A stretch of 64,000 nucleotides of DNA, taken from positions 287,138 to 351,137 of the forward strand of contig CAXRIF010000002.1 in the NCBI GenBank assembly GCA_964231325.1, read 5' to 3'. Positions 1 through 64,000 of this stretch are shown in pieces (the first letter of the stretch is position 1; every line of letters starts with the position of its first letter). Under the pieces are notes generated by a model. It did no database searches. It had not been told where the DNA came from and saw only the letters and a list, made by a program, of their open reading frames with translations. The stretch is from Rickettsiales bacterium (lineage in GTDB: Bacteria > Pseudomonadota > Alphaproteobacteria > Rickettsiales > SXRF01). Made by a program: the position numbers and the translations under genes.

Positions 1-70
1 CATAGACCTTGTTACATGGCAGTTCCTCGCGCAGGATTTTAGCGAAAATATTATCCGTATCGTAAGCCAT
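1..70 (-). CDS. HIT (histidine triad) family protein; only the N-terminal 23 codons are in the window
   Basis: The ATG at 70-68 overlaps the stop of the upstream gene (ATGA). The translation [23 protein letters not shown] matches the conserved N-terminus of HinT/HIT proteins. Confidence 0.65.
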   Translation of the reverse strand, partial: MAYDTDNIFAKILREELPCNKVY

Positions 71-654
71 CACAAAACCTTGCAGGCTTCATCAAAGCTG
101 AGACGCGGGCTACGTGGGAACAGCTTGGATGCATCGCCATAACCAAGATTACACAGGAAATTAGATTTCACCGGCGTACCAGCAAAAAAGGCTTCATCAA
201 GTTTGGCATGATCAAAGCCAGACATTGGCCCACAATCCAGTCCACAAGCGCGTGCTGCTAATATGAAATAACCTCCCTGCAACACAGCATTGCGATCCGC
301 GGTAGAGTTAATCAGCTCCTGATTACCGGTAAACCAGCTTTTTGCGTCCGTATGGGGAAAGAGCTGCGGCAATTTTTCATAAAATTCCATATCCTGCGCA
401 ATGATGGCACATACAGGTGCGCTCATGGTTTTTTCCACGTTCCCTTCAGCGAGGCATGGCTTTAGCTTCGCCTTCGCTTCGTCTGATTTGACAAACACAA
501 TGCGTGCTGGCGAGCAATTGGCGCTGGTCGGCGCCCATTTCATCAGATCATATACTTGCGTAAGCAGCGCATCATCCACGGGCTTATCCAGCCACTCATT
601 GTGCGTGCGTGCATTATTAAACATCATATCCAGAGTTTGTTTATCCGCGCTCAT
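70..654 (-). CDS. Nitroreductase-family oxidoreductase (RutE/malonic semialdehyde reductase-like)
   Basis: This is a 194-aa ORF with a nitroreductase-fold sequence ([23 protein letters not shown]). Its start overlaps the hisE stop (ATGA at 651-654). Confidence 0.8.
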
Positions 655-980
655 ACGTCACCTTTCCTACGTTTTTTCTCTTCAATTCTTAACATGCCTT
701 CACGGCGCATCAGTTCATCCATCACATCGCTCAGCGGCAAGCCCTGCTCTACCATCAATAGCAACCAGTGAAAGAGCATATCCGCACTTTCTGCCACCAC
801 TTCTTTTTTATCATTCTGCATGGCAGCGATCACCGTTTCCACCGCCTCTTCTCCCAGCTTCTGGGTGATTTTGGGTGTGCCTTGTTTCATGCGTTTAGCC
901 ACGTAAGATTCCTTGGGGTCTGCGCCCTTTTGCTTTTCAATAAGCTGATATAAATGTTCTAATGTATCGACAGTGGACAT
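651..980 (-). CDS. hisE: Phosphoribosyl-ATP pyrophosphatase
   Basis: The internal ATG at 980 gives 109 aa, [53 protein letters not shown]. This is the typical HisE/MazG-like sequence. The upstream 43 codons of the 152-aa ORF look non-coding. Confidence 0.85.
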
Positions 981-1010
981 GCTGCTCCAATCTACTAATA
1001 TACTGAGTTG

Positions 1011-1688
1011 ATGGCAGATAATCACGACCGCACACAATATGCAACTATTGGTCATCCATCGGTAGCAGCTATTACCGAAGGGCATTTTCGCTTTGCCAGC
1101 AAAAAACAAGCACAGGAGAAGCTTGCCGCTATTTTGAGTGGGTTCATTCTTTCAAAAAAAAGTAAGACCGCTAAACCCATATTATGGATTAAAGGGTTTG
1201 CCATCACCCCGGATGAACATGCCGAAGGCTGTTTAGGGAATTTCGCCAAGCTATCCGTTACCCCGCGTGATGATCACTACACTGTCGTGGCCGAAAAGAT
1301 GGCAATGAAACTCGACCAACATCCGCAGCGCAAGCGCCCTAAGCGGCAACACCCGGATTGGGGACATCCCATCCTGCGCAGTGTGAAGAAAAAGCGGCGT
1401 TATGATGACGCAAGCGAAGCACATGAAGAGTTGATGCGCCTGCATCAGGACTATCCGGAAATCTCCATTCCCGGCGAAGGGCAGCTACACATCATTATTT
1501 ATGAGCCGACGGCCTATCGCAAAAAGCCGATTCAGAAATACACATTAAAAGTAAAGCCGACGGATGATGAAAAATTTGTGATTCAGTATCGCAAAAATAC
1601 CTACGTCAAAAAGAAAGACCCGCGCAAAAAGAAAGAAACCGCTATTGGGTTTTTTACCAGCCTGGTTCAGAAGAAAAGAAAAAAGTAG
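1011..1688 (+). CDS. Hypothetical, strongly basic protein (225 aa) with a poly-Lys/Arg C-terminus
   Basis: A long ORF with ATG at 1011 (TTG at 1008). I recognise no family. The C-terminus is KKKDPRKKKE...QKKRKK. The gene sits only 30 bp from the divergent hisE start. Confidence 0.5.
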   Translation: MADNHDRTQYATIGHPSVAAITEGHFRFASKKQAQEKLAAILSGFILSKKSKTAKPILWIKGFAITPDEHAEGCLGNFAKLSVTPRDDHYTVVAEKMAMKLDQHPQRKRPKRQHPDWGHPILRSVKKKRRYDDASEAHEELMRLHQDYPEISIPGEGQLHIIIYEPTAYRKKPIQKYTLKVKPTDDEKFVIQYRKNTYVKKKDPRKKKETAIGFFTSLVQKKRKK

Positions 1689-1727
1689 TCCAACTCTCCC
1701 CGGTTAGGGGGGCGGGTTGGACTACTT
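1683..1727 (-). terminator. Intrinsic terminator hairpin between convergent genes
   Basis: A 12-bp perfect stem (AAGTAGTCCAAC at 1683-1694 paired with GTTGGACTACTT at 1716-1727) carries a G/C-rich inner loop. On the minus strand it is followed by a T-rich run (complement of 1671-1682). The stem overlaps the stop codon of the + strand gene. Confidence 0.6.
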
Positions 1728-1734
1728 CGTGAGT

Positions 1735-2169
1735 TTAGCCAGCACGTTCGGCTTCGGCACGCCAGTTCAAGAGCAAACTCACGCTCCTGAACATGATGAA
1801 TGCCAAAAACCAGACGAGCGCGAGCTCAATCTGATCCGGCTGCATCGCAAGAGACACCACAAAAATGAGTGCCCCAGCGATGTGAGCGATAGTGATCCAC
1901 CTGTTCCTTCCGTCATACAACTCCCGAAGGTTGAACATGACAGCGACGAACAGGATGAACCCACTCACATAGCTCGTCCACAAAAGAACGGGCGCAGGGA
2001 CCTCTCGAAGCAGCTCCCCATTGGGAACCGTTTCGGAAACGTTCTGCGCCAACTCCACGGACGGAACATCCAGCACCGACGGCACCAGCAAAAAACTCAG
2101 GTACAGAAAAACTGCACTAAACAACACAGTACTCATCCACTTCTGCTTTTCTTTAAGCGTACTTCCCAT
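1735..2169 (-). CDS. Hypothetical membrane protein (144 aa)
   Basis: The ORF contains about 4 hydrophobic helices (VLFSAVFLYLSFLLV, GFILFVAVMF, IAHIAGALIFVVSLA, LALVWFLAFIMF). No family is recognised. Confidence 0.5.
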   Translation of the reverse strand: MGSTLKEKQKWMSTVLFSAVFLYLSFLLVPSVLDVPSVELAQNVSETVPNGELLREVPAPVLLWTSYVSGFILFVAVMFNLRELYDGRNRWITIAHIAGALIFVVSLAMQPDQIELALVWFLAFIMFRSVSLLLNWRAEAERAG

Positions 2170-2346
2170 TTCAAATTCCTTCCTTAGAAAAGGACAGACA
2201 GACTGTAAAGAATCTACAACGTGTAAATTCCAAGTGAACGATTAGTATAACATAATGGAAACTAAGGATTAATCAGGATACTGTGAAGATTCTGTGACAG
2301 CACAACCATTTGAAATACAATGATTTTGCCGGCTGCACCTCTGCCC

Positions 2347-2880
2347 TCACACCAATGTCGAGATTGGCTCCAGGTTTTTATAGTAGAAATAGCCCGAAAT
2401 CATCTGGGCACTTTCAAACTCGTAGTAAGGCAGTGTGCCCCATTTTTTATAGCCGTTTTCTTCGTAAAGTTTGATGGCGGCTTCCTGTGTTTTACGCACG
2501 GAAAGTTTGATGATCGAGAATCCCTGCGCGCGCGCTTCACGTTCTACTGCTTCGAGCAACATCTTGGCCATACCGTGCCCCCTCGCCCATGGAGCCACAA
2601 AATGCGCCTCAACCGAAGCGGCAAAAGAAGTAGTCTCTTTACTGGGGCCGGGCTTTAAGAGTTGCACGCTACCGGAAAGAGCACCATCAAGCCGCGCAGC
2701 AAACAACACACGCTCCGGCACTACGATGACCCCTTTCCAATAGGTCTCCAATATATCTTTTCCGGGGGGGAGCACCCAGTTAAAGCCGATGCCCTCGCGA
2801 ATCGCGTCTTCCGTGGCTTGCACCAGCTCGGTGAGGTCGGCATGGCGAAATTCGGTTATTCTTTCGACGCGGGCGCTCAT
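2347..2880 (-). CDS. GNAT family N-acetyltransferase
   Basis: A 177-aa ORF with the acetyl-CoA binding region (VAPWARGHGMAKMLLEAVEREARAQGFSIIKLSV, AIKLYEENGY). Confidence 0.85.
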   Translation of the reverse strand: MSARVERITEFRHADLTELVQATEDAIREGIGFNWVLPPGKDILETYWKGVIVVPERVLFAARLDGALSGSVQLLKPGPSKETTSFAASVEAHFVAPWARGHGMAKMLLEAVEREARAQGFSIIKLSVRKTQEAAIKLYEENGYKKWGTLPYYEFESAQMISGYFYYKNLEPISTLV

Positions 2881-2892
2881 AATCTCACAACA

Positions 2893-3288
2893 CTATGTAT
2901 AGGCTTGGGCAAAATGTCGGTCGAAATAGCGCTGCTCAGCGCGCAGCTGGCTATCGGCTGCGGTAATATCGGCCATGATATAACCGCGTTTGGCAAGTGC
3001 ACTACGAATCCAGTCATTACCATGAAACCCGACCATCGCATTAAACATGATCTGCACGATACCCAACACGTCGGCGCTCATGAAGCCACTTTTGGTGATT
3101 AATGCCAATGCCGTATTCACTGCAAAAATGAACAGCGCCGCTAGCCACAAGCGGTGATACAACGCCCACAAAAACGTAAACAGAAAGGCAAAAACATTGA
3201 ATCCCTCTTTTACAAATACCGGCTTTTGATAGCTATTCGAGCTACCCGATTCCACATGCACCGTATAAATTTTCATGCCACCGAACAT
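2893..3288 (-). CDS. DUF2628-like small membrane protein
   Basis: The sequence PVFVKEGFNVFAFLFTFLWALYHRLW...GFHGNDWIRSALAKRGY is characteristic of the alphaproteobacterial DUF2628 family. The start is ambiguous (3288 or 3276). Confidence 0.65.
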   Translation of the reverse strand: MFGGMKIYTVHVESGSSNSYQKPVFVKEGFNVFAFLFTFLWALYHRLWLAALFIFAVNTALALITKSGFMSADVLGIVQIMFNAMVGFHGNDWIRSALAKRGYIMADITAADSQLRAEQRYFDRHFAQAYT

Positions 3289-3511
3289 GTATGTTTTTCC
3301 TATTTCACCGCACCGCCATATGGCGACGCATGAGCATTAAAGAGAGCGGCATTTTTAGCAGAATGCCAATAAAAGACAAGTCGTTGATTTTACATTTTCG
3401 CTAGGCTGAGCCAAATGCGCAGCTTTTTTAGAAGCCGTAGCGCAGCGTACAGCTAAGTACGTGAGCAACGGAAGTGTAAAAAAGCAAGTAAGTTGGCCAA
3501 CATCGTGGAAA

Positions 3512-4612
3512 TCATCCGTCTTCCAAATGTAAGAGCAATGCCCCACCAACCATGCTCATCACTACGGCAGGCGCCCAGGCGGCCAGCCAAATGGGTAACG
3601 TGCCTGCTGAGCCTAATGCAAAAATCAGATCGGTAAAGAAATGCATCAAAAACCCGGTCAAGATACCGGCCACCACCAATATGCCGACCTTACCACGGCG
3701 CGGTAAACGTAGCGAGAATACAGCAGCTACCAACACAGTTCCTGCGAGTAAGAACGGACTAGCAAGCATACTTTGCCAGTAAAGCCGGTGTTTAAGTGCA
3801 GAAAACCCTGCATCCTCCAACATAGTGGTAAAGGATGGCAACGCCCAAAATGACATGGTTTCTGGCGAGGCAAAACTATCCTGAATATAGCCAAGCGTGA
3901 GGTTGGTTGGCAGCACCTCTTCAGAAGTTTCCACCGGAGGTTGGCCTGGCACCGAACGGATCACCTTAGAAAGCACCAACTCACCGGGATTAAGTATGGC
4001 ACGTTTTGCATCAAGCCGCTCGGAAAATTTCTTTTCCTTATCGAAGGTATAGATATTCACATTATCAAACGACATATCGTTTTGCGAAATGCGCATGGCG
4101 TGAATAATATGTTCATTACCAGTTTCTTCAATCTGGCGAAGCCACAAACCAGACGACGAGACCGCAAGCAAGCTCGGCCTACCGGTTAAATATTTCCCTT
4201 CAATATGCTCGTAACGCAGTAACAAGGCAGAAGCCAGCGGGTTAAACACGGTGGTCATCAACATACCAATGCCAAGCACCACCATCACTGCCGGATATAA
4301 AAATTGCCACACAGACACCCCGGCCGAACGTGTCACCACCAGTTCGTGTGTACGCGTAAGTTTGGTCAGCGCCAACATGCTACCGATCAACACTGCGTAA
4401 GGCATAAGTCGTTCAGCCATACTGGGAAGTTTAAGCAGTACCATTTGCAAAATGACCCCAATGGTCACTCCATCTTTGCCCGAAGCACGACGCAACAATT
4501 CAATCAAATCCACTAACATGCTAATGGCAAGCAAACCAAACAGCGCCAGCATAATGGACTGCAGAAAATGTTTTCCTATATAGGAAGAAAGTGTCCAGGG
4601 AAGTCTCATCAT
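3512..4612 (-). CDS. lptG: LPS export ABC transporter permease LptG
   Basis: It belongs to the YjgP/YjgQ permease family and lies directly downstream of lptF. The start ATG at 4612 overlaps the lptF stop (ATGATGA). The longer 429-aa ORF extension overlaps lptF and is rejected. Confidence 0.9.
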   Translation of the reverse strand: MMRLPWTLSSYIGKHFLQSIMLALFGLLAISMLVDLIELLRRASGKDGVTIGVILQMVLLKLPSMAERLMPYAVLIGSMLALTKLTRTHELVVTRSAGVSVWQFLYPAVMVVLGIGMLMTTVFNPLASALLLRYEHIEGKYLTGRPSLLAVSSSGLWLRQIEETGNEHIIHAMRISQNDMSFDNVNIYTFDKEKKFSERLDAKRAILNPGELVLSKVIRSVPGQPPVETSEEVLPTNLTLGYIQDSFASPETMSFWALPSFTTMLEDAGFSALKHRLYWQSMLASPFLLAGTVLVAAVFSLRLPRRGKVGILVVAGILTGFLMHFFTDLIFALGSAGTLPIWLAAWAPAVVMSMVGGALLLHLEDG

Positions 4613-5706
4613 GCGTGTCTGAGCCTCCTGAAATTCAGGCTCCCGCCGCTCAACACATGCGCAGCAATAATACAGGGAATAAACAAGTTGAGATAGGCCA
4701 GTATAACCAGTGATGGGTTCATAGCCACCATGCCACGGAAGCCCACCGAGGCAAACAGGATGACTACACCAAAGCCAACCGCCATAGCAATGCGTCGCCA
4801 ATGACCGCGACGGTTAAACTCACCAGAGAGCAGCACGGCCAGCGCCACCAACGTGATACACAAACTATAGGCTGGCCATAAAATGCGCTGGTGTCCTTCA
4901 GCATAGCGTTTCAAATTATCCTGCATGCTGCGTGTATCGTCATAGCGAAACAGCTCGTGCAGGAAAAGCTCCTGCGGGTCTTTGTAACGCTTGCCCATCT
5001 CCTTGGTATAAAGGCTGATATCAAGCGTATATTTTTCGAAATTCAGAAAAGACAGCTTGCCGTTTTGTTTTTCCTGACGGTTGCCGTTTACCATCAAAAA
5101 TCGTGGCCCTTGTGCAGTTTCCACCAGCTTGCCTTCTTCCGCCATCATGGTGATGGACACATCTGGCGTGCGCGCATCATGCACGAGTATGCCGTGCAGG
5201 ATATTATTTTCATCGCGCTCTCGTATAAACACGGTAAGTCCTGGCACGGGGCTGTTAAACACACCATCTTGCAACAAGATGGATGCGTAGTTATTGCGCA
5301 GGAAAAATTGCATTTCCTTGAATTGCTTGTAGCTTACTGGCTGCAAATACATGGCAATAAAATAGCCAATGATCGCCACACCCGCCGCCACCTGTATGGC
5401 CGGCAACCCCAGTCGCCAACGTGAAAGCCCGGCCGCCTGCATCACCACCAGCTCGCTTTCTATTTTTAGCTTGTTGTACACAAACAGGACAGAGCACAAC
5501 AAAGCCGGCGGCAGTATCATCAAGATTAACGACGGAACGAGCAACACAGTCAGTGTCAAAAATACCATGATCGACACGCCCTGATTAACGATTACATCAA
5601 TAAAGCGCAATGCTTGCGTGAGCCACACGATACTGGTAAGGCTTAGCGTAATAAGCAGCATCGAATGCACCAGGTGCCGCGTGATATATTTATTATATTG
5701 GTACAT
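4609..5706 (-). CDS. lptF: LPS export ABC transporter permease LptF
   Basis: A 365-aa YjgP/YjgQ-type permease, divergent from pepA as in the classic pepA-holC / lptF-lptG arrangement. Confidence 0.9.
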   Translation of the reverse strand: MYQYNKYITRHLVHSMLLITLSLTSIVWLTQALRFIDVIVNQGVSIMVFLTLTVLLVPSLILMILPPALLCSVLFVYNKLKIESELVVMQAAGLSRWRLGLPAIQVAAGVAIIGYFIAMYLQPVSYKQFKEMQFFLRNNYASILLQDGVFNSPVPGLTVFIRERDENNILHGILVHDARTPDVSITMMAEEGKLVETAQGPRFLMVNGNRQEKQNGKLSFLNFEKYTLDISLYTKEMGKRYKDPQELFLHELFRYDDTRSMQDNLKRYAEGHQRILWPAYSLCITLVALAVLLSGEFNRRGHWRRIAMAVGFGVVILFASVGFRGMVAMNPSLVILAYLNLFIPCIIAAHVLSGGSLNFRRLRHA

Positions 5707-5749
5707 AGGCTAAATACATAGACGGGAACGTCAATTAAGGGAAGAACGT

Positions 5750-7243
5750 ATGAAAATTAATTTCGTAGAACTCAACAAAACTGCTCAAAATAACGCTGTT
5801 TTAGTGCTGGCAGTAGGTAAAGACAAGAAACTCTCTGCGGCAGGCAAAGACCTGGATAAGCAGTCTGGTGGCGTCATTTCCAAAGCTATCGCTTCTGGCA
5901 AATTTGCCGGTAAGCCGGGGCAATATCTTTCCGTAGCACTTCCTTCTAAGATGAAGGCAGACCGCGTAGTTCTTGCCGGTTACGGCGAGGCAAAGAACCT
6001 GACCCACACCTGCTTCGAAAAGATGGGTGGCGGGGCGATTCCTCATATCAACGCCGCCAATGCAAAATCCGCTGCATTCCTATTAGACGGCATTAAATGC
6101 AAGGTACCATCCTCTGAAGCGGCAGCACGCATCGGGCATGGCGCGTATCTACGCAGTTATTTCTTCGATAAATATTTCACCAAACGCCCGGATATTGAAA
6201 AGTCTGCGCTTAAAACATTTAGCGTGGCCGTGTCTGGCAGCAAGTCTGTTTCCAAACATTATAATGTATTGGCTAAGATCGCCGACGGGGTGAACCTCAC
6301 GCGCGACGTGGTCACTGAGCCGGGCAATGTGATCAACCCAGAAACTCTGGCCAAGAAATGTCAGGAACTCAGCAAGCTTGGCGTAAACGTAAAAGTGTTG
6401 GGCGAAGCGCAGATGAAAAAGCTGGGCTTTGGTGCGCTGCTTGGGGTTGGGCAAGGCTCACGTTTCGAATCCAAGCTCGTAATCATGGAATGGAAAGGTG
6501 CGGCTAAATCGCAAAAGCCGGTTGCTTTTGTGGGTAAAGGTGTGACGTTTGATACGGGCGGTATTTCTATCAAGCCGTCAGGCGGCATGGATGAAATGAA
6601 ATTCGACATGGGCGGCTCCGGCACCGTCATCGGCCTGATGAAAGCACTTGCTGGCCGCAAAGCCAAAGTCAACGCAGTGGGTGTTGTCGGGCTGGTAGAA
6701 AACATGCCAGATGGTAATGCGCAGCGCCCCGGCGATGTGGTCACCTCTTATTCTGGCCAGACCATTGAGGTGCTCAACACCGATGCGGAAGGCCGCCTCG
6801 TGCTGGCTGATGCATTGTGGTACACACAAAAACATTTCAAACCAAAATTCATCATCGATCTGGCAACGCTGACTGGCGCTATCATTGTAGCGCTTGGTAG
6901 TTCGCGCGCCGGGCTGTTTTCCAATGATGACAAGCTCTCCGAGCAGCTGTCTAAAGTGGGTGAAAAAGTCGATGAGCCCGTATGGCGTCTGCCACTGGGT
7001 GATGTGTATGATAAGCAGATCAACTCTGATATTGCTGACATGCAGAATATTGGCGCCGATCGTGAAGCAGGCTCCATTACGGCCGCACAATTCCTGCAAC
7101 GTTTTGTAAACAACACCCCATGGGTGCATCTCGACATTGCGGGCACCGCATGGAGCAAGAAAGACTCGGCGCTGTTTGCCAAAGGTGCAACCGGTTATGG
7201 CGTGCGCCTGCTCAACCAGTTGGTGGAAGATTACTACGAATAA
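5750..7243 (+). CDS. pepA: Leucyl aminopeptidase (M17)
   Basis: A 497-aa ORF with M17 signatures (VGKGVTFDTGGISIKP, NTDAEGRLVLADAL). Confidence 0.95.
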   Translation: MKINFVELNKTAQNNAVLVLAVGKDKKLSAAGKDLDKQSGGVISKAIASGKFAGKPGQYLSVALPSKMKADRVVLAGYGEAKNLTHTCFEKMGGGAIPHINAANAKSAAFLLDGIKCKVPSSEAAARIGHGAYLRSYFFDKYFTKRPDIEKSALKTFSVAVSGSKSVSKHYNVLAKIADGVNLTRDVVTEPGNVINPETLAKKCQELSKLGVNVKVLGEAQMKKLGFGALLGVGQGSRFESKLVIMEWKGAAKSQKPVAFVGKGVTFDTGGISIKPSGGMDEMKFDMGGSGTVIGLMKALAGRKAKVNAVGVVGLVENMPDGNAQRPGDVVTSYSGQTIEVLNTDAEGRLVLADALWYTQKHFKPKFIIDLATLTGAIIVALGSSRAGLFSNDDKLSEQLSKVGEKVDEPVWRLPLGDVYDKQINSDIADMQNIGADREAGSITAAQFLQRFVNNTPWVHLDIAGTAWSKKDSALFAKGATGYGVRLLNQLVEDYYE

Positions 7244-7698
7244 TGGCCTCGGTTCAGTTCTACCATCTTACTACTTCGCCGCTGGAGCGTGCGCTGCCTA
7301 AATTGCTGGAGACCATTATCAGCAAAGGTTTTCGCGTGGCTGTGGTGGCGGAGTCTGAAGAGCGCGTGGCCCAACTCAACCAACTGCTCTGGACCTATGA
7401 CCAGAATAGTTTTCTGCCACATGGCAGCGCCAATGATGGCAACGAAAAAGAGCAACCCATTTACCTCACCACTAAACCTGAAGCACCGAACGATGCGAAC
7501 GTGATGCTCATCACGGGTGGTGCGGTAGTAGAAGATACGTCGGGCTATGAGCGCGTGGCTGATATGTTTGATGGCAACGACCTGAGTTCACTACAGGCAG
7601 CACGCCTGCGCTGGAAGCATTACAAGGATGCAGGGCTCGAGCTTTCTTACATGCAGCAGGGCGAGCAAGGTGGTTGGCAACAAAAGGCTGTTGCGTAA
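7243..7698 (+). CDS. holC: DNA polymerase III chi subunit
   Basis: The ATG at 7243 overlaps the pepA stop (TAATG). The sequence MASVQFYHLTTSPLERALPKLLETIISKGFRVAVV is HolC-like, and the pepA-holC synteny is conserved. Confidence 0.85.
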   Translation: MASVQFYHLTTSPLERALPKLLETIISKGFRVAVVAESEERVAQLNQLLWTYDQNSFLPHGSANDGNEKEQPIYLTTKPEAPNDANVMLITGGAVVEDTSGYERVADMFDGNDLSSLQAARLRWKHYKDAGLELSYMQQGEQGGWQQKAVA

Positions 7699-9276
7699 AT
7701 GTCTGATCCTGTTTCCCTGCGCAGAACGTTTGCGATTATTTCCCACCCCGATGCCGGTAAAACCACGCTAACGGAAAAGCTGCTTTTATTTGGTGGCGCG
7801 ATTCATTTAGCCGGTGCAGTTAAAGCCAAGAAAGGCGGCAAAGCAGCCACGTCGGATTGGATGAATATTGAGCAGCAACGCGGTATCTCGGTAAGTTCTG
7901 CGGTGATGACGTTCGAGTATGATGGCAAGACGGTAAACCTGCTGGATACGCCCGGCCACAAAGACTTTTCGGAAGACACTTATCGCACGCTGACCGCGGT
8001 GGATTCTGCGGTGATGGTGCTGGATGGTGCGAAAGGTATTGAGGAGCAAACCCTCAAGCTTTTCGAAGTGTGCCGCCTGCGCGATACGCCGGTGATCAGC
8101 TTCATCAACAAGATGGATCGTGAGACGCGCGAACCGTTCGAGTTGCTCGACGAGATTGAGCAGCGCCTGCAGCTTAATGTCTGCCCCATCACCTGGCCGA
8201 TTGGCATGGGCAAGCGTTTCCGCGGTTGTTTTAACATCGTCACCGACACGCTCTATTTATTTGATGATGATGGCGGTGAACAAATTTCTGAAGGCAAACA
8301 ATATAGCGGAACGGATGACCCCGCGCTGGATGAAGTCATCCCCGCTGAAGAACTTTCAAAGTTCCGCGAAGAGGTGGAAATGGTCAAAGCCATGTGCCCA
8401 CCGTTTAATAAAGAGCATTATCTGGAAGGGCATTTAACGCCGGTATTTTTCGGCAGCGCGATCAATAATTTTGGTGTGCGTGAATTGCTAGAGGCGCTGT
8501 GTGAAATGGCGCCTGCCCCACGTGTGCAGGCCGCGGAGCCACGCGAAATAACACCGCAGGAAGAAAAATTCTCCGGCTTTGTGTTTAAGATTCAAGCCAA
8601 CATGGACAAGAACCATCGCGACCGCATCGCTTTTGTGCGCATCTGCTCCGGCAAATATCGCCGCGGCATGAAAGTGTTGCATGTACGCTCCGGCAAAACA
8701 CTGGCGCTTAATAACCCGGTGTTGTTTTTGGCGCGTGAACGTGAGCTGGCTGAAGAAGCCTGGCCGGGTGATATTCTGGGCATTCCCGGGCACGGGCATT
8801 TGCGCATTGGTGATGGGCTCACCGAAGGTGAAAAACTATACTTCACCGGCATTCCAAGTTTTGCGCCGGAGCTTTTCCAGCGTATTCGTCTGGAAGACCC
8901 GCTGAAATCCAAGCAGCTTAAAGAAGCGCTCACGCAACTTTCTGAAGAAGGTGCCTCACAGATTTTTAAACCGATGGATGGTAGTCCATGGATTATCGGC
9001 GTAGTGGGCACATTGCAGTTTGACGTGATTGCTTCGCGTATTAGCGCAGAATATGGTGTGAAGGGCAGTTTTGAAGCCGTGCAATATACGGCGGCGCGGT
9101 GGATTAAAGCCAAAGACCAAAAAGCGCTCGATGATTTTTGCAATAAGAATAAATTCAACACGGCGGAAGATGCTAACGGACAACTCGCCTATCTCGCCCC
9201 CAATGATTGGCATTTAGAGCGCATCGCCAAGGACTTCCCGGATATTGAATTCTTGAAAACCCGCGAAAACCGCTAA
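7699..9276 (+). CDS. prfC: Peptide chain release factor 3 (GTPase)
   Basis: A 525-aa ORF with GTPase motifs (AIISHPDAGKTT, DTPGHKDF, NKMD) and an RF3-type C-terminal part. Its start abuts the holC stop. Confidence 0.95.
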   Translation: MSDPVSLRRTFAIISHPDAGKTTLTEKLLLFGGAIHLAGAVKAKKGGKAATSDWMNIEQQRGISVSSAVMTFEYDGKTVNLLDTPGHKDFSEDTYRTLTAVDSAVMVLDGAKGIEEQTLKLFEVCRLRDTPVISFINKMDRETREPFELLDEIEQRLQLNVCPITWPIGMGKRFRGCFNIVTDTLYLFDDDGGEQISEGKQYSGTDDPALDEVIPAEELSKFREEVEMVKAMCPPFNKEHYLEGHLTPVFFGSAINNFGVRELLEALCEMAPAPRVQAAEPREITPQEEKFSGFVFKIQANMDKNHRDRIAFVRICSGKYRRGMKVLHVRSGKTLALNNPVLFLARERELAEEAWPGDILGIPGHGHLRIGDGLTEGEKLYFTGIPSFAPELFQRIRLEDPLKSKQLKEALTQLSEEGASQIFKPMDGSPWIIGVVGTLQFDVIASRISAEYGVKGSFEAVQYTAARWIKAKDQKALDDFCNKNKFNTAEDANGQLAYLAPNDWHLERIAKDFPDIEFLKTRENR

Positions 9277-9340
9277 CATTAAAAAGTGCGCTTCCATTTT
9301 CCCCCTTCCCGGCCAATCATTTTAACCACATGCTTACCTC

Positions 9341-9760
9341 ATGTCCGCATGGTTAGCCCTAGTTCCCGCCGTTTCTGATCTGCTTGATAAGCTGATTCCC
9401 GACCCCGAAGCGCGCGAAAAAGCCAAGCTTGAGTTGCTTAAGGCCGAGCGCGAAACCGACCTTGAGGAGTTGCGCCTTGCCATCAGTGCTGACGCCATGC
9501 AGGCAGAGATCAATAAAAACGAAGCAACACACCGCACGCTATTTGTCGCAGGTTGGCGGCCATTCATTGGCTGGGTCTGTGGTGTGGCATTCGCCTATCA
9601 TTTTATCATCCAACCCATTGCCGCTTTTGCCATTGCCAATCAGGGCAGCGAAGTACATCTGCCTGACTTTGATATCGAAGCGTTATTTACGGTATTGATG
9701 GGCATGCTTGGTTTGGGCGGTCTGCGTACGATTGAAAAAATCAAAAACATCTCCAAGTAG
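9341..9760 (+). CDS. Holin of the 3-TM 'gene-transfer-agent release' type (PF11351-like, from memory)
   Basis: A 139-aa ORF. The N-terminal amphipathic region (DKLIPDPEAREKAKLELLKAERE) is followed by hydrophobic helices (WRPFIGWVCGVAFAYHFIIQPI, LFTVLMGMLGLGGL) and ends RTIEKIK. This architecture is as I recall it for GTA holins. Confidence 0.5.
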   Translation: MSAWLALVPAVSDLLDKLIPDPEAREKAKLELLKAERETDLEELRLAISADAMQAEINKNEATHRTLFVAGWRPFIGWVCGVAFAYHFIIQPIAAFAIANQGSEVHLPDFDIEALFTVLMGMLGLGGLRTIEKIKNISK

Positions 9761-9861
9761 CTGCGTTTTTCACGGCACTCCTGACTGTTTTATTTAATAG
9801 AAAATTAACTGCAATGCGGCTATAGGTAAGGCATCGTAATCTATAGATTCAGGAACGCTCG

Positions 9862-18638: not shown

Positions 18639-18872
18639 TTATGCCAATATGTTAAGAATGGTTCCACGATCCCAGTACGTGCCGTCTCGCATGGCGGCCA
18701 CAGCGCTGCGGATCATGGTAGAAAGCGACTCCGGCTGCGGAATCACATTGACATGCGCGCGCGCAGGTATTACGGGATTGCTCCGGCTATCGGTTTGCTG
18801 GCGCTTTCTCTCGCCCGGCCTGCCTGTGCCACCACGAGGAACATTAATACGATTAGGATTGATATTTATCAT
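18639..18872 (-). CDS. Possible small protein (77 aa) upstream of gcdH
   Basis: The ORF ends 4 nt before the gcdH start. It has no convincing Shine-Dalgarno and a low-complexity basic N-terminus. It may simply be leader sequence. Confidence 0.25.
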   Translation of the reverse strand: MININPNRINVPRGGTGRPGERKRQQTDSRSNPVIPARAHVNVIPQPESLSTMIRSAVAAMRDGTYWDRGTILNILA

Positions 18873-18909
18873 GCTGATTGCCCGAAAAATAATTTAGGAT
18901 GCCATCATT

Positions 18910-19749
18910 ATGACTTTTGTTGTTGCCACATTCTACCATTTTTTTGACTTCGCGGATTATGCCAGCAAACGCGAGCCTTTGCTCGATTTGTTTGCCAAAC
19001 ATAATATTAAAGGATCGCTGCTGATCGCCGATGAAGGATTTAATGGCACCATCTCAGGCACGCGCGAAGATATAGATGTAGCGCTCGCGTATTTGAAGGA
19101 TGAGATCGCGCATGGTGAATTTGAACACAAAGAAAGCTTCCATAATGTGCAGCCATTCAAACGCTGCAAAGTGCGGCTTAAAAAAGAAACCATTTCTCTG
19201 CGCGAACATTGCCCGCCAGAACTGCGCGGCGAATATGTGGAACCAAAAGACTGGAACGCATTGATCGCTGATCCGGATACGATTGTGTTGGATACACGCA
19301 ACACCTATGAGACATATCTTGGAACCTTCGAGCGCGCTATCGACCCACAGATTCGCAACTTCCGCGACCTGCCGGAATATATCCGCAGCGAGCTTAGCGA
19401 CAAGAAAGATAAGAAGATCGCCACTTTCTGCACAGGCGGCATACGCTGCGAAAAGCTCACCTCCTGGATGAAAGATCAGGGCTTTGAAAAAGTCTATCAC
19501 CTCAAGGGTGGCATCTTGAAATATTTTGAAGATGTACCCACTAAAGACAGCATGTGGAACGGCGAATGCTATGTGTTTGATGAACGCATCGCCGTCGATC
19601 AGGAACTAAACCCTTCAACCGACGCGACTTCTTGCCAGCCATGTGGTCATACCCTCACTGCAAAGGATCGTGCAGACGAACGCTATCAGGAAAATGTCTC
19701 CTGCCCTTACTGCTTCGACATGAATTGGGAAGATCGGTTTAGCCGGTAA
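18910..19749 (+). CDS. trhO: Rhodanese-domain tRNA uridine(34) hydroxylase (UPF0176/YceA family)
   Basis: The N-terminus VATFYHFFDF and the rhodanese active-site loop FCTGGIRCEK match the YceA/TrhO family. Confidence 0.85.
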   Translation: MTFVVATFYHFFDFADYASKREPLLDLFAKHNIKGSLLIADEGFNGTISGTREDIDVALAYLKDEIAHGEFEHKESFHNVQPFKRCKVRLKKETISLREHCPPELRGEYVEPKDWNALIADPDTIVLDTRNTYETYLGTFERAIDPQIRNFRDLPEYIRSELSDKKDKKIATFCTGGIRCEKLTSWMKDQGFEKVYHLKGGILKYFEDVPTKDSMWNGECYVFDERIAVDQELNPSTDATSCQPCGHTLTAKDRADERYQENVSCPYCFDMNWEDRFSR

Positions 19750-19857
19750 GCTAACCCGATTATTTTATCCCCATTCTTCTCCACATTTTTAGCTAAGTCA
19801 TAGCGCTAGCTTGGCGGTTTATCCCCAGCTTTCACAATGACTTATAACGACACATAT

Positions 19858-19904
19858 CCACAGCATCTAGTGGGAAAATGCATGTCAACCACAATATGTA
19901 GTTG
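19858..19904. promoter_or_regulatory. Candidate tandem NrdR boxes upstream of nrdJ
   Basis: The boxes are CCACAGCATCTAGTGG (19858-19873) and CCACAATATGTAGTTG (19889-19904). Both resemble the NrdR consensus acaCwAtATaTwGtgt. Their starts are 31 bp apart, about 3 helical turns. Box 2 overlaps a possible -35 (TTGCAT at 19902-19907, then 16 nt, then TAGATT at 19924-19929). Confidence 0.45.
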
Positions 19905-20111
19905 CATTCGATCTGGTTGGTGTTAGATTCCCAGAACACGCGCGCTAGGCTTTACGGTTTGGCATTTTCTGCACTGTGTAATACACAATCGAGCAGAAAG
20001 TTCACCCCGCAAAACTAGCGTAAAACACATCGCAAAATGTTCCAAAACAGCACAGACTGTAGACTTTTTAGCGATAACAACACTATAATCAGGGACTAGG
20101 AGCACAAACAT

Positions 20112-23100
20112 ATGCGCATCGAAAGACACTTCACCAAAGCCGGCAAAGACGCTTACAGCGCCATAGAATTCAAACATAGCGACGTGGCAATGAAAAACCC
20201 GGATGGCTCGGTGGTGTTTGAACTTAAAGGTGCCGAGGTGCCGGAAGCATGGTCGCAAGTAGCTGTTGATGTGCTCGCACAGAAATATTTCCGCAAAGCA
20301 GGTGTGGCTGCAAAGCTTAAACGCGTTGAAGAAAACACAGTGCCTAGCTGGTTGTGGCGCAGTGTGCCAGATGAGGATGCGCTTGCTAAACTGCCTGAGG
20401 AAGAACGTTTCGGAAGCGAAATTTCTGCCAAACAAGTTTTTGATCGCCTCGCTGGTGGCTGGACATACTGGGGTTGGAAAGGCGGTTACTTCGACACGGA
20501 AGAAGATGCCAAAGCGTTTTACGACGAGATGCGTTTTATGCTCGCCTCACAAATGGCAGCACCTAATTCCCCACAATGGTTTAATACCGGCCTGCATTGG
20601 GCATATGGCATTGACGGCCCATCACAAGGACATTTCTATGTAGACCCTGAAACGGGCAAAGTAACAAAATCCAAAAGCGCGTATGAGCGCCCACAACCAC
20701 ATGCGTGTTTCATTCAATCAGTCAAAGATGATCTGGTGAATGAAGGCGGAATCATGAATTTGTGGGAGCGTGAGGCGCGTCTGTTTAAATATGGTTCCGG
20801 TACCGGTTCAAATTTTTCTGATGTGCGTGGTAGCGGCGAACACCTCTCTGGTGGTGGCCACTCTTCAGGCCTGATGAGCTTTTTGAAAATTGGTGACCGC
20901 GCTGCAGGCGCTATTAAATCTGGTGGCACTACACGCCGCGCTGCCAAGATGGTAGTGGTTGATGTTGACCATCCGGATGTAGAAGAATTCATTAACTGGA
21001 AAGTGGTTGAGGAACAAAAAGTTGCTGCACTGGTAACTGGTTCAAAAATTTGCCGTAAGCATTTAACGGCCATTATGGAAGCGTGTCAGCAAGGTGAATC
21101 TGAAAACCGTTTCAACCCGTCAGACAACCCTACGCTTAAAAAAGCAATGCGTGCAGCACTCAAAGATCATGTGCCGGATAATTATATTCAGCGCGTAGTG
21201 CAGTTTGCCAAACAAGGTTACACTAAAATTGCCTTTGATGAATATGATACAGACTGGGATTCTGAAGCGTATCGCACCGCTTCTGGTCAGAACTCCAACA
21301 ACTCTGTGCGCGTAACCAATGAGTTTCTGGAAGCAGTAGAACAAGATAAACCTTGGCATTTGCTGTCGCGTAAATCCGGTGAAGTGTCCAAAGAGATTCC
21401 TGCACGCGAATTATGGGAACAAGTTTCCTACGCGGCATGGGCATGTGCGGATCCTGGCATTCAGTATGACACCACTATCAATGAATGGCATACCTGCCCG
21501 CAATCTGGCCGTATCCGCGCGTCTAATCCTTGTTCGGAATATATGTTCCTGGATGACACTGCATGCAACCTGGCTTCCATCAATTTGCTAAAATTCAAAC
21601 GCGACAAAGACGTATTTGATGTAAAAGCATTTGAATATGCCACACGTCTATGGACTGTTGTGCTGGAAATTTCTGTAGCCATGGCGCAATTCCCTTCCAA
21701 AGAAATTGCACAACTCTCTTATGACTTCCGCACACTCGGTTTAGGCTATGCCAATATTGGCGGCCTGCTTATGGCAAGCGGACTAGCGTATGACAGTGAT
21801 GAAGGCCGCGCCATTACCGCAGCAATTACTGCCATTATGACCGGAACATCTTACGCCACCTCAGCAGAAATGGCTAAAGAACTTGGTGCATTTGAAGGAT
21901 ACACTAAGAACAAAGAAGACATGATGCGCGTGATGAAAAACCATGCACGTGCTGCTGCTGGCGATGTTGATGGCTATAAGGAGCTGTCTGTTCTGCCAGT
22001 ACCTTTTAACAGCGGACACTGTAAAGATAAAACGTTGGTTAAGGCCGTGAAAAAAGCATGGGACACAGCCCTAATGCTTGGTGAAAAATACGGCTTCCGT
22101 AATGCACAAACCACCTGCATTGCACCAACCGGTACCATTGGCTTGGTGATGGATTGCGATACTACCGGTATTGAGCCAGATTTCGCTATGGTAAAATTCA
22201 AAAAACTAGCTGGCGGTGGTTATTTCAAAATCATCAACCAGCAAGTACCGCAAGCGCTTAAAGTGCTAGGTTATAAAGCAAAGCAAATTGAAGAAATTAC
22301 ACGCTATGCTGTAGGTAGCGGCACATTGAAAGATGCGCCAGGCGTGAATCATGCCACCTTGCGTGCTAAAGGGTTTGACGACGAAGCGCTGGAAAAAATC
22401 GAAAAAGCGCTAGCCTCTGCGTTTGAAATTAAATTCGCGTTCAATCAATGGACATTGGGTGAAACCTTCTGCAAAGAAAAGCTCAAACTCACTGACGCTC
22501 AACTCAATGACGTAACGTTCGATATGCTTTCTGCACTTGGTTTTATCAAGGCAGATATCGAGTTAGCGAATGAATATTGCTGTGGTGCGATGACCATTGA
22601 AGGTGCACCGCATATAAAAGCAGAACACCTTCCTGTGTTTGATTGTGCTAACCCGTGTGGCAAAAAAGGTAAACGTTTCCTTTCTGCTGAAGCACATATT
22701 CGCATGATGGCAGCAGCACAGCCATTCATTTCTGGTGCGATTTCCAAAACCATCAATATGCCAAACTCAGCAAGCGTGGAAGAATGCAAAGAAGCCTATA
22801 TTCTCTCATGGAAGTTGGGGCTGAAAGCTAACGCGCTATATCGCGATGGCTCCAAACTGTCGCAACCACTCAACGCAGCCATCGCAGCGGAGATTGCTGA
22901 TAGTGATGACGAAGAAGAGCGCGTAGAAAAAACCAAAGAGGCACGCCAACCACAGATTGTAGCAGAACGTGTAGTAGAGCGTCTGGTAGAGCGCGTAGTT
23001 CATGAAAGTGAACGTCGCAAGCTTCCAGAACGCCGTAAGGGTTACACGCAAAAAGCTGCTGTAGGCGGGCATAAAGTTTATCTTCGTACAGGCGAATACG

Positions 23101-23804
23101 AAGATGGCAAACTCGGTGAAATTTTCATCGACATGCACAAAGAAGGTGCCGCGTTCCGCTCACTGATGAACAACTTCGCCATCTCCGTTTCCATCGGCCT
23201 GCAATATGGTGTACCGCTGGAAGAGTATGTGGATGCATTCACCTTCACTCGTTTCGAGCCAAGCGGCATGGTGGAAGGCAATGAAGCCATTAAAATGTCT
23301 ACCTCCATTCTGGATTATATTTTCCGCGAACTGGCTATTTCTTATCTTGGTAGAAGTGATCTGGCCCATGCAGAAATTGGGGACCTGAGCTCCGATACTA
23401 TTGGACGCGGCGAAGGTGATTCAACCCGCGGACAGGATGAACCAGAGCTACCTTTCAACAGCCCAACCAGCAATGGTTTTGTGCGCGGACAACTACAGGT
23501 TATCTCTAACAGCAAGTCCGCTGCCAATACTCCCGCCAATCAAGGTGCTCTAGCGATTGCTGCTGATAATGACGAAGTCATAGAGACCACAGCATTGTTG
23601 GAAACAGAGACACAAGGTGAAACCCATGTTGAAGTTGGCGTGACCGTGCAGCAAGACCAAAGCATTAAGCGCGAAAGAATCCGTGAGGCAAAAGCCAAGG
23701 GCTATGAAGGTGACCCGTGCGGCGATTGCGGTATGTTTACGCTAGTGCGCAACGGTACGTGCATGAAATGTGATACATGTGGCTCCACGAGCGGTTGCAG
23801 CTGA
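20112..23804 (+). CDS. nrdJ: Vitamin B12-dependent ribonucleotide reductase, class II (long form)
   Basis: A 1230-aa ORF with RNR core motifs ([22 protein letters not shown]) and a Cys-rich C-terminal tail ([28 protein letters not shown]). Confidence 0.95.
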
Positions 23805-23827
23805 TCCTTGTTTTGGTTACTAACTGC

Positions 23828-24991
23828 GTGAGGCATATAGGGATTGCGTCGCTTTTCTTTGCGACGTTTTCCTCCTCCCCCCTCCATGCAGAAACTATTC
23901 GGGTTGCTAGCTACAACATTCAGGATGTACGTACACATGATCTTTTGCAAGATCATCACCCTCGCCTGAAGAGAATTGCCCGCATCATCAAGAAGCTTGA
24001 TGCGGATGTGATACTGCTCAATGAGATTGCTTATGATAGCCCAGGATATCCTTATGTTCCCAAGGATCAGGAACGCCCGGGCCTTAATGCTGATCGGTTC
24101 GTTGCCAAGTACCTTAGCAGTGATCCAAAAGCACCAATGTTTAAAACCATCACTCTTGACTCAAACACAGGCATTCCCTCAGGGCATGATCTGGATAATT
24201 CTGGCGCTGCAATCACAGAACTTCCTGCACTCATCAAAAACTCCAAGCTCAAACATACGCCCGAACAACGAAAATATGGCAATGACAGCCATGGCTATGG
24301 AATATTCCCCGGCCACTTTAGTATGGCGTTATTGGTAAGCCCAGAGCTTACTATTCTTAGAGAGAGCATACGCACATACCGTCTTTTTAAATGGTCTGAT
24401 TTACCGGGCGTTATCGCTCCTACTTATCCTGATGGGACGCCTTGGTATTCTGATAAGGCATGGCAAGAACATAGACTTTCGTCCAAAACACTGGCTGATA
24501 TCCCTGTGCGTCTTCCTTCTGGTGAAGTCATCCATTTCGTCGTGTCTCACCCTACACCCCCCAGCTTCGATGGCTCAGAACGACGCAACCGGATACGCAA
24601 TCGTGACGAGATTCGCTTGCTCAGAGCATTCATGGATAATGAATCGTGGCTTATTGATGATAATGGAAAAAAGGGCGGGCTGCCCCCAGGGGAGCATGCG
24701 ATTATTCTGGGAGATTTGAATGCAGACCCTGACGGTGGGCCATCAATTCGAGGTACCATCACACATTTACTCAATTCCCCCATATTAGCACCAAATACCA
24801 CCCCTAGGTCTAAGACCAATTATAAAGGAATACAGCCGTGGCATACGTCAAAATTTGGCCTGCGGGTTGATTATATATTACCCACCCAATCCCTTGCCAT
24901 CACCAAGTCTGGAGTATGGAGGGCTCGCAAAAAAAAACGCAACCCATCAGACCATTTCCCCGTCTGGGCAGATATTACGATAAAAAAATAA
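23828..24991 (+). CDS. Secreted endonuclease/exonuclease/phosphatase (EEP) family protein
   Basis: The EEP motifs are IRVASYNIQ, ILLNEI, ILGDLNADP and SDHFPVWADI. The GTG at 23828 gives a signal peptide ending LHA-ET. The alternative ATG at 23777 would overlap nrdJ by 28 nt. Confidence 0.8.
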   Translation: MRHIGIASLFFATFSSSPLHAETIRVASYNIQDVRTHDLLQDHHPRLKRIARIIKKLDADVILLNEIAYDSPGYPYVPKDQERPGLNADRFVAKYLSSDPKAPMFKTITLDSNTGIPSGHDLDNSGAAITELPALIKNSKLKHTPEQRKYGNDSHGYGIFPGHFSMALLVSPELTILRESIRTYRLFKWSDLPGVIAPTYPDGTPWYSDKAWQEHRLSSKTLADIPVRLPSGEVIHFVVSHPTPPSFDGSERRNRIRNRDEIRLLRAFMDNESWLIDDNGKKGGLPPGEHAIILGDLNADPDGGPSIRGTITHLLNSPILAPNTTPRSKTNYKGIQPWHTSKFGLRVDYILPTQSLAITKSGVWRARKKKRNPSDHFPVWADITIKK

Positions 24992-25042
24992 GATGTTTTT
25001 TAGTATGACTACGGCTACATTGACAAACATAGGAGCATAGTA

Positions 25043-25303
25043 ATGAAATACATTATAGCATTTGGTTTTTTATTACTTTCTGCATGCGCCACGCCGGAAC
25101 AGATTGCGGCGCGCCAGGAAGCGCAGCGTCAGGCAGATTATGAAACCTGTAAATCCTACGGTTTTCGGGTAAAAAGCGATGCGTTCCGCAACTGCCTGTT
25201 ACAGCTCGATATTGCCCGCCAACAACGTTCCAGCAATTATTATTATGGCGGAAGCTATCGTCATCGCCATGGCACAGGCATTGGTTATTACCTGAATCAT
25301 TAA
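25043..25303 (+). CDS. Small lipoprotein (86 aa)
   Basis: It has a lipobox (LLLSAC). The mature part contains C...YGF...DAFRNCLLQ, as in small proteobacterial lipoproteins. Confidence 0.6.
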   Translation: MKYIIAFGFLLLSACATPEQIAARQEAQRQADYETCKSYGFRVKSDAFRNCLLQLDIARQQRSSNYYYGGSYRHRHGTGIGYYLNH

Positions 25304-25355
25304 CCAATTCTTATCGCCCGTTGCCTATCATGGCGCGCAGCTAAAAGGTAGATAT

Positions 25356-26132
25356 ATGCGGTATCCATCATCCCAAAAAGGCTTCACCCTTATCGAGCTT
25401 TCGATCGTGCTCGTTATCATTGGCCTCATTTCTGGCGGCATCTTGTTCGGTCGTGATTTGATTAAAACAGCTGAACGCCGTGCCTTAATGCGTGATATTG
25501 AAAATTATCGCACTGCCATGCAAACCTTTAAACTTAAATATGGCTATATGCCCGGCGATATTCCGAACGCTACCCAAATCTGGGGGGAAAAACCAGGCGC
25601 AAATTGCGATAACCAAGTCGCAAGCGAAGGCTTGGAAACCTGTAATGGTGATGACAATGGACAGCTTACCTATGTACCCCCTACCTTGGGTAACTCCGAG
25701 GGCTGGTGCATATGGCAACACCTATCCAACGCTGAACTCATTGATGGTAGTTATACTTGTTCGGGCTACAGCAGCCCGACTTTCGGTAGCGGCGAAGGTA
25801 ATAGTGACTATCTGGCACGGTTTTACGCTGGCTATCAACCCGGCACTGACTTTTTCCCAACATATAATATGATAGGAAGAAATCTTTTGGTGGTACGAGG
25901 GCAAGGACTTAACTATCCAGCACTTAGAGCTGCTACCACCTATTATGTAGATTCCAAGGAAGATGACGGGTTTCCATTTATGGGCTCCGTGCAAACTGTT
26001 AATTATCTTGCCTTTCCTCCAGTTCATCATGTGCGGTTCGAAAATTGCACAACCGGCAGCGATACTGAAGCAAGATATAATATTCAAAATCAGGAAATTA
26101 ACTGTACACTCGGCACAAATTCCGGAATGTAA
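25356..26132 (+). CDS. Type IV pilin / pseudopilin-like protein, paralog 2 (258 aa)
   Basis: The prepilin signal is MRYPSSQKG|FTLIELSIVLVIIGLISGG. It shares the post-helix block (DLIK.AE.RA....Y..A..TF..KYG.MPGD) with the 10861..11733 pilin. Confidence 0.8.
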   Translation: MRYPSSQKGFTLIELSIVLVIIGLISGGILFGRDLIKTAERRALMRDIENYRTAMQTFKLKYGYMPGDIPNATQIWGEKPGANCDNQVASEGLETCNGDDNGQLTYVPPTLGNSEGWCIWQHLSNAELIDGSYTCSGYSSPTFGSGEGNSDYLARFYAGYQPGTDFFPTYNMIGRNLLVVRGQGLNYPALRAATTYYVDSKEDDGFPFMGSVQTVNYLAFPPVHHVRFENCTTGSDTEARYNIQNQEINCTLGTNSGM

Positions 26133-26135
26133 GCA

Positions 26136-27110
26136 TTATTTCTTGGCGAGCGGGTGTTTTTCTTTTACCAACTTTTTAAGCCGTGCCCCCGCTACATGGG
26201 TGTAAACCTGTGTGGTAGAAATATCAGAATGCCCGAGCAACTCTTGAATCACCCGCAAATCTGCTCCCCCCTCCAGCAAGTGCGAAGCGAAGGAGTGTCT
26301 GAGTGTGTGTGGCGATATTTTGGCCGAATCAATACCCGCCTTAACCGCAAGCTCTTTTAACATCACGCCAAATTGCTGGCGCGTAATATAACCGTCTGCA
26401 CGGTGATATGGAAACAACCAGGGGTTCGCAATTTTTGATTTTGTTTGCGGTACGAACACTTTGCGCACCTCCAAATACCGAGATAATGCCGTACGCGCCT
26501 GTTCGCCTATTGGCACCAGCCGTTCTTTGTTACCTTTCCCTGTGATGAGCAGGAACTCGGTTTCCACCCGTAAAACATCTTCCTTCATTTGCAATGCAGA
26601 TAATTTTAAAGAGACTAGTTCGGACACTCGCATCCCCGCCCCATACATCAATTCTAGCATAGCAGTCATGCGCAACCCCTTAGGGGATTCATCCTCTCGC
26701 GCAGCAGTAATCAGTGCAATAATATCATCGGCATTTAGTGTTTTGGGTAAACGTTTGGCGAGTTTGGGAGTTTCTAATGTCGCTGCTGGATTATCTTTGC
26801 GTAAATTCTCTGTATATAAAAAAGCAAAGAGTTGGCGAATGGCAGAAAGTTTACGCGCCACAGTTTGAGCGGAAAGGCCAGAATTTTTTAAGCTGCTTAA
26901 AAATTTTTCTATGTCCGAACGGGCGATGCTCGATAGGTTGGTTTTTTTACGCGCGGCGTAACCCATGAACTCGTTAATATCTCGGCGATATGCATCCAGC
27001 GTATTACGCGCCGCGCCGCGCTCTGCGGCCATCATTTCTAAAAATTGATCGGCAAACCCTCTATCTTCACCAGAAGAAACGGCGCTAGTTTTGCGTGAAC
27101 GCGCTGGCAT
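26136..27110 (-). CDS. xerD: Site-specific tyrosine recombinase XerD
   Basis: A 324-aa ORF with tyrosine recombinase motifs (ARTALSRYL, HTLRHSFASHLLEGGADLRVIQELLGHSDISTTQVYTHV). It is divergent from aroK-aroB. Confidence 0.9.
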   Translation of the reverse strand: MPARSRKTSAVSSGEDRGFADQFLEMMAAERGAARNTLDAYRRDINEFMGYAARKKTNLSSIARSDIEKFLSSLKNSGLSAQTVARKLSAIRQLFAFLYTENLRKDNPAATLETPKLAKRLPKTLNADDIIALITAAREDESPKGLRMTAMLELMYGAGMRVSELVSLKLSALQMKEDVLRVETEFLLITGKGNKERLVPIGEQARTALSRYLEVRKVFVPQTKSKIANPWLFPYHRADGYITRQQFGVMLKELAVKAGIDSAKISPHTLRHSFASHLLEGGADLRVIQELLGHSDISTTQVYTHVAGARLKKLVKEKHPLAKK

Positions 27111-27243
27111 CCAGCTCCTTTTCTATCGTCTGCTGCGGCACCGGAATATCGCGGAACATGAGCACCGCAACTACACCTATACTTACACCCAACACAGCCA
27201 TGAATAATACTCCGATACGCGAATATTTGTGCTTTTGTTGCAT
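27085..27243 (-). CDS. Possible 52-aa single-pass membrane peptide overlapping the xerD start
   Basis: This is my own translation, below the ORF-track cutoff: MQQKHKYSRIGVLFMAVLGVSIGVVAVLMFRDIPVPQQTIEKELDASAFTQN. An AGGAAA Shine-Dalgarno lies 9 nt upstream. The ORF ends 26 nt inside xerD in another frame. Confidence 0.35.
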   Translation of the reverse strand: MQQKHKYSRIGVLFMAVLGVSIGVVAVLMFRDIPVPQQTIEKELDASAFTQN

Positions 27244-27300
27244 TATTGAGGGTTTCCTTTACAGTTGGTACAAAATAACTTTGGCAAGAATAGCAGTAAA

Positions 27301-27849
27301 ATGGCAACGCCTCAACCAGCTAAGCTGGTCTTGAATAAACCTCTGGTATTAGTTGGGTTGATGGGTGCAGGAAAATCCACCATCGGCCGACGTCTGGCGC
27401 ATGTACTTTCGCTCGATTTTGTTGACTCTGATCAGGAAATCGTTGAAGCGGCAGGGTGCAGCATTGCCGATATTTTCGAAATCTACGGTGAAGATATTTT
27501 TCGTGATGTAGAGCAGCGTGTGCTCTTGCGTTTACTTAGTGGAAAGCCTTGCGTAATTGCTACGGGAGGTGGTGCTTTTATGAATGAAACCATCCGCGGG
27601 GAAATACTAGATAAAGCGCTGTCGGTATGGCTAAAAGCGGATCTTCCCGTGTTAATCGAGCGCGTGTCGCGTCGTAATACACGCCCACTACTCAAAACAG
27701 GGGATAAAGGCGCTATTTTAGGAAAAATGATGGATGACCGTTACCCCATCTACAGCCAAGCAGACATCACCATTGACAGCAATGCGGGCGCACATGAAAA
27801 AGTGGTGGGTAGTATCGTACATGCGCTGAGTGGAAGAAATGAATCATGA
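27301..27849 (+). CDS. aroK: Shikimate kinase
   Basis: The ATG at 27301 gives the P-loop LVGLMGAGKSTIGRRLA and the block DSDQEIVEAAGCSIADIF. The TTG at 27265 is a less likely start. Confidence 0.9.
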   Translation: MATPQPAKLVLNKPLVLVGLMGAGKSTIGRRLAHVLSLDFVDSDQEIVEAAGCSIADIFEIYGEDIFRDVEQRVLLRLLSGKPCVIATGGGAFMNETIRGEILDKALSVWLKADLPVLIERVSRRNTRPLLKTGDKGAILGKMMDDRYPIYSQADITIDSNAGAHEKVVGSIVHALSGRNES

Positions 27850-28976
27850 CAGAGCGCATTGAAGTAGCACTCGGTGATCGCAGCTACGACATCCTTATTG
27901 GAGAACGTTTACTGTCCAAAGCCGGAGAGCTTATAGCCCCTGTAATGCAAGGCAGCCAGGCCATTGTTATTACTGATAAAAATGTGGGAAAATTTTACCT
28001 GCACCGGCTCGGTAATGCGCTAGATGATGCCGGTATTCGTCATCGCTCTATTGTGTTAGAACCGGGTGAACATTCTAAAAGCCTTGAATCATTCAACACA
28101 CTAATTGAAGACCTATTACGTCAGCAACCGGATAGAAAAACAACGCTTATTGCACTCGGCGGTGGGGTGATTGGTGATATTACCGGATTTGCCGCCAGTG
28201 TACTATTACGTGGTGTTGATTTTATCCAGATTCCCACCACATTGCTCGCACAAATCGATAGTTCGGTCGGGGGCAAGACGGCTATTAATTCCCGCCTTGG
28301 TAAAAACCTGATTGGTAGTTTCCATCAACCCAGATTGGTGTTGGCAGATATCTCTACACTCGCCACATTGCCTAAGCGCGAGTTGATGGCGGGTTATGGA
28401 GAAATGCTAAAATACGCGCTGATTGGAGATGCGGATTTCTTCAGCTGGTTGGAAACCCATGCCACCGAGATGCTGGCGATTGACCCTACCCTGCCTACAC
28501 AAGATCATAGTGATTTGATTGCTGCTATTGTAAAAAGCTGTAAGGCTAAAGCGGCCATTGTAGCCGCAGATGAACGTGAGGCTGGTGCGCGAGCACTACT
28601 GAATTTTGGCCACACGTTTGCGCATGCACTGGAAGCAGAGACCGGGTTTTCTGAACTTTTACTTCATGGTGAGGCAGTAGCTATCGGCATGATGCTTGCC
28701 ACGCAGCTATCAGTAAAACTCGGAGAGTGCCCCCAGGAAGATTTGGAGCGAATACGGCAACACTATCAGGCGATGGAGCTATTGGAAAAACCCCGCCATG
28801 TGCAGTCCAAATGGGATGTGGATGCTCTGATGCAGCACTTTACCTATGATAAAAAAGCAGAAAATGGCAGCCCCACCTTTATTCTGTCTAAGGGAATTGG
28901 CCAGGCATTCATCCAGAAAAACAATGACATGGGGCTTGTGCGCGAGATACTTGCTAGCGCGTGTTCAGGCGTGTAG
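27846..28976 (+). CDS. aroB: 3-dehydroquinate synthase
   Basis: A 376-aa ORF with DHQS motifs (LGGGVIGDITGFAA, DSSVGGKTAIN, NFGHTFAHALE). Its start overlaps the aroK stop (ATGA). Confidence 0.95.
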   Translation: MTERIEVALGDRSYDILIGERLLSKAGELIAPVMQGSQAIVITDKNVGKFYLHRLGNALDDAGIRHRSIVLEPGEHSKSLESFNTLIEDLLRQQPDRKTTLIALGGGVIGDITGFAASVLLRGVDFIQIPTTLLAQIDSSVGGKTAINSRLGKNLIGSFHQPRLVLADISTLATLPKRELMAGYGEMLKYALIGDADFFSWLETHATEMLAIDPTLPTQDHSDLIAAIVKSCKAKAAIVAADEREAGARALLNFGHTFAHALEAETGFSELLLHGEAVAIGMMLATQLSVKLGECPQEDLERIRQHYQAMELLEKPRHVQSKWDVDALMQHFTYDKKAENGSPTFILSKGIGQAFIQKNNDMGLVREILASACSGV

Positions 28977-29012
28977 TATACGCTTCGTTAATTAAGAAAC
29001 ACGGTGAAAATC

Positions 29013-29531
29013 ATGTTAGCACCCGATACCGTATCGACAACAACACCCGTAATACGGGAGATGGATAAGGTCGATATTCCCGCCATGTGTGATATGGCTG
29101 CACGTGTATGGCGCGCACATTATGTGCCTGAAGTGGTTACCGCAGAGCAGATCGAATATATGCTGCCCATGCTCTATACACCTGAAATCATCATTCAAAA
29201 CATCCGTGAAAAACAACAACGTTTCTGGCTTACAGAAAATGATGGTAATCTGACAGGATATATTGCTGTCGAACCACTGAAAGACTCATCTTGGTTTATT
29301 GATAAGCTATATGTTGAGATGGACATTCAGCGTAACGGATTAGGAAGCACGTTGCTTAACCATGCAATTAAAACATTAAAACCCCGCACCCTGATGCTTC
29401 GGGTAAATAAGAGAAACTACAAAGCGATCAATTTTTATTTCCGTCACGGGTTTGTCATTGATTCACTGCACACGCTCGATATTGGCGGCGGCTTTGTTAT
29501 GGATGACTTTATCATGAAGAAAGTTCTGTAG
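29013..29531 (+). CDS. GNAT family N-acetyltransferase
   Basis: The acetyltransferase core is LYVEMDIQRNGLGSTLLNHAI...AINFYFRHGF. The start is ATG at 29013 or GTG at 29004. Confidence 0.75.
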   Translation: MLAPDTVSTTTPVIREMDKVDIPAMCDMAARVWRAHYVPEVVTAEQIEYMLPMLYTPEIIIQNIREKQQRFWLTENDGNLTGYIAVEPLKDSSWFIDKLYVEMDIQRNGLGSTLLNHAIKTLKPRTLMLRVNKRNYKAINFYFRHGFVIDSLHTLDIGGGFVMDDFIMKKVL

Positions 29532-29538
29532 CGTCACC

Positions 29539-30846
29539 ATGCCGGAACTTGATAGTGAACTAGCTTTTTATGGCCTAACCATCCTACTCTTTTTGCTGAT
29601 TTCGGCCTTTTTCTCAGCGTCCGAAACAGCACTTACCGCAGTATCGCGTGCCCGCATTTATCAACTGGTGATGGATGGTAACAAGCGTGCACGCACGGTG
29701 AGCAAACTTCGCCGCGAAAAAGAATCAATGATTGGTGCGATTTTGCTTGGTAATAATGCTGTCAATATTGCCTCCTCCGCTATTGCCACCCTACTTGCCA
29801 TCCAACTTTTTGGCGATGAGAATGGCCTGCTTTTTGTCACTATCGTAATGACGCTTATCGTAGTTATCTTTTGTGAGGTTTTACCCAAAACCTATGCCAT
29901 ACAAAACGCTGAACGTGTGTCTTTACTTTTCTCCCCGGCGCTGAGCATTATAGTAAAGCTGTTATCTCCCATCACACTAACCATTCAGCTATTTATACGT
30001 TCTTTGCTCAGGCTTTTCGGGATAGATATTACCAAAAGTAATATGCTGGTCTCCGCTACAGATGTGGTTCGGGGGACTATCGAATTACACCATCGCGAAG
30101 GCTCCATGATTAAACAAGATCGGGACATGTTAGGTAGTATTTTAGACCTACATGATATTGAGGTCGGCGACGTTATGCTTCACCGCAAAGAAGTGGAAAC
30201 GCTTAATGCCGACCAACCTGCTGATGAATTGGTGCAATGCGCAGTCACTAATAGCCATAGCCGCATTCCATTATGGCGCGACGACCCGGATAATATTATT
30301 GGACTGTTGCATGTGAAAGACTTAATCGCAACGCTCAATACTAATAATGGCACTATTACTAATGAACAAATCATTAGTATTGCTACTAAACCCTGGTTTA
30401 TTCCTGAAATCACCTCACTGCGCAGCCAGCTTATTGCCTTCCGCAACAGGCGCAAACATTTTGCGTTTGTGATTGATGAGTACGGCGATTGGCAGGGTAT
30501 TGTTACTCTGGAAGATATTATTGAAGAAATCGTCGGCGATATTGATGATGAACACGATGAGAGAACCAAAGATATTCAGAAACTCACCGAGCGCGTATAT
30601 CTCATTAATGGCAGCGCGACTTTGCGTGATGTGAACCGCCAGCTGGACTGGAGCCTGCCCGACGATGACGCATCGACCATGGCCGGCCTGCTTATCCACG
30701 AAGCACAAACGATCCCTGAAACCGGGGAACATTTTATCATGCATGGTTTTCGCTTTACGGTTGCTGAAAAGGAAGATACGCAGATTACCCTGCTTCGTGT
30801 TGAGCAACTGATTGAGGCCTATCCGCAGGATGATGTCGAACTGTGA
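29539..30846 (+). CDS. HlyC/CorC family transporter (DUF21/CNNM TM domain, CBS pair and CorC_HlyC domain)
   Basis: A 435-aa ORF with an N-terminal 4-TM domain, a CBS region (VGDVMLHRKEV...HSRIPLW...IIGLLHVKDL) and a C-terminal CorC domain. Confidence 0.9.
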   Translation: MPELDSELAFYGLTILLFLLISAFFSASETALTAVSRARIYQLVMDGNKRARTVSKLRREKESMIGAILLGNNAVNIASSAIATLLAIQLFGDENGLLFVTIVMTLIVVIFCEVLPKTYAIQNAERVSLLFSPALSIIVKLLSPITLTIQLFIRSLLRLFGIDITKSNMLVSATDVVRGTIELHHREGSMIKQDRDMLGSILDLHDIEVGDVMLHRKEVETLNADQPADELVQCAVTNSHSRIPLWRDDPDNIIGLLHVKDLIATLNTNNGTITNEQIISIATKPWFIPEITSLRSQLIAFRNRRKHFAFVIDEYGDWQGIVTLEDIIEEIVGDIDDEHDERTKDIQKLTERVYLINGSATLRDVNRQLDWSLPDDDASTMAGLLIHEAQTIPETGEHFIMHGFRFTVAEKEDTQITLLRVEQLIEAYPQDDVEL

Positions 30847-31040
30847 GCACGGGCGACAGAAGAGAGGGTTACATTGTGGAATATGTCGTGGTAGGTAAGT
30901 CCGTTAAAGTCACTGCATTTGATCCTTTGACGCTTAGGGAAGTGAGTATCGTTGGTGATACTAAGGTCCCTAAACATCAACTGGCCGAACTGGCGATACG
31001 AAAATTGAACTATGTACTGGGCAAAGAGAAAGACGAGTAA
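30843..31040 (+). CDS. Small conserved hypothetical protein (65 aa)
   Basis: The GTG start overlaps the upstream stop (GTGA) and the stop overlaps the PBP start (TAATG). The block YIVEYVVVGKSVKVTAFDPLTLREVSIVGD resembles a small alphaproteobacterial family whose name I am not sure of. Confidence 0.55.
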   Translation: MSTGDRREGYIVEYVVVGKSVKVTAFDPLTLREVSIVGDTKVPKHQLAELAIRKLNYVLGKEKDE

Positions 31041-33157
31041 TGGCGCTGTTTAAGAAACTTAAAAAAAGGCTCCGCCCGAAGCGCCGGAAATATCCCAAAT
31101 ATGGCTCGCGCAATATACCTAAGCTCGAATCGTCTAAAGTGCGTAAGGGTGCATCATCTTATAACCCTGCCGGTAAGAAGAAAAAAAAGAAGCGCAAAGG
31201 CAAAAAGAACAAACTAAGCGGATTTAAGCTCTTTCTCGTCCGTGTCATATTTCTTGGAGGCGTGGTCACTTTTGGTATCGTAAGCTGGTTCTGGTTATCA
31301 CTTCCAAACATCAATGAGCTGAACCGATTTACCAAAGCACCCAGCATTCTGATTAAAGCAGAAAATGGAAAAATCATTGGCAGCTTTGGTGATATTTACG
31401 GCGATTATGTAACGTTTGATCAGATGCCACAATCACTGGTGGACGCGGTGATGGCCACAGAAGATCGTAACTTCTACTATCACTTTGGAATTGACCCTTT
31501 GGGTCTGGCACGCGCAATGGTCGCCAATATTCGAGCTGGAAGAGTGGTGCAAGGTGGTAGCACCATCACCCAGCAGGTTGCTAAGAACGTATTTCTCACG
31601 CCAGAACGTTCTTTCACACGTAAATTCCGTGAAATGTTGCTCGCCTTCAAACTGGAATATCGTTTTACCAAAGAAGACATTATGAGCATTTACCTAAACC
31701 GCGTATATCTCGGTGCAGGTAACTATGGGGTGGATGCGGCATCACGCCGTTACTTTGGCAAATCCTCGCGTGATATTGGCCTTTCTGAAGCCGCCATTCT
31801 CGCTGGCCTGCTTAAAGCGCCATCGCGTTTCGCACCAACCAGCAACCCGAAGCTTTCGAAAAAGCGTGCTGAACAAGTGCTGCTTAACATGGAGGATGCG
31901 GGCTATTTGAATGATGAGCAAACCAAAAAAGCCATCGCAGACTTGACCCAGGCAATGAGCGAACGAAAACGCGATTCACAAAGCACCATGTATTTCGCTG
32001 ACTGGGTTGCCGATCAGGTGCCTGATTTTATTGGCAATGTAGAAGAAGATCTTGTCGTTACCACCACACTGGATTCCAATATGCAAGCCATGGGGGATAA
32101 AGCCATTGCAACCATTATGGATGCCAAGGAAACTGAAGAAAAGAATGCTTCGCAAGCAGCCCTGATTTCCATGGCGCGTGATGGTGCGGTGCGCGTAATG
32201 ATAGGTGGACGCAGTTATGGCAAAAGTCAGTATAACCGAGTCACACAAGCCAAACGTCAGCCTGGCTCTTCATTCAAACTGTTTGTCTATCTTGCGGGGC
32301 TGGAAGCGGGCATGACCCCGATGACCATTATCGAAGATGAACCGATTACTATTCAGCTACATCGTGGCAGCTGGACACCACGTAATTACACCGGAAGATA
32401 TGAAGGGCCTATTACTGCGAAAGAAGCCCTCACCCATTCGATCAACACCGTAGCGGTACGTATTGCGCAGGCCGTTGGGGTGGATAAAGTCCTTCACGTG
32501 GCACGACGCCTCGGTATTGAATCTGATCTGGATGCAGTACCCAGTATTGCACTTGGTTCGACTGAAACCACCTTGCTCGAGATGACTACCGCCTATGCAC
32601 ATCTGGCGGCTGGTGGTGCCATTGTAAAACCGTACGGTATTTTAAAAATTGATACGACCAGTGGCAAAACTATCTATGAGCGCAAGCCACCAAGAGGTGG
32701 TCGCGTGCTTAGCGCTAGCGTGGTGAGTATGATGAACGAAATGCTGATCAATGTGGTGACCAGCGGTACCGGTAGGCGTGCACGCATTGGCCGCACTGTC
32801 GCGGGCAAAACCGGCACCACTTCAGATTATAAAGACGCCCTGTTTATTGGTTATACGGGTAATCTTGCCACTGGCGTGTGGGTAGGCAATGACGATAACA
32901 AAAAAATGAAAAAAGTTTCTGGTGGCAATCTCCCTGCCAGCATTTGGCATGACTTTATGGCTGAGGCGACAGCCGGAATGGCCGCACGTGGTCTACCGAC
33001 AGAGTCTTACGATGATGCGCCCCTGCCTTGGCAGACACGTTCTGATTTCCCTACCGGTTCCGGCAATATTGTTGGCCAGCGTGATCCAGGTCGTGATTCA
33101 GATGAGCGTGACGTGGAGCTGGGCCCCTCCTTCTGGGATAAGCTATTCGGCAATTAG
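31040..33157 (+). CDS. mrcA: Penicillin-binding protein 1A family (bifunctional transglycosylase/transpeptidase)
   Basis: The GT51 motifs are EDRNFYYHFGID and GGSTITQQVAKN. The transpeptidase motifs are SSFK, SIN and KTGTT. The cytoplasmic tail is polybasic (GKKKKKKRKGKKNK). Confidence 0.9.
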   Translation: MALFKKLKKRLRPKRRKYPKYGSRNIPKLESSKVRKGASSYNPAGKKKKKKRKGKKNKLSGFKLFLVRVIFLGGVVTFGIVSWFWLSLPNINELNRFTKAPSILIKAENGKIIGSFGDIYGDYVTFDQMPQSLVDAVMATEDRNFYYHFGIDPLGLARAMVANIRAGRVVQGGSTITQQVAKNVFLTPERSFTRKFREMLLAFKLEYRFTKEDIMSIYLNRVYLGAGNYGVDAASRRYFGKSSRDIGLSEAAILAGLLKAPSRFAPTSNPKLSKKRAEQVLLNMEDAGYLNDEQTKKAIADLTQAMSERKRDSQSTMYFADWVADQVPDFIGNVEEDLVVTTTLDSNMQAMGDKAIATIMDAKETEEKNASQAALISMARDGAVRVMIGGRSYGKSQYNRVTQAKRQPGSSFKLFVYLAGLEAGMTPMTIIEDEPITIQLHRGSWTPRNYTGRYEGPITAKEALTHSINTVAVRIAQAVGVDKVLHVARRLGIESDLDAVPSIALGSTETTLLEMTTAYAHLAAGGAIVKPYGILKIDTTSGKTIYERKPPRGGRVLSASVVSMMNEMLINVVTSGTGRRARIGRTVAGKTGTTSDYKDALFIGYTGNLATGVWVGNDDNKKMKKVSGGNLPASIWHDFMAEATAGMAARGLPTESYDDAPLPWQTRSDFPTGSGNIVGQRDPGRDSDERDVELGPSFWDKLFGN

Positions 33158-33858
33158 CGATATTGATATAGCCGATGGCCGTAGCGCTTCAGCCATTTTT
33201 TCTGCGCTTCGTAAGCCGGGCATAACTCTGCCACATGCGCCCAGAATGCCTTGCTGTGATTCATTTCCGATAGATGCGCCACCTCATGACACACCACATA
33301 TTCCAGCACCTCGTATGGAGCAAAAACAAGCCGCCAGGAAAAGGATAGCCCCCCGGCTTGGGTGCAACTCCCCCAGTGTGAGGTGGTGTCACGCAGGCTG
33401 ATCTTAGTGGCTTTCTTTCCCAGTTGCTGTGCTTTTTCGTAAGCCAGGCGTGAAATTTCTTCTCTGGCTCGTTTTTTGAGCCAATCACTTACTCGTCTTG
33501 CAATAAATGCCGACTCACCAGGCACGACCAGCTTATCTTCTTCTATATACACCACCCCACGCCCACCCACATGTGTGATAGTGTAGTCCTTACCAAACAC
33601 GGGTATGCTTGCCCCATCTGCAATCAGCTTTTGCGCTGCATCACGAGGAAGCTGGGCCATGATCCAGTTTCTTTTTTCTTCAATGAAAGAGAGTCCTTGC
33701 TTGATGGACACATATCGGGGTAGAGTAAGCGCCAATGAATGAGTTAGAGGCTGGTAACGAATCACCATGCTTCGTGAGGTAGAAACCTTACGAATCTTAA
33801 TAGGTAGATCACCACCCTCATGGGTAAAAACGTAAGCGGTCTTTGGCTGCTGTTTCAT
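33154..33858 (-). CDS. M48-family metallopeptidase, YgjP-like (DUF45)
   Basis: The block WGSCTQAGGLSFSWRL and the zinc motif VCHEVAHLSEMNHSKAFW are typical of DUF45/YgjP. Confidence 0.85.
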   Translation of the reverse strand: MKQQPKTAYVFTHEGGDLPIKIRKVSTSRSMVIRYQPLTHSLALTLPRYVSIKQGLSFIEEKRNWIMAQLPRDAAQKLIADGASIPVFGKDYTITHVGGRGVVYIEEDKLVVPGESAFIARRVSDWLKKRAREEISRLAYEKAQQLGKKATKISLRDTTSHWGSCTQAGGLSFSWRLVFAPYEVLEYVVCHEVAHLSEMNHSKAFWAHVAELCPAYEAQKKWLKRYGHRLYQYR

Positions 33859-33871
33859 AAAGTGAATTTAT

Positions 33872-35692
33872 ATGCGATTTCCGCCGTCTTTCATAGAGCG
33901 TATACGCACCCACTCCCTGCTATCGGAAGTGATTGGCAAACGTATTACGCTTAAGAAGCATGGGCGCGAATATCAGGCGTGCTGTCCATTTCATAATGAA
34001 AAGACACCGTCGTTTACCGTAAATGACGAAAAAAACTTCTATCATTGCTTTGGTTGTGGTGCACATGGAGATGCGATTGGATTCCTGATGCAGCATCAAC
34101 GTATGTCATACCCAGAGGCAATTGAAACATTGGCTCGCGACGCAGGTATCGCCCTGCCCGTGCAAAGTCCTGAAGAACGACACAGAGCACAAGCAGAAAA
34201 AACACTTTACGATGTGTTGGAAGCGGCGTGTGCATGGTTTGAAAAACAATTGCGCGCTCCTGCCTATTTCACTGCACGTGATTACGCAGAAAAACGTGGC
34301 CTGTCGGATGAAACATTACGCAAATTCCGCATTGGTTATGCTCCGCCTGACAAAACGGCGCTGCATAAACACCTATTGGAGCTTGGTTTCTCGCAAAAAC
34401 TGCAGATAGAGGCCGGGCTTATCATCGCGCCGGATAATGGTAATGTATATGATCGTTTTCGTAGCCGCCTGATCTTTCCTATTCGCAATGCCTCGGGCAA
34501 AGTGGTCGCGTTTGGTGGCCGTTTACTCGATAGTGATAATAAAAAACTGGCCAAATATTTAAACTCTCCAGAAACCCCTGTGTTCAAGAAAGGGGAGCTG
34601 CTGTTTAACCTTGATCTGGCCAAACGCCCAGCGCGCGAAAACAACATCGCCGTGGTAATGGAAGGCTATATGGATGTAGTCGCCACTACACAATCCGGCA
34701 TTGACTATGCGCTGGCCACACTCGGCACCGCGGTTACACCAGAACATTTACGTTTGCTGTGGCAACTGGCGAAAGAACCAGTCATCTGTCTCGATGGCGA
34801 CGCGGCAGGTAAACGTGCCATGCTACGCGGTATTGAAATCGCCCTTCCACTACTCAAACCCGGTTGCAGTTTGCGCTTTGCCATATTGCCCAAAGGCGAA
34901 GACCCGGATTCCTATATACAAAAACACGGGAAAGCGAGCTTTGAGAAAGTTCTTGTCTCCTCCAAACGACTTTCGCAGGTGATATGGGAGACGCTTTTAC
35001 CGCAATTCAAAATTGATCTGCCAGAAGGCAAAGCCGCACTTGAAAACACACTCAATCAACTGGCAGGCAAAATCACCGATGCTACGGTGCGCCAGCACTA
35101 TCAATCCTATTTCAGGAAAATGCTCTGGGAGAAAAAGCCCACTACACAGAAACACGCAGCGACAAAACAGCGCTCGGCCCATGTAGAACGCATGGCCGTG
35201 CAACATTATTCAGCAGCGCTTGAAACCCTTACACGTCGTATGCTTAAAACGCTCATTCAGTTTCCTTCCCTTCTGCACAAAAGTAGTGTGGAAGAAACCT
35301 TATCGCGGCTTGATATACGCAGTTCGCACATGGACGCACTGCGCAATGCCTTGCTTTCTGCCGCCGGGGATACCAACATTGATGATCAAGCCAAATTCAT
35401 GGACTATATACGCTCACAACTCCCTGTTGAGTTGCTGGATGGGCTGCTAAATGACAACCTGAAACTCCCCTATGCCAATACGCTGACTATTGATGACGCG
35501 CTGATGTTATGGAACGAAACGGCAGACGCCTATCAAATCAGTCATTTAGAGTTTGAACTCAAAGAATTACAAGAAAACCTGGGCAATAATATGGATGAAG
35601 CTGCGTATCAACGATTAGTTGAGCTAAAACAGGCGCTTGACAATGCCCAACGCGGTCGCACTTTCAGCTCTGAAGCCTCAGACGTAGCCTAA
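33872..35692 (+). CDS. dnaG: DNA primase
   Basis: It has a zinc ribbon (CCPFHNEKTPSFTVNDEKNFYHCFGCGAHGD) and a TOPRIM region (VVMEGYMDV, LDGDAAG). It lies upstream of rpoD. Confidence 0.95.
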   Translation: MRFPPSFIERIRTHSLLSEVIGKRITLKKHGREYQACCPFHNEKTPSFTVNDEKNFYHCFGCGAHGDAIGFLMQHQRMSYPEAIETLARDAGIALPVQSPEERHRAQAEKTLYDVLEAACAWFEKQLRAPAYFTARDYAEKRGLSDETLRKFRIGYAPPDKTALHKHLLELGFSQKLQIEAGLIIAPDNGNVYDRFRSRLIFPIRNASGKVVAFGGRLLDSDNKKLAKYLNSPETPVFKKGELLFNLDLAKRPARENNIAVVMEGYMDVVATTQSGIDYALATLGTAVTPEHLRLLWQLAKEPVICLDGDAAGKRAMLRGIEIALPLLKPGCSLRFAILPKGEDPDSYIQKHGKASFEKVLVSSKRLSQVIWETLLPQFKIDLPEGKAALENTLNQLAGKITDATVRQHYQSYFRKMLWEKKPTTQKHAATKQRSAHVERMAVQHYSAALETLTRRMLKTLIQFPSLLHKSSVEETLSRLDIRSSHMDALRNALLSAAGDTNIDDQAKFMDYIRSQLPVELLDGLLNDNLKLPYANTLTIDDALMLWNETADAYQISHLEFELKELQENLGNNMDEAAYQRLVELKQALDNAQRGRTFSSEASDVA

Positions 35693-35811
35693 TTTCGTAA
35701 AATTAGATAAATACCCATTGAAAAAAATTAAAAATACCTTATTTCTAGCGTGTTTAACTGCGTCCATCCGGACGCATAGGGTGCAAATTATCTCGTAAGA
35801 AGGGATGAGGA

Positions 35812-38205
35812 ATGGTGAAAAGACGCACGGTAGCCAAAAAATCAACTGCAAAAAAAACGACTAAGGCTAAGGCGAAGCCTAAGAAGCCGGTCAAAAAGAC
35901 GGCTGCAAAAAAGGTAGCAAAGAAACCTGCTGCCAAGAAAAAAGTCGTAGCGAAGAAAAAGCCTGCAAAAAAAGTGGCTAAGAAGCCGGTTAAAAAGACG
36001 GTAGCAAAGAAGAAGCCTGCCGCCAAGAAACCAGCCAAAAAATCCGTAGCGAAGAAAAAGCCTGTGAAGAAGGTAGCCAAAAAACCGGTTAAGAAAGTAG
36101 CAAAGAAAACCACTTCCAAAACCGCGAAAAAAGTCGTAGCGAAGAAATCACCCGTTAAAAAAACAAAGCCTAGCAAAGCTTCTGTCAAAAAAGTTCAACC
36201 TAAAACCAAGAAGAAAACGCAAGTAGTGAGCAAGAAACCCGTAAAAAAAGCTGAAAAAATCAGCAAAACAAAAACACAAAATACCAAGAAAAAAACACCT
36301 GCCGCAAAGGAAACGGCGGCGAAGAAAGACACCGCAACGAAGGAACTTAAAGTTACCTTGGTGCGTAAGCTTCTGGCCATGGGTAAGGATAATGGCTACA
36401 TCACCTATGATGATCTGAATGGTGTATTGCCTCCTAAGGAATTTTCACCAGAAGTGATCGATGCAGCCATTGCGGCACTCGCACAATCGGACATTCAAGT
36501 AGTAGAAGAAGCGCCTGAAGCAGAAGAGAAAGAAGAGAAAGAAGAAGTTGAAAACACTGGCCGTTCGGATGATCCGGTGCGCATGTATTTGCGCGAGATG
36601 GGCAATGTAGAACTGCTTTCACGCGAAGGTGAGATTGAAATTGCGAAACGCATTGAAGCAGGCCGCGAAACCGTAATCAGCGCATTATGCGAATGCCCAC
36701 TGGTGATGAAGGAAATTCTTTCATGGCGCGATGAGCTTGATGCGGGCACCATGTTACTGCGTGACATTATCGACCTTGATGCCACCTATGGCGCGGGTAA
36801 TGATTCCAATGATTTTTCCGAAGAGATGGAAGAGGAAGAATTGGATGATGAGGACGTTGATGACGAAGATTCTGATGATGATGAGGATGAAGACGGCGAA
36901 GACGAAGATGAAACAGAAGAGGAAGAAGATGATACTACCGTCTCGCTTCTGGCTATGGAAACCGCCCTTAAACCTCAAATCCTAGAAACGCTCGATCAGT
37001 TTGCCAAGATCAGTAAGAAAATGCGCAATCTGCAAGAGAAGCGCCTGTCTAAGTCAATTGGTGAAGGCAAATACAGCAAGGATGATGAAAAGCTGTATCA
37101 AAAGCACCATCGCGACCTGGTGGAGCTGATGATGGGTGTACGTTTTACCATATATCGTGTGGAAAGCCTGATCTTAAAACTATACGTCATTCACCGTGAG
37201 TTAACCTCGCTGGAAACACGCTTGTTGAAACTGGCAGAAGCTCGCAAGGTGCCACGCAAAGCCTTTGTAGACGCTTATATGGGGCATGAGCTAGATCCGC
37301 ATTGGTTCAGAAAGCTAGGCCAGCGCAAGGAAAAAGGCTGGAAAGAATTTATAGCCAAAGACCGTAAAGAAATTGATGGTATCCGCGATGAAATGGGTAA
37401 GATCGCAGAAGCCGCTGGCTTGGAACTGGCTGAATTTAAGCGTATGATCCTTGCCGTACAAAAAGGTGAGCGTGACACGAATCGCGCGAAAAAGGAAATG
37501 ATCGAAGCGAACTTACGTTTGGTTATTTCTATTGCCAAGAAATATACTAACCGTGGCCTACAGTTCCTTGACCTTATTCAGGAGGGTAACATCGGCCTGA
37601 TGAAAGCGGTGGATAAGTTTGAATATCGCCGTGGCTATAAATTCTCGACCTATGCTACCTGGTGGATTCGTCAGGCCATTACGCGCTCTATTGCCGATCA
37701 GGCACGTACCATCCGTATTCCTGTGCACATGATCGAAACCATCAATAAAATCGTCCGCACCTCGCGTCAGATGCTGCATGAAATTGGCCGTGAACCAACG
37801 CCGGAAGAGCTAGCTGAGCGTCTGGTGATGCCACTGGATAAGGTGCGCAAGGTGATGAAAATTGCCAAGGAGCCCGTATCGCTGGAAACCCCGATTGGTG
37901 ATGAAGAGGATTCGCATCTGGGTGACTTCATTGAAGATAAAAATGCAGTGTTACCACTCGATGCAGCCATTCACAGCAACCTGCGCGAAACCACCACTCG
38001 AATTCTCGCCTCACTTACCCCGCGTGAAGAGCGTGTGCTGCGTATGCGTTTTGGTATCGGCATGAACACCGATCACACATTGGAAGAAGTGGGCCAGCAA
38101 TTCTCAGTAACGCGTGAGCGTATCCGTCAGATTGAGGCCAAAGCGCTGCGTAAATTGAAACACCCTAGCCGCTCTCGTAAACTTCGTAGTTTCCTGGATT
38201 ATTAA
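35812..38205 (+). CDS. rpoD: RNA polymerase sigma-70 factor RpoD with a roughly 175-aa Lys/Ala/Pro-rich N-terminal extension
   Basis: Regions 2-4 are canonical ([75 protein letters not shown]). No stop and no internal Met occurs between the ATG at 35812 and the region-1.1-like block [20 protein letters not shown]. Confidence 0.9.
35818..36340 (+). repeat. Coding low-complexity tandem repeats (AKKPAKK / VAKKPVKK type) inside rpoD
   Basis: GTAGCGAAGAAAAAGCCTG recurs at 35947 and 36046, 99 bp (33 codons) apart. A related GTAGCGAAGAAA lies at 36136. Translation gives ...[22 protein letters not shown]... and ...[21 protein letters not shown].... Confidence 0.85.
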
Positions 38206-38207
38206 TC

Positions 38208-38561
38208 ATGACCATCACCACCAAGCTCTACACATTGTTTAATGGCCACTTGGTCGGCACGGATCAGTTTGGTAATCGCTATTTTACGGAGAAAAAGGCA
38301 CCTAAGACACGTAAGGCAAAACGCTGGGTGATGTATAATGGAATGGCTGAACCGAGCAAGGTACCACCAGAATGGCATGGCTGGTTACATTATACACATG
38401 ATGTACCGCCATCAAAACGTACCGTATCGCACCATGGGTGGGAAAAACAGCACAAACCTAATTTAACGGGCACTCCCGGGGCTTATGTACCCCCCGGACA
38501 TACATTACGCGGCGAAGAGCGCGCAGCTTCCAGCGCAGATTACGAAGCTTGGAAACCCTAA
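38208..38561 (+). CDS. NADH:ubiquinone oxidoreductase subunit NDUFA12 (B17.2-like)
   Basis: The blocks GHLVGTDQFGNRYFTEKK...RWVMYNG...PPEWHGWLHYT match the NDUFA12 family. Confidence 0.9.
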   Translation: MTITTKLYTLFNGHLVGTDQFGNRYFTEKKAPKTRKAKRWVMYNGMAEPSKVPPEWHGWLHYTHDVPPSKRTVSHHGWEKQHKPNLTGTPGAYVPPGHTLRGEERAASSADYEAWKP

Positions 38562-39412
38562 AACATTATCCACAGCGTTACCGCTAACCAGAGCGCAATA
38601 TTAAGCAGCTGCAGCTTGTCTTTTAGTATGACCGTTTCAGGTTCCCCCCCCTGATCGTAGACATAGATAGCTTGCAAATAGCGAAACAATCCAAATGCTA
38701 CAAACGCGATAGTATAGACTAGCTCGACTTTCCCTGTTTTTTCTGCGACCTCAGCCGTATAGATGGCATAAGTAATAAGTGCCGCCCCACTTGAGATGTT
38801 TACCAACCGGTCCAGAAGCTGTCGGTTGTAGTGCTGAAGATTTGGTTTTTTTCTAACATATTCCTCAAAGCCCATTTCGTGATAGCGCTTGCCAAAACCA
38901 AGGAATAGAGCAAGCAGAAAAGTAGTCAGAATAATCCACGGAGATATTATTACACCTAGTGCATAGCACCCCATCAACACACGCAATACATAACAAGTGG
39001 CAATAAAGAACACATCTATCAAAGCAAAACGCTTCAACACAAAAGTGTATAGCAAATTCAACAATACATAAATCACCGCCACCACTGCACAAGCTGGCGG
39101 AAGTAGCGTAGCAACAAACATAGCTGCGGCCGCCAGTATGCACGCTAGCAATATTGCCTGAAAGGAAAGTATCTCCCCTGCGGCCAACGGACGTTTACAT
39201 TTCACCGGATGCAGGCGGTCTTCCTCGATATCCTTGATATCGTTACAAACATACACCACACAGGAAACGAACAGAAAACAAAGCGCAGCATAGATAGTTA
39301 GCTGCCATGCGCCCGCATCTTTAAACTGCCCAGCAAAAAACAATGGCGCAAAAACAAACAGATTCTTGATCCATTGTTTGGGCCGAAGTAAACGCAATGT
39401 CGCCGGCATCAT
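38558..39412 (-). CDS. UbiA-family prenyltransferase resembling decaprenyl-phosphate phosphoribosyltransferase (DPPR synthase, Rv3806c-like)
   Basis: The N-terminus is LLRPKQWIKNLFVFAPLFFAG. The Asp-rich motif NDIKDIEEDRLHPVKCKRPLAAGEI closely parallels the mycobacterial NDxxDxxxDxxHPxKxxRPxAAG motif. The stop overlaps the convergent NDUFA12 stop by 4 nt. Confidence 0.75.
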   Translation of the reverse strand: MMPATLRLLRPKQWIKNLFVFAPLFFAGQFKDAGAWQLTIYAALCFLFVSCVVYVCNDIKDIEEDRLHPVKCKRPLAAGEILSFQAILLACILAAAAMFVATLLPPACAVVAVIYVLLNLLYTFVLKRFALIDVFFIATCYVLRVLMGCYALGVIISPWIILTTFLLALFLGFGKRYHEMGFEEYVRKKPNLQHYNRQLLDRLVNISSGAALITYAIYTAEVAEKTGKVELVYTIAFVAFGLFRYLQAIYVYDQGGEPETVILKDKLQLLNIALWLAVTLWIMF

Positions 39413-40506
39413 TCTGCATTATCCTTCTTCATACTTTGTATAAAAACAGGGGATTGATAGATTCCCGTACCCACTACCAGTGTATGCGTTACCAACATGA
39501 GCAAGAGTGGCATGATATCAAAAAACACTCGATACTCGCCAGGGTATCCATACAGTACATAAGCCAGATAATAAGGTGGAATCAGCCATAATCCAACTTT
39601 TAAGAAATCGGGCTTATTCTTCCAATTAAAGGTAAGCATAAACATAATAACGGAAATACCAATCAACTGAAAATACTTCGATTTACCAAGTATATCTCTG
39701 GTCAATATCCTAAATGTGTTATTCTCTAAAAAGGGGCCCGGATTACTAGAAAACGCATCGTAAATCGCGCCGCGAATGACTATGAAAATCGCACATTGCA
39801 ATAAAAGCAACATAATGTACTGGCGCGCGGGGATACGCTTGTAGAACCAGAACATAAAGAATAATGTTAAAAAGACAGCTGTTTCTTTATTGAGACAAGC
39901 AAAAGCAAACAACGCTATATATAATGAGAGATTTCGTCGTGCTATACATAGGTAGCAAGCAGTTGAAAAAAACAACAATGGAATATCGTATATATATATC
40001 CATTGCCAACTAAATGACGTAATCGCAAACATGCCAAAGATCGGAGCAAAATACCACATCGCTTGTTGTTGTGCGAAGAGGTGTTTGGCTAACAGGTACA
40101 TGGCGATGATATATCCCCAGAGACAAATATATATCAAAACGGTTGTAACTAATCGTTTATAGACACTGTCTTTATAAACCGTTTTAAGCCCGGGCAAATA
40201 TTTGTGTATAGTTTTGTTATTGTTCAACCACTCTTTGAACCCATCTCCAATATTTTGCCTTACATATTTCGGCGTCAAATCATCAATAAAAACGGTCATA
40301 CGTGGAATGAATACGCGATACACAAACGGTTTCCACGCTGTGCCTTTCATCATGGCGTTATAACTCGTCCGGTAATATTTATCCCCCAGGTTGGAGCCAT
40401 GCAGGAAGTGAAGCATCGCATAAATTGACATCACAAAATACACCACACCAAAGATCAGGTGTAATTTGTTCCTGCCAACGAATGATATAGTGCCGTTAAG
40501 TGTCAT
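39409..40506 (-). CDS. Polytopic membrane protein (365 aa), putative GT-C-type glycosyltransferase inferred from context only
   Basis: It has about 10 predicted TM helices. It is a paralog of the upstream gene (shared FVYRVFIP/YVYRVLMP block and C-terminal GYPGEYRVFFDIMPLL.....THTL). Its stop overlaps the UbiA start. It is visibly AT-rich. Confidence 0.6.
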   Translation of the reverse strand: MTLNGTISFVGRNKLHLIFGVVYFVMSIYAMLHFLHGSNLGDKYYRTSYNAMMKGTAWKPFVYRVFIPRMTVFIDDLTPKYVRQNIGDGFKEWLNNNKTIHKYLPGLKTVYKDSVYKRLVTTVLIYICLWGYIIAMYLLAKHLFAQQQAMWYFAPIFGMFAITSFSWQWIYIYDIPLLFFSTACYLCIARRNLSLYIALFAFACLNKETAVFLTLFFMFWFYKRIPARQYIMLLLLQCAIFIVIRGAIYDAFSSNPGPFLENNTFRILTRDILGKSKYFQLIGISVIMFMLTFNWKNKPDFLKVGLWLIPPYYLAYVLYGYPGEYRVFFDIMPLLLMLVTHTLVVGTGIYQSPVFIQSMKKDNAE

Positions 40507-41581
40507 TTATTCTTCTTCTCATTCCACACATGTTAGTTGTAACGGCAAGCGTGTGTGTTGCCAATAGGGCAATGATAGGAACTGCCTCAAAAAACACCCT
40601 ATATTCCCCCGGTTTTCCAAATAGCATGTAAGAAACCCACATTAGCCCTACGACCCACAGCCCCTTACGAGCAAAAACCGGCTTTTCACGGAAGCGGAAG
40701 AACAACAAAAAAGCCCCCGCCAGCAGCAATAGATATGTTTGCCAGTGATATATGTTCCATAACACATCAAACTGCCATGTCTGATAGTCTGTCTTGAGGA
40801 ATACCCCAACATTGCTTGCAAACACGTAGCCAGTCACAATCTTCACCAGAGCAAGGGTCATGAATTGCGTAGTAAGATGTGTCAGTAGCTGTTTATGCTC
40901 CATGCGCCCAAACTGCCATATGGCAAACATGAGGGCGACAAATAAAGCTGATTCCTTGTTAACGCAGGCAAGCACAAACCATACATAATACCACCGCCAT
41001 TTTGCTGTATAGAGTGCGTAAAAACAGGCGGCCGTAAGCGCTAAGGTTGATGCATCATAAATATAGGCCACCCGACCCGCGAGTGGAGGTACCATGGCCA
41101 ACGCAACTAGCGGCACGCAGCGCGCGATGACAGGGTTATCCTTATAGAGCTGCCTGCCTAATTTATACATAGCCACTGTGAAACTGGCCATACAGCCTAA
41201 CATAAGCGACATAGCGACTAAGCGCATATAAAGCGTCTTTGTGTTGGCCATCGCCCGTTGCATACGTCGATCGGGTGGAAGCCAGGAATAATCCTGCCTT
41301 GCCAGCGCATCATTTACAGTATGTTCAATGGTTTCAGGGGTAAGTGCAACGATGGTTTTAACCGTGATGGGCATTAACACACGATACACATACGGGCGTT
41401 CAGCGGTACCCTCTACCATAGCGGGCAGGGTTGCTCCACGCCAGCTATCGCCCATATGAGAAGAGGACATAAGCGAGATAGCCGCCCATAGCGTAAACAA
41501 CACATAGAGCGCAAAGAACGCAATATTTACCGCGTAGCGTTTAAGCAATAGCCTGTCTTCCTGATGCTTGTTAAGTGCCAC
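40496..41581 (-). CDS. Polytopic membrane protein (361 aa), paralog of 39409..40506
   Basis: It has a GTG start at 41581 and about 10 TM helices. The C-terminal block is GKPGEYRVFFEAVPIIALLATHTLAV. It overlaps the downstream paralog by 11 nt. Confidence 0.6.
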   Translation of the reverse strand: MALNKHQEDRLLLKRYAVNIAFFALYVLFTLWAAISLMSSSHMGDSWRGATLPAMVEGTAERPYVYRVLMPITVKTIVALTPETIEHTVNDALARQDYSWLPPDRRMQRAMANTKTLYMRLVAMSLMLGCMASFTVAMYKLGRQLYKDNPVIARCVPLVALAMVPPLAGRVAYIYDASTLALTAACFYALYTAKWRWYYVWFVLACVNKESALFVALMFAIWQFGRMEHKQLLTHLTTQFMTLALVKIVTGYVFASNVGVFLKTDYQTWQFDVLWNIYHWQTYLLLLAGAFLLFFRFREKPVFARKGLWVVGLMWVSYMLFGKPGEYRVFFEAVPIIALLATHTLAVTTNMCGMRRRINDT

Positions 41582-41655
41582 ATTGCTCTTTTTACTTTGA
41601 AAACATTTCTTTTTTGCTATTCAATTGGCACGCATACAAGTAAAAAGGATGGCAT

Positions 41656-42120
41656 ATGCAAAAAAATGTTATTGAAACCCTGATGGGCGCCGTAGTGCTA
41701 ATTGTTGCTGGCACGTTTCTTTTCGTCGCATATGAAGGCAGCCAACTACGTGTGGAAGATGGCTACAAGGTAAATGCACATTTTTCTGATGCCTCGGGCA
41801 TTGCTCTGGGTAGTGATGTTCGTATTGGTGGCGTTAAAGTCGGTGTCATCTCAGATATCACCCTTGATTCTGATACGTATGAAGCCGTGGTCAATATGCA
41901 AATACGCGAGCGCACCAAGCTTCCGAAAGATTCCTCGGCTGCTATTGTGAGCAGTGGTTTATTGGGTGATAAATTTGTGCAGGTTACCCCCGGCGCGGAT
42001 GATAAAATGTTAAATGACGGTGATAAAATCGAATACACCCAATCTGCAGTTAATCTCGAAGAAATGATTGGCAAATTTATGTTTAGTGGCGGTGGCGTAG
42101 ATAGCGAAAAAACTGAATAG
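41656..42120 (+). CDS. mlaD: Outer-membrane lipid asymmetry maintenance protein MlaD (MCE domain)
   Basis: An N-terminal TM helix is followed by the MCE core (GIALGSDVRIGGVKVGVISDITLD...YEAVVNMQI, GLLGDKFVQVTPG). Confidence 0.85.
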   Translation: MQKNVIETLMGAVVLIVAGTFLFVAYEGSQLRVEDGYKVNAHFSDASGIALGSDVRIGGVKVGVISDITLDSDTYEAVVNMQIRERTKLPKDSSAAIVSSGLLGDKFVQVTPGADDKMLNDGDKIEYTQSAVNLEEMIGKFMFSGGGVDSEKTE

Positions 42121-42122
42121 TT

Positions 42123-42536
42123 ATGCGCCTGCATCTTCTTACATGTTGTGCATTACTCGCCACCTCTTCTGCCTTCGCAGAAGAGCCAGATAAGAAGCCG
42201 GAATATAACCATGTCGTTCTGCAGGGGCTAAACAAAGTCACCGGCCATATTTCCAAATTTGATGGGGAGCTAGACACCATATTGCATTTCGGCAATCTGG
42301 AAATCGTCCCCCGCCGCTGCTGGAAAGCACCACCTGAAGAGCGACCGGAAAATGCTGCATTACTAGAGATATCTGAGACCAGACAGGGCGAGCAGCCTGA
42401 ACGTATTTTTATGGGCTGGATGTTTTCTTCAAGTCCCGGCCTGTCTGGGGTTGAGCACGCGGTTTATGATATTACCGTGCTGGAATGCAGGACGGAAAAA
42501 GCCTCTGAGAAGCCAGCGGAGAATAAAGAAGGCTAA
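42123..42536 (+). CDS. DUF2155 domain protein (secreted)
   Basis: It has a signal peptide (ATSSAFA-EE). The blocks LQGLNKVTGHISKFD...FGNLEIVPRRCWKAPPEERPENAALLEI are typical of DUF2155. It lies 2 nt after mlaD. Confidence 0.8.
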   Translation: MRLHLLTCCALLATSSAFAEEPDKKPEYNHVVLQGLNKVTGHISKFDGELDTILHFGNLEIVPRRCWKAPPEERPENAALLEISETRQGEQPERIFMGWMFSSSPGLSGVEHAVYDITVLECRTEKASEKPAENKEG

Positions 42537-43597
42537 TCTATATCCGCACCAATGGCTTGTGTAATATTTGTAAAGCCATCGCGCTTAAGCAACTCTACTA
42601 GGCCATGCTGTATCTCACGCACCACCCCAAACCCCTGATAAACTAGTGCGGTATAAAGCTGCACCAGCGATGCACCAGAACGAATCTTTGCATAGGCATC
42701 TTCAGCAGAAGCGATACCGCCCACCCCAATGAGAGGAATGGTTCCGCTGGTCAATCGATAAAAGTCAGCAAGTGCTTCGGTAGAAAGACCGGATAATGGT
42801 TTGCCGCTTAGCCCCCCCTCTTCTTTTTTATTGGCACTACGCAGTGCATCTGGCCTAGAGATTGTTGTGTTGCTCACAATCATTCCATCGAGTTTATGCG
42901 CCATGACCAACTTGGCGACGTCTTGCTTCTGCTCCTTAGTAAGATCAGGTGCCACCTTAAGAATGAGTGGTACTTTTCTGTGGGATATATCCGCACTTTC
43001 ATTGCGCACTTTCATCAGTTCTTTGAGCAAAATATCCAGCGCCTCTTGTTGCTGCAAATCGCGGAGCCCTTTCGTGTTCGGCGAAGAAATGTTGATCGTG
43101 ATGTAGTCCGCCATGGCATAGACTGCCTTAATACCATGTGCGTAATCATGTAATGCATCAGCACTGTCTTTATTTTTTCCGATATTGGCACCAACCACGC
43201 CGTTATGTTTTCCGTGTACGCAAAAATTCCGGGTGAAAATTTCATGGCCATGGTTGTTAAAGCCTAACCGGTTAATCACGGCCTCATCTTCTTTCAGTCG
43301 AAAAATGCGCGGGCGATCATTGCCAGGCTGTGGTCGTGGCGTGGTGGTTCCTGCTTCCACGAAACCAAAACCCTGCGCGAGCAAGCCATCCACAGCAATG
43401 GCATTCTTATCAAACCCGGCCGCTAACCCCACCGGATTAGAAAAATGCAAACCCATTACATCCACATGAAGCATAGGGTCATCAAAAGGTTTAGCGGCAG
43501 GTAATAACCCGTGTGCCAAGGCAAACAACCCTAGATTATGCGCCTGTTCTGGGGGTAGTAGATGGATGATTGGACGTATTAAAGAAAATAGCTGCAT
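42533..43597 (-). CDS. pyrD: Dihydroorotate dehydrogenase (quinone), class 2
   Basis: A 354-aa ORF with the motifs GLAAGFDKNA, NISSPNTKGLR and GVGGIASAEDAYAKIRSGASLVQLYTALVYQG. Confidence 0.95.
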   Translation of the reverse strand: MQLFSLIRPIIHLLPPEQAHNLGLFALAHGLLPAAKPFDDPMLHVDVMGLHFSNPVGLAAGFDKNAIAVDGLLAQGFGFVEAGTTTPRPQPGNDRPRIFRLKEDEAVINRLGFNNHGHEIFTRNFCVHGKHNGVVGANIGKNKDSADALHDYAHGIKAVYAMADYITINISSPNTKGLRDLQQQEALDILLKELMKVRNESADISHRKVPLILKVAPDLTKEQKQDVAKLVMAHKLDGMIVSNTTISRPDALRSANKKEEGGLSGKPLSGLSTEALADFYRLTSGTIPLIGVGGIASAEDAYAKIRSGASLVQLYTALVYQGFGVVREIQHGLVELLKRDGFTNITQAIGADID

Positions 43598-43606
43598 GCA
43601 GCCAGT

Positions 43607-43978
43607 CTAGTAGGCAGAGGGAAATAAGGAAAGCAATTGCTGCGCCTGTGCACTAGTCATGTCTGAATTCTTCCTCGTTTTTTTAGGTTTGATTTCAGCC
43701 ATTTCTTTTTCAAGTGCAGGCGGTATTTCTACAATAGCCGGAGCATTATTCACATAGCGGCGCTTTAGTGGAAACACTTTCGTCTCTCGCCCCAGTGAAA
43801 ATACTTTGGGAGTGATGCGTTGTGTCGGCTTGCTATTACGTGCAAGGTTGCGTGCAGCTTCAAGCGACATAAATTTTTGGCCAGCAGCAAGCGGCATTTT
43901 TTCCCCTGCCGCTTCACTGATAGAAGGTGCGAGAAAGGCGATTAGTGTTGCAACGTATAACATGCGATGATGAAACAT
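43607..43978 (-). CDS. Hypothetical secreted protein (123 aa)
   Basis: The ATG at 43978 is preceded by AAGGAG at 6-nt spacing. The signal peptide is MFHHRMLYVATLIAFLAPSISEA-AG. Confidence 0.55.
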   Translation of the reverse strand: MFHHRMLYVATLIAFLAPSISEAAGEKMPLAAGQKFMSLEAARNLARNSKPTQRITPKVFSLGRETKVFPLKRRYVNNAPAIVEIPPALEKEMAEIKPKKTRKNSDMTSAQAQQLLSLFPSAY

Positions 43979-44145
43979 GAACTTCTCCTTTAATGCTTGG
44001 ATGAAAAGCAAGTCGCGTGCCGAAATTATGAGTGCGACATAAATGTCGCAAAATGATGATTTTAATGTTTTATTAATAAGATTTGTGGTGTAAATACATA
44101 AACTACGCTATATGTAGTGGGTTAGTGTTGTTAAAAGTGGGTTGG

Positions 44146-45759
44146 ATGGTGTCACCATTTATGTATAAAGCACGCGTTACGTGCTGCTTTGGGTTGTTGT
44201 GCTTGGTTTCCAGCACGACCCTGTCGACGCCACTTCACGCTGAAACCCTGACCTATCGAAACAACACCCATGACAGCGTAAAAAGACACTCTTCAGTACG
44301 CAAACGTTTTGCCGAAAACCCATATGAGCAACGGCGTCAAGAAATCGAAAAACAGGCACAGCTCCCCTCACCTGAACTGCTTAAAACTGCGCCCGCCAAT
44401 GTGGCTAAAATTGCTCCTAAGGAACTATTGAAAAAGCGCGACCCTATGCGCATCACCATCCCTAACATAAAGGCTATGGAGGGCACTGCACTGCCTTCTC
44501 CTGATTTACTTACAAGCAATGGTGCCGCTCCCGCCCCATCCACTGTCAAACAACCCAAACCTTTGCTTGCAAAAGATGATCGTCCATCACGTACGGTGGC
44601 GGCATTCAAACCCTCTACTTATGCACCCGGAAATATTGCGGCAGATGAACTTGCAGCACTTGCTCCTGCGGCAGGTGGAGATGATAACAACACTCCACTT
44701 ATAGCAATTCCAGCGGATACCCCTCCTGCAGCTGCAGCCCCAACCAAACCCTCCGCTGCTCCAGCTCCACCACCCCCTACAACAACGCAAACTGCTTCCG
44801 TAGCAGAAGCCACCAAGGAAGAGGTTTCTGTCGGCGAGGCAATTAATGATGTATTGAAAGCAGAAGAACCTTACGAAGCTTACAATGAAGCAACACAAAA
44901 ATTGCCACCCATCACCCCTCAATCCACTACTGCAAAATCATCAGAGCCAGAGCAAAGCCTATCACGTGAAAGCAAAATGATATTGAAGCGTATTCCTTCT
45001 AATATCGCTCAGGATAAGCCTAAGCCGAAAGGGCCTTTCAACATTGATCGCAGCAAAGATCTTGAAGAAGCATTTGCTATGGATGAACCGCCAGCATCTA
45101 AAACGAGCTCCGATGAAGAAACTGCTTCTGTATCACACGAGGCTATGGGTATCAAAATTGAGATGAAAAGGCGCACGATCAACCTCGATTACGAGCTTGA
45201 GAAAGCCTATGATGCTTTGGTTACCGGCCAACCCACTCTTGCCATCGAAATTTACAAAAATATTCTATCAAATGACCCAAAGAATAAAGGTGGTTTATTT
45301 GGCCTTGCAACCACTTATCACCGTCTTGGCCAGCTTGATGCGGCGCGCAGCTACTACAGCAAATTACTTTCTATTGATCCCAAGCATCGTGATGGGCTGA
45401 ACAACTTCCTGGTATTGCTTGCTGATGAAGCCCCACAAGAAGCTCTTGCACAAATGGAAGAGCTCTCGAAACGCAACCCTAACTTCAGCCCAATTCAAGC
45501 ACAAATGGCTGTGATTTATCAGCGTCTGGGTAACACAGAAATGGCCACAGAAAAAATGTTCAAGGCCGTGGCAATGTCTCCTGAAAATCTGGTTTACCGC
45601 TACAATCTAGCTATCATGCTGGATTCTCAGAAGAAATATGACGAAGCTGAGAGGCTATACAAACAGCTGGTTAAATCGGCTATGCGCGGGGAAGTTATTC
45701 CCGGAAATCTACAAAAAATTCAGCAAAGATTAACCTTTATTAGCTCTAATAGTCACTAA
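44146..45759 (+). CDS. Secreted TPR-repeat protein with a Pro/Ala-rich linker (537 aa)
   Basis: It has a signal peptide (STPLHA-ET), a central low-complexity tract (PPAAAAPTKPSAAPAPPPPTTT) and C-terminal TPR units (AIEIYKNILSNDPKN..., AARSYYSKLLSIDPKH..., AERLYKQLV). It sits immediately upstream of pilT. The TTG at 44083 is an alternative start. Confidence 0.7.
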   Translation: MVSPFMYKARVTCCFGLLCLVSSTTLSTPLHAETLTYRNNTHDSVKRHSSVRKRFAENPYEQRRQEIEKQAQLPSPELLKTAPANVAKIAPKELLKKRDPMRITIPNIKAMEGTALPSPDLLTSNGAAPAPSTVKQPKPLLAKDDRPSRTVAAFKPSTYAPGNIAADELAALAPAAGGDDNNTPLIAIPADTPPAAAAPTKPSAAPAPPPPTTTQTASVAEATKEEVSVGEAINDVLKAEEPYEAYNEATQKLPPITPQSTTAKSSEPEQSLSRESKMILKRIPSNIAQDKPKPKGPFNIDRSKDLEEAFAMDEPPASKTSSDEETASVSHEAMGIKIEMKRRTINLDYELEKAYDALVTGQPTLAIEIYKNILSNDPKNKGGLFGLATTYHRLGQLDAARSYYSKLLSIDPKHRDGLNNFLVLLADEAPQEALAQMEELSKRNPNFSPIQAQMAVIYQRLGNTEMATEKMFKAVAMSPENLVYRYNLAIMLDSQKKYDEAERLYKQLVKSAMRGEVIPGNLQKIQQRLTFISSNSH

Positions 45760-45798
45760 CGCACAACTCCCGTGCAGTTTTGATTCACAGGGGCTAAC

Positions 45799-46923
45799 AT
45801 GGAAATCACTGACCTGCTCGTATTTACGCAAAAGAACAATGCGTCCGACTTACATTTGGCATCTACTAATCCGCCAATTTTGCGTATCCACGGCGAAATG
45901 ATGCCCTATAAATCACCTCCCCTTACTTCTGATGATATTAAACGCATGCTCTATTCCATTATGACAGAGCAGCAGCGCGCTGATTATGAGCGCGACTTTG
46001 AAATCGATTTTGCGATATCTTTTGGTGAGGAAATGCGTTTTCGTGTCAACGCATTTAATACATTGAATGGCCCCGCAGCTGTGTTGCGTACTATTCCAAA
46101 TCGCATTCTGTCTATGGAAGAACTAGGTACGCCTGAGGTGCTAAAAAAGCTATGTTATCTACATAAGGGACTGATTCTGGTAACAGGCCCTACCGGCTCT
46201 GGTAAGTCCACCACACTTGCCGCCATGATCGACCATATCAATACTAACGAAGCTAAGCACATTATCACTATTGAAGATCCGGTGGAGTTTGTACATCAAT
46301 CTAAAAAATCCCTGATCAATCAACGCGAAGTAGGCAAAGACACCAAGTCATTTGCCAAGGCACTCCGTTCCGCGTTGCGTGAGGATCCCGATGTGATTCT
46401 GGTGGGTGAGTTACGTGATATCGAAACCATTCAACTTGCGTTGACCGCAGCGGAAACAGGCCACTTGGTGATGGGCACGTTGCACACCAACTCAGCACCG
46501 AAGACTATTGACCGTATTATCGACGTATTCCCGGCAAATGACAAAGAAATGGTACGCGCCATGCTTTCCGTATCACTGGAGGCAGTAATCACCCAATCAC
46601 TTCTTAAACGCAAAGATGGTGGCCGTGTAGCTGCTCATGAAATCATGCTGGGAACTGGTGCAGTGCGCAACCTCGTGCGTGAAGGCAAAGTGCCACAGCT
46701 TTACTCACTCATTCAAATCGGCAGTAAAATTGGTATGAGAACCATGAAAGACAGCATCATGGCGCTATTTGAGGAAGGCATCATTACAGAGCAAACGGTG
46801 CGTGCAGCTATGGCTACCAGCACCTCGGAAGATGAAGGAGAAACCGAAACACCAAAAACGGATAACAAGGCAGGCAATAACAAGCGCACCAGCGGTGTAA
46901 GGCCTGTTCATAGCGGATTCTAG
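45799..46923 (+). CDS. pilT: Type IV pilus retraction ATPase PilT
   Basis: It has Walker A (GPTGSGKSTT), the Asp box, Walker B (ILVGELRD) and the His box (GHLVMGTLHTNSA). The PilT-typical N-terminus is LLVFTQKNNASDLHL. Confidence 0.95.
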   Translation: MEITDLLVFTQKNNASDLHLASTNPPILRIHGEMMPYKSPPLTSDDIKRMLYSIMTEQQRADYERDFEIDFAISFGEEMRFRVNAFNTLNGPAAVLRTIPNRILSMEELGTPEVLKKLCYLHKGLILVTGPTGSGKSTTLAAMIDHINTNEAKHIITIEDPVEFVHQSKKSLINQREVGKDTKSFAKALRSALREDPDVILVGELRDIETIQLALTAAETGHLVMGTLHTNSAPKTIDRIIDVFPANDKEMVRAMLSVSLEAVITQSLLKRKDGGRVAAHEIMLGTGAVRNLVREGKVPQLYSLIQIGSKIGMRTMKDSIMALFEEGIITEQTVRAAMATSTSEDEGETETPKTDNKAGNNKRTSGVRPVHSGF

Positions 46924-46927
46924 CAAC

Positions 46928-48061
46928 ATGGAAATGAACGCCAATAGTTTACTGCAAGGATTTACCGATAAGGATGCCACCGATCTTTATCTCACAGTAG
47001 GCGCCCCTCCTTCTTTGCGTTATGGTCACCGCATCGAACACATAGATAAAACTAAGCTTACCGAAGAGCATGTTAAAAGCTTTTTGAAAGAAATTGTGTC
47101 CTCCGATGTGTTGGAAGAGTTTGAATCTACCTTGGAATATAACACCGCGATCAACTGGCCGGAACTGGGGCGTTTTCGCGTTAATATGTTCCGCCAGCGT
47201 CAGAACACTGGTGTCGTATTACGTCGTATTCGCACTGATATCCCTTCTATTGAATCGCTAAATCTGCCGCCGCTTTATTCCGACCTTATCATGGAAAAAC
47301 GTGGTTTGATATTAGTGGTAGGCCCTACCGGTTCGGGGAAATCAACTTCACTGGCAGCCATGCTAGAGTATCGTAATAATAATGGTTCTGGCCATATTGT
47401 AACCATTGAAGATCCAGTAGAATTTGTTCTCGAACATAAGAACTGTATCATTACACAGCGTGATGTCGGTATTGATACTTATTCGTTCGGCATCGGCCTA
47501 AAAAACACTCTACGCCAGACACCCGACGTTATCGTGATTGGTGAGATCCGCGACAGAGAAACTATGGAACATGCCATTGTGTTTGCTGAAACCGGCCATC
47601 TATGCCTTGCTACATTGCATGCCAATAATGCTAACCAAGCCATTGAGCGTGTAATCAATTTCTTCCCTGAAGAGAAACATGCGCAAGTATTGTTAAATCT
47701 ATCACTTAACCTGAAGGCAATTCTCTCACAACGTCTACTTCCTAACCTGCAAGGTACACGTTCTATTGCACTAGAGATCATGCTCAATCAAGGCCTAGTG
47801 AAAAGCCTGATCCATGAGGGGCGCATTAAAGAACTTAAGGAATGTATTGAAAAAGGTCAGGATGTCGGCATGCAGAGTTTCGATCAGGCGTTGGTTGAGA
47901 TGTATGCTAATGGCGTTATCACCGAGGATGTCGCTCTGGCAGAATCTGATAACCCCGCCAACTTACGCCTTGCCATTAAACAGCATGATATGGGCAAAGG
48001 CCAAGGCCCGCTCCGTAGCCTCGCCCAAGATATGGGCATCATTAATAAGCAACAGTTCTAA
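46928..48061 (+). CDS. pilU: PilT-family ATPase, PilU-like
   Basis: This is a second PilT paralog (GPTGSGKSTS, IVIGEIRD, GHLCLATLHANNANQAIERV), starting 4 nt after the pilT stop. Confidence 0.85.
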   Translation: MEMNANSLLQGFTDKDATDLYLTVGAPPSLRYGHRIEHIDKTKLTEEHVKSFLKEIVSSDVLEEFESTLEYNTAINWPELGRFRVNMFRQRQNTGVVLRRIRTDIPSIESLNLPPLYSDLIMEKRGLILVVGPTGSGKSTSLAAMLEYRNNNGSGHIVTIEDPVEFVLEHKNCIITQRDVGIDTYSFGIGLKNTLRQTPDVIVIGEIRDRETMEHAIVFAETGHLCLATLHANNANQAIERVINFFPEEKHAQVLLNLSLNLKAILSQRLLPNLQGTRSIALEIMLNQGLVKSLIHEGRIKELKECIEKGQDVGMQSFDQALVEMYANGVITEDVALAESDNPANLRLAIKQHDMGKGQGPLRSLAQDMGIINKQQF

Positions 48062-48802
48062 CTACGCTGCTTTTTTCGCTTCATCTTTAGAAATAGAGTT
48101 CAGGAAGGCTTTCTCCAGCGAATCATCCTGATACTGTTTTTTGAATTCTGCTGGTGTGCCAATAAAGAATAATTTGCCTTCATGAATCACCCCAATACGA
48201 TCGCAAATTTCGTCAATGTCAGAGAGAATATGTGAGCTAAAGAATATCGTTTTATCGCGTGTGCGCGCATCTATGAGCATGTTTTTAAGCTTAATACGCG
48301 CGCTAGGGTCCAGCCCACTCATCGGTTCATCTAAAATAAGCAAACGCTCATCTATCATAAATGCACCAAGTAAACCCAACTTTTGTCCCATCCCTTTGGA
48401 ATATGAGCCTACCCGTGCATCAAGCACATTGGGATCCAAATCTAACGCTACCGCATTTTCTTTTGCCTGCTCTCGGTCCAGTTTCTTGCCGTAGTATGAT
48501 AGTGCCAAGGTCAGATATTCCATCCCCTTCAGGTAACGCGATGGCTGGAACTTTTCTGGCAAGTACGACAGATGTTTACGCGCACTAATACTAGTAGAGG
48601 CAATATCAAAAATTGATGTTTTCCCTTTATCGGCCTTCACCAAATCAAGGGCTATTTTAATCAAGGTAGTTTTTCCTGCACCGTTCAGGCCGATCAGTCC
48701 AAAAATCTCGCCCGGATTTAGCGAAAAGCTAATATCCTCAAGTACCTTACGTTCATCATATTTTTTGTGTACGCCATCTATAGATAATGGGGAATGACTC
48801 AT
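48062..48802 (-). CDS. ABC transporter ATP-binding protein (ABC-2/DrrA-like), with no adjacent permease
   Basis: It has Walker A (GLNGAGKTT), the signature motif (YSKGMGQKL) and Walker B (LLILDEP). It is the last gene of the pilB operon, and its stop abuts the pilU stop. Confidence 0.9.
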   Translation of the reverse strand: MSHSPLSIDGVHKKYDERKVLEDISFSLNPGEIFGLIGLNGAGKTTLIKIALDLVKADKGKTSIFDIASTSISARKHLSYLPEKFQPSRYLKGMEYLTLALSYYGKKLDREQAKENAVALDLDPNVLDARVGSYSKGMGQKLGLLGAFMIDERLLILDEPMSGLDPSARIKLKNMLIDARTRDKTIFFSSHILSDIDEICDRIGVIHEGKLFFIGTPAEFKKQYQDDSLEKAFLNSISKDEAKKAA

Positions 48803-48804
48803 AT

Positions 48805-49602
48805 TTACTCCTTTACCTCGTCACCTTCTCCTGAGCCCAACTTAGAATACGCGTCAATCAACCCGCCCAAACCTGTTCGAGATGGATCATCATCCTCTTG
48901 GTTAAAAAATGGATCTCCTGAATCTACAGGAGAAGGATCTAGAACCTCTGAAGGTGGTTCCAACGAAATATTGTGTGTATCAACAGTTACTGGCTGTACC
49001 TTACCTTCCAGTATATTCATTACATAAGAAGAAAAGGTCTGATTTACCCTAAGTGTAAAGATCACCTCTCCTCTGCGCTTATATACTTCAACGTTATCAT
49101 TTTCCATTTTCTGCCAGGTCTCATTTACCTTGTGCATAGAGACCGGTTTCCATTTCAGGCGAACCATATCCTCATTGATCTCCATCACACTCAGATCGGT
49201 ATTCTCCATTGGGCTGCTTTGTGTCAATTTCTGCCCATTAACCCATATAATCCAGTTATCTTCCGCATGGTAAACGATAGATTCCAAAAAGAATTGTGGG
49301 TATTTATAATAACGGTTTGTTTCCTGCGCTTTTCTGATACCCGTAAGACGATTGAGAAAATCTTCTTCATCAAAACCACCGTCATCTCTGCGGCCCGACG
49401 AATTTTTCTTATATATATTCATCGCATAATTAATATCTGCCGTTTCTTCTGGTGTAAAAAACAGGCTTCCTATCTTTATTGGCTCATTATTGTTTTCAGG
49501 TAGCGTTTCACTATTTGCAGACGGTGCGCTCTGCGCATTAGCAGCACCAGACGTCAGCATCAAACAAGCACAAAGCAGAGCTATATGGCGAACAACTACC
49601 AT
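48805..49602 (-). CDS. Secreted protein (265 aa), PilP/GspC-HR-like by pattern
   Basis: It has a signal peptide (GAANA-QS). The block LESIVYHAEDNWIIWVNGQKL...DLSVMEINEDMVRLKW resembles the beta-domain pattern of PilP/GspC. The C-terminus is acidic. Confidence 0.45.
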   Translation of the reverse strand: MVVVRHIALLCACLMLTSGAANAQSAPSANSETLPENNNEPIKIGSLFFTPEETADINYAMNIYKKNSSGRRDDGGFDEEDFLNRLTGIRKAQETNRYYKYPQFFLESIVYHAEDNWIIWVNGQKLTQSSPMENTDLSVMEINEDMVRLKWKPVSMHKVNETWQKMENDNVEVYKRRGEVIFTLRVNQTFSSYVMNILEGKVQPVTVDTHNISLEPPSEVLDPSPVDSGDPFFNQEDDDPSRTGLGGLIDAYSKLGSGEGDEVKE

Positions 49603-50285
49603 CTGCGGCGCCTTCCTCTGCGTTTACGTGACTGTTCCTGACGTTTAGCCTCCTCTGGATCAAGTGAGTTTATACCATACCACTTAAAATTGATGGTACT
49701 CTCAACCAGGTTATAACTTCCATTCTGGGTAATAGAACGTAACGCTTCATCTGTTAGGCCACTTACACGTTCTAGCTGTATTCCAGTAAAGCTTACCGCT
49801 CCAGGATAGTTTTCCTGTATATCCCGCATAAAGCGATATACATCTTCATCATTCGCTGCCTGAAAGCGCAGAGTGGCATCTGTAGTCATCAACACACTGG
49901 TTTTACGCTTGTATTTTGCATCCTCATGTGCAGTCGGTTCGGCAATATTTAATTGGGTCTCTCCACCAACAAGATTATGTGTGTATTCGTATTCTCTATT
50001 TAAGTGATCCGCTATTCCCATTGTGTGGGAAAGCATATCCTCTTCATTAAGGCGCATCACTTTTTCATATAGATCAATATCATTTTGTACACGTATATAT
50101 TTTTCACGAAGCCCATTTGTTTCGTTAGTAACGGCACTTACCTGTGCCTCCATATTTCTTTTTCTTGAAATATACTCATCTTGCATGGTGCTAATAAAAT
50201 ACGTACCGCCACCTATTACAGCCAGAATAGCTCCTGCAAAACTACCCTCGAAAATCAGCTGTCTTTTTAACTGCTGAAACTTCAT
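49596..50285 (-). CDS. Bitopic membrane protein (229 aa), PilO-like by architecture
   Basis: It has a short cytoplasmic N-terminus, one TM helix (FAGAILAVIGGGTYFI), a predicted coiled coil and an alpha/beta domain (ATLRFQAANDEDVYRFMRDIQENYPGAVSF). Its start overlaps the upstream stop (ATGA). Confidence 0.45.
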   Translation of the reverse strand: MKFQQLKRQLIFEGSFAGAILAVIGGGTYFISTMQDEYISRKRNMEAQVSAVTNETNGLREKYIRVQNDIDLYEKVMRLNEEDMLSHTMGIADHLNREYEYTHNLVGGETQLNIAEPTAHEDAKYKRKTSVLMTTDATLRFQAANDEDVYRFMRDIQENYPGAVSFTGIQLERVSGLTDEALRSITQNGSYNLVESTINFKWYGINSLDPEEAKRQEQSRKRRGRRRRW

Positions 50286-52057
50286 GGCGCATTCCCCTCT
50301 GAAGGTGAACTTACAGGCTCTTCTGGTGCTGGCACTAGCGGCCCATAAATCATCAGCGTTTCTTCAACCGGCTCTGCATTCGTAATGTCCCCTGGCATCG
50401 GAATAGCCTCATTAGCTGAACTAATGCTTAACTGTCTTCCCGCTCTTTCAATATCTGCTAACGATTTTTCTGCCTCTACTTCGTAACCCGGCAACTTTCT
50501 GCGGAAATCACCCATGATACGATTCAACACAAATCTACGAGCCTTACTATCAGATACAACGGCAGGGAGCTCTACAACCAACGTTACCGTTACCCATTTA
50601 TTTTTTGAGTCACCTGCTTTTGCCGTTTGCATACGTTGTAGAGCCACAGGATCAATATTTCTTGGTAAGCGCATCCTGCCATCTTGCTTATCAACCTGTA
50701 TTGAGATGGATTTCAATGTCATTGGCGGCACAATCAATGGCTTAATCTTTTCGATCAACGGTAATAGCGTATCATTTTCTTCCTGAAGATATTTATATAG
50801 GTCAATCAGATCGGTTGCTTTTTCTACATCCAGATTTTTGCGTGCTATTTCGTTTTTGAGTGCCGTGAGTGTATTTTGCTCGGTCTTTTTTTGTCGTTCG
50901 AGCCGCTCTAAATCACCGCTGATACCCATAATATCAGCCCCCATGTATCCCGAATAGCCAATCATCCCAACCGTCCCTACTACCGTTACCAAACGAAGCA
51001 AAACCTTCAGGTTAAATGCTGTATCTATTTTTTTGTATTCCGGAACAGCAAGGGTAAGGCGGTGCCTTTTTGCACAACCAATAATAGAGGCAAGCACCAC
51101 ATCACCAAACTGATCGGTGGCTTGCGTCGCTCCCTCTATATTGAAAAATTGTGCCATTTCAAATGGCGTGAATACCTGCGTACTACTTGCAGAAAATTTT
51201 TGCGTATCGATGGCATCCTTAATGCCTGCCGAGGCCAGAATATAGATATCCAGCCCTGCTTGCGGGTTATAAGAAAGGCGCTTCATATATTCAATAGTCG
51301 AGAGTATTTCCTGCTCAATACTGCCCGTTATTACTTCGGTATTTGTTTCGCCAAGCGGTTGCGCCAGACGGGTAAATACGATTTTGCCTTTATGCAGTAT
51401 AACCTGGCGGAACCCTCCCACTTTGTTATGACTAACAAAGAATTTCCATTCTGCACCCGTACCCTCTTTAGGCACGCCAATAGCTTTTTCCAGCGTTTTG
51501 AGAAATATTTCAGTTTCAGCTGAAATAAGATGAATGCCCTTAAAGCGATTGGGCAGCTCCATGACAAAGTCTAACCACACCGATAGTTGCGGGCTGCGCT
51601 CCAGCGCAATCATCATGAAGTTCCAGTCCTTGCGGCCTGTTTTTTCACGCCCCAGTATCATCGCCCCTTTAATATCCTCTGGGCCAAAATCACGATCCAA
51701 CCTGCGTTTCACCAGCTTGCCAACGCTCATCGCCGAAACAGGTGGCAAGGTTTGCTGCACGTAGGATTGATCCATACTATCGATCACTAAAAGCACTGGG
51801 GCTTTAGGGTCTTTTTCAATCGTCTGCTTTAATTCTTCAAGGTTTTGTTCGCTGGCATCCGGACAGAACTGGCGACTGAGCACCTGATTATCCTTGATAT
51901 AAACAAGAATTGCACCTTCATCGCCAATGAAAAAGACAAAACGCGTCCCCTTCGCTGCCCTGAATACCTTACCTTTAGGGGGCACGCGCTCAGCGGTGTT
52001 CTTGGTTTCCGCTTCCTTTTTATCTTTCTTAAGGCGTTTTTTAAAACTAAAGGCCAT
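50282..52057 (-). CDS. PilM-PilN fusion-like / GspL-like protein (591 aa)
   Basis: The ATG at 52057 has a GGAG Shine-Dalgarno. A cytoplasmic domain of about 370 aa (FVFFIGDEGAILVYIKDN..., actin/PilM-like pattern) is followed by one TM helix (LLRLVTVVGTVGMIGYSGYM), a coiled coil and a periplasmic domain. Confidence 0.5.
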   Translation of the reverse strand: MAFSFKKRLKKDKKEAETKNTAERVPPKGKVFRAAKGTRFVFFIGDEGAILVYIKDNQVLSRQFCPDASEQNLEELKQTIEKDPKAPVLLVIDSMDQSYVQQTLPPVSAMSVGKLVKRRLDRDFGPEDIKGAMILGREKTGRKDWNFMMIALERSPQLSVWLDFVMELPNRFKGIHLISAETEIFLKTLEKAIGVPKEGTGAEWKFFVSHNKVGGFRQVILHKGKIVFTRLAQPLGETNTEVITGSIEQEILSTIEYMKRLSYNPQAGLDIYILASAGIKDAIDTQKFSASSTQVFTPFEMAQFFNIEGATQATDQFGDVVLASIIGCAKRHRLTLAVPEYKKIDTAFNLKVLLRLVTVVGTVGMIGYSGYMGADIMGISGDLERLERQKKTEQNTLTALKNEIARKNLDVEKATDLIDLYKYLQEENDTLLPLIEKIKPLIVPPMTLKSISIQVDKQDGRMRLPRNIDPVALQRMQTAKAGDSKNKWVTVTLVVELPAVVSDSKARRFVLNRIMGDFRRKLPGYEVEAEKSLADIERAGRQLSISSANEAIPMPGDITNAEPVEETLMIYGPLVPAPEEPVSSPSEGNAP

Positions 52058-52282
52058 TTTACTCCACATCCGGATACGCATATGTTGTAGCTGTATTTGC
52101 AATGATTTTCAACGAATATTGCAGAAAAATCATCAACATAATCCTTACCGAAGCCGTTACCTGTGATTCGCTAGCCTGTAGCAAATGCGAAGCGTTATTG
52201 AGAACCACCACGCAAGCGTACTGATCGGTACGCGCGTAGTGGAAGCGCAAATAACGCAAGTAAGTTCCTCAGGATAGTAGAA

Positions 52283-53485
52283 TTAGAATTTCATTTTGCT
52301 GAAGGATTCGTAAAGCGGCCCGAATACTGCGGCAATCACCCAGAAAATAATAATCCCCATCACCACAGTAAGTGCAGGCTGGATCATACCCACCATCGAA
52401 TCCACCGCATCATTGACTTCACGGTTATAGAAAAAGTTAATGTTTTCGAGTGCGTCAGACATATTACCGCTATCTTCGCCCACCTTAAACATGCGGATTA
52501 CCAGATTGGGGAAATGATTGGAAATTCGCAATGCAGCAGTTAACGAGCTTCCCTCTGTCACATTCGTTTTCACCAGCTCAATCGATTCTTTTAGCACGCG
52601 ATTGGAAACCACACCTTTAGCGGCCTCTAGTGAATCCAGAATGTCGATACCGCTATTGAACATCACCGAGAAAAAGTGCGTGAAGCGCGCCATATCAATC
52701 TTGCGGATAACGGGTCCAATTACCGGCATCTTCAACATAAACGCGTCCATTTTATAGGCAAAGCTTTCTGAGAACCGGTACGCCACTAATATTAAAACGA
52801 CGAACATGACAGGCGTGCCCAAAATGTAATACCAGTAATTCTCAAAAGCATATGAAACAGCGATCAATGCACGTGTATGCATGGGTATTTCAAACCCTTG
52901 CGACATAATAAAGTCGACCAATTTTGGTACTACCGCAATCATAAGCACAGTTACTACGATGGAAATAACCACAATGAGCGCGATAGGGTAGCGTGTTGCT
53001 TTTTTTACCTTACGGCGAATCTCGGCAGACCACTTCAAATGCTCTGCAAGATGCGTAAAAGACTCTGAAAGGTTACCTGTTTTTTCACCTGCAGCGACCA
53101 ACCCCACAAATACATCGTTGAACACTTTGGGGTAATTAGCCAGCGCCTGCGAAAGCATATTACCATTCTTCACTGACTCGTAAACGCCAGTCAGAACGTC
53201 ACGTAATTTCGGTGATTCGCTGGAATCACGCACATCCGCCAACGCATCATGCAGTGGTACACCCGCCCTATCGAGCTGTTCCAAATGCATACATAATACG
53301 ATCATATCTTTGAGCTTAATACTGCCAAAACGTGATGAACGTTTGGCAACCACCTCGCGTGCATCAATGAGATCCAGACCTAGTTCCTTGAGGCGGGATT
53401 CAAGATCAAGCTCGTTATCCGCTACCACAACGCCGCGCATCTTGCGCCCTGCAGCATTCATCGCGGTATAGTTATATGCGGGCAT
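52283..53485 (-). CDS. pilC: Type IV pilus platform protein PilC (GspF family)
   Basis: A 400-aa ORF with duplicated GspF domains and 3 TM helices. Its start overlaps the pilB stop (TAATG). Confidence 0.9.
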   Translation of the reverse strand: MPAYNYTAMNAAGRKMRGVVVADNELDLESRLKELGLDLIDAREVVAKRSSRFGSIKLKDMIVLCMHLEQLDRAGVPLHDALADVRDSSESPKLRDVLTGVYESVKNGNMLSQALANYPKVFNDVFVGLVAAGEKTGNLSESFTHLAEHLKWSAEIRRKVKKATRYPIALIVVISIVVTVLMIAVVPKLVDFIMSQGFEIPMHTRALIAVSYAFENYWYYILGTPVMFVVLILVAYRFSESFAYKMDAFMLKMPVIGPVIRKIDMARFTHFFSVMFNSGIDILDSLEAAKGVVSNRVLKESIELVKTNVTEGSSLTAALRISNHFPNLVIRMFKVGEDSGNMSDALENINFFYNREVNDAVDSMVGMIQPALTVVMGIIIFWVIAAVFGPLYESFSKMKF

Positions 53486-55302
53486 TACAATCGATCCGTA
53501 AGGTCAATAGTGTTAATGAGCTCTTCTAACGTAATCTCCCCGGCCAATACTTTCTCAATACCGTCTTGTTGCATGGTCACAAAACCGTTCTCAAGCGCAT
53601 GCTCCATCATTTGCTTACGTGTAGCATGGGTAGAGATTAGCTCTTCCATAGTGCGGTCAATGCGCAGAATCTCAAGAATAGCAACACGCCCTTTAACACC
53701 TTTACCACCGCATTCCTCGCAACCAACCTTATCATAGATTGTAGGGGGCTTAGCGGCATCGACTCCAAGAATTTTGCACTCTTCTTCTGTAGCAGTTCGT
53801 GATTTGCGACAGGATTTACACAACTTTCGCGCCAAACGCTGCGCCAAACAACCAATCAACGAGGTAGCAAGTAGGTGACCCGGCACGCCAATATCACCTA
53901 AACGCGGAATTGCACCAAGTGCATCATTCGTGTGGAGTGTGGTAAATACCTGGTGACCGGTAAGTGCCGCACGCACGGCCATCAACGCCGTGTCCTCGTC
54001 ACGCACCTCACCAATGAAGATGATGTCGGGATCCTGACGCATCAACGATTTAATACCGTTGAGGAAGTCCATACCACTACCTTCACGCACACTACTCTGG
54101 CGAATAAGTGGCAGTTGATATTCCACCGGATCTTCCAACGTCATGATGTTAGTTTCAATATCATTGATGTAGCTCAACACCGAATAAAGCGTGGTGGTCT
54201 TACCCGAACCAGTAGGACCCGTTACGATGATAATCCCTTCCGGTCGCTTGAGCAGTTTTTTAAGGACATCACTATTATGTTCGGAGAATCCAAGTTTTTC
54301 GAGAGGTACAAGTGACTTGGTTTTATCCAAAAGACGCATCACGATGTTCTCGCCATGCACGGTGGGTTGCGTTGCCACACGAAAATCAACTTCACGACCA
54401 AGCACGTTGTATGAAATACGACCATCTTGCGGGTTGCGCGTTTCTGCGATGTTCATGCTCGACATAATTTTGATACGTACCACCATCGCCGACCAATAAT
54501 CACGGTGGAACGAACGTACCTGCAACATTTGCCCATCAATACGGTAGCGCAAACGAAGGAAAGTACCTTCCGGTTCAAAGTGAATATCCGATGCGCCCTG
54601 CTTGATCGCATCTACCAAAAGCGCATTCACCAAACGTACTGTCGGGTTTACATAGCCTTCCTGACGGCCATCCAGCTTTGTATTTTCACGGATACCGGTT
54701 TCAATTTCTTTTAAAATACCATCAACAGAAATTTCATAGTCATAATACTGATCGACCATTTCCAGAATTTCTGATTCTGTACAATAGATCGGTACAATTT
54801 TGGTATTACGTGGCACATGGCGACGCACCTGATCGATCGCCAATACGTTGTATACGTCGGCCATAGCCAATTTCAGCACATCATTTTCATACGAAACCGG
54901 AATCACCTTATGGCGCGTGGCCATTTCCTTGGGTATAAGCTGAATGATTGATGCATCCAGCATGGTCGCTTTCGGATCAAACTTCTCAGTACCGGATGAT
55001 TCAGCCAATACCTCACCCAGCGCGGACTCCGTAATGAACCCCATATCCACCAGAATGGCACCGAATAGCTTTTTTGATGTTTTTTGTTCGGTCAGTACGA
55101 TCTGCAACTGGTCATCAGAAATAAGCCCCAGATGCACCAGCTTCTCACCAAGACGCATAGGTGGCTTGCCCTTACTTTCACCTTCCGCAGCGGGTGGTGG
55201 TGTTTGAGTTGAGTCTATCGCAGCTGCAGCAGCCTCTGCTGGGATTTCTTCTACTTTCCCTTCAGCGTCTTTTGCGGATTTATTGTTTTTTTCAGCAGGC
55301 AT
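53485..55302 (-). CDS. pilB: Type IV pilus assembly ATPase PilB (GspE family)
   Basis: It has an N-terminal T2SSE_N/MshEN-like domain (LGEKLVHLGLISDDQLQIVLTEQK), Walker A (GPTGSGKTTT) and Walker B (IFIGEVRD). The tetracysteine motif is CKSC...CEEC. Confidence 0.9.
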   Translation of the reverse strand: MPAEKNNKSAKDAEGKVEEIPAEAAAAAIDSTQTPPPAAEGESKGKPPMRLGEKLVHLGLISDDQLQIVLTEQKTSKKLFGAILVDMGFITESALGEVLAESSGTEKFDPKATMLDASIIQLIPKEMATRHKVIPVSYENDVLKLAMADVYNVLAIDQVRRHVPRNTKIVPIYCTESEILEMVDQYYDYEISVDGILKEIETGIRENTKLDGRQEGYVNPTVRLVNALLVDAIKQGASDIHFEPEGTFLRLRYRIDGQMLQVRSFHRDYWSAMVVRIKIMSSMNIAETRNPQDGRISYNVLGREVDFRVATQPTVHGENIVMRLLDKTKSLVPLEKLGFSEHNSDVLKKLLKRPEGIIIVTGPTGSGKTTTLYSVLSYINDIETNIMTLEDPVEYQLPLIRQSSVREGSGMDFLNGIKSLMRQDPDIIFIGEVRDEDTALMAVRAALTGHQVFTTLHTNDALGAIPRLGDIGVPGHLLATSLIGCLAQRLARKLCKSCRKSRTATEEECKILGVDAAKPPTIYDKVGCEECGGKGVKGRVAILEILRIDRTMEELISTHATRKQMMEHALENGFVTMQQDGIEKVLAGEITLEELINTIDLTDRL

Positions 55303-55506
55303 GGTCTGACTTACATTTCACGCGACATAATTAGAACAAATATTAGACACAGGCAGCTACGCAAACGCATACACCCATCTTTCATTGGTAATCAAAAAAG
55401 ATTGATTTTACGTTAAAGCATTGAACACTAATTATTTTTAATATTTTTTGCTACGGATGTGACGTAATTGCAACGCCATACAACGCCGCAAAATAAGTGG
55501 TTCATT

Positions 55507-56307
55507 CTACCCAACAAATGCCTTTTCCACCACATACTCCGCGGGAGAAGCATTAGAACCTTCCGTCAGCCCATAAGATTCAATTAATGTTTTCATATCA
55601 TTATTGAATGCTACAGAACCACACACCATCGCGCGATCTATCGCAGGATCAAATGCAGGCACTCCCAGCTCTTCAAACATCTGCCCGCCCTTAATAAGAT
55701 CAGTAATGCGCCCTACCCGATGATAGTCATCGCGGGTTACACTTTCATAATAGTGCAGTTTACCCGCGCTCATTTCCCCTAAATATTCGTGGTTCTTCGT
55801 TTGTTCTACTACCGATTTGCTGTAATCCAGCTCTGCTACATTACGGCACGTGTGGGTTACAATCACCTGTTCAAATTTATCATACGTATCAAGATCGCGG
55901 ATAATGCTGGCAAATGGGGCAAAGCCGGTGCCAGTCGAAAACAAATAAAGCCGCCTACCCGGAATAAGTGCATCATGCACCAGCGTCCCTGTCGGTTTTT
56001 TACCCAGCAACACATGATCGCCGGGCTGAATTTTTTGAAGCTGTGAGGTCAGGCGACCATCGGAAACTTTAATAGAGAAAAATTCCAGCTCATCATCCCA
56101 TGCCGGGCTTGCCATAGAGTATGCACGCAAAACATTTTTCCCCTCTATTTCCAAACCCAACATGATGAACTCACCAGAGCGAAAACGAAACGATTGTGGC
56201 CGTTCGAGCGAAAACGAAAATAACGTATCCGTCCAATGTTTAACCTTAAGCACTTTTTGAAGCGTTGGTGCATTCGGATTTACTGGTTTTTCTGCCGTAC
56301 TATTCAT
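55507..56307 (-). CDS. fpr: Ferredoxin-NADP+ reductase (bacterial Fpr type)
   Basis: The FAD and NAD motifs are RAYSMAS, LGKKPTGTL and LFSTGTGFAPFASI, with a C-terminal YVVEKAFVG. The start is ATG at 56307 (TTG at 56322 is possible). Confidence 0.9.
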   Translation of the reverse strand: MNSTAEKPVNPNAPTLQKVLKVKHWTDTLFSFSLERPQSFRFRSGEFIMLGLEIEGKNVLRAYSMASPAWDDELEFFSIKVSDGRLTSQLQKIQPGDHVLLGKKPTGTLVHDALIPGRRLYLFSTGTGFAPFASIIRDLDTYDKFEQVIVTHTCRNVAELDYSKSVVEQTKNHEYLGEMSAGKLHYYESVTRDDYHRVGRITDLIKGGQMFEELGVPAFDPAIDRAMVCGSVAFNNDMKTLIESYGLTEGSNASPAEYVVEKAFVG

Positions 56308-56349
56308 AACTACCTTGTTCAATCAGTTTAGTGGTTCAATAAATATTTC

Positions 56350-56913
56350 TCAGTTCACAGGGCTGGTAAATAACAACCCATCTGCATGTTTTTTTCTTCC
56401 TTTATCGCTGTATAATGCCCATGCAGCGTAGCGTGCAGCTATTTCCAACAAGGCTTTATGTTGCGCTTCATTTTCCAGCCATCCTGCAATGACCTTGGCA
56501 AAAGAAAACTCTATCACTTCCAGATTATCGCCAGGAATAGGAAGCATCGAAAGCAGCGCATCACCATCTACGCGCGCGGCCGCTTCAAAAGATAGGGCGT
56601 TGGATGCGCGTGGCTGTATAAATTGCCATTTACACACATAAAACGGAACTAATGACGCATGTCGCTTCGCCAGCTTTTCCATGGCTTCACTGTCATTTCT
56701 GAGTCCTGTAATGAACGCTTCGATATATGGCACGAGCGCATTCATTAATGCCTCATCACTAGCCGTCGATGATTCAGTTCGCGCGGCAACCAAGCGTTCA
56801 TGCAGCCCACTATCTAATCGCTTTAGCTCTTCAACAAAAATACTGTCGAGTTCTAAAAAGCCATTTTGTTCACGATGTGGATCGAATGTTATATTGTAAC
56901 CAAGACTTACCAA
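56350..56913 (-). CDS. Hypothetical protein (187 aa), possibly a stand-alone DUF3400-like domain (weak recollection)
   Basis: The TTG start overlaps the yjdF stop. The N-terminus YNITFDPHREQNGFLELDSIFVEEL resembles the N-termini of large Fe-S/FAD oxidoreductases as I recall them. This is not verified. Confidence 0.45.
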   Translation of the reverse strand: MVSLGYNITFDPHREQNGFLELDSIFVEELKRLDSGLHERLVAARTESSTASDEALMNALVPYIEAFITGLRNDSEAMEKLAKRHASLVPFYVCKWQFIQPRASNALSFEAAARVDGDALLSMLPIPGDNLEVIEFSFAKVIAGWLENEAQHKALLEIAARYAAWALYSDKGRKKHADGLLFTSPVN

Positions 56914-57518
56914 TGCACACCTCGCAATTTTGCTAATGCTTTATCATGGGTTTTTCCTAACATTAGCAATGCAAGGATGGCGCCTATCAAAGCCAGGAAC
57001 ATATCCTTTTGTGTATCCCATACATCACCTTGCGTGCCCAAAAAGGCAACAGCGCCCTCTCCTGTCATATCGCCCACTATCCACTCAATGAGTTCGTAGG
57101 CAGCGCTAATGCCAAGACATCCCAACACCACAATTACAAACAACCATTTGCCAGCCTGCAATGGAGAGGTACGAAGCAATAGCTCGCGGGCTATCATTGC
57201 GGGCACAAATCCTTGTGCAAAATGCCCCAGACGATCGTAATGATTGCGCGATAGCTCATACGTATCGCGCAGCCAATTAAACAGAGGCACCTCCGCATAA
57301 GTATAATGCGCTCCCACCGCTAATATGACGCAGTGGAAAGCAATCAAACCATAAAGAAGTGGTGTAAGCGCAAATACATGACGCGTTGTAAATAGCACAA
57401 TGCCATATATCAATACCGGTGCAATTTCCAACCACCAGGTAAATCGATCTGCCGGATCAATAGCTGACCAGAGCGATACTGCAGCCACGATGATGAAAAG
57501 ATATAACGGGCGGATCAT
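56907..57518 (-). CDS. yjdF: YjdF-family membrane protein (DUF2238)
   Basis: The blocks [10 protein letters not shown]...[19 protein letters not shown]...[26 protein letters not shown] are typical of DUF2238. Its start overlaps the cysNC stop. Confidence 0.8.
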
Positions 57519-59449
57519 ATACCGCTCCCCTCCACATCGCGCACCTGCCCTCCCTTATCTTCCATCATTAGATTATGCGCTGGTTGCACAAGCTGATCTT
57601 CAACATAAACCAGCAGTTTTTTGACTGACTCCTCAATGGTTTCGGCTTCAGTATCGAGCACAACATCAGGGTTCTCAGGTTCTTCGTAAGGCGCACTAAT
57701 GCCTGTAAAGTCTGGAATTTCTCCCTTGCGTGCTTTGGCATATAGTCCCTTGGTGTCACGCTTTTCACACGCCTCTACCGTTGCTTTCACATATACTGTG
57801 TGAAAGCTTTGTGGCAACAAAGCGCGCGCACGTTTGCGGTCTGCGACATAGGGTGAAATGAATGAGGTAATTACAATCACTCCTGCCTGCGCAAAGAGTG
57901 ATGCGACTTCAGCAACACGGCGAATATTTTCGCTCCGATCTTCCGGAGAAAACCCGAGATCGCGTGCCAAGCCCTGGCGAATATTATCACCATCCAACAT
58001 ATACACCTGATAGCCTTTATCAAACAAACGGCGATGCAGTTGTTTTGCAACAGTAGATTTTCCGGAACCAGAAAGGCCAGTGAGCCACAAGATGCCGCCA
58101 AAATGACCGTTCTGCAGTGCGCGCTGTTCACTAGAAACACCTGTATCTACGTCGAATATATTTTCCGAAACGGCTTTACTGCTATGCGTATTCCGCTGAT
58201 CTAAGAATCCATCCATACTGATAATGCCGCCACCAGCAATATCGTAATCCTGTTGGATAACAAACCGAGCAAGCGCACGCTGATCACCATAATGATCCAC
58301 TGCCGTCAACCCACGCAAACGTATCACCACCTCGGCCACATTATTGCGCTCCACCTGCTCAGCCTCGCCATGTGTAAGCGAGCTAGCATCTACCACATGC
58401 TCAATAGATTTTATTTCACCATATGCTTCCGATGTGCCGAGTTTAATTTTATAGCGTTTACCTGTTGCCAGCGGCTCTCTGCTCAACCAAAAAAGTCGTG
58501 CACGAAATTGCGTGGTAAGCATAGGCGCATCTTCTACATGACTTGCAACATGTCCCCGCTCAATAAAGATTTGGTCATCCAACGTGATCCCTATGGACTG
58601 ACCTGCACTGGCTTGCTGTGGCGCGTTCTCACCCGGCCATGATTCAATACTGGAAACTTTTGCCTGTACGTTACTGGGAGAAAACAACAACGTATCGCCG
58701 ACACGAATTATTCCACTTTCAACACGACCCGCCAATATCCGTCTATCATCAAATTTATACACATCTTGAATTAAAAAACGCAGCGGCAACTCTTCATCTG
58801 ATTGCGCGGGCGCGAAATGATCGAGGGCTGAAAGCACTGACTCACCCTTGTACCACGGCGTATTATCAGATGTTGCCGCCACATTATCACCATCGCGCGC
58901 AGAGATAGGAATAAAACAGGTTGGAGTGATATCGAGCGTTTTTAGATAGGCGCGATATTCTTTTTCTATATTAGCAAAGACCTGTTCATCAAACCCTATC
59001 GCATCCATCTTATTAACGATCACCGCCACCTGTCGAACACCCAGCAAATGCAGTAGATAGCCATGGCGTTTACTTTGTTCACGTATGCCTTCTTTTGCAT
59101 CAATAATGACGAGCGCCGCATCGGCCTGTGCTGCACCGGTAATCATGTTTTTTAGGAATTCTTTGTGGCCTGGTGCATCAATGATGACGATATCGCGCTT
59201 AGGCGTTTTGAGCCATATTTGTGTAGTATCAATGGTGATTCCCTGATCACGTTCGGCCTGCAGCGCATCCAGCAAAAATGACCACTCAAACGGCATCCCG
59301 CGCTTTTTACAGCTTTGTTGAATAGCCTCCATTTTACCATCCGGCAATGAATCCGTATCGTGCAACAAGCGGCCAACCAATGTTGATTTTCCATGATCAA
59401 CATGCCCGACAATCACAAGATTTAGTGGGGTAGAGTCTTTATAAGTCAT
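57515..59449 (-). CDS. cysNC: Bifunctional sulfate adenylyltransferase subunit 1 / adenylylsulfate kinase
   Basis: The N-terminal GTPase has the motifs [15 protein letters not shown] and NKMD. The C-terminal APS kinase has [20 protein letters not shown] and ITSFISPY. Confidence 0.95.
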
Positions 59450-59943
59450 TGTGCCTTCAGTGAACGTTTAAGGTTTTCAATATCCTGTTTCATTAGCGTA
59501 GCCACTTGTTTACTTGTGTCTCGATCACAAGGCTCTCCTTTTAGAGATGCCGCTAATGTTTGTTGTGCTACCCCATGCAGCACGCCCGAATATGCCGTTT
59601 GCTTATCATTTTTCATATGCATGCGTAATTGCTGCAACATAAGCAGGTAACGCTCCTGCCAGTCCACTCCACACCATTGTGCGAGCCCAGATTCTCCGCC
59701 TTTATTGATAAGGTAATGCGCCTGCTGCTTAGAAATCGGCACCGTGGTGCGCTCCTTTTCGTCCGCGGGCTGAACGGGATCGCCCTTCGAGTCGATCGCC
59801 TTTCCCCAAAAATGCTTGAGGGTAAGCTGCATCATTTCTGCCTTCTCCACATCACTAAAAAGCTCATCCGCTTTTGCCGAAGGCGACAAAACCAGCGCTA
59901 CTAACATCGTCAGAATAATTGGCTTCACATTATATCCTTTCAT
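59446..59943 (-). CDS. Hypothetical periplasmic protein (165 aa) inserted between cysD and cysNC
   Basis: It has a signal peptide (LSPSAKA-DE). It is coupled on both sides (TAATG with cysD, ATGA with cysNC). No family is recognised. Confidence 0.6.
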
Positions 59944-60776
59944 TACATATATCCATCTGCGCGCAAACGCTCGAAAGAAGACTCATCCTCGTCTGCACCC
60001 ATAGGTCGGCCAGATCGTTCAGAGGTTTTTGTGATTTCAAGCTCTTTGATAATGGCTTCAATAGTAGTGGCGTCGCTTTCTACTGGCCAGGTAATTCCTC
60101 TTTCCCCCAAGGAGCGAAAACGCATCATTTTCCCGCCAAAATCACGCCCTTCAAACTGGGTATATTCTTTGGCAAAATAAAGCGGCACAATAGGTATATT
60201 CTCGCGCTGTATGTAGCGCCAAATATCAATTTCTGTCCAATGCAGCAATGGATGAATACGCAAAGAGGTACCCGGCGCATAATCTGTTTTATACTGCCCC
60301 CAAAACTCCGGTGGCTGGTCTTTTACGTCCCATCCCCCTGTTTCACCTCGCGGCGAAAAAATACGCTCCTTCGCGCGGGTGGCCTCTTCATCACGACGAA
60401 TACCGGCAATCACTCCGGTAAACCCATGCTCATCGAGCACCTGTTTGAGCCCTAATGTTTTACGTGACGCGACACGAGCAGCAGGAGGCAGTGATTCATC
60501 TGTTTCTTCCAACGGCGGACAAATGGGCGAAAGCAAATCCAGCCCCCATTCACTCACATATTTATCGCGGAATGCATATACCTCTTCCATCTCCAACTCT
60601 GTATCACAATGGATAAGCGGGAAGGGCACATGGCCAAAGAAAGCCTTGCGCGCAAGGTGGATCATTACGTTGGAATCCTTGCCAAAAGACCACAGCATGG
60701 CGAGCTTTCCTACCGCATGAAATGCTTCGCGGAACACATAAATAGATTGCGATTCCAGTCGATCAAGATGGTTCAT
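59943..60776 (-). CDS. cysD: Sulfate adenylyltransferase subunit 2
   Basis: It shows the PAPS-reductase-fold ATP sulfurylase small subunit pattern (LESQSIYVFRE, MLWSFGKDS, RIHPLLHWTEIDIWRYI, SLGERGITWP). Confidence 0.9.
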   Translation of the reverse strand: MNHLDRLESQSIYVFREAFHAVGKLAMLWSFGKDSNVMIHLARKAFFGHVPFPLIHCDTELEMEEVYAFRDKYVSEWGLDLLSPICPPLEETDESLPPAARVASRKTLGLKQVLDEHGFTGVIAGIRRDEEATRAKERIFSPRGETGGWDVKDQPPEFWGQYKTDYAPGTSLRIHPLLHWTEIDIWRYIQRENIPIVPLYFAKEYTQFEGRDFGGKMMRFRSLGERGITWPVESDATTIEAIIKELEITKTSERSGRPMGADEDESSFERLRADGYM

Positions 60777-61513
60777 TATACACTCCAGTCTCCCACTTCA
60801 TCAGATGATAAGTGAATACCACATTCCGTTTTTTTCTCGTCTTCAAAACCCATCGTATGCGCCCAACGCCCGGCACGTGCATCCTCACCTTCTGCCACGG
60901 GTGCTGTGCATGGTGCACAACCTATCGAACGGTAGCCTTTATCCACCAACGGATGCATGGGTAGTTTACGCAATATTATTGCTTCTTGTTGCTTTTCCTG
61001 GTCCCAGAAGGCGAGCGGGTTAATGCGAAAAATACCTTTATCATCACGCTCGATGGTTTGCATATCCGCACGCTCTGGCGTTTGATAACGTTTCCGTCCC
61101 GTAATAAGCGCGGCAAGTTTCATTTCTTTAACAGCGCGATCCAGAGGTTCCACCTTTCGAAGCCAGCAACAACGATTCGGCTGGCTTTGCCATAAATCAC
61201 CCTTAGGATCAATTCGTGCTAACATTTCCTCATCTGGCGTAAGCCACACTACATTAGTCAGCCCAAGCTGTTCCGCCAGCTCTTTCGCGTAGGTAAGTGT
61301 TTCAGGAAAGTGTTTGTTGGTTTCTAAAAATAATACTGGTGTTGAAGGGTCAACTTCTGCCACCATCGAAAGCAGCAAGGCTGCATCCGCTCCAAAAGAA
61401 GACACCAGCGCAATTTTTCCAGCAAATTCATCACGAATCATTACACGCAGTAAGGGCAATGCTTTCAGGTGGCCATGAAACGCCTCAAGGCGGCTGAGCG
61501 AAACTTCGTTCAT
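60776..61513 (-). CDS. cysH: Assimilatory (P)APS reductase, Fe-S (APS-reductase) type
   Basis: It has the PP-loop region (LVSSFGADAA), a CC pair (NRCCWLRKVEPL), a CxxC motif (SIGCAPCT) and ECGIH. The CC and CxxC motifs are absent from E. coli-type PAPS reductase. Confidence 0.85.
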   Translation of the reverse strand: MNEVSLSRLEAFHGHLKALPLLRVMIRDEFAGKIALVSSFGADAALLLSMVAEVDPSTPVLFLETNKHFPETLTYAKELAEQLGLTNVVWLTPDEEMLARIDPKGDLWQSQPNRCCWLRKVEPLDRAVKEMKLAALITGRKRYQTPERADMQTIERDDKGIFRINPLAFWDQEKQQEAIILRKLPMHPLVDKGYRSIGCAPCTAPVAEGEDARAGRWAHTMGFEDEKKTECGIHLSSDEVGDWSV

Positions 61514-62022
61514 TTGAACCAGCCCTTCTCAGCCAGCCACCGCTCTGAAAGCACCGCTATTTCTTTCATGGTTTTGCCCGCTTCTTTCCATTGGTTTCGC
61601 TGTGCGGCAATAAGCTTTGTATGTTCGCTCCACTCTTCGCCAAAACGTGCGGCTATCACGTCACGCACTTTCTTAGCCAGTGTAGGAGAAGCACCGGCCG
61701 TTGATATGGCAACAAGTAAATCGCCACGACGTACGTTGGCGGTGAAATAAAAGTCACAAAGATCGCTAACATCTTCGACATTTACCAAGCGTCCTAAAGC
61801 ACGTGCTTCATCTGCTATTTGTTGTGACTCTTCACGCGTCAGCGCTACAACCATCACCACACGGTGCGCCGCAATCACATCTGCGGAAGGCACCTCACCT
61901 TCCATCACAGTTACGTGTTTTGCCCCTGCCTCTTCAAGCTGCTCCATACGTCTTTGAAGCAGTTTTCCTTTGCCTACCAGAAGGATGGGAAGCGTGGCTA
62001 CATTCAGTGCTATCGGAAACAT
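61510..62022 (-). CDS. Precorrin-2 dehydrogenase / sirohydrochlorin ferrochelatase (CysG N-terminal domain-like, SirC/Met8 type)
   Basis: The ATG at 62022 gives 170 aa. FPIALNVATLPILLVGKGK...AGAKHVTV and NVEDVSDLCDFYFTANVRRGDLLVAISTAGASPTLAKKVRD align with E. coli CysG residues 1-150. No SUMT domain is present. Confidence 0.7.
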   Translation of the reverse strand: MFPIALNVATLPILLVGKGKLLQRRMEQLEEAGAKHVTVMEGEVPSADVIAAHRVVMVVALTREESQQIADEARALGRLVNVEDVSDLCDFYFTANVRRGDLLVAISTAGASPTLAKKVRDVIAARFGEEWSEHTKLIAAQRNQWKEAGKTMKEIAVLSERWLAEKGWFK

Positions 62023-62024
62023 TT

Positions 62025-63761
62025 TTACTTCGCCCAACTATATTCCGACAGCGCTTCTACTGCCTGTTGTTTTGCCTTGTCCACGCCATAGCGATAACAA
62101 AAATCGCCGAATCCCTCGCCATCAATTCGGTATTTACTCCATAGGGCGATAATTGGCGCAAAGGCTTCAGCCACATGCGCTAATGGTACACGGTCAAACA
62201 ATTCCTTACCCAGGCGTGTGCCCTCAAAATCACCACCAATATAGAGCGTGTAATGATCAGGTATGCGCCCAACGATGCTAATATCCCCAACATAAGGGCG
62301 CGAGCACCCGTTGGCACAACCGGCGATACGAATAGTAATGCGTTCATCCAGCATGCCGTAACGATCAAGCACCTGTTCTATTTCACCAACGAGCGGCAAT
62401 TTAATGCGCTCCGCTTCTGCCAATGCCTTTCCGCAGGTAGGGTAAGCCACACAGGCCAGTGTGTTGCGATAAGCAGGCGTAACATCGTGTTTCAGCTTAA
62501 CACCACTGCGGGTGAGTTTATGCTCAATAGATATTTTATCGCCTTCATTAATCTCACATAGCAGGATGTTCTGATCTGCTGTCAGCCGTATTTCCATACC
62601 ATATTCTTCAATTACGTCGCGCAGGCCACTGCGTGTTGCCTCGCCATCACGATCCATGATACGGCCACTGGAAATTGGCAATCCTAAGAACCATTTGCCA
62701 TCGCCCTGCTCATGCCAACCCATATAATCCTTCACCGCGTAAGGTTTCATAGGACGGGGCGGCTCCATAGTTTGCAGCAAATAACCTTCCAGCGTTTCCT
62801 TTATCCAATCCACACCTTTTTCTTCCACCAGATATTTAAGGCGTGCATGTTTGCGGTTCGTGCGGTCGCCATGGTCTCTCTGTAATTTGATTACTGCCTC
62901 CGCAGCACTCGTCAACAGGTAGGGAGGCACAAACATGATAGGTGTGGCCAGTCGTGGATAGGTTTTAGGTTGGTTATGATGCATACCCAAACCACCACCC
63001 AGCGCAAAGTTATAGCCGATCAACTCCTGCCCTTCGAACAACGCAAGGATAGCAAGATCATGCGTCAGCACATCAATGCAATTATCTTCGGGACGCGCGA
63101 TACCAATCTTAAATTTGCGCGGCATATAAGTGGTTCCATAAAGCGGCTCTGGGTTCGTTTCGCGTCCGGGCTCTGGGTTAAACGGATAGTCTGCAATCAC
63201 TTGCCCATCCAGCCATACCTCGCAATAAGCCGTTGTTTTCGGCGCACACAATTTGGCCAGTGTAAAACAATCTTCCATCAGTTTTGCGTGCATTGCATCT
63301 TTAATTGGTGCGGGGCACGTCATCACGTTACGCACTATGTCACCACACCCACCCAAGGTGGAAAGCAACAGGCGATTTACATCTGCGATAAAAGGTTTCA
63401 TTGATGCCTTTTTCACGCAATGAAACTGAAAAGTCTCACGTGTGGTTATTCTAAGCGTGCCGTTTGCATATTTTTCTGCCAACTCATCAAGCCCTAAATA
63501 CTGCTCAGCACTCAGCACTCCGCCCGGGCATTTTAGACGCACCATGAATTCGTATTCTTTTTCCAAACCCGCTTGTTTGCGCGCTGTTGCCGTGTCGCGA
63601 TCATACCCAAAATAGCTGCCGTGAAATTTAAGCAGCTCGTAGGTTTCAGGAGTCACCTGATCGGAAGAAGTATCCGCAAGATCAGCCGCAATATCACCTT
63701 TAAGGAAATGGCTTTCCTTTTTAAGTATTTCCTGTTTTGAGAGTTTTTGTATCTCGGTCAT
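62025..63761 (-). CDS. cysI: Assimilatory sulfite reductase hemoprotein
   Basis: A 578-aa ORF of the nitrite/sulfite reductase family, with the siroheme/4Fe-4S Cys motifs (ACVAYPTCGKALAE, IAGCANGCSRP). Confidence 0.95.
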   Translation of the reverse strand: MTEIQKLSKQEILKKESHFLKGDIAADLADTSSDQVTPETYELLKFHGSYFGYDRDTATARKQAGLEKEYEFMVRLKCPGGVLSAEQYLGLDELAEKYANGTLRITTRETFQFHCVKKASMKPFIADVNRLLLSTLGGCGDIVRNVMTCPAPIKDAMHAKLMEDCFTLAKLCAPKTTAYCEVWLDGQVIADYPFNPEPGRETNPEPLYGTTYMPRKFKIGIARPEDNCIDVLTHDLAILALFEGQELIGYNFALGGGLGMHHNQPKTYPRLATPIMFVPPYLLTSAAEAVIKLQRDHGDRTNRKHARLKYLVEEKGVDWIKETLEGYLLQTMEPPRPMKPYAVKDYMGWHEQGDGKWFLGLPISSGRIMDRDGEATRSGLRDVIEEYGMEIRLTADQNILLCEINEGDKISIEHKLTRSGVKLKHDVTPAYRNTLACVAYPTCGKALAEAERIKLPLVGEIEQVLDRYGMLDERITIRIAGCANGCSRPYVGDISIVGRIPDHYTLYIGGDFEGTRLGKELFDRVPLAHVAEAFAPIIALWSKYRIDGEGFGDFCYRYGVDKAKQQAVEALSEYSWAK

Positions 63762-63827
63762 CGCGCTTCTATTGCTGGTTAACGTCTATTATCATAATAT
63801 ATATGTATAATTATTTATATTACAAAA

Positions 63828-64000
63828 TTATAATGTATTATTGATAATAAAACCTATATTCCAGAAATAGTTAGAAATTTCTGGATAGACCACCAATAGC
63901 CATAATGATGCTGCCAGAGCTGGCCCGAATGGGAAGATAGCACCCTTGCCCATCAAGCGCCACAAAAGACCGAAAACAACACCGAGCAAACCTGAAAAGA
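63828..64000 (-). CDS. pilD: Prepilin peptidase (A24 family), C-terminal 56 codons (the 5' end is off the window)
   Basis: This is my own translation: ...FSGLLGVVFGLLWRLMGKGAIFPFGPALAASLWLLVVYPEISNYFWNIGFIINNTL*. It aligns well with the PilD C-terminus (...VGAVLGVIML.L.....IPFGPYLAIAGWIALLW). Confidence 0.55.
   Translation of the reverse strand, partial: FSGLLGVVFGLLWRLMGKGAIFPFGPALAASLWLLVVYPEISNYFWNIGFIINNTL

Follow-up and report, generated by a model that had tools for sequence, protein, structure and literature searches.

A polycationic, predicted disordered N-terminal tail on the primary sigma factor RpoD of a Rickettsiales bacterium and its relatives

The rpoD locus and its coding frame

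The window, by which we mean the whole 64-kb stretch of DNA analysed from this uncultured alphaproteobacterium (host GC content, 47%), contains an open reading frame on the forward strand (35812..38205) that starts with ATG and encodes a complete RpoD, the primary sigma factor, of 797 amino acids (aa). Its upstream neighbour is dnaG, the usual partner of rpoD, which ends 119 nt before it. The features of the locus are as follows.

33872..35692, forward strand: dnaG, DNA primase (Pfam Zn_ribbon_DnaG, DNAG_N, Toprim)
35715..35745, forward strand: promoter-like block, with -35 TTGAAA at 35718-35723, a 16-nt spacer and -10 TATTTC at 35740-35745 (genome comparison)
35759..35776, forward strand: 7-bp perfect hairpin UGCGUCC-AUCC-GGACGCA in the presumed 5' leader (read from the sequence)
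35800..35811, forward strand: Shine-Dalgarno-like AAGGGA (6 nt 5' of the ATG) and GAGGA (sequence)
35812..36333, forward strand: polycationic N-terminal tail, aa 1-174 (composition, AlphaFold, Pfam)
35833..36186, forward strand: repeat core of the tail, aa 8-125, with KK doublets or triplets and 2-3 neutral residues between them (VAKK, KKPV, KKPA)
35938..36147, forward strand: imperfect 99-bp tandem duplication in the tail, 2.2 copies, 78% matches (TRF)
36187..36333, forward strand: transition zone of the tail, aa 126-174, a K/T/Q/S/E mix of net charge +16 that ends with a clade-conserved K-E-(E)-L
36334..36567, forward strand: region 1.1 and acidic linker (aa 232-252) (Pfam Sigma70_r1_1, aa 182-252)
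36571..36669, forward strand: region 1.2 (Pfam Sigma70_r1_2, aa 254-286)
36694..37404, forward strand: sigma non-conserved (non-essential) region (Pfam Sigma70_ner, aa 295-531)
36844..36933, forward strand: acidic tract within the non-conserved region, aa 345-374 (sequence composition)
37498..38163, forward strand: regions 2, 3 and 4, for core binding and -10/-35 recognition (Pfam r2 aa 563-633, r3 aa 642-717, r4 aa 732-784)
38208..38561, forward strand: NDUFA12-family gene, beginning 3 nt past the rpoD stop (Pfam)

The order dnaG-rpoD is also found in relatives L001, L003 and L081-L084, and the NDUFA12-family neighbour is kept in L081-L085. Aligning the window with L001, L002 and L003, we found that the promoter-like block is the sole conserved part of the dnaG-rpoD spacer; it is present in L083 and L085 too, and its motif occurs once in the window. 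The C at position -7 of this candidate promoter agrees with alphaproteobacterial promoters (PMC8407463), and a strict scan for E. coli-type sigma-70 promoters over 35500-36500, including the tail, made no call. With z = -1.6, the predicted fold of the hairpin in the leader falls short of significance, and L001 and L003 do not conserve the hairpin. An Rfam scan of the window returned no match, indicating that the rpoD leader holds no known RNA element.

An in-frame TGA stands two codons 5' of ATG 35812, and from the 5' end of rpoD frame 0 is uninterrupted over 540 nt, with 11-13 stops in each of the other two forward frames. The first in-frame ATG after the start is M190, in agreement with the sequence-only reading of this DNA, which had counted about 175 codons (aa 1-174 here) free of stops and internal ATGs. 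The other in-frame alternative starts are limited to GTG codons 2, 55, 85, 139 and 184 and TTG codon 183, and no well-spaced Shine-Dalgarno sequence was found before the internal GTG, TTG or ATG codons of rpoD. The protein begins with M-A/V-x-K-R, a motif homologous to the MATK/MAAK with which ordinary alphaproteobacterial RpoDs open, and L083 has an equivalent AAGG-type motif ahead of its homologous M-A-x-K start. Judged from these comparisons, ATG 35812 is very probably the true start of rpoD, since a Shine-Dalgarno sequence, a homologous N-terminus and a conserved upstream promoter-like block all accompany it.

If the Lys-rich stretch were instead an untranslated 5' leader, translation would begin at GTG 36361 or ATG 36379, and in-frame TTG 183, GTG 184 and ATG 190 do exist. 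However, an open frame of this length is highly improbable by chance (1/5000 shuffles), and it stays open despite frequent indels across our homologue set, which consists of 119 usable and divergent RpoD clusters that together make up one clade and of which none (0/119) starts at region 1.1. Moreover, the conserved N-terminal motif and the Shine-Dalgarno sequence belong to the upstream ATG, none of the internal candidates is preceded by such a sequence at suitable spacing, and M190 lacks conservation, with Leu as the consensus residue of the clade there. We regard an untranslated leader as very improbable. A test for avoidance of long poly(A) runs through Lys-codon choice, which would point to translation, gave P of about 0.2 and no significant signal; the longest A run in the tail DNA is 8. 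Two antisense ORFs rich in Phe and Leu (35754-36188 and 36195-36380) were rejected as genes, being mirror images of the Lys codons.

Composition of the tail and architecture of the sigma core

The tail consists of 43% K, 16% A, 13% V, 10% T and 8% P, which gives aa 1-174 a net charge of +73 and a pI of 11.5. AlphaFold renders these residues as coil with pLDDT 42-56, so that the tail is predicted to be intrinsically disordered; no Pfam family scores above threshold over aa 1-174, and a search of solved structures yielded no counterpart of the tail. Lysine autocorrelation peaks at lags 4-5. At the DNA level, GTAGCGAAGAAA occurs as exact copies at 35947, 36046 and 36136, just where the sequence-only reading had placed its repeats, and nowhere else in the window (0 expected); all three copies fall inside the 99-bp duplication at 35938..36147. 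TRF reports a second repeat in the tail, with a 24-bp period, at 36055-36111. No other Lys-rich tract of this kind was found in the ORFs of the window. A PBP1A homologue in the window has a short basic N-terminus.

The protein that follows is a canonical Group 1 sigma-70, with regions 1.1, 1.2, the non-conserved region and regions 2, 3 and 4 in order, all six Pfam families of a primary sigma factor above their cut-offs, and a housekeeping locus downstream of dnaG. These features bear out the description of the gene as a housekeeping sigma factor with a large in-frame extension, rich in Lys, Ala, Pro and also Val, before region 1.1. By the AlphaFold helices (H175-194, H199-205 and H213-225; pLDDT 81-89), region 1.1 begins at residue 175, and the 20-residue string that had been quoted as its start begins at aa 184. 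Among solved structures, Caulobacter sigma-73 (7YE1_F; E = 1e-226) is the best relative, and the core aligns to it from residue 172 to the end (query 172-796, chain 17-651), with regions 2-4 nearly identical; these regions are almost invariant within the clade as well. PDB alignments of RpoD to HrdB span regions 2-4 only.

Charge is distributed along the chain in blocks of +73, then -2 and -7, then -28. The whole protein has a net charge of +41/+42 and a pI of 9.6, and the core alone has a pI of 5.0. The sequence-only reading had also pointed to the acidic tract, which is indeed present at aa 345-374; a special link between this tract and the tail did not hold up. The median charge of the non-conserved region is -22 in tailed versus -24 in tail-less RpoDs, that of region 1.1 is -12 versus -14, and within the clade tail charge correlates with neither region 1.1 charge (rho 0.05) nor non-conserved region charge (rho -0.07). 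Because the acidic tract does not covary with the tail and is no larger than in tail-less RpoDs, we consider it an ordinary feature of the protein and not part of the novelty.

Distribution and turnover of the tail among relatives

All 119 clade clusters carry a basic N-terminal extension, 36-255 residues long and net-positive in every case (119/119). In contrast, ordinary alphaproteobacterial RpoDs, which agree with ours in dnaG-rpoD synteny and in beginning with M-A-x-K, carry a short acidic leader ahead of region 1.1 (about 16-30 residues, ~25; net -5), frequently with PLLDLxDA at its end, where our RpoD has a 174-residue polycation. The sequence-only reading was thus correct that model alphaproteobacteria lack the tail. 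The median net charge of alphaproteobacterial RpoDs is -36 for tail-less and +9 for tailed proteins. Basic RpoD tails have also arisen in several alphaproteobacterial lineages outside the clade, and about 20/90 distant RpoD cluster representatives carry them, so that similar tails recur independently in other lineages. Since it is present in all 119 clusters and in other lineages, the tail is common and no peculiarity of this gene. An extension both common and already characterised in the clade had been named as what would count against the earlier interpretation; common it has proved to be, characterised it has not.

The sequence of the tail turns over almost completely. Its identity to that of the nearest relatives is 0.37-0.42, compared with 0.33 for shuffled tails and with a core identity of 83-87%, and in this stretch M1 and K176 alone are conserved across the clade, the latter nearly invariant. 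Length also changes quickly between species: tails whose cores diverge by <3% differ by a median of 6 aa, the difference reaches about 200 aa clade-wide, and some clade members have tails of only 30-50 aa with charges of +4/+5. These patterns suggest that selection holds the bulk composition and charge of the tail and not its sequence. In sister lineages, a short, predicted Trp/Phe-rich cap (MWWLWLD...) precedes the tail; under the histone-like reading considered below, such a cap could add a second, non-electrostatic contact.

Within the species, three contigs encode an identical protein, with identical DNA in independent assemblies, and a fourth, a metagenome-assembled genome, shows 53 SNPs along 5.4 kb, 0 indels and a single tail substitution. 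Repeat-number variation was not found in these four assemblies, which are a small sample. The tail DNA has neither the near-perfect short tandem repeats nor, in the four assemblies, the copy-number polymorphism of slippage-prone contingency repeats. The expectation that tail length is changeable is borne out between species, but present-day variation by repeat slippage is not, the repeats being 78% alike and the assemblies free of indels.

Used alone as a query against a collection of 5.8 billion proteins, the tail gave a single borderline match (E = 9e-4), to a eukaryote-type UAF30-like protein. Composition correction removes all other tail-only matches, and the tail thus has no homology-based family. 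As the tail by itself has no detectable homologue, any functional argument is one of composition.

Known counterparts and possible roles of the tail

The C-terminal domain of eukaryotic linker histone H1 contains about 40% Lys plus Ala and Pro. The tail resembles this domain, as well as chlamydial Hc1/Hc2, in amino-acid composition and disorder, to which charge-driven DNA condensation is added on their side. The label histone-H1-like that had been given to the tail stands as far as composition goes, by which alone the tail matches the Lys/Ala/Pro-rich disordered tail of linker histones. It fails for the globular H1 domain and for tail homologues: RpoD has no Linker_histone Pfam match (E <= 0.01), AlphaFold places no folded element in residues 1-174, the Hc2 profile PF07382 scores 19.6 bits on the tail against a gathering cut-off of 40 (E = 0.001), and no S/TPKK motifs are present in the tail. 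We conclude that the H1 resemblance is one of composition, with no sign of homology in these profile and motif searches.

The lysine repeats of HrdB are located after region 1.1 and are much shorter than the tail. Such repeats have been noted both in Streptomyces HrdB and in Bordetella pertussis RpoD (PMC5714199, PMC7398561), and Strzalka et al. 2017 suggest that in sigma factors they add DNA affinity (PMC5714199). Like these two proteins, the RpoD described here is a housekeeping sigma factor with Lys clusters spaced by a few neutral residues; unlike their hosts, high-GC actinobacteria and a betaproteobacterium, the present one is a 47%-GC alphaproteobacterium. The tail fits the general lysine-repeat pattern of Strzalka et al. 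2017 (five or more repeats of 1-3 Lys/Arg spaced by 2-9 neutral residues) with 20 consecutive units at aa 24-115. It falls outside their strict actinobacterial filter, which requires Lys of 10% or more, Ala of 27% or more and the unit K1-2(A/T/N)3-5: it has 16% Ala and one strict unit (KKTAA), and its spacers are mostly 2-3 residues long and include Val and Pro. The tail is an example of a kind already noted in other bacteria.

Other DNA-transaction proteins bear disordered Lys/Ala-rich tails, including actinobacterial TopA, HupB/MDP1 and HupS, although these tails are C-terminal, are attached to a topoisomerase or to HU-type proteins and have no homology to the one described here. In Streptomyces TopA, the lysine repeats bind DNA, making the complex of enzyme and DNA more stable and the enzyme more processive (PMC5714199), and the disordered region of MDP1 is reported to organise the genome (PMC5974015). 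AlgP and PhaF of Pseudomonas share with the tail about 150-190 disordered Lys/Ala/Pro-rich residues and a 4-residue rhythm. The KPAA tail of AlgP, termed histone H1-like and with a net charge of about +55, binds DNA in vitro, while AlgP itself sits on polyphosphate granules and sets their spacing (PMC9239181). However, AlgP has near-perfect KPAA tandem repeats, compared with 2 KPAA and 0 KPVA in the RpoD tail, which is no KPAA array, and it tethers polyphosphate or PHA granules outside RNA polymerase, whereas the tail here sits on sigma. In CarD of Anaeromyxobacter dehalogenans, a Lys/Ala/Pro-rich H1-like domain is fused to a transcription factor of the CarD family and can replace the AT-hook/HMGA DNA-binding domain of M. 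xanthus CarD (PMC2919716, citing Garcia-Heras et al. 2009); CarD is an accessory regulator and no sigma factor, and its basic domain is C-terminal. Finally, Mycobacterium tuberculosis SigA has, like our RpoD, a long disordered lineage-specific N-terminal extension that is missing from solved structures (PMC10011835). This extension of 225 aa is no Lys-repeat polycation, its first 132 residues can be deleted without loss of function, and its functionally critical part is formed by acidic residues 132-179 (PMC10011835).

We infer that the tail binds DNA and that this has consequences for transcription. Region 1.1 of E. coli sigma-70 is an acidic DNA mimic and an autoinhibitory element that keeps free sigma off DNA, and it must leave the polymerase channel. 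The reading we prefer, to which we give an even chance, is that the tail is a non-specific DNA/polyanion-affinity module on sigma; the nucleoid-tethering or DNA-affinity role proposed in the sequence-only reading is plausible by analogy with the systems above. In this model, RpoD would be the single housekeeping sigma factor of the organism, carrying, in place of the short acidic leader, a translated disordered polycation with KK/KKK clusters every 4-5 residues that would act as an electrostatic, sequence-non-specific affinity module for nucleic acid, mainly DNA. As deduced from E. coli structures, region 1.1 would lie within the downstream-DNA channel of the holoenzyme, and the tail, being attached to its N-terminus, would come out on the downstream side of RNA polymerase. 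In that position it could keep free sigma or the holoenzyme attached to the nucleoid, promote one-dimensional promoter search, and make early promoter complexes more resistant to salt. What counts against this reading is that a long tail would not be indispensable, since some clade members manage with the 30-50-aa versions, and that Mtb SigA tolerates loss of the first 132 residues of its extension (PMC10011835). We consider it quite unlikely, though conceivable, that the housekeeping sigma factor doubles as a nucleoid-associated histone-like protein, its tail overcoming region 1.1 autoinhibition so that free sigma coats or scans DNA without core or nucleates transcription condensates with DNA, RNA or polyphosphate.

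Rapid turnover also fits a tolerated low-complexity expansion at a permissive N-terminus, in which A-rich Lys-codon repeats grow and shrink through replication errors, with a product that lacks any specific function or serves a general one, for instance in solubility or as an entropic bristle. Near-complete replacement of sequence, quick changes in length, imperfect internal DNA duplications and very short tails in some clade members would all be expected from such a process, as would a dispensable segment like the first 132 aa of Mtb SigA (PMC10011835). Yet drift does not readily account for a Lys-rich, net-positive composition kept in 119/119 clusters at core distances to about 0.3 or for the independent recurrence of similar tails in other lineages; the other proteins in the window show no like drift, and neutrality is improbable for a charge shift of +70 in a DNA-transaction protein that is abundant and essential. 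Passive expansion is unlikely in our judgement.

Charge could also be put to use on a different partner. Polycations bind polyphosphate and RNA as well as DNA. That AlgP, with its comparable Lys/Ala/Pro tail, sits on polyphosphate granules (PMC9239181), and that binding by a disordered polycation is chemically non-specific, would be in line with a tail that binds another polyanion (polyphosphate granules, RNA, whether nascent or ribosomal, or acidic membrane lipids) and thereby localises or sequesters sigma, for example in starvation; the locus, however, offers no polyphosphate or RNA context and the domain fused to the tail acts on DNA, which leaves this unlikely. The partner could even be sigma itself: with oppositely charged blocks in one chain, and with region 1.1 known as a DNA mimic and autoinhibitory element, the tail might pair with the acidic parts of sigma, namely region 1.1, its acidic linker and the acidic tract of the non-conserved region, to tune autoinhibition of free sigma or the ejection of region 1.1 at open-complex formation. 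We find this improbable, given that charge does not covary within the clade, that tail-less RpoDs have acidic regions at least as large and that +73 is far above what their neutralisation would need.

A polycation of +73 directly ahead of acidic region 1.1 flips the charge of the whole protein (from pI 5.0 for the core to 9.6). Since the core-binding regions are nearly identical to those of Caulobacter, the DNA-affinity idea is easy to test. Annotators and structural biologists should expect basic tails on RpoD and avoid trimming them as mis-called starts. Retention of the tail throughout the clade, together with similar tails in unrelated lineages, suggests a general, unstudied tuning of promoter search or sigma localisation, comparable to the way lysine tails render topoisomerase I of actinobacteria processive, and if the histone-like reading is true, promoter finding would be altered in these bacteria, as possibly would chromosome compaction.

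The RpoD protein and its lysine-rich N-terminus

We found that rpoD lies in a normal housekeeping locus, 119 nt after the end of dnaG and 3 nt before the start of an NDUFA12-family gene; an identical protein, from an uncultured "Rickettsiales bacterium" MAG, is annotated RpoD in NCBI. By membership test and Pfam it is a group 1 sigma factor with the full set of primary-sigma modules, preceded by a tail of 174 residues:

35812-38205 (+): rpoD ORF, 797 residues
Tail part 1: conserved start
Tail part 2, residues 8-125: repeat core of KK/KKK clusters, with spacers of mostly 2-3 neutral residues
Tail part 3: transition zone of mixed K/T/Q/S/E, ending in K-E-E-L-Q-x-A
Residues 182-252: region 1.1 (Pfam)
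Residues 254-286: region 1.2 (Pfam)
Residues 295-531: non-essential region (Pfam)
Residues 345-374: acidic tract, in the non-conserved region
Residues 563-633: region 2 (Pfam)
Residues 642-717: region 3 (Pfam)
Residues 732-784: region 4 (Pfam)

The tail consists of 43% Lys, 16% Ala, 13% Val, 10% Thr and 8% Pro (net charge +73, pI 11.5), with Lys autocorrelation highest at lags 4-5. Three copies of GTAGCGAAGAAA, reported by the sequence-only reading, are found at exactly 35947, 36046 and 36136 (expected 0), and the tail DNA contains an imperfect 99-bp tandem duplication (2.2 copies, 78% matches). AlphaFold, given an 82-sequence alignment, predicted no secondary structure in residues 1-174 (pLDDT 42-56) and began region 1.1 helix 1 at residue 175 (pLDDT 81-89); the K-E-E-L-Q-x-A motif leading into region 1.1 is conserved among the related RpoDs. 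The alignment to the best solved relative, Caulobacter sigma-73 (7YE1_F), starts with query residue 172 at chain residue 17, and no counterpart of the tail was found among solved sigma factors.

Two Phe/Leu-rich antisense ORFs across the tail (35754-36188 (-), 144 aa; 36195-36380 (-), 61 aa) are not credible genes, being the reverse-complement shadow of AAA/AAG Lys codons. The sole other basic tract among the window ORFs is the strongly basic N-terminus (..KKLKKRLRPKRRKYPKY..GKKKKKKRKG) of a class A penicillin-binding protein with transglycosylase and transpeptidase domains (31040-33157 (+)), which is Arg/Lys-rich, whereas the RpoD tail is Lys/Ala/Pro/Val-rich. The window also codes for sulfate assimilation, class II ribonucleotide reductase, shikimate and pyrimidine synthesis and a type IV pilus/T2SS-type ATPase, a set that does not suggest an obligate intracellular parasite. 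The rpoD-NDUFA12 spacing is 2-14 nt in most relatives (window 38205-38208; related loci L081-L085), with an additional 74-aa ORF between the two genes in L083; the arrangement suggests a conserved transcription unit in the clade.

Translation of the tail and the upstream region

The tail is almost certainly part of the RpoD protein, judging from its open frame, Shine-Dalgarno sequence, homologous start and the open extensions of its relatives. As first read from the sequence, the extension is in frame and contains no in-frame stop; the next in-frame ATG is codon 190. When the same bases were shuffled 5000 times, this 540-nt frame stayed open only once, and the remaining two forward frames contain 11-13 stops. 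AAGGGA lies 6 nt 5' of the ATG at 35812, and no Shine-Dalgarno sequence stands at a workable distance from the GTG/TTG/ATG codons 183, 184 and 190. Ordinary alphaproteobacterial RpoDs start with MATK or MAAKD and continue with ~25 residues of acidic leader. Since these starts correspond to MA(S/Q/K)K(R) in relatives of the window RpoD and to MVKRR in the window RpoD itself, its start is homologous to the ordinary one, and the Lys-rich stretch replaces the short acidic leader between this start and region 1.1. Comparison with homologues provides the strongest argument for translation: not one of the 119 usable homologue clusters has its start at region 1.1, and all 119 keep the frame open through the extension although many indels separate the extensions. 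That the tail is an untranslated leader is thus scarcely credible.

Features upstream of the tail, in the window and in related loci, are:

35715-35745: promoter-like block directly 3' of the dnaG stop, found by sequence conservation
35759-35776: perfect 7-bp hairpin (UGCGUCC AUCC GGACGCA) in the presumed rpoD 5' leader
L001:3800-3850, L085:1201-1254, L084:1201-1248 and L002 ~3965-4060: Trp/Phe/Leu-rich cap

The block, CCATTGAAAAAAAT.AAAAA..CTTAT(T/A)TCT, reads TTGAAA-N16-TAT(T/A)TC, then GTTTAA; it is the sole conserved part of the dnaG-rpoD spacer in the window and loci L001, L002 and L003, and is present also in L083 and L085. A missing T at -7 is typical of alphaproteobacterial core-gene promoters. 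The block has C at this position, matching the alphaproteobacterial promoter type of Myers et al. (PMC8407463), and we call it promoter-like only. The hairpin fold is not significant (z = -1.6) and is not conserved in relatives.

In 43-50 of the 119 related clusters, the gene call begins 15-30 codons further upstream, in frame. These starts encode a short Trp/Phe/Leu-rich peptide (MWWLWLD, MWWWWQQ, MVFPFLF, MLFINWL, MFPFYF), followed by a K/G-rich linker and the usual M-A/S-x-K start; P0178, a deeper 50%-identity cluster, is also capped (MFFNLFYNPQLLSFLGNTM...). The cap may be translated in L001 and L085, because their strongest Shine-Dalgarno sequences (AAGGAGG, AGGAG; 4-5 nt spacing) precede the upstream ATG. 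It is absent from the window, where a TGA occupies 35806-35808.

Distribution and evolution of basic tails

In a neighbour-joining tree of the core, the 119 usable clusters (from 120 best homologues) form one clade, 62-78% identical overall to the window RpoD (own cluster of the query excepted). The 71 ordinary alphaproteobacterial RpoDs stand apart at core distances of at least 0.34 from the window RpoD; model alphaproteobacterial RpoDs lack the extension. Basic extensions, 36-255 residues long and with +4 to +74 net charge, are present in all 119 clade clusters; that of the window RpoD has the highest Lys density, and within the clade only cluster P0114 exceeds its charge. Outside the clade, basic tails are sporadic: the loci L004 and L006; L005, L010 and L025 (among them two Rhizomicrobium MAGs, one of which apparently uses a GTG start); and L053. 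L004 and L006 lie on contigs labelled Marinimicrobia/Neomarinimicrobiota (PASS01000052.1, CANJBL010000013.1), yet their RpoDs are alphaproteobacterial-type, with L027 and L009 (Caenispirillum) as nearest neighbours and Lys-rich tails of 225 aa (+77) and 146 aa (+20); this points to either mis-binning or mis-labelling, or a tail of independent origin. Of the 150 best hits from an exhaustive search of 1.84 billion cluster representatives, 90 allowed region 1.1 to be placed, and ~20 of these 90, all metagenomic sequences, have N-terminal extensions of 66-382 residues (net +12 to +99). From the clade, sporadic and distant occurrences, basic RpoD tails are therefore missing from model organisms yet recurrent in nature, and the window RpoD heads a large uncultured clade that carries them. 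The extension is common among related RpoDs, and uncharacterised in the literature we found.

Among the closest relatives, cores are 83-87% identical and tails 37-42%, against 33 ± 2% for shuffled tails. The median tail length difference is 6 residues at <3% core divergence and at least 40 at higher divergence, and only M1 and K176 are conserved columns. Composition and charge sign are thus conserved and tail sequence is not, as is usual for functional disordered regions whose property is bulk charge. Within the species, three contigs encode an identical RpoD, and a fourth MAG shows 53 substitutions across 5.4 kb, with 0 indels and one tail substitution (K33I). Ongoing repeat slippage, proposed from the sequence alone, is not borne out by these four assemblies, a small sample with 0 indels in the tail; indels clearly build up over longer times. 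In the comparison with locus L082, the 3' 920 bp of rpoD (window 37251-38172) hold 40 of the 53 substitutions, all synonymous since the proteins of the two MAGs differ only by K33I, and 35910-37250 holds none; this pattern suggests a recombination tract inside rpoD between two MAGs of the species.

Kinship and possible role of the tail

The sequence-only reading called the extension histone-H1-like. Its composition fits, but it differs from linker histones, which are ruled out by the missing globular domain, and from chlamydial Hc2 (19.6 bits against a cut-off of 40). An AlgP-type KPAA array was also ruled out by membership test, the isolated tail found no homologues, and the tail contains 20 units of the general lysine-repeat pattern and falls outside the actinobacterial Ala-rich definition. 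Because of these outcomes, we would file it as a lysine-repeat disordered tail on a DNA-transaction protein, a kind that includes primary sigma factors. Strzalka et al. noted lysine repeats in Streptomyces HrdB and B. pertussis RpoD and only suggested a role in DNA interaction (PMC5714199, PMC7398561); our literature searches turned up neither a description of such a tail on an alphaproteobacterial RpoD nor functional work on one in any sigma factor.

The tail alters the charge of the whole protein: median net charge is -36 in tail-less alphaproteobacterial RpoDs and +9 in tailed ones, and the window RpoD reaches about +41 (pI 9.6 vs 5.0 for its core). In E. coli, region 1.1 is an acidic DNA mimic that occupies the channel for downstream DNA in the holoenzyme until promoter DNA displaces it. 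Since region 1.1 sits in that channel, a polycation of 174 residues attached to its N-terminal end would stick out on the downstream side of the enzyme. Non-specific electrostatic DNA binding is the most likely role, a judgement we hold at even confidence, because analogous lysine-rich tails act on DNA: the Streptomyces TopA tail stabilises the DNA complex and raises processivity (PMC5714199), the AlgP KPAA tail binds DNA (PMC9239181), and in the transcription factor CarD an H1-like domain can stand in for the AT-hook DNA-binding domain (PMC2919716). Such binding would retain sigma or holoenzyme on the nucleoid, promote sliding or hopping in the search for promoters and stabilise early complexes.

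A tolerated low-complexity expansion is unlikely, though tail turnover is fast, clade members with tails of about 30-50 residues exist, and Mtb SigA can do without the first 132 residues of its extension (PMC10011835). Binding of polyphosphate, RNA or membranes, in favour of which AlgP sits on polyphosphate granules (PMC9239181), is quite unlikely here. That the tail pairs with acidic regions of its own sigma factor is very unlikely: these regions are no larger in tailed than in tail-less RpoDs (median net charge of the non-conserved region -22 tailed, -24 tail-less; region 1.1, -12 and -14), and within the clade tail charge is uncorrelated with either (rho -0.07 and 0.05, respectively). The acidic tract, correctly spotted from the sequence, is the ordinary acidic patch of proteobacterial sigma-70, present in E. 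coli too, and not a co-evolved partner.

The original observation is thus correct and well above chance, and its interpretation partly right. This type of RpoD tail has already been noted in the literature and the evidence so far points to no new mechanism; what stands out is that an essential and much-studied protein has its charge strikingly reversed, a change that recurs in evolution and is easy to test.

What the first reader, a model, noticed from the sequence alone, without database searches (positions are those of the whole stretch)
38558..41581. DPPR-synthase-like prenyltransferase plus two paralogous polytopic membrane proteins between NDUFA12 and mlaD
Seen: three minus-strand genes are translationally coupled (11-nt and 4-nt overlaps). 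The last one overlaps the convergent NDUFA12 stop by 4 nt. The UbiA enzyme carries NDIKDIEEDRLHPVKCKRPLAAGEI, very close to the Rv3806c family. The two upstream proteins are paralogs with about 10 TM helices each (shared YVYRVL.P and G.PGEYRVFF...THTL blocks), and I cannot assign them a family. Established: Rv3806c makes decaprenyl-phospho-ribose-5-P, the precursor of the DPA arabinofuranose donor. GT-C enzymes use such lipid-linked donors. P. aeruginosa Pa5196/PA7 uses a homologous pathway and the GT-C enzyme TfpW to arabinosylate its type IV pilin. My recollection is that NDUFA12, mlaD and DUF2155 are usually contiguous in alphaproteobacteria. Inference: an inserted envelope or pilin pentofuranosylation module. 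No DprE1/DprE2 epimerase is nearby, so the donor could be polyprenyl-phospho-ribose.
Basis: partly seen in the sequence, partly recalled or inferred. Interest (0 to 1): 0.7.

Follow-up and report, generated by a model that had tools for sequence, protein, structure and literature searches.

The report
Lipid-linked ribose synthase with novel transferases
Three overlapping genes in an uncultured alphaproteobacterium encode an enzyme that loads phosphoribose onto a membrane lipid carrier, plus two copies of an undescribed small membrane protein predicted to pass that sugar on to the cell envelope; this is a stripped-down variant of a pentose-decorating system first described in 2024.

Summary
Three minus-strand genes (38558-41581) overlap by 4 and 11 nt and sit between NDUFA12 and mlaD.

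The 284-aa UbiA protein is a polyprenyl-phosphate phosphoribosyltransferase (PPPRS/DPPRS). It matches M. tuberculosis Rv3806c at E 1e-34 and keeps 11 of 13 substrate-binding residues.

The two upstream proteins are paralogs (29% identity, E 7e-53). They belong to a large family with no Pfam model: about 3,000 clusters at 50% identity. A confident AlphaFold model (pLDDT 94) resembles only GT-C glycosyltransferases (STT3, ALG9, PglB, ALG12, Pmt4, AftD). Its invariant residues all lie in periplasmic loops.

Family members sit next to PPPRS genes in three separate alphaproteobacterial gene arrangements. One of these is a full DprE1/DprE2/GH183 D-arabinan-type cluster.

The site is polymorphic among relatives: no insert, UbiA alone, UbiA plus one membrane protein, or UbiA plus two.

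No phosphatase, epimerase or flippase was found in the window, by homology search or among the ORFs screened. The donor is most likely polyprenyl-P-ribofuranose, or a derivative made by genes elsewhere. The acceptor is unknown, and pilin is unsupported.

This is a new variant of the known three-component pentofuranosylation systems (Kelly et al. 2024).

The parts
38558..39412 (-). Polyprenyl-phosphate 5-phosphoribosyltransferase (PPPRS/DPPRS-type UbiA-superfamily enzyme), 284 aa, with no fused phosphatase domain
   Evidence: Pfam UbiA E 2.4e-26. NCBIfam DPPRS NF008977 scores 232.8 bits against a cutoff of 234. PDB 8j8j (Rv3806c) matches at E 1.4e-34 over residues 4-278. Eleven of 13 Rv3806c ligand-binding residues are identical (alignment; residue list from PMC10994848).
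39409..40506 (-). MP-B: 365-aa polytopic membrane protein with a predicted GT-C-like fold. It is the more widely conserved partner of the UbiA gene and a candidate periplasmic pentofuranosyltransferase.
   Evidence: AlphaFold pLDDT 94.2, pTM 0.92. Six of the seven best Foldseek PDB hits are GT-C enzymes. Invariant residues are P60, R64, P68, D174, N206, E208, G320, E324, R326. There is no Pfam family; only a weak NF046093 match. The ortholog is present wherever a membrane protein accompanies UbiA at this site.
40496..41581 (-). MP-A: 361-aa paralog of MP-B (GTG start). It is a tandem duplicate found only in a sub-clade.
   Evidence: BLASTP against MP-B gives 29% identity, E 7e-53. It keeps all family-invariant residues. 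It is present in L001-L010 and absent in L011-L015, L017 and L058; L016 is cut at the contig end.
41582..41655 (.). 74-bp intergenic region between the divergent MP-A and mlaD genes; presumed promoter region for the three-gene operon (inferred only)
   Evidence: Sequence. The consensus promoter scan found no site in this region and no excess over shuffles overall.
38208..38561 (+). NDUFA12 gene: left boundary of the insert, with its stop overlapping the UbiA stop by 4 nt
   Evidence: Pfam NDUFA12 E 9e-28 and NCBIfam NF006040 159.5 bits.
41656..42536 (+). mlaD (41656-42120) and the DUF2155 gene (42123-42536): right boundary of the insert
   Evidence: TIGR04430 MlaD 165.9 bits and Pfam DUF2155 E 4e-26. 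These genes directly follow NDUFA12 in L054, L055 and L057.

Best explanation
The three genes form an operon for periplasmic pentofuranosylation of an envelope glycoconjugate. Step 1 is well supported. The UbiA-type enzyme transfers ribose-5-phosphate from cytoplasmic PRPP to a polyprenyl phosphate, giving polyprenyl-P-ribofuranose-5-P. Step 2 is inferred, and its genes are not in the module: the 5-phosphate is removed and the lipid-linked sugar is flipped to the periplasmic face. If DprE1/E2-type or other epimerases exist elsewhere in the genome, the sugar could be converted to Araf or Xylf first. Otherwise the donor is polyprenyl-P-Ribf. Step 3 is inferred from fold, topology and gene neighbourhood. 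MP-B and its duplicate MP-A are small GT-C-fold transferases of an undescribed family. They transfer the pentofuranose from the lipid donor to acceptors on the periplasmic side, using conserved periplasmic-loop residues (R64, D174, N206/E208, E324/R326, and in this subfamily D42 just after TM1). The two paralogs probably serve two acceptor sites or linkages. The acceptor is unknown. LPS or another envelope glycan is the default guess by analogy with the known three-component systems.
For: UbiA as a PPPRS. The residues equivalent to Rv3806c R22, K28, Y70, N73, D77, K87, R90, Y138, K143, Y157 and K191 are identical, and Q135 is replaced by N (alignment). These include the phosphoribose-specific residues that ordinary UbiA prenyltransferases lack.

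Operon structure: 4-nt and 11-nt overlaps.

MP fold: a confident model with a helical domain after TM1. Six of the seven best Foldseek hits are GT-C enzymes: STT3, ALG9, PglB and ALG12 at probability 0.97-1.0 and TM 0.42-0.49. Pmt4, PimE and AftD appear further down. Non-GT-C hits have TM of about 0.15.

Topology: the short loops rich in K/R are cytoplasmic, and every invariant polar residue falls in a periplasmic loop.

Gene neighbourhood: MP-family members adjoin PPPRS genes in three different arrangements. (a) This NDUFA12|mlaD locus, in 15 or more genomes. (b) L041: HAD-PPPRS fusion, then MP, then an ArnE/F-like flippase, then a PMT_2 GT-C. (c) L033, Pelagibacterium halotolerans: MP beside DprE2-like, DprE1-like, HAD-PPPRS, flippase-like, TMEM260-like GT-C and DUF4185/GH183 endo-D-arabinanase genes. 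The L033 and L041 proteins match the family profile over its full length, at E 2e-22 and 1e-36, and keep the motifs. In Acidobacteriota, homologs sit next to GT2 and PMT_2 genes. The weak but recurrent match to NCBIfam 'cell surface glycopolymer formation protein' occurs in 20 of 36 distant members.

Precedent for the chemistry: PMC11127046.
Against: The GT-C assignment rests on a predicted structure with marginal Foldseek E-values (0.04-0.14). No sequence or profile similarity to any GT-C family was found: Pfam and NCBIfam, a PDB profile search, and hhalign against two neighbouring GT-C proteins.

The Asp just after TM1 is conserved only in the close subfamily, not across the whole family.

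In L033 and L041 a classical GT-C is also present, so the MP protein there could be an accessory.

Three lineages carry UbiA alone at this site. Most family members outside Alphaproteobacteria have no PPPRS nearby. The pairing is therefore not obligatory.

No phosphatase, flippase or epimerase was found in the 64-kb window or in relatives' flanks. Not every ORF in the window was screened. The pathway as drawn needs unidentified genes.
Confidence: 0.6

Rival explanations
1. The MP proteins are not glycosyltransferases. They handle the lipid-linked intermediate in another way, for example as a flippase or scramblase for polyprenyl-P-ribose(-5-P), or as a scaffold. The actual transferase is encoded elsewhere.
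For: The module has no dedicated flippase. L033 and L041 contain classical GT-C genes in addition to the MP homolog. There is no sequence similarity to any GT family.
Against: The fold matches are specifically to GT-C enzymes, not to MOP, SMR, GtrA or MprF-type flippases. L041 and L033 already have their own flippase-like genes beside the MP gene. The invariant charged residues cluster on one (periplasmic) face, as in an active site, rather than lining a translocation path.
Confidence: 0.15
2. UbiA and the MP genes are neighbours by history only. UbiA supplies a lipid-linked pentose to GT-C enzymes elsewhere in the genome, and the MP proteins use a different polyprenyl-P-sugar donor.
For: UbiA occurs alone at the same site in L052, L053 and L056. 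Most MP-family members, in Acidobacteriota and Chloroflexota, have no PPPRS nearby and sit beside GT2 or GT4 genes.
Against: The start and stop codons overlap (translational coupling) in the window. The adjacency is retained at 57-68% UbiA identity across the clade. Two further independent MP-PPPRS adjacencies involve a different PPPRS subfamily, PRK08238.
Confidence: 0.12
3. This is a TfpW-like type IV pilin arabinosylation (or ribosylation) module.
For: Type IV pilus genes lie in the window: pilT/U-like at 45799-48061, pilC and pilB at 52283-55302, and an N-methyl-motif protein at 25356-26132. P. aeruginosa uses a PPPRS pathway for pilin D-Araf (PMC11127046).
Against: No pilin gene is adjacent, whereas tfpW-type genes sit beside pilA (own knowledge). 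The same TPR and pilT neighbours are present in L055 and L057, which lack the module, so that linkage is background synteny. No DprE1/E2 homologs were found nearby. The MP proteins are small and lack the extra periplasmic domain typical of protein-modifying oligosaccharyltransferases.
Confidence: 0.06
4. The UbiA protein is an aromatic, quinone or heme prenyltransferase, and the block has nothing to do with glycans.
For: It belongs to the UbiA superfamily. Its score is 1.2 bits below the NCBIfam DPPRS equivalog cutoff.
Against: The next-best non-PRTase models score 62 bits or less, against 233 for DPPRS. The best PDB hit is Rv3806c at E 1e-34, against 2e-4 for a prenyltransferase. The residues that bind the phosphoribose 5-phosphate and ribose (K28, Y70, Q135, Y157 equivalents) are not conserved in UbiA prenyltransferases, yet all but one are identical here (Q135 is N).
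Confidence: 0.02

Closest known systems
Three-component extracytoplasmic pentofuranosylation systems (Citrobacter youngae O1/O2 ORF15 PPPRS-PRP, ORF14 flippase, ORF12 GT-C/GT136; Kelly et al. 2024, PMC11127046)
   Same: A UbiA-type PPPRS is encoded together with polytopic GT-C-fold protein(s). The predicted logic is the same: PRPP to polyprenyl-P-Ribf(-5-P), then periplasmic transfer. No epimerase is needed if ribofuranose is the sugar added.
   Different: The PPPRS here has no fused HAD/PRP phosphatase, and no 4-TM flippase gene is present. The GT-C-like partner is about 360 aa with no C-terminal carbohydrate-binding domain, matched no Pfam or NCBIfam GT-C model, and is present in two paralogous copies (not compared directly with GT136). 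The module sits at a housekeeping junction rather than in an O-antigen cluster. The acceptor is unknown.
Mycobacterial DPA pathway (Rv3806c DPPRS, Rv3807c, DprE1/DprE2, Rv3789, Aft/Emb GT-C arabinosyltransferases)
   Same: The first enzyme is homologous (E 1e-34), with 11 of 13 ligand-binding residues identical. Several GT-C enzymes consume one lipid-linked pentofuranose donor.
   Different: No DprE1, DprE2 or PAP2 phosphatase genes are found locally. The GT-C-like proteins are unrelated in sequence to Aft/Emb and a fraction of their size. The organism is a Gram-negative alphaproteobacterium with LPS (LptF/G).
Pseudomonas aeruginosa Pa5196/PA7 pilin D-Araf system (PPPRS, DprE1/E2 homologs, TfpW)
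   Same: A stand-alone PPPRS without a fused phosphatase domain in a Gram-negative bacterium, with a GT-C-type final transferase.
   Different: There is no pilin adjacency, no epimerases nearby, and no evidence of a protein acceptor.
NCBIfam NF046093 'AZOBR_p60025 family cell surface glycopolymer formation protein'
   Same: This is the only curated model with any similarity. The central region containing the YD and N-K/R-E-T motifs matches weakly: E 5e-3 for the window proteins and best E 1.3e-6 among distant family members, with 20 of 36 matching.
   Different: Scores of about 16 bits are far below the 150-bit cutoff. It is at best a sister family, and no experimental function is known to me for that family either.
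GtrABC / ArnC-ArnE/F-ArnT type periplasmic modification systems
   Same: The general logic is shared: a lipid-linked monosaccharide is made in the cytoplasm, flipped, and transferred by a GT-C enzyme. Acidobacterial MP homologs sit beside GT2 and PMT_2 genes, as in those systems.
   Different: The donor synthase here is a UbiA-type PRTase that uses PRPP, not a GT2 that uses a nucleotide sugar.

Membership tests
DPPRS/PPPRS (membrane phosphoribosyltransferases of the UbiA superfamily) | UbiA-superfamily fold and domain | tested here: met
   PF01040 E 2.4e-26, 93 bits against a cutoff of 34.2.
DPPRS/PPPRS (membrane phosphoribosyltransferases of the UbiA superfamily) | Score above the curated NCBIfam DPPRS equivalog cutoff | tested here: inconclusive
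   NF008977 scores 232.8 bits against a cutoff of 234, and NF008978 scores 199.3 against 207. Both are just below cutoff but far above any other UbiA subfamily (62 bits or less).
DPPRS/PPPRS (membrane phosphoribosyltransferases of the UbiA superfamily) | Residues binding Mg2+, pyrophosphate, ribose, the 5-phosphate and the polyprenyl phosphate (Rv3806c R22, K28, Y70, N73, D77, K87, R90, Q135, Y138, K143, Y157, K191, K208) | tested here: met
   The window equivalents are R10, K16, Y54, N57, D61, K71, R74, N119, Y122, K127, Y141 and K175. K208 aligns to P190, with K188 and K189 adjacent. Eleven of 13 are identical and one is conservative (alignment; residue list).
DPPRS/PPPRS (membrane phosphoribosyltransferases of the UbiA superfamily) | PRPP-dependent formation of polyprenyl-P-ribose-5-P | not testable with these tools
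   Requires an enzyme assay.
Three-component pentofuranosylation system (Kelly et al. 2024) | PPPRS encoded together with a GT-C-fold transferase | tested here: met
   Overlapping genes; fold evidence.
Three-component pentofuranosylation system (Kelly et al. 2024) | Phosphoribose 5-phosphatase (fused HAD/PRP domain or a separate enzyme) in the locus | tested here: not met
   UbiA is 284 aa with no HAD domain. tblastn with the HAD domains of L033 and L041 finds nothing in the window or in L001-L017. No PAP2 or HAD hits appear among the window ORFs that were scanned. The rest of the genome could not be searched.
Three-component pentofuranosylation system (Kelly et al. 2024) | Dedicated small (4-TM, ArnE/EmrE-like) flippase in the locus | tested here: not met
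   The window has no homolog of the L041 ArnE/F-like or the L033 flippase-like proteins, and there is no such ORF inside the module.
Three-component pentofuranosylation system (Kelly et al. 2024) | The GT-C belongs to CAZy GT136 | not tested
No Pfam or NCBIfam GT-C model matches.
GT-C fold glycosyltransferase superfamily | Polytopic (7-13 TM) protein with a helical extracytoplasmic domain after TM1 | tested here: met
   AlphaFold model of MP-B, pLDDT 94.2: TM1 at 14-41, a helical loop region at 42-114, then about 9 more membrane helices.
GT-C fold glycosyltransferase superfamily | Structural similarity to solved GT-C enzymes | tested here: met
GT-C fold glycosyltransferase superfamily | Conserved acidic catalytic residue at the start of the first extracytoplasmic loop | tested here: inconclusive
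   D42 (LGD) in MP-B and the equivalent MGD in MP-A are at least 90% conserved in the close family but are not invariant across distant members. The family-wide invariants are R64, Y173-D174, N206, E208 and R326.
GT-C fold glycosyltransferase superfamily | Sequence membership of a described GT-C family (PMT_2, ArnT, STT3, Aft/Emb, DUF2079 and others) | tested here: not met
   No Pfam hit at E<=1. Among 36 distant members there was one weak DUF2079 hit. The PDB profile search was empty. hhalign against PMT_2 and TMEM260-like neighbours gave probability 0.1.
TfpW-type pilin arabinosylation system | Transferase encoded next to the major pilin gene, with DprE1/E2-type epimerases in the pathway cluster | tested here: not met
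   No pilin is adjacent, and the nearest N-methyl-motif ORF is 12 kb away. No DprE1/E2 homologs are in the window.
NCBIfam NF046093 AZOBR_p60025 family | Score at or above the 150-bit curated cutoff | tested here: not met
   15.7 and 16.2 bits.

The most novel reading that the evidence does not exclude
MP-A and MP-B found a new family of minimal GT-C glycosyltransferases: about 360 aa, no accessory periplasmic domain, more than 3,000 sequence clusters across Alphaproteobacteria, Acidobacteriota, Chloroflexota and other phyla. In this two-function module, which has no phosphatase and no epimerase, they would use polyprenyl-P-ribose or even polyprenyl-P-ribose-5-phosphate directly. That would place a (phospho)ribofuranosyl group on lipid A/core or another outer-membrane lipid next to the Mla system. 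Such an envelope modification has not yet been described.
Probability: 0.12. Interest if true: 0.7.

Novelty: new variant of a known kind. Interest (0 to 1): 0.5.

Why it matters
Pentofuranose decoration of bacterial surfaces through lipid-linked ribose was worked out only in 2024, and its authors predicted more systems in unknown glycans. This locus adds a stripped-down version. Its transferase candidates belong to a large, unannotated membrane-protein family with a very confident predicted structure.

If the assignment holds, it would give a function, and probably a new CAZy family, to thousands of 'hypothetical' proteins. It would define one of the smallest GT-C enzymes, which is useful for structural and mechanistic work. 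It would also point to ribofuranose- or arabinofuranose-containing envelope glycans in uncultured Alphaproteobacteria and in the cultured Pelagibacterium halotolerans.

The graded series at one chromosomal site (no insert, UbiA, UbiA plus one MP, UbiA plus two MPs) is also a neat natural experiment for studying how such modules are built or lost.

Tried and rejected
1. Direct sequence searches of MP-A and of the family profile against PDB sequences found nothing.
2. Pfam scans of both MPs and of 36 distant members found no family. The sub-threshold hits (Phage_int_SAM_5, TadE, DUF2157, EamA) are noise.
4. Foldseek against viral structures gave nothing interpretable.
This was my error, and the result was an unusable model (pLDDT 51). 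MP-A's fold is inferred from its full-length homology to MP-B.
6. hhalign of the family profile against two neighbouring classical GT-C proteins gave no signal; the single-sequence templates give low power.
7. The search for related loci with the broad alignments A3 and A1 failed because no block was conserved enough. The narrower alignment A4 worked.
8. The promoter/terminator scan showed no excess over shuffles and was uninformative.
9. Recent horizontal transfer was considered and rejected. GC3 of the three genes (0.44-0.51) lies roughly within the neighbours' range (0.40-0.50). The low GC of MP-B (0.385) is consistent with its hydrophobic amino-acid composition.
10. My first impression, 'the module is universally conserved in the clade', was biased because loci had been found through the MP gene. 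Sampling through NDUFA12 corrected it.
11. Literature searches for AZOBR_p60025, and for DPPRS in Alphaproteobacteria, returned nothing.
12. A 136-aa ORF beside the L018 homolog was considered as a GtrA-like flippase and rejected as a spurious Arg-rich ORF.

Full report
**1. The observation**

ORF listing and direct reading of the minus strand confirm three tightly packed genes:
- UbiA, 38558-39412, 284 aa.
- 'MP-B', 39409-40506, 365 aa.
- 'MP-A', 40496-41581, 361 aa, GTG start preceded by AAGAG.

MP-B's stop overlaps the UbiA start in ATGA (4 nt). MP-A's last codons overlap the MP-B start in ATGACACTTAA (11 nt). The convergent NDUFA12 gene (38208-38561) overlaps the UbiA stop by 4 nt. The flanks are NDUFA12, MlaD and DUF2155. 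MP-A and MP-B are paralogs over their full length: 29% identity, E 7e-53. All descriptive statements in the finding hold.

**2. The UbiA protein is a polyprenyl-phosphate phosphoribosyltransferase**

- Pfam places it in the UbiA superfamily.
- NCBIfam ranks the three DPPRS models and the related PRK08238 model first, at 233, 199, 173 and 140 bits. The next model (a generic prenyltransferase) scores 62 bits and heme O synthase scores 40.
- The top score is 1.2 bits under the equivalog cutoff. I therefore treat it as a close relative rather than a curated ortholog.
- Against PDB sequences the best hit is M. tuberculosis Rv3806c (8j8j), E 1.4e-34 over residues 4-278.
- The Rv3806c structure paper (PMC10994848) lists the ligand-binding residues. 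I mapped them through the alignment.

| Rv3806c | Window protein | Note |
|---|---|---|
| R22 | R10 | identical |
| K28 | K16 | identical |
| Y70 | Y54 | identical |
| N73 | N57 | identical |
| D77 | D61 | identical |
| K87 | K71 | identical |
| R90 | R74 | identical |
| Q135 | N119 | conservative |
| Y138 | Y122 | identical |
| K143 | K127 | identical |
| Y157 | Y141 | identical |
| K191 | K175 | identical |
| K208 | P190 | K188/K189 adjacent |

The paper states that the phosphoribose-binding residues are not conserved in ordinary UbiA prenyltransferases. Their presence here argues for PRPP chemistry. The quinone/heme alternative is rejected.

**3. The two membrane proteins belong to a large, undescribed family with a GT-C-like predicted fold**

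- Neither protein matches any Pfam model. The only curated similarity is a weak hit (about 16 bits) to NCBIfam NF046093, 'AZOBR_p60025 family cell surface glycopolymer formation protein'.
- Word-indexed searches found only 16 and 45 relatives, all unnamed.
- An exhaustive profile search found 3,036 cluster representatives at E<=1e-3 and 796 at E<=1e-30.
- A sample of 36 distant members has no Pfam family. Twenty of the 36 weakly match NF046093, best E 1.3e-6.
- The alignment of 56 close members (A1) has invariant P60, R64, P68, D174, N206, E208, G320, E324 and R326 (MP-B numbering), and near-invariant G41-D42.
- Across distant members the invariants reduce to R64, Y173-D174, N206, E208 and R326.
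- AlphaFold with A1 gave a very confident model of MP-B: pLDDT 94.2, pTM 0.92. It has TM1, a helical region of about 70 residues, then about nine further membrane helices.
- In the Foldseek PDB search, six of the seven best hits are GT-C glycosyltransferases: yeast STT3, human ALG9, PglB and ALG12, at probability 0.97-1.0 and TM 0.42-0.49. Further STT3/OST entries, Pmt4, PimE and AftD rank lower. The other hits, mostly GPCRs and rhodopsins, have TM of about 0.15.
- The E-values are marginal (0.04-0.14). Sequence-profile tests against GT-C proteins were negative. The assignment is therefore at fold level only.
- Topology supports it. Short loops carrying K/R without acidic residues (RR190-191, KR..R222-227, K..K..K296-303) alternate with loops carrying the invariant D174, N206-K-E208 and E324-x-R326. 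This places every conserved polar residue, and the long post-TM1 domain, on the periplasmic side, where GT-C active sites lie.

**4. Gene neighbourhoods link the family to lipid-linked pentofuranose pathways**

A scan of GTDB representative genomes with the MP-B ortholog alignment returned 46 loci. tblastn with the six window proteins gave these patterns:
- In Alphaproteobacteria/'Rickettsiales' MAGs, the MP gene(s) and UbiA lie between mlaD and NDUFA12. L014 is an exception, with NDUFA12 elsewhere in the locus.
- L001-L010 have two MPs. L011-L015 and L017 have one, of MP-B type; L016 is cut at the contig end, so its MP count is unknown.
- Homologs in Acidobacteriota, Chloroflexota, Planctomycetota and Armatimonadota have no PPPRS within 8 kb.

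Two further alphaproteobacterial loci pair an MP homolog with a different PPPRS subfamily, the HAD-fused PRK08238:
- L041 reads HAD-PPPRS, then MP, then an ArnE/F-like 4-TM protein, then a PMT_2 GT-C.
- L033, from the cultured Pelagibacterium halotolerans, has the MP homolog flanked by DUF4185 and a DprE2-like SDR. These are followed by a DprE1-like oxidase (353 bits), HAD-PPPRS (607 bits) and a flippase-like protein, with a TMEM260-like GT-C upstream.
- DUF4185 is the GH183 endo-D-arabinofuranase family (PMC10115798). That cluster is therefore a strong candidate for D-arabinan synthesis.

Both MP homologs match the A1 profile over its full length (E 1e-36 and 2e-22) and keep the motifs. Among 122 neighbours of the non-alphaproteobacterial homologs, GT4 (7), GT2 (4) and PMT_2 (3) were the commonest glycan-related families. 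GT2 plus PMT_2 flank the homolog in L018 and L025.

Three independent MP-PPPRS adjacencies, plus a general glycan context, support the view that the family consumes polyprenyl-phosphate-linked sugars.

**5. Evolution of the site**

| State at the NDUFA12/mlaD site | Loci |
|---|---|
| NDUFA12-mlaD-DUF2155 contiguous, no insert | L054, L055, L057 |
| UbiA only (63-66% identical to the window enzyme) | L052, L053, L056 |
| UbiA plus one MP | L058, and L011-L015, L017 from the MP-based scan |
| UbiA plus two MPs | window, L001-L010 |
| NDUFA12 unlinked to mlaD | L051 |

- L055 and L057 share the whole dnaG-rpoD ... pyrD-TPR-pilT synteny of the window.
- The site therefore shows four states.
- GC3 of the three genes (0.47, 0.44, 0.51) is roughly within the neighbours' range of 0.40-0.50. 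UbiA divergence parallels that of MlaD and NDUFA12. The block is therefore old and mostly vertically inherited.
- MP-A is a later tandem duplicate. An independent tandem pair exists in a Bellilinea genome.

**6. What is missing**

- tblastn with DprE1-like, DprE2-like, HAD-domain, flippase-like and ArnE/F-like proteins from L033 and L041 finds nothing in the 64-kb window or in the flanks of L001-L017.
- Pfam scans of most other window ORFs show housekeeping genes, type IV pilus genes, sulfate assimilation genes and LptF/G. None of the missing functions appears.
- Locally, then, the system is PPPRS plus GT-C-like proteins only.

**7. Mechanism proposed**

- Shown by homology: UbiA makes polyprenyl-P-ribofuranose-5-P from PRPP at the cytoplasmic face.
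- Inferred: dephosphorylation and flipping by unlinked functions, with epimerisation only if unlinked epimerases exist.
- Inferred from fold, topology and context: MP-B and MP-A transfer the pentofuranose to periplasmic acceptors.
- Open: the acceptor. LPS is made (LptF/G), and the known systems of this type modify O-antigen, so an LPS or envelope glycan is the default. The divergent mlaD neighbour is equally present without the module and carries no weight.
- A pilin target is unsupported. No pilin gene is adjacent, and the pilus genes nearby are background synteny shared with genomes that lack the module.

**8. Comparison with what is known**

Kelly et al. 2024 (PMC11127046; commentary PMC11194591) established 'three-component systems'. 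These consist of a PPPRS (fused to a HAD phosphatase in Citrobacter youngae), a small flippase, and a GT-C (GT136). Together they add alpha-Ribf, or Xylf/Araf with epimerases, from undecaprenyl-P-pentofuranose in the periplasm. Polyprenyl-P-ribose as a direct donor is therefore established, and the authors noted further candidate systems of unknown product.

The present locus works like these systems but differs in five ways:
- It has a stand-alone PPPRS.
- It has no local phosphatase or flippase.
- Its GT-C-like partner comes from an unannotated family of minimal size.
- That partner is duplicated.
- The module sits at a housekeeping chromosomal junction, with graded gene content among relatives.

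It is not shown to be a member of GT136, Aft/Emb, ArnT or TfpW. I file it as a new variant of a known kind.

**9. Verdict**

| Claim | Confidence |
|---|---|
| UbiA is a PPPRS | about 0.9 |
| MPs are GT-C-fold transferases coupled to it | about 0.6-0.65 |
| Acceptor class | low |

Interest is moderate (0.5). The main value is a testable function for a large 'hypothetical' membrane-protein family, with a cultured organism (Pelagibacterium halotolerans) in which to test it.

Noticed in passing
window 35812-36330 (start of rpoD, 35812-38205): The primary sigma factor (797 aa) begins with about 170 residues of Lys/Ala/Pro-rich [11 protein letters not shown] repeats, resembling a histone H1 tail, before region 1.1. 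This produces the AT-skew peak (0.41) at 35.5-36.5 kb. RpoD genes in relatives are similarly long (741-809 aa).
   Followed up: no
L033:4135-13442 (Pelagibacterium halotolerans ABH-592, CP085243, about 3.134-3.143 Mb): A cultured marine alphaproteobacterium carries a candidate D-arabinofuranose glycan cluster. It contains a TMEM260-like GT-C, DUF4185/GH183 endo-D-arabinanase, an MP-family protein, a DprE2-like SDR, a DprE1-like oxidase, a HAD-PPPRS fusion and an MprF-type flippase-like protein.
   Followed up: partly
L041:1765-5942 (Alphaproteobacteria MAG_CPA_01): A compact four-gene system: HAD-PPPRS fusion, MP-family protein, ArnE/F-like 4-TM flippase subunit and a PMT_2 GT-C. It is a complete 'three-component' pentofuranose system plus an MP homolog.
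   Followed up: partly
L052:5359-6216, L053:5406-6263, L056:5342-6193: An orthologous PPPRS (63-66% identical) sits alone between NDUFA12 and mlaD, with no adjacent MP gene. The PPPRS can therefore persist at this site without a linked transferase.
   Followed up: partly
L020:1695-4098 (Bellilinea sp., Chloroflexota): An independent tandem pair of MP-family genes lies in a different phylum, so duplication of this family recurs.
   Followed up: no
window 45799-48061, 52283-55302, 25356-26132: Type IV pilus machinery is present: two PilT/PilU-like ATPases, PilC (T2SSF), PilB (T2SSE with MshEN domain) and an unusually long (258 aa) protein with an N-terminal methylation motif. The TPR-pilT block is syntenic in relatives with and without the module.
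   Followed up: partly
window 48805-52102 (-): Three consecutive ORFs (265, 229 and 606 aa) upstream of an ABC ATPase gene (48062-48802) have no Pfam match. In relative L002 the position beyond the two pilT-like genes holds a 657-aa Wzy_C protein instead of the ABC ATPase found here.
   Followed up: no
window 38558-38561: The convergent genes NDUFA12 and UbiA share overlapping stop codons (4 nt), leaving no intergenic space for terminators on either strand. The same tight or overlapping convergence is seen in L001 and L056.
   Followed up: no
window 3512-5706 (-): LptF/LptG-type permease gene(s) are present, so the organism exports LPS. This is relevant to the choice of candidate acceptors.
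   Followed up: no

What the first reader, a model, noticed from the sequence alone, without database searches (positions are those of the whole stretch)
44146..55302. Secretin-less type IV pilus-like machine built from two convergent operons
Seen: a (+) unit of TPR protein, pilT and pilU converges with zero spacing (stops at 48061 and 48062) on a (-) operon. That operon reads pilB, pilC, a 591-aa gene, a 229-aa gene, a 265-aa gene and an ABC ATPase. Its genes are joined by 1-7 nt overlaps or a 2-nt gap, apart from a 225-bp gap after pilC. No ORF in this locus or elsewhere in the 64 kb looks like a PilQ/GspD secretin. The pilins (10861, 25356) and a prepilin peptidase fragment (63828) are scattered. 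Established: canonical T4aP systems carry pilMNOPQ, and alphaproteobacteria mostly use Tad/Cpa pili, which lack PilT. Inference: this is a retractile T4aP/T2SS-hybrid-like apparatus whose envelope-spanning part is non-canonical and probably poorly described.
Basis: partly seen in the sequence, partly recalled or inferred. Interest (0 to 1): 0.75.

Follow-up and report, generated by a model that had tools for sequence, protein, structure and literature searches.

The report
Divergent type IV pilus machine, secretin elsewhere
This is the core gene cluster of a retractile type IV pilus in an uncultured Rickettsiales-like bacterium; its three "unknown" genes are very divergent versions of the usual inner-membrane scaffold, and the outer-membrane secretin thought to be missing is encoded on another contig of the same genome.

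Summary
The gene layout is exactly as described. The "secretin-less" reading is refuted. A 626-aa MshL-like secretin (P0366) lies in the same assembly (GCA_048537145.1, contig JBLYPR010000032.1), and in the same second assembly and read set that hold the window.

The three unknown ORFs have no Pfam or NCBIfam hit, but they are pilus parts:
- The 591-aa protein is a PilM-like actin-fold domain (Foldseek to P. aeruginosa PilM, E 3.7e-11) fused through one TM helix to a PilN-like periplasmic part, which is the GspL architecture.
- The 229-aa protein is its PilO/GspM-like paralogue (hhalign prob 88.5%).
- The 265-aa protein is a secreted beta-domain protein with weak but convergent GspB/GspC-HR/PilP signals.

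PilB carries an MshE-type c-di-GMP-binding N-domain. The convergent genes are a true PilT and a PilU-like paralogue.

PilB-PilC-591-229-265-ABC is conserved in about 66 species-level MAGs. The ABC ATPase follows the 265-aa gene in 54 of 56 loci. The secretin is always followed by a 252-aa ABC-2-type permease and a roughly 240-aa protein. This suggests a PilGHI-like ABC transporter split between the two pilus loci.

Type IV pili in basal Rickettsiales are already published. New here are the hidden scaffold and the split ABC link.

The parts
53485..55302 (-). Extension ATPase (PilB/GspE/MshE-like, 605 aa). It has an N-terminal MshEN c-di-GMP-binding domain and a tetracysteine motif.
   Evidence: Pfam T2SSE 6.7e-124 and MshEN 7e-16. 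NCBIfam: GspE 511.9 bits, PilB 507.3 bits (both below cut-off); MshE-related c-di-GMP motif NF053729 61.6 bits, above its cut-off of 38. RLGxxLVxxGLIxxxxLxxxLxxQ motif and CxxC...CxxC seen in the sequence. 38% identity to Aeromonas MshE and 40.7% to E. coli GspE.
52283..53485 (-). Inner-membrane platform protein (PilC/GspF/MshG-like, 400 aa).
   Evidence: Pfam T2SSF 5.4e-55, two repeats. NCBIfam GspF 319.6 bits, below the cut-off of 424. 28.6% identity to Aeromonas MshG.
50282..52057 (-). 591-aa PilM-PilN fusion with GspL-like architecture. It has a cytoplasmic actin-like domain (about aa 35-340), one TM helix, a coiled coil and a periplasmic alpha/beta domain.
   Evidence: No Pfam or NCBIfam hit. 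AlphaFold2 mean pLDDT 78, N-domain mostly above 90. Foldseek against PDB: P. aeruginosa PilM 5eou E 3.7e-11, T. thermophilus PilM 2ych, M. xanthus T4aP machine PilM 3jc8, FtsA, GspL/EpsL cytoplasmic domains 4pht and 1yf5. Hydrophobic segment at about aa 348-370. More than 331 homologues, all unnamed.
49596..50285 (-). 229-aa bitopic PilO/GspM-like protein: N-terminal TM, coiled coil and a periplasmic domain. It is a paralogue of the C-terminal half of the 591-aa protein.
   Evidence: The family profile aligns to the periplasmic part of the 591-aa family (hhalign prob 88.5%, E 2.7e-6). Weak match to Aeromonas MshI2, a PilN-family protein (prob 41%). No Pfam hit in 53 family members. No structure model was made.
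48805..49602 (-). 265-aa secreted periplasmic protein with a conserved AxA|Q signal-peptidase site. It has a beta-domain of the PilP/GspC-HR/GspB type and is the presumed connector to the secretin.
   Evidence: AlphaFold2 beta-domain at aa 98-208 with pLDDT above 90. Foldseek hits are weak but specific: GspB 4wfw (prob 1.00, rmsd 2.4 A over 49 columns, E 0.09), GspC-HR bound to GspD N0 3oss_C (prob 0.93), PilP 4av2_M. Pfam T2SSB hits 8 of 56 family members, best E 0.0026. 1396 cluster representatives at E<=1e-3.
48062..48802 (-). Orphan ABC-2-type ATP-binding subunit (246 aa) with no permease in the operon. It is a constant last gene of the operon.
   Evidence: Pfam ABC_tran 9.1e-22. NCBIfam DrrA subfamily 154 bits and GldA 139 bits, both below cut-off. 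It follows the 265-aa gene in 54 of 56 loci, median gap 11.5 nt. Candidate partner: the 252-aa ABC2_membrane_2-like protein next to the secretin.
46928..48061 (+). PilU-like retraction ATPase paralogue (377 aa).
   Evidence: TIGR01420 PilT/PilU family 422.4 bits against a cut-off of 319. Walker A present, but the AIRNLIRE motif is replaced by GLVKSLIHE.
45799..46923 (+). PilT retraction ATPase (374 aa).
   Evidence: TIGR01420 480.2 bits against a cut-off of 319. AVRNLVRE motif present. NCBI name 'type IV pilus twitching motility protein PilT'.
44146..45759 (+). Secreted TPR protein: signal peptide, long Pro/Ala-rich linker and a C-terminal TPR block of about 180 aa. It is a positional and compositional analogue of MshN, PilF/PilW or Tgl.
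   Evidence: TPR Pfam families at aa 372-535. Sub-threshold NCBIfam hits to PilW (56 bits) and Tgl. 25% identity over 201 aa to Aeromonas MshN, E 2.4e-7. Sequence read. Linked to PilT-PilU in about 25-28 of 66 loci.
25356..26132 (+). Type IV pilin (258 aa).
   Evidence: Pfam N_methyl 9e-8. KG|FTLIELSIVLVIIGLI N-terminus. phmmer hit to E. coli GspG, E 1.7e-4.
10861..11733 (-). Type IV pilin (290 aa).
   Evidence: LLG|FTLIELSIVLVIIGLI N-terminus read directly. Its tblastn hits in L003, L031 and L039 fall at the same positions as those of the 258-aa pilin. No Pfam hit at E<=0.001.
63828..64000 (-). 3' end of the prepilin peptidase gene (PilD); the gene runs off the window.
   Evidence: The C-terminal peptide ...FPFGPALAASLWLLVVY* was read. 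The full 256-aa product with A24_N_bact and Peptidase_A24 domains is seen on the longer contig (L070 9164-9934).

Best explanation
The locus encodes the cytoplasmic and inner-membrane core of a retractile type IV pilus. The pilus is a deep branch near the MSH and T2SS families and occurs widely in uncultured, mostly aquatic Rickettsiales-like alphaproteobacteria.

Proposed mechanism:
- PilB is an extension ATPase whose MshE-type N-domain should bind c-di-GMP. It works with the PilC platform to polymerise pilins, which are encoded at scattered sites and matured by PilD.
- The motor is held in register with the outer membrane by a divergent alignment complex. The 591-aa PilM-PilN fusion acts like GspL: its cytoplasmic actin-like domain docks the ATPases.
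- The 229-aa PilO/GspM-like partner pairs with the periplasmic half of the 591-aa protein.
- The secreted 265-aa PilP/GspC-HR/GspB-like protein reaches the N-terminal domains of an MshL-like secretin. That secretin is encoded elsewhere in the same genome (P0366, contig JBLYPR010000032.1).
- PilT and a PilU-like paralogue, encoded convergently with a secreted TPR protein, retract the fibre.
- The operon's last gene, an orphan ABC-2 ATPase, probably pairs with the 252-aa ABC-2 permease (and the roughly 240-aa protein) that always follows the secretin gene. This would resemble M. xanthus PilGHI.

Shown here: gene content, folds of two of the three unknowns, conservation, and the presence of the secretin in the genome. 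Inferred: all protein contacts, c-di-GMP control, and the ABC pairing.
For: - Domain and family scores for PilB, PilC, PilT, PilU, ABC and TPR.
- PilM fold of the 591-aa protein.
- Paralogy of the 229-aa protein with the C-terminal part of the 591-aa protein.
- GspB/GspC-HR/PilP signals for the 265-aa protein from two independent methods.
- The organism is diderm: LptF/LptG, PagL and an RND pump.
- The operon is conserved in 66 GTDB species loci and 53 metagenome loci.
- The MshL-like secretin P0366 lies in GCA_048537145.1, GCA_041254985.1 and SRR28144566, the same sources as the window. Its best NCBIfam match is pilus_MshL at 199.9 bits.
- The secretin lies directly next to the operon in L084. 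It lies on the same contig as the operon in JAOAUZ010000003.1.
- Secretin-252aa-~240aa is conserved in 5 of 5 contexts examined.
- The 252-aa protein matches ABC2_membrane_2 in 3 of 3 homologues.
- Published tables show one mshL-annotated secretin family co-distributed with PilB and PilC in Rickettsiales. These include TOBG_RS-372, whose contig is my locus L035 (PMC9352585 Supplementary Data 4).
Against: - No sequence-level similarity links the three unknowns to reference PilM/N/O/P, GspL/M/C/B or MshI/J/K.
- The 265-aa assignment rests on sub-threshold hits (Foldseek E about 0.1; Pfam E 0.0026 in 8 of 56 members).
- The 229-aa protein has no structure model.
- PilB, PilC and the secretin all score below the NCBIfam equivalog cut-offs, so no named subfamily fits.
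- No piliation, twitching or c-di-GMP binding has been observed; the organism is uncultured.
- The ATPase-permease pairing is guilt by association only.
- The secretin sits on a different contig, so its assignment to this genome rests on binning. It is, however, reproduced in two assemblies and one read set.
Confidence: 0.75

Rival explanations
1. One reading: a truly secretin-less pilus or secretion machine in a diderm, which crosses the outer membrane through some non-canonical conduit.
For: No secretin lies in the 64-kb window, in 10 kb on either side, or within 10 kb of the operon in the 66 GTDB species loci. Among the 53 metagenome loci only L084 has one nearby.
Against: An MshL-like secretin is encoded in the same assemblies and read set as the window. 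Relatives carry it on the same contig or adjacent to the operon. The 265-aa protein has the fold type that binds secretin N0 domains. Published orthogroup tables show secretin co-distributed with PilB and PilC.
Confidence: 0.03
2. The apparatus is functionally a type II secretion system that exports folded proteins by a short pseudopilus. The adjacent PilT and PilU would then serve something else.
For: PilC matches GspF best and PilB matches GspE marginally best. The 591-aa and 229-aa proteins have GspL/GspM architecture. The closest cultured relatives of PilB are in T2SS-like operons ordered E-F-pseudopilins-PilMN fusion-GspM-hypothetical-GspD on Skermanella and Acidisoma plasmids.
Against: PilT and PilU-like genes abut the operon in about 25-28 of 66 species. 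There is no GspG-K pseudopilin set in the operon. The pilins are large (258 and 290 aa) and scattered. Schon et al.'s table shows a hugely expanded pilin family in Mitibacteraceae. The secretin matches MshL (199.9 bits) far better than GspD (106.7 bits).
Confidence: 0.1
3. The ABC ATPase is a passenger gene kept by synteny and has nothing to do with the pilus. The 252-aa permease next to the secretin would pair with another ATPase.
For: No direct evidence of pairing exists. ABC ATPases are abundant. NCBIfam places it only in broad DrrA/GldA-like groups below cut-off. Other neighbours (DHODH, CysNC) are also syntenic in subsets of loci.
Against: The ATPase stays glued to the 265-aa gene in 54 of 56 loci, even where PilB-PilC or the flanks differ. 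It has no permease beside it in any locus. The secretin-linked ABC-2 permease has no ABC-2 ATPase beside it in 5 of 5 contexts. In L084 the ATPase and secretin genes are adjacent. M. xanthus PilGHI is a precedent (PMC6060248).
Confidence: 0.35

Closest known systems
MSHA (mannose-sensitive haemagglutinin) type IV pilus of Vibrio and Aeromonas (MshE, G, I, J, K, L, M, N, with PilT for retraction)
   Same: The extension ATPase has an MshEN c-di-GMP-binding domain. The secretin's best family match is MshL. A TPR protein is present, as MshN is. PilM/PilN-like (MshI), PilO-like (MshJ) and a small periplasmic protein are present. Retraction uses PilT.
   Different: All equivalog scores are below cut-off. 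No sequence similarity to Aeromonas MshI1, MshJ or MshK was detectable, apart from a weak match of the 229-aa profile to MshI2 (prob 41%). No ExeA-like MshM AAA+ ATPase is seen; an ABC-2 ATPase sits in the operon instead. The genes are split over at least four loci rather than two adjacent operons. Gene order differs.
Type II secretion system inner-membrane assembly platform (GspE-F-L-M-C with GspD, plus GspA/B)
   Same: The 591-aa protein has GspL architecture: an actin-like cytoplasmic domain, a TM helix and a periplasmic domain. The 229-aa protein resembles GspM. The 265-aa protein carries a GspC-HR/GspB-type beta-domain. PilC matches GspF best. The gene order E-F-L-M-(C-like) matches T2SS-like operons on alphaproteobacterial plasmids.
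   Different: PilT and PilU are present and linked. No GspG-K set is in the operon. The cytoplasmic domain is full-size PilM-like and matches PilM better than GspL. The 265-aa protein has a cleavable signal peptide instead of GspC's TM anchor and PDZ domain. The secretin is MshL-like, unlinked, and replaced in the operon by an ABC ATPase.
Canonical T4aP (PilBCD, PilMNOPQ, PilT/U) of Pseudomonas, Myxococcus and Thermus
   Same: Same functional parts list. PilT and PilU are bona fide family members. The PilM fold is present. The M. xanthus pil cluster also includes an ABC transporter (PilGHI).
   Different: PilM and PilN are fused. The N/O/P-equivalents are undetectable by Pfam. The secretin is not PilQ-type (93 bits against a cut-off of 284) and is not in a pilMNOPQ operon. 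PilB is only 33.6% identical to Neisseria PilF.
Type IV pili reported in basal Rickettsiales (Mitibacteraceae, Athabascaceae; Schon et al. 2022, Castelli et al. 2024) and 'incomplete type IV pili' of Holosporales
   Same: Probably the very same system. TOBG_RS-372 (Mitibacteraceae) carries this operon (locus L035). The published tables list PilB, PilC, PilD, PilT/U, pilins and an mshL-annotated secretin.
   Different: In the published table canonical PilM/N hits are confined to Athabascaceae. The three proteins characterised here, and the ABC-2 transporter link, are not named in the parts of those papers that I read.

Membership tests
Type IVa pilus (T4aP) | PilT-type retraction ATPase | tested here: met
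   TIGR01420 scores 480.2 and 422.4 bits against a cut-off of 319.1. The first copy has the AVRNLVRE motif.
Type IVa pilus (T4aP) | PilB equivalog extension ATPase and PilC platform | tested here: not met
   TIGR02538 PilB scores 507.3 bits against a cut-off of 675.65. The PilC models score 250 and 243 bits against a cut-off of 700.
Type IVa pilus (T4aP) | PilM, PilN, PilO and PilP alignment complex | tested here: inconclusive
   The PilM fold is met by structure. PilN/PilO-like topology and paralogy are seen. PilP-like beta-domain signals are weak. The Pfam and NCBIfam scans returned no pilus-assembly family for any of the three.
Type IVa pilus (T4aP) | PilQ-type secretin | tested here: not met
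   The genome's secretin P0366 scores 93.1 bits against TIGR02515 (cut-off 284.35) and matches MshL better.
MSHA pilus | MshE-type ATPase with a c-di-GMP-binding MshEN domain | tested here: met
   Pfam MshEN 7e-16. NF053729 scores 61.6 bits against a cut-off of 38. The motif was read. The domain also occurs in some PilB and GspE proteins (own knowledge), so it is not exclusive.
MSHA pilus | MshL secretin | tested here: inconclusive
   TIGR02519 is the best hit at 199.9 bits but lies below its cut-off of 250.2. JGI names homologues MshL. KEGG mshL annotation appears in PMC9352585.
MSHA pilus | MshI, MshJ, MshK, MshM (ExeA-like AAA+) and MshN | tested here: not met
   hhalign of the three family profiles against Aeromonas MshI1, MshJ and MshK gave probabilities of 0.5% or less. 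Only the 229-aa profile against MshI2 reached 41%. No AAA_22/ExeA-like gene is in the loci examined. The TPR protein is similar to MshN only over its TPR repeats.
Type II secretion system | GspE and GspF equivalogs | tested here: not met
   TIGR02533 scores 511.9 bits against a cut-off of 630.25. TIGR02120 scores 319.6 bits against a cut-off of 424.
Type II secretion system | GspL/GspM/GspC assembly platform | tested here: inconclusive
   The architecture matches, and the GspL cytoplasmic domains 4pht and 1yf5 are fold hits. Sequence comparison with E. coli GspL, GspM, GspC and GspB was not significant.
Type II secretion system | GspG-K pseudopilin set, GspD secretin, and no retraction ATPase | tested here: not met
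   No pseudopilin set is in the operon. The secretin scores 106.7 bits against GspD (cut-off 351). PilT and PilU are adjacent.
ABC-2 (type V) exporter, PilGHI/GldAFG-like | ABC-2-type ATPase plus a 6-TM ABC-2 permease acting together | tested here: inconclusive
   ATPase: ABC_tran 9.1e-22, with DrrA and GldA hits below cut-off. Permease candidate: PF12679 in 3 of 3 homologues, best 26.3 bits against a gathering score of 27.2. Pairing is inferred only from the reciprocal linkage of each half to a pilus locus.

The most novel reading that the evidence does not exclude
The pilus machine of this clade depends on a dedicated ABC-2 transporter whose two halves have been distributed between the two core pilus loci. 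The ATPase is the last gene of the PilB-PilC-scaffold operon. The permease and a conserved, W-rich protein of about 240 aa lie directly after the secretin gene. The transporter would then be an integral, co-evolving module of the machine, for example for pilin or secretin maturation or for export of a pilus-associated lipid or glycan, rather than a neighbour. Together with the Pfam-invisible PilMN/O/P scaffold, this would define a distinct, previously unmodelled subtype of type IV filament system. That subtype could explain why such systems are scored 'incomplete' in Rickettsiales and Holosporales surveys.
Probability: 0.35. Interest if true: 0.55.

Novelty: new variant of a known kind. Interest (0 to 1): 0.35.

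Why it matters
Type IV pili are used as a marker trait when the free-living ancestry of the Rickettsiales is reconstructed, and surveys of related symbionts report 'incomplete' pili.

The missing PilM/N/O/P functions turn out to be encoded by a large, unannotated protein family set. It includes more than 1300 cluster representatives for the 265-aa protein alone. The secretin is MshL-like and unlinked. Together these facts mean the systems are probably complete and functional. They also give concrete sequences from which to build detection models.

The reciprocal linkage of an orphan ABC-2 ATPase and an orphan ABC-2 permease to the two pilus loci gives a second natural example, after M. xanthus PilGHI, in which to ask what an ABC transporter does for a type IV pilus.

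For the scan itself, the main lesson is negative. Absence of a secretin from 64 kb is not evidence of a secretin-less machine.

Tried and rejected
- Pfam and NCBIfam on the three unknowns gave nothing. Scanning every family member individually gave only T2SSB for the 265-aa family.
- Profile searches against PDB sequences gave only coiled-coil and Ig-like noise.
- hhalign of the family profiles against single reference sequences was not significant. The references were E. coli HofM/N/O/P and GspL/M/C/B, Aeromonas MshI1/I2/J/K, and the Skermanella and Acidisoma PilN-domain, GspM and hypothetical proteins. The one exception was the 229-aa profile against MshI2.
- Rfam found no family in the whole window. 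Promoter and terminator scans found nothing above shuffles. The 225-bp gap after PilC holds no convincing small ORF.
- Secretin searches of the window, of 66 loci and of both flanks were negative. The breakthrough came only from the metagenome scan.
- One literature search (Deianiraea, pilus, PilQ) returned nothing relevant. The Castelli 2024 supplements held no component table.
- A second cluster look-up returned no accessions.
- I considered that neighbouring large ORFs in related loci might be outer-membrane parts and rejected it. They are a pyridine-nucleotide-disulphide oxidoreductase family protein, CcmF, an FG-GAP protein, malic enzyme, MutS and an M23 peptidase.
- I did not build a proper PilB/PilC/PilT phylogeny. 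Only pairwise and HMM scores were available, because no balanced reference set could be fetched.

Full report
**1. Observation**

The ORF map reproduces the finding exactly.

Plus strand:
- a TPR protein (ORF 44083..45759, with ATG codons at 44146 and 44161);
- a PilT-family ATPase (45799..46923);
- a second PilT-family ATPase (46928..48061).

Minus strand:
- an ABC ATPase (48062..48802);
- a 265-aa ORF (48805..49602);
- a 229-aa ORF (49596..50285);
- a 591-aa ORF (50282..52057);
- PilC (52283..53485);
- PilB (53485..55302).

The convergent stop codons abut at 48061/48062. The junctions are overlaps of 1, 4 and 7 nt and a 2-nt gap. A 225-bp spacer follows PilC.

Pfam and NCBIfam confirm T2SSE, T2SSF, ABC_tran and TPR and return nothing for the three unknowns. 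Both pilins have G|FTLIELS prepilin N-termini. The prepilin peptidase at the right edge is real and complete on a longer contig.

No secretin is detectable in the window with E. coli GspD/HofQ, Aeromonas MshL or alphaproteobacterial GspD as queries. None lies in the 10 kb beyond either end. The organism is a diderm, with LptF/LptG, PagL and an RND pump.

**2. Source and distribution**

The window is part of contig JBLYPR010000034.1 (434,846 bp) of MAG GCA_048537145.1, labelled 'Rickettsiales bacterium'. The three unknowns are annotated as hypothetical proteins.

The 591-aa protein has more than 331 homologues, all unnamed. Sixty-six GTDB species representatives carry it. All are uncultured MAGs, mostly labelled Rickettsiales or Alphaproteobacteria. 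A further 53 metagenome contigs carry it too.

The order PilB-PilC-591-229-265-ABC is kept almost everywhere. The ABC ATPase follows the 265-aa gene in 54 of 56 loci, with a median gap of 11.5 nt. The convergent TPR-PilT-PilU unit is present in about 25-28 of the 66 loci, with a median of 3 nt between the convergent genes.

One of these loci (L035) is from TOBG_RS-372, a member of the Mitibacteraceae of Schon et al. 2022.

**3. The three unknowns**

*The 591-aa protein.* AlphaFold2 with a 36-sequence alignment gave a confident N-terminal domain (aa about 35-340, pLDDT mostly above 90). Its best PDB matches were:
- P. aeruginosa PilM (5eou, E 3.7e-11);
- T. thermophilus PilM-PilN (2ych);
- the PilM chain of the M. 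xanthus T4aP machine model (3jc8);
- FtsA;
- the cytoplasmic domains of GspL/EpsL (4pht, 1yf5).

This domain is followed by one hydrophobic helix, a long coiled coil and an alpha/beta periplasmic domain. The protein is therefore a PilM-PilN fusion, which is the GspL architecture.

*The 229-aa protein.* Its family profile aligns to the periplasmic half of the 591-aa family (hhalign probability 88.5%, E 2.7e-6). PilN/PilO and GspL-C/GspM pairs show the same kind of relationship (established knowledge).

*The 265-aa protein.* It has a conserved AxA|Q signal-peptidase site and a well-predicted beta-domain (aa 98-208). Foldseek matches are weak in E-value but specific: Dickeya GspB (4wfw; probability 1.00, rmsd 2.4 A), the GspC HR domain bound to GspD N0 (3oss_C) and PilP (4av2_M). 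Independently, 8 of 56 family members hit Pfam T2SSB (best E 0.0026). I read it as the PilP/GspC-type connector to the secretin, with moderate confidence.

*Limits.* Sequence comparison with single references found no significant similarity for any of the three. The references were E. coli Hof and Gsp proteins, the Aeromonas Msh proteins fetched, and the Skermanella and Acidisoma plasmid T2SS-like operons. This explains why annotation pipelines miss these proteins.

**4. The motors**

PilB scores almost equally against GspE (511.9 bits) and PilB (507.3 bits), below both cut-offs. It carries an MshE-type c-di-GMP-binding motif above its cut-off, and the motif is readable in the sequence.

PilB identities to reference ATPases:

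| Reference | Identity |
|---|---|
| Aeromonas MshE | 38% |
| E. coli GspE | 40.7% |
| Skermanella plasmid GspE-like ATPase | 38.8% |
| Neisseria PilF | 33.6% |

PilC matches GspF best. The two plus-strand ATPases pass the PilT/PilU family cut-off. The first has the AIRNLIRE-type motif and is PilT. The second lacks it and is PilU-like.

**5. The secretin**

The metagenome scan produced one short contig (L084) in which the operon is followed, convergently, by a 689-aa secretin (Pfam Secretin 5.7e-31; phmmer to MshL 9.8e-30).

With that protein as query, 512 homologues were found. Most of the 120 listed carry Secretin_N_2 plus Secretin domains (the rest Secretin alone), JGI names many 'MshL', and several NCBI entries read '[Rickettsiales bacterium]'.

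One of them, P0366 (626 aa), is encoded on contig JBLYPR010000032.1 of GCA_048537145.1. It is also in GCA_041254985.1 and in read set SRR28144566. These are the same two assemblies and the same sample that contain the window. Its best NCBIfam match is pilus_MshL (199.9 bits against a cut-off of 250.2), ahead of GspD (106.7 bits) and PilQ (93.1 bits).

In MAG GCA_025464625.1 the secretin and the operon lie about 67 kb apart on one contig. In GCA_964645205.1 they lie on two contigs. Two secretin homologues share locus-tag prefixes (SFW63 and SFT92) with two 591-aa homologues, which places each pair in a single MAG.

This agrees with Schon et al.'s Supplementary Data 4. There, one gene family annotated K12282 mshL is present once in every Rickettsiales genome that has PilB and PilC, including TOBG_RS-372. 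Canonical PilM/N and PilQ families occur only in Athabascaceae. The 'secretin-less' inference is therefore refuted.

**6. A second locus and the ABC link**

In all five secretin contexts examined, the secretin gene is followed by a 252-aa protein and a protein of about 240 aa. Both are 66-73% identical between MAGs whose 591-aa proteins share only about 40-47% identity with the query.

The 252-aa protein is polytopic and matches Pfam ABC2_membrane_2 over the same region in 3 of 3 homologues (E 5.3e-6, 0.0042 and 0.3). No ABC-2 ATPase lies beside it. Conversely, the operon's ABC-2-type ATPase never has a permease beside it.

I infer, without direct evidence, that the two form one transporter split between the two pilus loci. 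This would be comparable to the PilGHI genes of the M. xanthus pil cluster. That comparison rests on PMC6060248 and on my own recollection of Wu et al. 1998. The protein of about 240 aa (TM helix plus a W-rich domain) has no detectable relatives.

**7. Comparison, novelty and verdict**

The system works like a T4P/MSH-type pilus with a T2SS-like (GspL/M/C-style) assembly platform. It fails the equivalog tests of T4aP, T2SS and MSH alike, so I do not file it in any named subfamily.

Type IV pili in basal Rickettsiales, and 'incomplete' pili in Holosporales, are already in the literature (PMC9352585, PMC10847448, PMC9992710). Three things appear to be undescribed:
- the identification of the hidden scaffold proteins;
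- the conserved two-locus organisation;
- the reciprocal ABC-2 linkage.

I rate it a new variant of a known kind, with interest 0.35. The striking claim (no secretin) is wrong. What remains is a useful annotation insight and one testable oddity.

Noticed in passing
L135 7888-9365 (GCA_048537145.1 contig JBLYPR010000032.1, not in the window): Two very conserved genes always follow the MshL-like secretin. One is a 252-aa polytopic protein with sub-threshold ABC2_membrane_2 hits. The other is a roughly 240-aa protein with one TM helix, a W-rich (KWWWL) domain and no detectable relatives. DsbB and COQ7 precede the secretin in 3 of the 5 full contexts, and COQ7 also precedes it in L084.
   Followed up: partly
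window 39409-41581 (- strand): Two tandem paralogous polytopic membrane proteins (365 and 361 aa) share a GxPGEYRVFF motif and have no Pfam hit. One of them forms an ORF cluster that recurs in 7 loci, in six of them within a few genes of the MlaD-domain and DUF2155 genes.
   Followed up: no
window 13585-14787 (+ strand): A 400-aa ORF with no Pfam family at E<=1e-4 and no obvious signal peptide. It lies between an enoyl-CoA hydratase gene and small ORFs.
   Followed up: no
window 10861-11733 and 25356-26132; PMC9352585 Supplementary Data 4: The two pilins are unusually large (290 and 258 aa) and unlinked to the machine. Schon et al.'s table lists a pilin gene family (0244Y) expanded to 57, 11, 6, 23 and 48 copies in five Mitibacteraceae genomes. 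Whether these two pilins belong to that family was not tested.
   Followed up: no
window 26136-27110 (- strand): A XerC/XerD-type tyrosine recombinase (Phage_integrase plus SAM_1) ends 3 nt after the 258-aa pilin gene, convergent with it.
   Followed up: no
window 35812-38205 (+ strand): RpoD is 797 aa. Region 1.1 starts only at about aa 182, so there is a long N-terminal extension of low-complexity appearance.
   Followed up: no
window 52058-52282: The 225-bp spacer between PilC and the 591-aa gene has no Rfam match, no consensus promoter or terminator, and only a doubtful 66-aa TTG ORF. A spacer of variable length (median about 47 nt by longest-ORF calls) occurs at this junction in relatives.
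   Followed up: partly
L076 12127-23407 and L077 13968-25617 (Skermanella and Acidisoma plasmids): Cultured Rhodospirillales carry plasmid-borne T2SS-like operons ordered GspE-GspF-pseudopilins-'PilN domain' (a 344-403-aa PilM-N fusion)-GspM-hypothetical-GspD. This is the same order as the window's operon, except that a secretin sits where the window has the ABC ATPase.
   Followed up: partly
window 9341-9760 and 9862-10362: A GTA_holin_3TM-family gene and a PagL lipid A deacylase gene lie next to the RF3 gene, according to the precomputed Pfam hits on the matching contig.
   Followed up: no

Follow-up and report, generated by a model that had tools for sequence, protein, structure and literature searches.

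Which protein does the work of PilM and PilN in a type IV pilus locus that seems to have neither? The question is raised by the 64-kb stretch of DNA analyzed here (64,000 nucleotides, referred to as the window). It encodes pilus ATPases, a platform protein and large pilins, but none of the ORFs scanned in the window gave a PilM or PilN match in Pfam. This agrees with the original prediction that separate PilM and PilN proteins are missing and that one 591-aa protein with the topology of GspL, here called MN591, replaces both. MN591 is real and conserved and belongs to the type IV pilus machinery of uncultured Alphaproteobacteria, where it had escaped annotation. In these bacteria, most of which are MAGs labeled as Rickettsiales, it probably serves a retractile type IV pilus as assembly (alignment) subunit in the inner membrane.

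Surveys of early-branching Rickettsiales call pili by PilB, PilC, PilT, pilins and the secretin, and a PilMNOP-type complex has gone unrecognized. In a published gene-family table of environmental Rickettsiales, canonical PilM, PilN and PilQ families appear in just 3 of about 41 columns. The same table shows a wide distribution for PilB, PilC, PilD, PilT/U, numerous pilins and a secretin family resembling MshL, in which 90% of the members carry the KEGG label mshL. MN591 and the products of two genes downstream of it, p229 and p265, are obvious candidates for the missing inner-membrane complex. A PilM-PilN fusion in Alphaproteobacteria or Rickettsiales was not found described in the literature. 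The features of the locus are listed in Table 1.

Table 1. Features of MN591 and of the pilus genes in the window, with positions counted from the first letter of the window
Feature	Position	Strand	Basis
MN591, whole ORF including stop codon	50282..52057	-	591 aa; probable fused assembly protein
MN591 Lys-rich N-terminal tail, residues 1-35	51953..52057	-	pLDDT 51-62; family consensus MALxxxK...KxKxxK
MN591 predicted cytoplasmic actin-like (ASKHA) domain of the PilM/GspL/FtsA type, residues 36-335	51053..51952	-	AF2 and Foldseek
MN591 single transmembrane (TM) helix LLRLVTVVGTVGMIGYSGYM, residues 353-372	50942..50999	-	Sole hydrophobic span (Kyte-Doolittle)
MN591 membrane-proximal periplasmic coiled coil, residues 373-426	50780..50941	-	Predicted helices 339-407 and 411-426
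MN591 predicted periplasmic alpha/beta domain, residues 427-575	50333..50779	-	Model m30ce1e7173ab, pLDDT 79
p229, bitopic with coiled coil, candidate PilO/GspM equivalent	49596..50285	-	Paralogue of MN591 C-terminal half
p265, secreted periplasmic protein, candidate secretin connector (PilP/GspC-HR/GspB class)	48805..49602	-	Hydrophobic N-terminal signal peptide
ABC-type ATPase, last gene of the operon	48062..48802	-	Pfam ABC_tran 9e-22
Platform protein, GspF/PilC family	52283..53485	-	Pfam T2SSF 5e-55
Assembly ATPase, PilB/GspE/MshE family, with MshEN c-di-GMP-binding N-terminal domain	53485..55302	-	Pfam T2SSE 7e-124, MshEN 7e-16
TPR protein, exported or membrane anchored, with long Pro/Ala-rich linker; candidate PilF/PilW pilotin or MshN analogue	44083..45759	+	TPR Pfam, residues 372-535
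PilT retraction ATPase	45799..46923	+	TIGR01420, 480 bits (cutoff of 319 exceeded)
PilU-type second retraction ATPase	46928..48061	+	TIGR01420, 422 bits (over cutoff)
Type IV pilin, 258 aa, class III signal GFTLIELSIVLVIIG	25356..26132	+	Motif scan; Pfam N_methyl 9e-8
Second large type IV pilin, 290 aa, N-terminal motif shared with first pilin	10861..11733	-	Motif scan

The MN591 gene and its relatives

The 591-aa protein that had been predicted at 50282 to 52057 is encoded on the minus strand, with its ATG at 52057 and a Shine-Dalgarno sequence, GGAG, 5 nt upstream of it. The plus-strand reading was discarded, its frame being riddled with stops. All of the motifs quoted in the original prediction were recovered in MN591, namely FVFFIGDEGAILVYIKDN (residues 40 to 57), the TM helix, LERLERQKKTEQNTLTALKNEIARKNLDVEKATDL (residues 384 to 418) and the Pro-rich C-terminal tail (residues 576 to 591). 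The start of MN591 coincides with that of its homologues, where the consensus is MAL...K, and a protein identical to MN591 had already been recorded (P0001).

More than 331 homologues of 545 to 650 aa were found, and the family comprised 1,504 clusters (50% identity, E ≤ 1e-3). Synteny was compared across 80 species-level MAG loci from independent assemblies. In each locus uncut by a contig end, the relative of MN591 was a single ORF of 513 to 629 aa. A few database homologues were short (318 to 392 aa), as might point to an assembly or frameshift artifact that fuses two genes in the long ORF. However, the short entries that were checked as possible split orthologues proved to be fragments at contig ends, one of them with a false stop from an Illumina adapter, and in the AlphaFold2 (AF2) model one continuous helix spans the junction. 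The artifact, which the original prediction had named as grounds for giving up the fusion, is hardly credible and is ruled out by these comparative data. The identical protein P0001, the homologues and the single ORF in uncut loci confirm that the gene is genuine, neither a chance frame nor a frameshift join. To the question of whether relatives are split or fused, the answer is that every complete orthologue is fused, in the 80 loci as in the 1,504 clusters, indicating that the union of the two halves is genuine and universal in the MN591 family.

The two halves of MN591

The AF2 model of MN591 had an overall pLDDT of 82, with values above 90 across residues 36 to 335. In this region the model showed a beta-beta-beta-alpha unit repeated twice, with an inserted subdomain resembling subdomain 1C. 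The top Foldseek match in the PDB was PilM of Pseudomonas aeruginosa (5eou, E of 3e-11, TM score of 0.60), PilM 2ych gave the same TM score of 0.60, and the GspL-family structures 4pht_Y, 1yf5, 1w97 and 5tkw superposed with target-normalized TM scores of 0.49 to 0.65, the score of 0.65 belonging to the cytoplasmic domain of GspL in 4pht_Y; among the Foldseek matches, the cytoplasmic domains of GspL, EpsL and PulL scored 0.61 to 0.65. Fifty-five PDB matches of MN591 reached E ≤ 1e-3, and all among the best 50 of the 55 had the ASKHA fold. The modeled N-terminal domain thus has the actin-like fold shared by PilM, cytoplasmic GspL and FtsA, as had been predicted. The cytoplasmic part, expected to be about 370 aa long, has about 352 aa.

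The actin-like domain contains 43 invariant residues, among them those of the motifs G45-D46-E47-G48 (conserved to at least 90%) and H210-x-K212-V213-x-G215. By motif reading alone, GDEG (residues 45 to 48) and H210-N-K-V-G-G-F-R-Q lie at the sites expected for the phosphate-1 and phosphate-2 loops. An adenosine motif of the GGG type was not evident by the same reading, its place being taken by the unconserved ILASAGIK.

Sequence models did not recognize this fold. MN591 gave no match in Pfam at E ≤ 0.01 or in NCBIfam, the PilM, PilN, GspL and FtsA models included, 60 members of the family gave none in Pfam at E ≤ 10, and none of the more than 331 homologues carried a Pfam domain. Alignment of the N-terminal domain to Escherichia coli GspL by hhalign revealed no link (P of 0.28). 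A search of PDB sequences with the family profile returned a syntaxin by chance as its sole match. The family is too divergent for current sequence models, and it is therefore annotated as hypothetical everywhere.

Structures of FtsA were also strong fold matches to the N-terminal domain, and MN591 might be read as a membrane-anchored actin-like protein without a role in pili, FtsA-like or an envelope scaffold, possibly working with the ABC ATPase. Such a role would suit the conservation of a permease-less ABC ATPase in the operon and the absence of a sequence-level tie between MN591 and pilus proteins. Yet PilM is the top structural match, the gene invariably lies between the platform gene and the genes for the O-like and P-like proteins, and p229 is a PilN/PilO-like paralogous partner. 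The membrane anchor also differs, FtsA having a C-terminal amphipathic helix and no TM helix with a periplasmic domain. We regard a function outside the pilus as a very remote prospect.

Past the cytoplasmic domain, the expected single TM helix, heptad-like segment and periplasmic domain took shape as a bitopic protein with a coiled coil and an alpha/beta domain. The TM helix lies within one unbroken predicted helix (residues 339 to 407). Lysines K342, K343 and K351 flank it at its N-terminal, cytoplasmic side, and the sequence therefore fits an N-in/C-out orientation. Beyond the membrane, MN591 has about 219 aa, with the coiled coil counted in. The predicted order of elements in the C-terminal domain is alpha-beta-(insert)-beta-alpha-beta-(insert)-beta, as in PilN, PilO and GspM.

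The identity of this domain with PilN, as first proposed, was not upheld by the searches. The C-terminal 212 residues, modeled separately, had no significant Foldseek match in the PDB, and the PilN and GspL_C models did not match the periplasmic domain. Weak colinear hhalign matches linked the C-terminal half to the TM and coiled-coil regions of two proteins, E. coli GspL (P of 0.0026) and, within its PilN part, P0360 (P of 0.0011). The periplasmic domain is a candidate PilN-like domain, judged from its predicted strand order and its profile likeness to p229 alone.

The protein p229 is encoded immediately downstream, its start overlapping the stop of MN591, and it adjoins MN591 in about 70 loci. 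The C-terminal part of MN591 matched the p229 family over 148 columns in hhalign (Prob of 91.7%, P of 7.7e-7, compared with about 0.06 in controls), and the coiled coils of the two proteins align colinearly. The aligned columns include the TM helix and coiled coil, segments that may raise profile scores artificially; for the globular part by itself, P was only 0.0012. Judged by these profiles, p229 is a paralogue of the membrane and periplasmic half of MN591. It also matched weakly the PilN-like protein of the Aeromonas MSH locus (hhalign P of 8e-4) and had no match in Pfam or among PDB sequences. The position of p265 is conserved across loci, and 5 of 36 p265 orthologues weakly matched the Pfam T2SSB (GspB) model, with a best E of 0.0026. 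No match of p265 was found among PDB sequences; when the families of p229 and p265 were searched as profiles against these sequences, coiled-coil or FN3-like noise was all that came back. Single Aeromonas MSH proteins and E. coli GspL, GspM, GspC and GspB were also compared by hhalign with the MN591 halves, p229 and p265, with weak results (best P of 8e-4 and 0.0026).

The locus and the T2SS

The gene order in the 80 loci was MshEN-type ATPase, platform protein, MN591, p229 (O-like), p265 (P/GspB-like) and ABC ATPase. This operon is convergent with the genes for the TPR protein, PilT and PilU, and the arrangement is conserved in most of the 80 loci; the TPR gene is kept upstream of pilT. The prediction that PilT and PilU are encoded in the same locus was therefore correct, and their linkage is syntenic.

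Reviews describe PilM and PilN together as the counterpart of GspL, and they assign a common fold to the N-terminal domain of BfpC, PilM and cytoplasmic GspL. Like GspL (EpsL, PulL, XcpY), MN591 combines an actin-like domain, a single TM helix and a periplasmic domain in one chain, and the order of GspL and GspM is paralleled by that of MN591 and the bitopic, paralogue-like p229. On this basis, MN591 could be a GspL orthologue and the cluster a type II secretion system (T2SS) with PilT and PilU as chance neighbors. The platform protein also scored higher with the NCBIfam model for GspF (319.6 bits) than with that for PilC (250 bits), each under its cutoff. However, MN591, unlike GspL, is unmatched by the T2SSL (PF05134) and GspL_C (PF12693) models, and its cytoplasmic domain is about 300 aa long, compared with about 235 aa in GspL. 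Genes for GspC, GspD and the pseudopilins GspG to GspK are absent from the window and from the surroundings of the cluster in the 80 loci. The N terminus of the assembly ATPase matches MshEN-type N termini only and not the N1E domain of T2SS GspE, the pilins of 258 and 290 aa are much bigger than pseudopilins, and the synteny of PilT, PilU and the TPR protein in most of the 80 loci is unlike chance adjacency. An identification with the T2SS is highly improbable; judged from its sequence, the locus apart from the fused MN591 is unlike a T2SS.

The original prediction had described the locus as an unusual mix of T2SS-like architecture with retraction ATPases. The fusion and the presence of PilT and PilU hold good, but the rest of the locus does not resemble a T2SS and the fusion is not peculiar to the T2SS. 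Fused PilM-PilN proteins are known outside the T2SS, as in Vibrio MshI and in chains with the Pfam domains PilM_2 and PilN, and the reading as a T2SS-like hybrid was therefore overstated.

Relation to other type IV filaments

The pilus itself has traits of type IVa pili (T4aP), namely pilin signals in the type IVa style and the ATPases PilT and PilU for retraction. PilM is the best structural match of the N-terminal domain, and the C-terminal half is predicted to be arranged like PilN, with a TM helix, a coiled coil and two alpha-beta-beta units. Classic T4aP have PilM and PilN as separate chains, and only the binding of PilM to PilN's N-terminal peptide tethers one to the other, whereas the corresponding halves are covalently fused in MN591; in all complete orthologues the actin-like domain, unlike the separate soluble PilM, is joined to the TM and periplasmic part. 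MN591 is also unmatched by the PilM_2 (PF11104) and PilN (PF05137) models, and its periplasmic domain differs from PilN in having two inserts and no detectable fold match. Its gene follows those for the ATPase and platform protein and has no adjacent secretin gene, whereas PilM heads the pilMNOPQ operon.

The fused MshI of the Vibrio type, with a cytoplasmic domain, TM helix, coiled coil and PilN domain, has the same architecture as MN591. Two such proteins are P0357 (480 aa, with a Pfam PilN domain) and P0358 (455 aa, named MshI), and another fused chain, with PilM_2 and PilN domains, has 504 aa. MshI is fused in Vibrio but split in Aeromonas into MshI and a PilN-like protein. MN591 might thus be a highly diverged MshI, and the cluster an MSH-type (mannose-sensitive hemagglutinin-like) pilus whose PilT and PilU were either retained or acquired. 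An msh locus comprises MshJ, MshK, the secretin MshL, AAA MshM, the TPR protein MshN, MshE and MshG; the cluster has an MshEN-type ATPase, a platform protein, O-like and P-like proteins and a TPR protein. The ATPase exceeded the cutoff of 38 for the NCBIfam MshE-related c-di-GMP motif (61.6 bits) and shared 38% identity over 514 aa with Aeromonas MshE, the RLGxxL...Q motif included. The TPR protein shared 25% identity over 201 aa with Aeromonas MshN and scored 56 bits with PilW (TIGR02521), which is under the cutoff. The mshL label of the environmental secretin family would fit as well, and both systems include an accessory ATPase, AAA MshM in MSH and an ABC-type protein here.

Other observations argue against an MSH pilus. 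The hhalign comparison of the MN591 family (60 sequences) with MshI (20 sequences, fused and split) was empty (Prob of 0.3%), NCBIfam gave no match, and MN591 exceeds MshI in length by 110 to 135 aa. The ATPase core was 47% identical to XcpR, 43.5% to MshE, 41% to E. coli GspE, 40.6% to Neisseria PilF and 39.5% to Geoalkalibacter PilB. Since it is 39.5 to 47% identical to all references alike, pairwise identity does not discriminate among GspE, MshE and PilB, and the NCBIfam scores for GspE (511.9 bits) and PilB (507.3 bits) were both under cutoff. PilB proteins, such as that of Geoalkalibacter, may carry an MshEN domain too. MSH loci are single loci with a secretin and MshM, but the cluster has neither nearby and has tightly linked PilT and PilU genes and an ABC ATPase instead; when Aeromonas MshL and E. 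coli GspD served as BLAST queries against all ORFs, no secretin came up in the window or, for the 80 loci, at a distance of up to 10 kb from the cluster. An MSH-type identity is rather unlikely on balance.

Type IVb proteins of the BfpC/TcpR type are likewise bitopic, with a cytoplasmic domain that a review likens to PilM and GspL without sequence likeness. Their context is a type IVb one with other pilins and other ATPases, and they are likened to MN591 by literature description only.

The MN591 family is new and divergent but of a known layout. Its mechanism was inferred from the analogous sets PilM-PilN-PilO-PilP and GspL-GspM-GspC. MN591 would contribute its actin-like domains to a cytoplasmic ring, on which the platform protein and the hexameric ATPases, both PilT/PilU and the extension motor of the MshEN type, would dock. 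A periplasmic ring would arise as the TM and coiled-coil part heterodimerizes with p229, and p265 would connect this ring to a secretin whose gene lies in another part of the genome. Because the halves of MN591 are one polypeptide, their coupling would be permanent and 1:1, as in GspL and Vibrio-type MshI. The accepted working of type IV filament machines is unchanged by these findings.

The cluster may, though this is less likely than not, represent a distinct, not yet delimited type IV filament subtype, widespread in early-branching or environmental Rickettsiales and other uncultured Alphaproteobacteria. Such a subtype would mix class-defining traits: a fused GspL/MshI-like protein, an MshEN ATPase and an MshL-like secretin encoded elsewhere, together with T4aP-type PilT and PilU, scattered large pilins and a dedicated ABC ATPase. 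In that case MN591, p229 and p265 would be a whole alignment complex missed by annotation. Naming the three proteins would give a full parts list for a pilus that has been proposed to serve attachment, in a lineage studied for the origins of host association.

MN591 adds a further, very divergent lineage with PilM-like and PilN-like halves in one chain, and it bears on whether the fusion arose once, on a branch leading to the T2SS and MSH, or repeatedly. It could represent the state ancestral to GspL/MshI-type fusions or an independent fusion event.

The ABC ATPase has intact Walker A, signature and Walker B motifs and no adjoining permease gene, which makes this conserved protein a candidate accessory factor. 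Most of the 80 loci retain it together with the cluster; its gene is in some cases found upstream of the assembly ATPase gene, on the opposite strand.

Reading frame and conservation of MN591

MN591, the 591-aa protein resembling a PilM-PilN fusion, is encoded on the minus strand, where 591 codons are open from the ATG at 52057. The plus-strand frame of the same interval was rejected, as it is interrupted by many stops. The ATG is preceded, at a distance of five bases, by the ribosome-binding site GGAG. An in-frame TTG at 52102 would extend the protein by 15 residues, but the ATG is favored because the starts of homologues coincide with it (consensus 'MAL...K'). Every string named in the original prediction was located in this protein, and the observation is confirmed. 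The cytoplasmic part is ~352 residues long and not ~370. The gene is separated from the upstream platform gene by 225 nt (window 52058-52282), whereas the two abut or overlap in most related loci. A promoter internal to the operon or some regulatory element could lie in this gap, in which a simple promoter scan found nothing.

A protein identical to MN591 was already present in public collections, and its homologues of 545-650 aa number more than 331, none of them with a name or a Pfam domain. A profile run against 1.84 billion cluster representatives matched 1,504 clusters at E <= 1e-3, of which 520 reached E <= 1e-30; nearly all of the best 150 clusters were 500-690 aa long. When one genome per GTDB species was searched, 100 stretches encoded a relative. 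The 80 loci kept (L001-L080) were all from uncultured metagenome-assembled genomes labelled Alphaproteobacteria, Rickettsiales, Pseudomonadota or Azospirillaceae. The gene was a single reading frame of 513-629 aa except where a contig end truncated it, indicating that the two parts, whose state in related genomes had been raised as a check, are fused in every uncut locus. Two short database entries were examined as possible split forms. One runs past the end of its contig. The other, P0245 (347 aa), imitates an orthologue having the N-terminal domain alone; a terminal Illumina adapter, AGATCGGAAG, yields a false TAA stop (L084 1598-1616, ENA contig k141_140946). The single reading frame in uncut loci and the contig-end cause of both short entries refute a frameshift or assembly artefact as the origin of MN591.

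Fold and relatives of the two halves

An AlphaFold2 model built from a 60-sequence alignment had a mean pLDDT of 82, with values above 90 across residues about 36-335. The modelled cytoplasmic domain consists of two units of beta-beta-beta-alpha order, with an alpha/beta subdomain inserted. Foldseek gave 55 matches in the PDB at E <= 1e-3, led by PilM of P. aeruginosa (5eou; E 3e-11, target-normalised TM 0.60) and followed by the actin-fold protein BT_3980, FtsA, Thermus PilM (2ych; TM 0.60) and the cytoplasmic domains of PulL, GspL and EpsL (TM 0.49-0.65). The predicted model thus has the actin/ASKHA-like fold whose absence would have spoken against the original prediction. The structural scores showed no preference between PilM and the cytoplasmic domain of GspL, and at ~300 aa the domain is intermediate in length (about 350 and about 235 aa, respectively). 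Its conservation is very strong: 43 positions are invariant in 60 sequences, among them a GDEG turn (>=90% conserved) and a hairpin, H-N-K-V-G-G, at places where ASKHA proteins have their phosphate-1 and phosphate-2 loops. The domain may bind nucleotide.

The membrane and periplasmic half was modelled as a continuous helix (residues 339-407) containing the transmembrane segment, followed by further helices. Modelled separately (pLDDT 79), the C-terminal piece had the order alpha-beta-(insert)-beta-alpha-beta-(insert)-beta, which equals the twofold alpha-beta-beta order described in a review for PilN, PilO, GspM and the periplasmic domain of GspL. In an hhalign comparison, residues 336-591 were colinear with the family of p229, the candidate PilO/GspM equivalent encoded 3' of MN591 (probability 91.7%, P 7.7e-7, 148 columns), while control comparisons gave P about 0.06. 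The alignment paired the two transmembrane segments and the two coiled coils and revealed a common 'DLIDLY' and '...sD..f...l.d.k..f.GY' pattern. The globular part alone reached P 0.0012, so composition may supply part of this signal. The apparent paralogy with p229 is the best positive evidence for a PilN-type identity. Other comparisons gave weak signals: p229 with a Pfam-verified PilN-like protein of the Aeromonas MSH locus (hhalign P 8e-4), and the C-terminal half of MN591 with the transmembrane and coiled-coil region of E. coli GspL (P 0.0026) and with the PilN part of a fused PilM_2+PilN protein (P 0.0011). A PilN-type identity of this half is likely rather than demonstrated. The proposal of a fused PilM-PilN is partly supported, through the actin-like fold and the single chain.

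Reviews describe GspL as the equivalent of a PilM-PilN fusion and assign a common fold, without sequence similarity, to BfpC-N, PilM and the cytoplasmic domain of GspL. A search from the split form, Aeromonas MshI (287 aa), found a 455-aa Vibrio protein named MshI, a 480-aa protein (92% identical) in which Pfam recognises a PilN domain, and a protein of 504 aa bearing PilM_2 and PilN. PilM-PilN fusion thus occurs outside T2SS too. The architecture of MN591 is that of fused MshI, but no relationship between the two families was detectable in sequence (hhalign 0.3%), and MN591 matched no Pfam, NCBIfam or PDB sequence model. MN591 was for this reason not filed under PilM, PilN, GspL or MshI. It is a new, unannotated family of the same design and, by analogy, probably functions as they do. 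The finding closes a gap in the annotation of an evolutionarily interesting lineage and contributes one more case to the question of how often PilM-PilN fusions have arisen. Specialists in type IV filaments would not find it surprising.

The pilus locus and type of system

Pilus-related and neighboring features, with window coordinates unless residues are stated
Feature	Position	Strand	Remark
PilB/GspE-family ATPase, MshEN c-di-GMP-binding N-terminal domain	53485-55302	-	operon gene 1
GspF/PilC platform protein	52283-53485	-	operon gene 2
MN591	50282-52057	-	operon gene 3
p229, bitopic with coiled coil	49596-50285	-	operon gene 4
p265, signal peptide	48805-49602	-	operon gene 5
ABC-type ATPase, without adjacent permease	48062-48802	-	operon gene 6; Walker A, signature and Walker B intact
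TPR protein, PilT, PilU	44083-48061	+	convergent with assembly operon
Pilin, 258 aa, GFTLIELSIVLVIIG signal	25356-26132	+	away from assembly cluster
Pilin, 290 aa, GFTLIELSIVLVIIG signal	10861-11733	-	away from assembly cluster
FVFFIGDEGAILVYIKDN	MN591 residues 40-57		string of the original prediction, present
LLRLVTVVGTVGMIGYSGYM	MN591 residues 353-372		sole hydrophobic span of the protein
Heptad-like segment	MN591 residues 384-418
Pro-rich C-terminal tail	MN591 residues 576-591
Sulfite reductase, sirohaem synthase, two PAPS-reductase-family genes, CysN/CysC fusion	55507-63761	-	sulfate-assimilation cluster

The operon and the convergent TPR-PilT-PilU genes keep their layout across the 80 loci with minor rearrangements. 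The family of p265, the candidate PilP/GspC-HR/GspB-class connector, gave weak Pfam T2SSB (GspB) matches in 5 of 36 orthologues (best E 0.0026) and has the conserved core W117...W151-K-P...TLRPNQTF...EGKV. GspB cooperates with the ATPase GspA in secretin assembly, whereas the p265 gene precedes an ATPase of another class (ABC). This ABC ATPase gene is a conserved member of the cluster in L001-L080, relocated in some loci (e.g., L054, L061, L063 and L074) to the opposite strand upstream of the assembly ATPase. A comparable place is occupied by an AAA ATPase (MshM/GspA) in MSH and some T2SS systems. The sole precedent found for a pilus-linked ABC ATPase was the poorly understood ABC-like PilGHI set of Myxococcus (PMC6060248). 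Sequence search and Pfam scans detected no secretin in the window, and none up to 10 kb from the cluster in the 80 loci. The two unusually large pilins share a nearly identical N-terminal GFTLIELSIVLVIIGLI segment; their genes lie 14 kb apart.

The NCBIfam scores of the assembly ATPase were about equal for GspE (511.9 bits) and PilB (507.3 bits), both under the cut-off, and the platform protein scored somewhat higher with the GspF model than with PilC. The ATPase core was 47% identical to XcpR, 43.5% to Aeromonas MshE, 41% to E. coli GspE, 40.6% to Neisseria PilF and 39.5% to Geoalkalibacter PilB, references that are as distant from each other as each is from it. Its N terminus resembles only MshEN-type N termini (MshE, Geoalkalibacter PilB), not that of GspE. 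The machine is a retractile pilus system without a definite placement among T4aP, MSH and T2SS. The suggested mix with T2SS-like architecture was overstated, as no T2SS features were seen apart from the fused protein.

In the gene-family table of Schön et al. 2022 (PMC9352585, supplementary file 18), PilB, PilC, PilD, PilT/PilU, many pilins (up to 57 pilin-family genes per related genome) and a secretin family with the KEGG label mshL are widespread in environmental Rickettsiales, as is an unannotated family with marginal PilN matches. The canonical PilM/PilN and PilQ families are confined to three columns. MN591, p229 and p265 as the missing alignment complex would fit this table.

Beyond the fold, topology, paralogous partner and synteny of MN591, its mechanism can be proposed by analogy. 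The actin-like domains would build a cytoplasmic ring docking the extension ATPase, PilT/PilU and the platform protein, and the transmembrane and coiled-coil part would pair with p229. p265 would bridge to a secretin encoded elsewhere, and the TPR protein may be a pilotin or an MshN analogue. The fusion would make the PilM-PilN link permanent in place of a peptide-mediated one.

Other genes in the window

An open reading frame at 9341-9760 (+) matched Pfam GTA_holin_3TM (E 2e-22), which represents holins associated with gene-transfer agent release. This isolated reading frame is flanked by prfC (release factor RF3) and a gene for a PagL-like lipid A deacylase. The RpoD homologue at 35812-38205 (+), of 797 aa, has an N-terminal extension of ~180 residues before region 1.1, with only a weak, low-complexity-type Pfam match. 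The sulfate-assimilation cluster lies directly upstream of the pilus operon. Environmental Rickettsiales are reported to have sulfate assimilation as an ancestral pathway, which host-associated ones have lost, and the cluster agrees with a free-living source organism.
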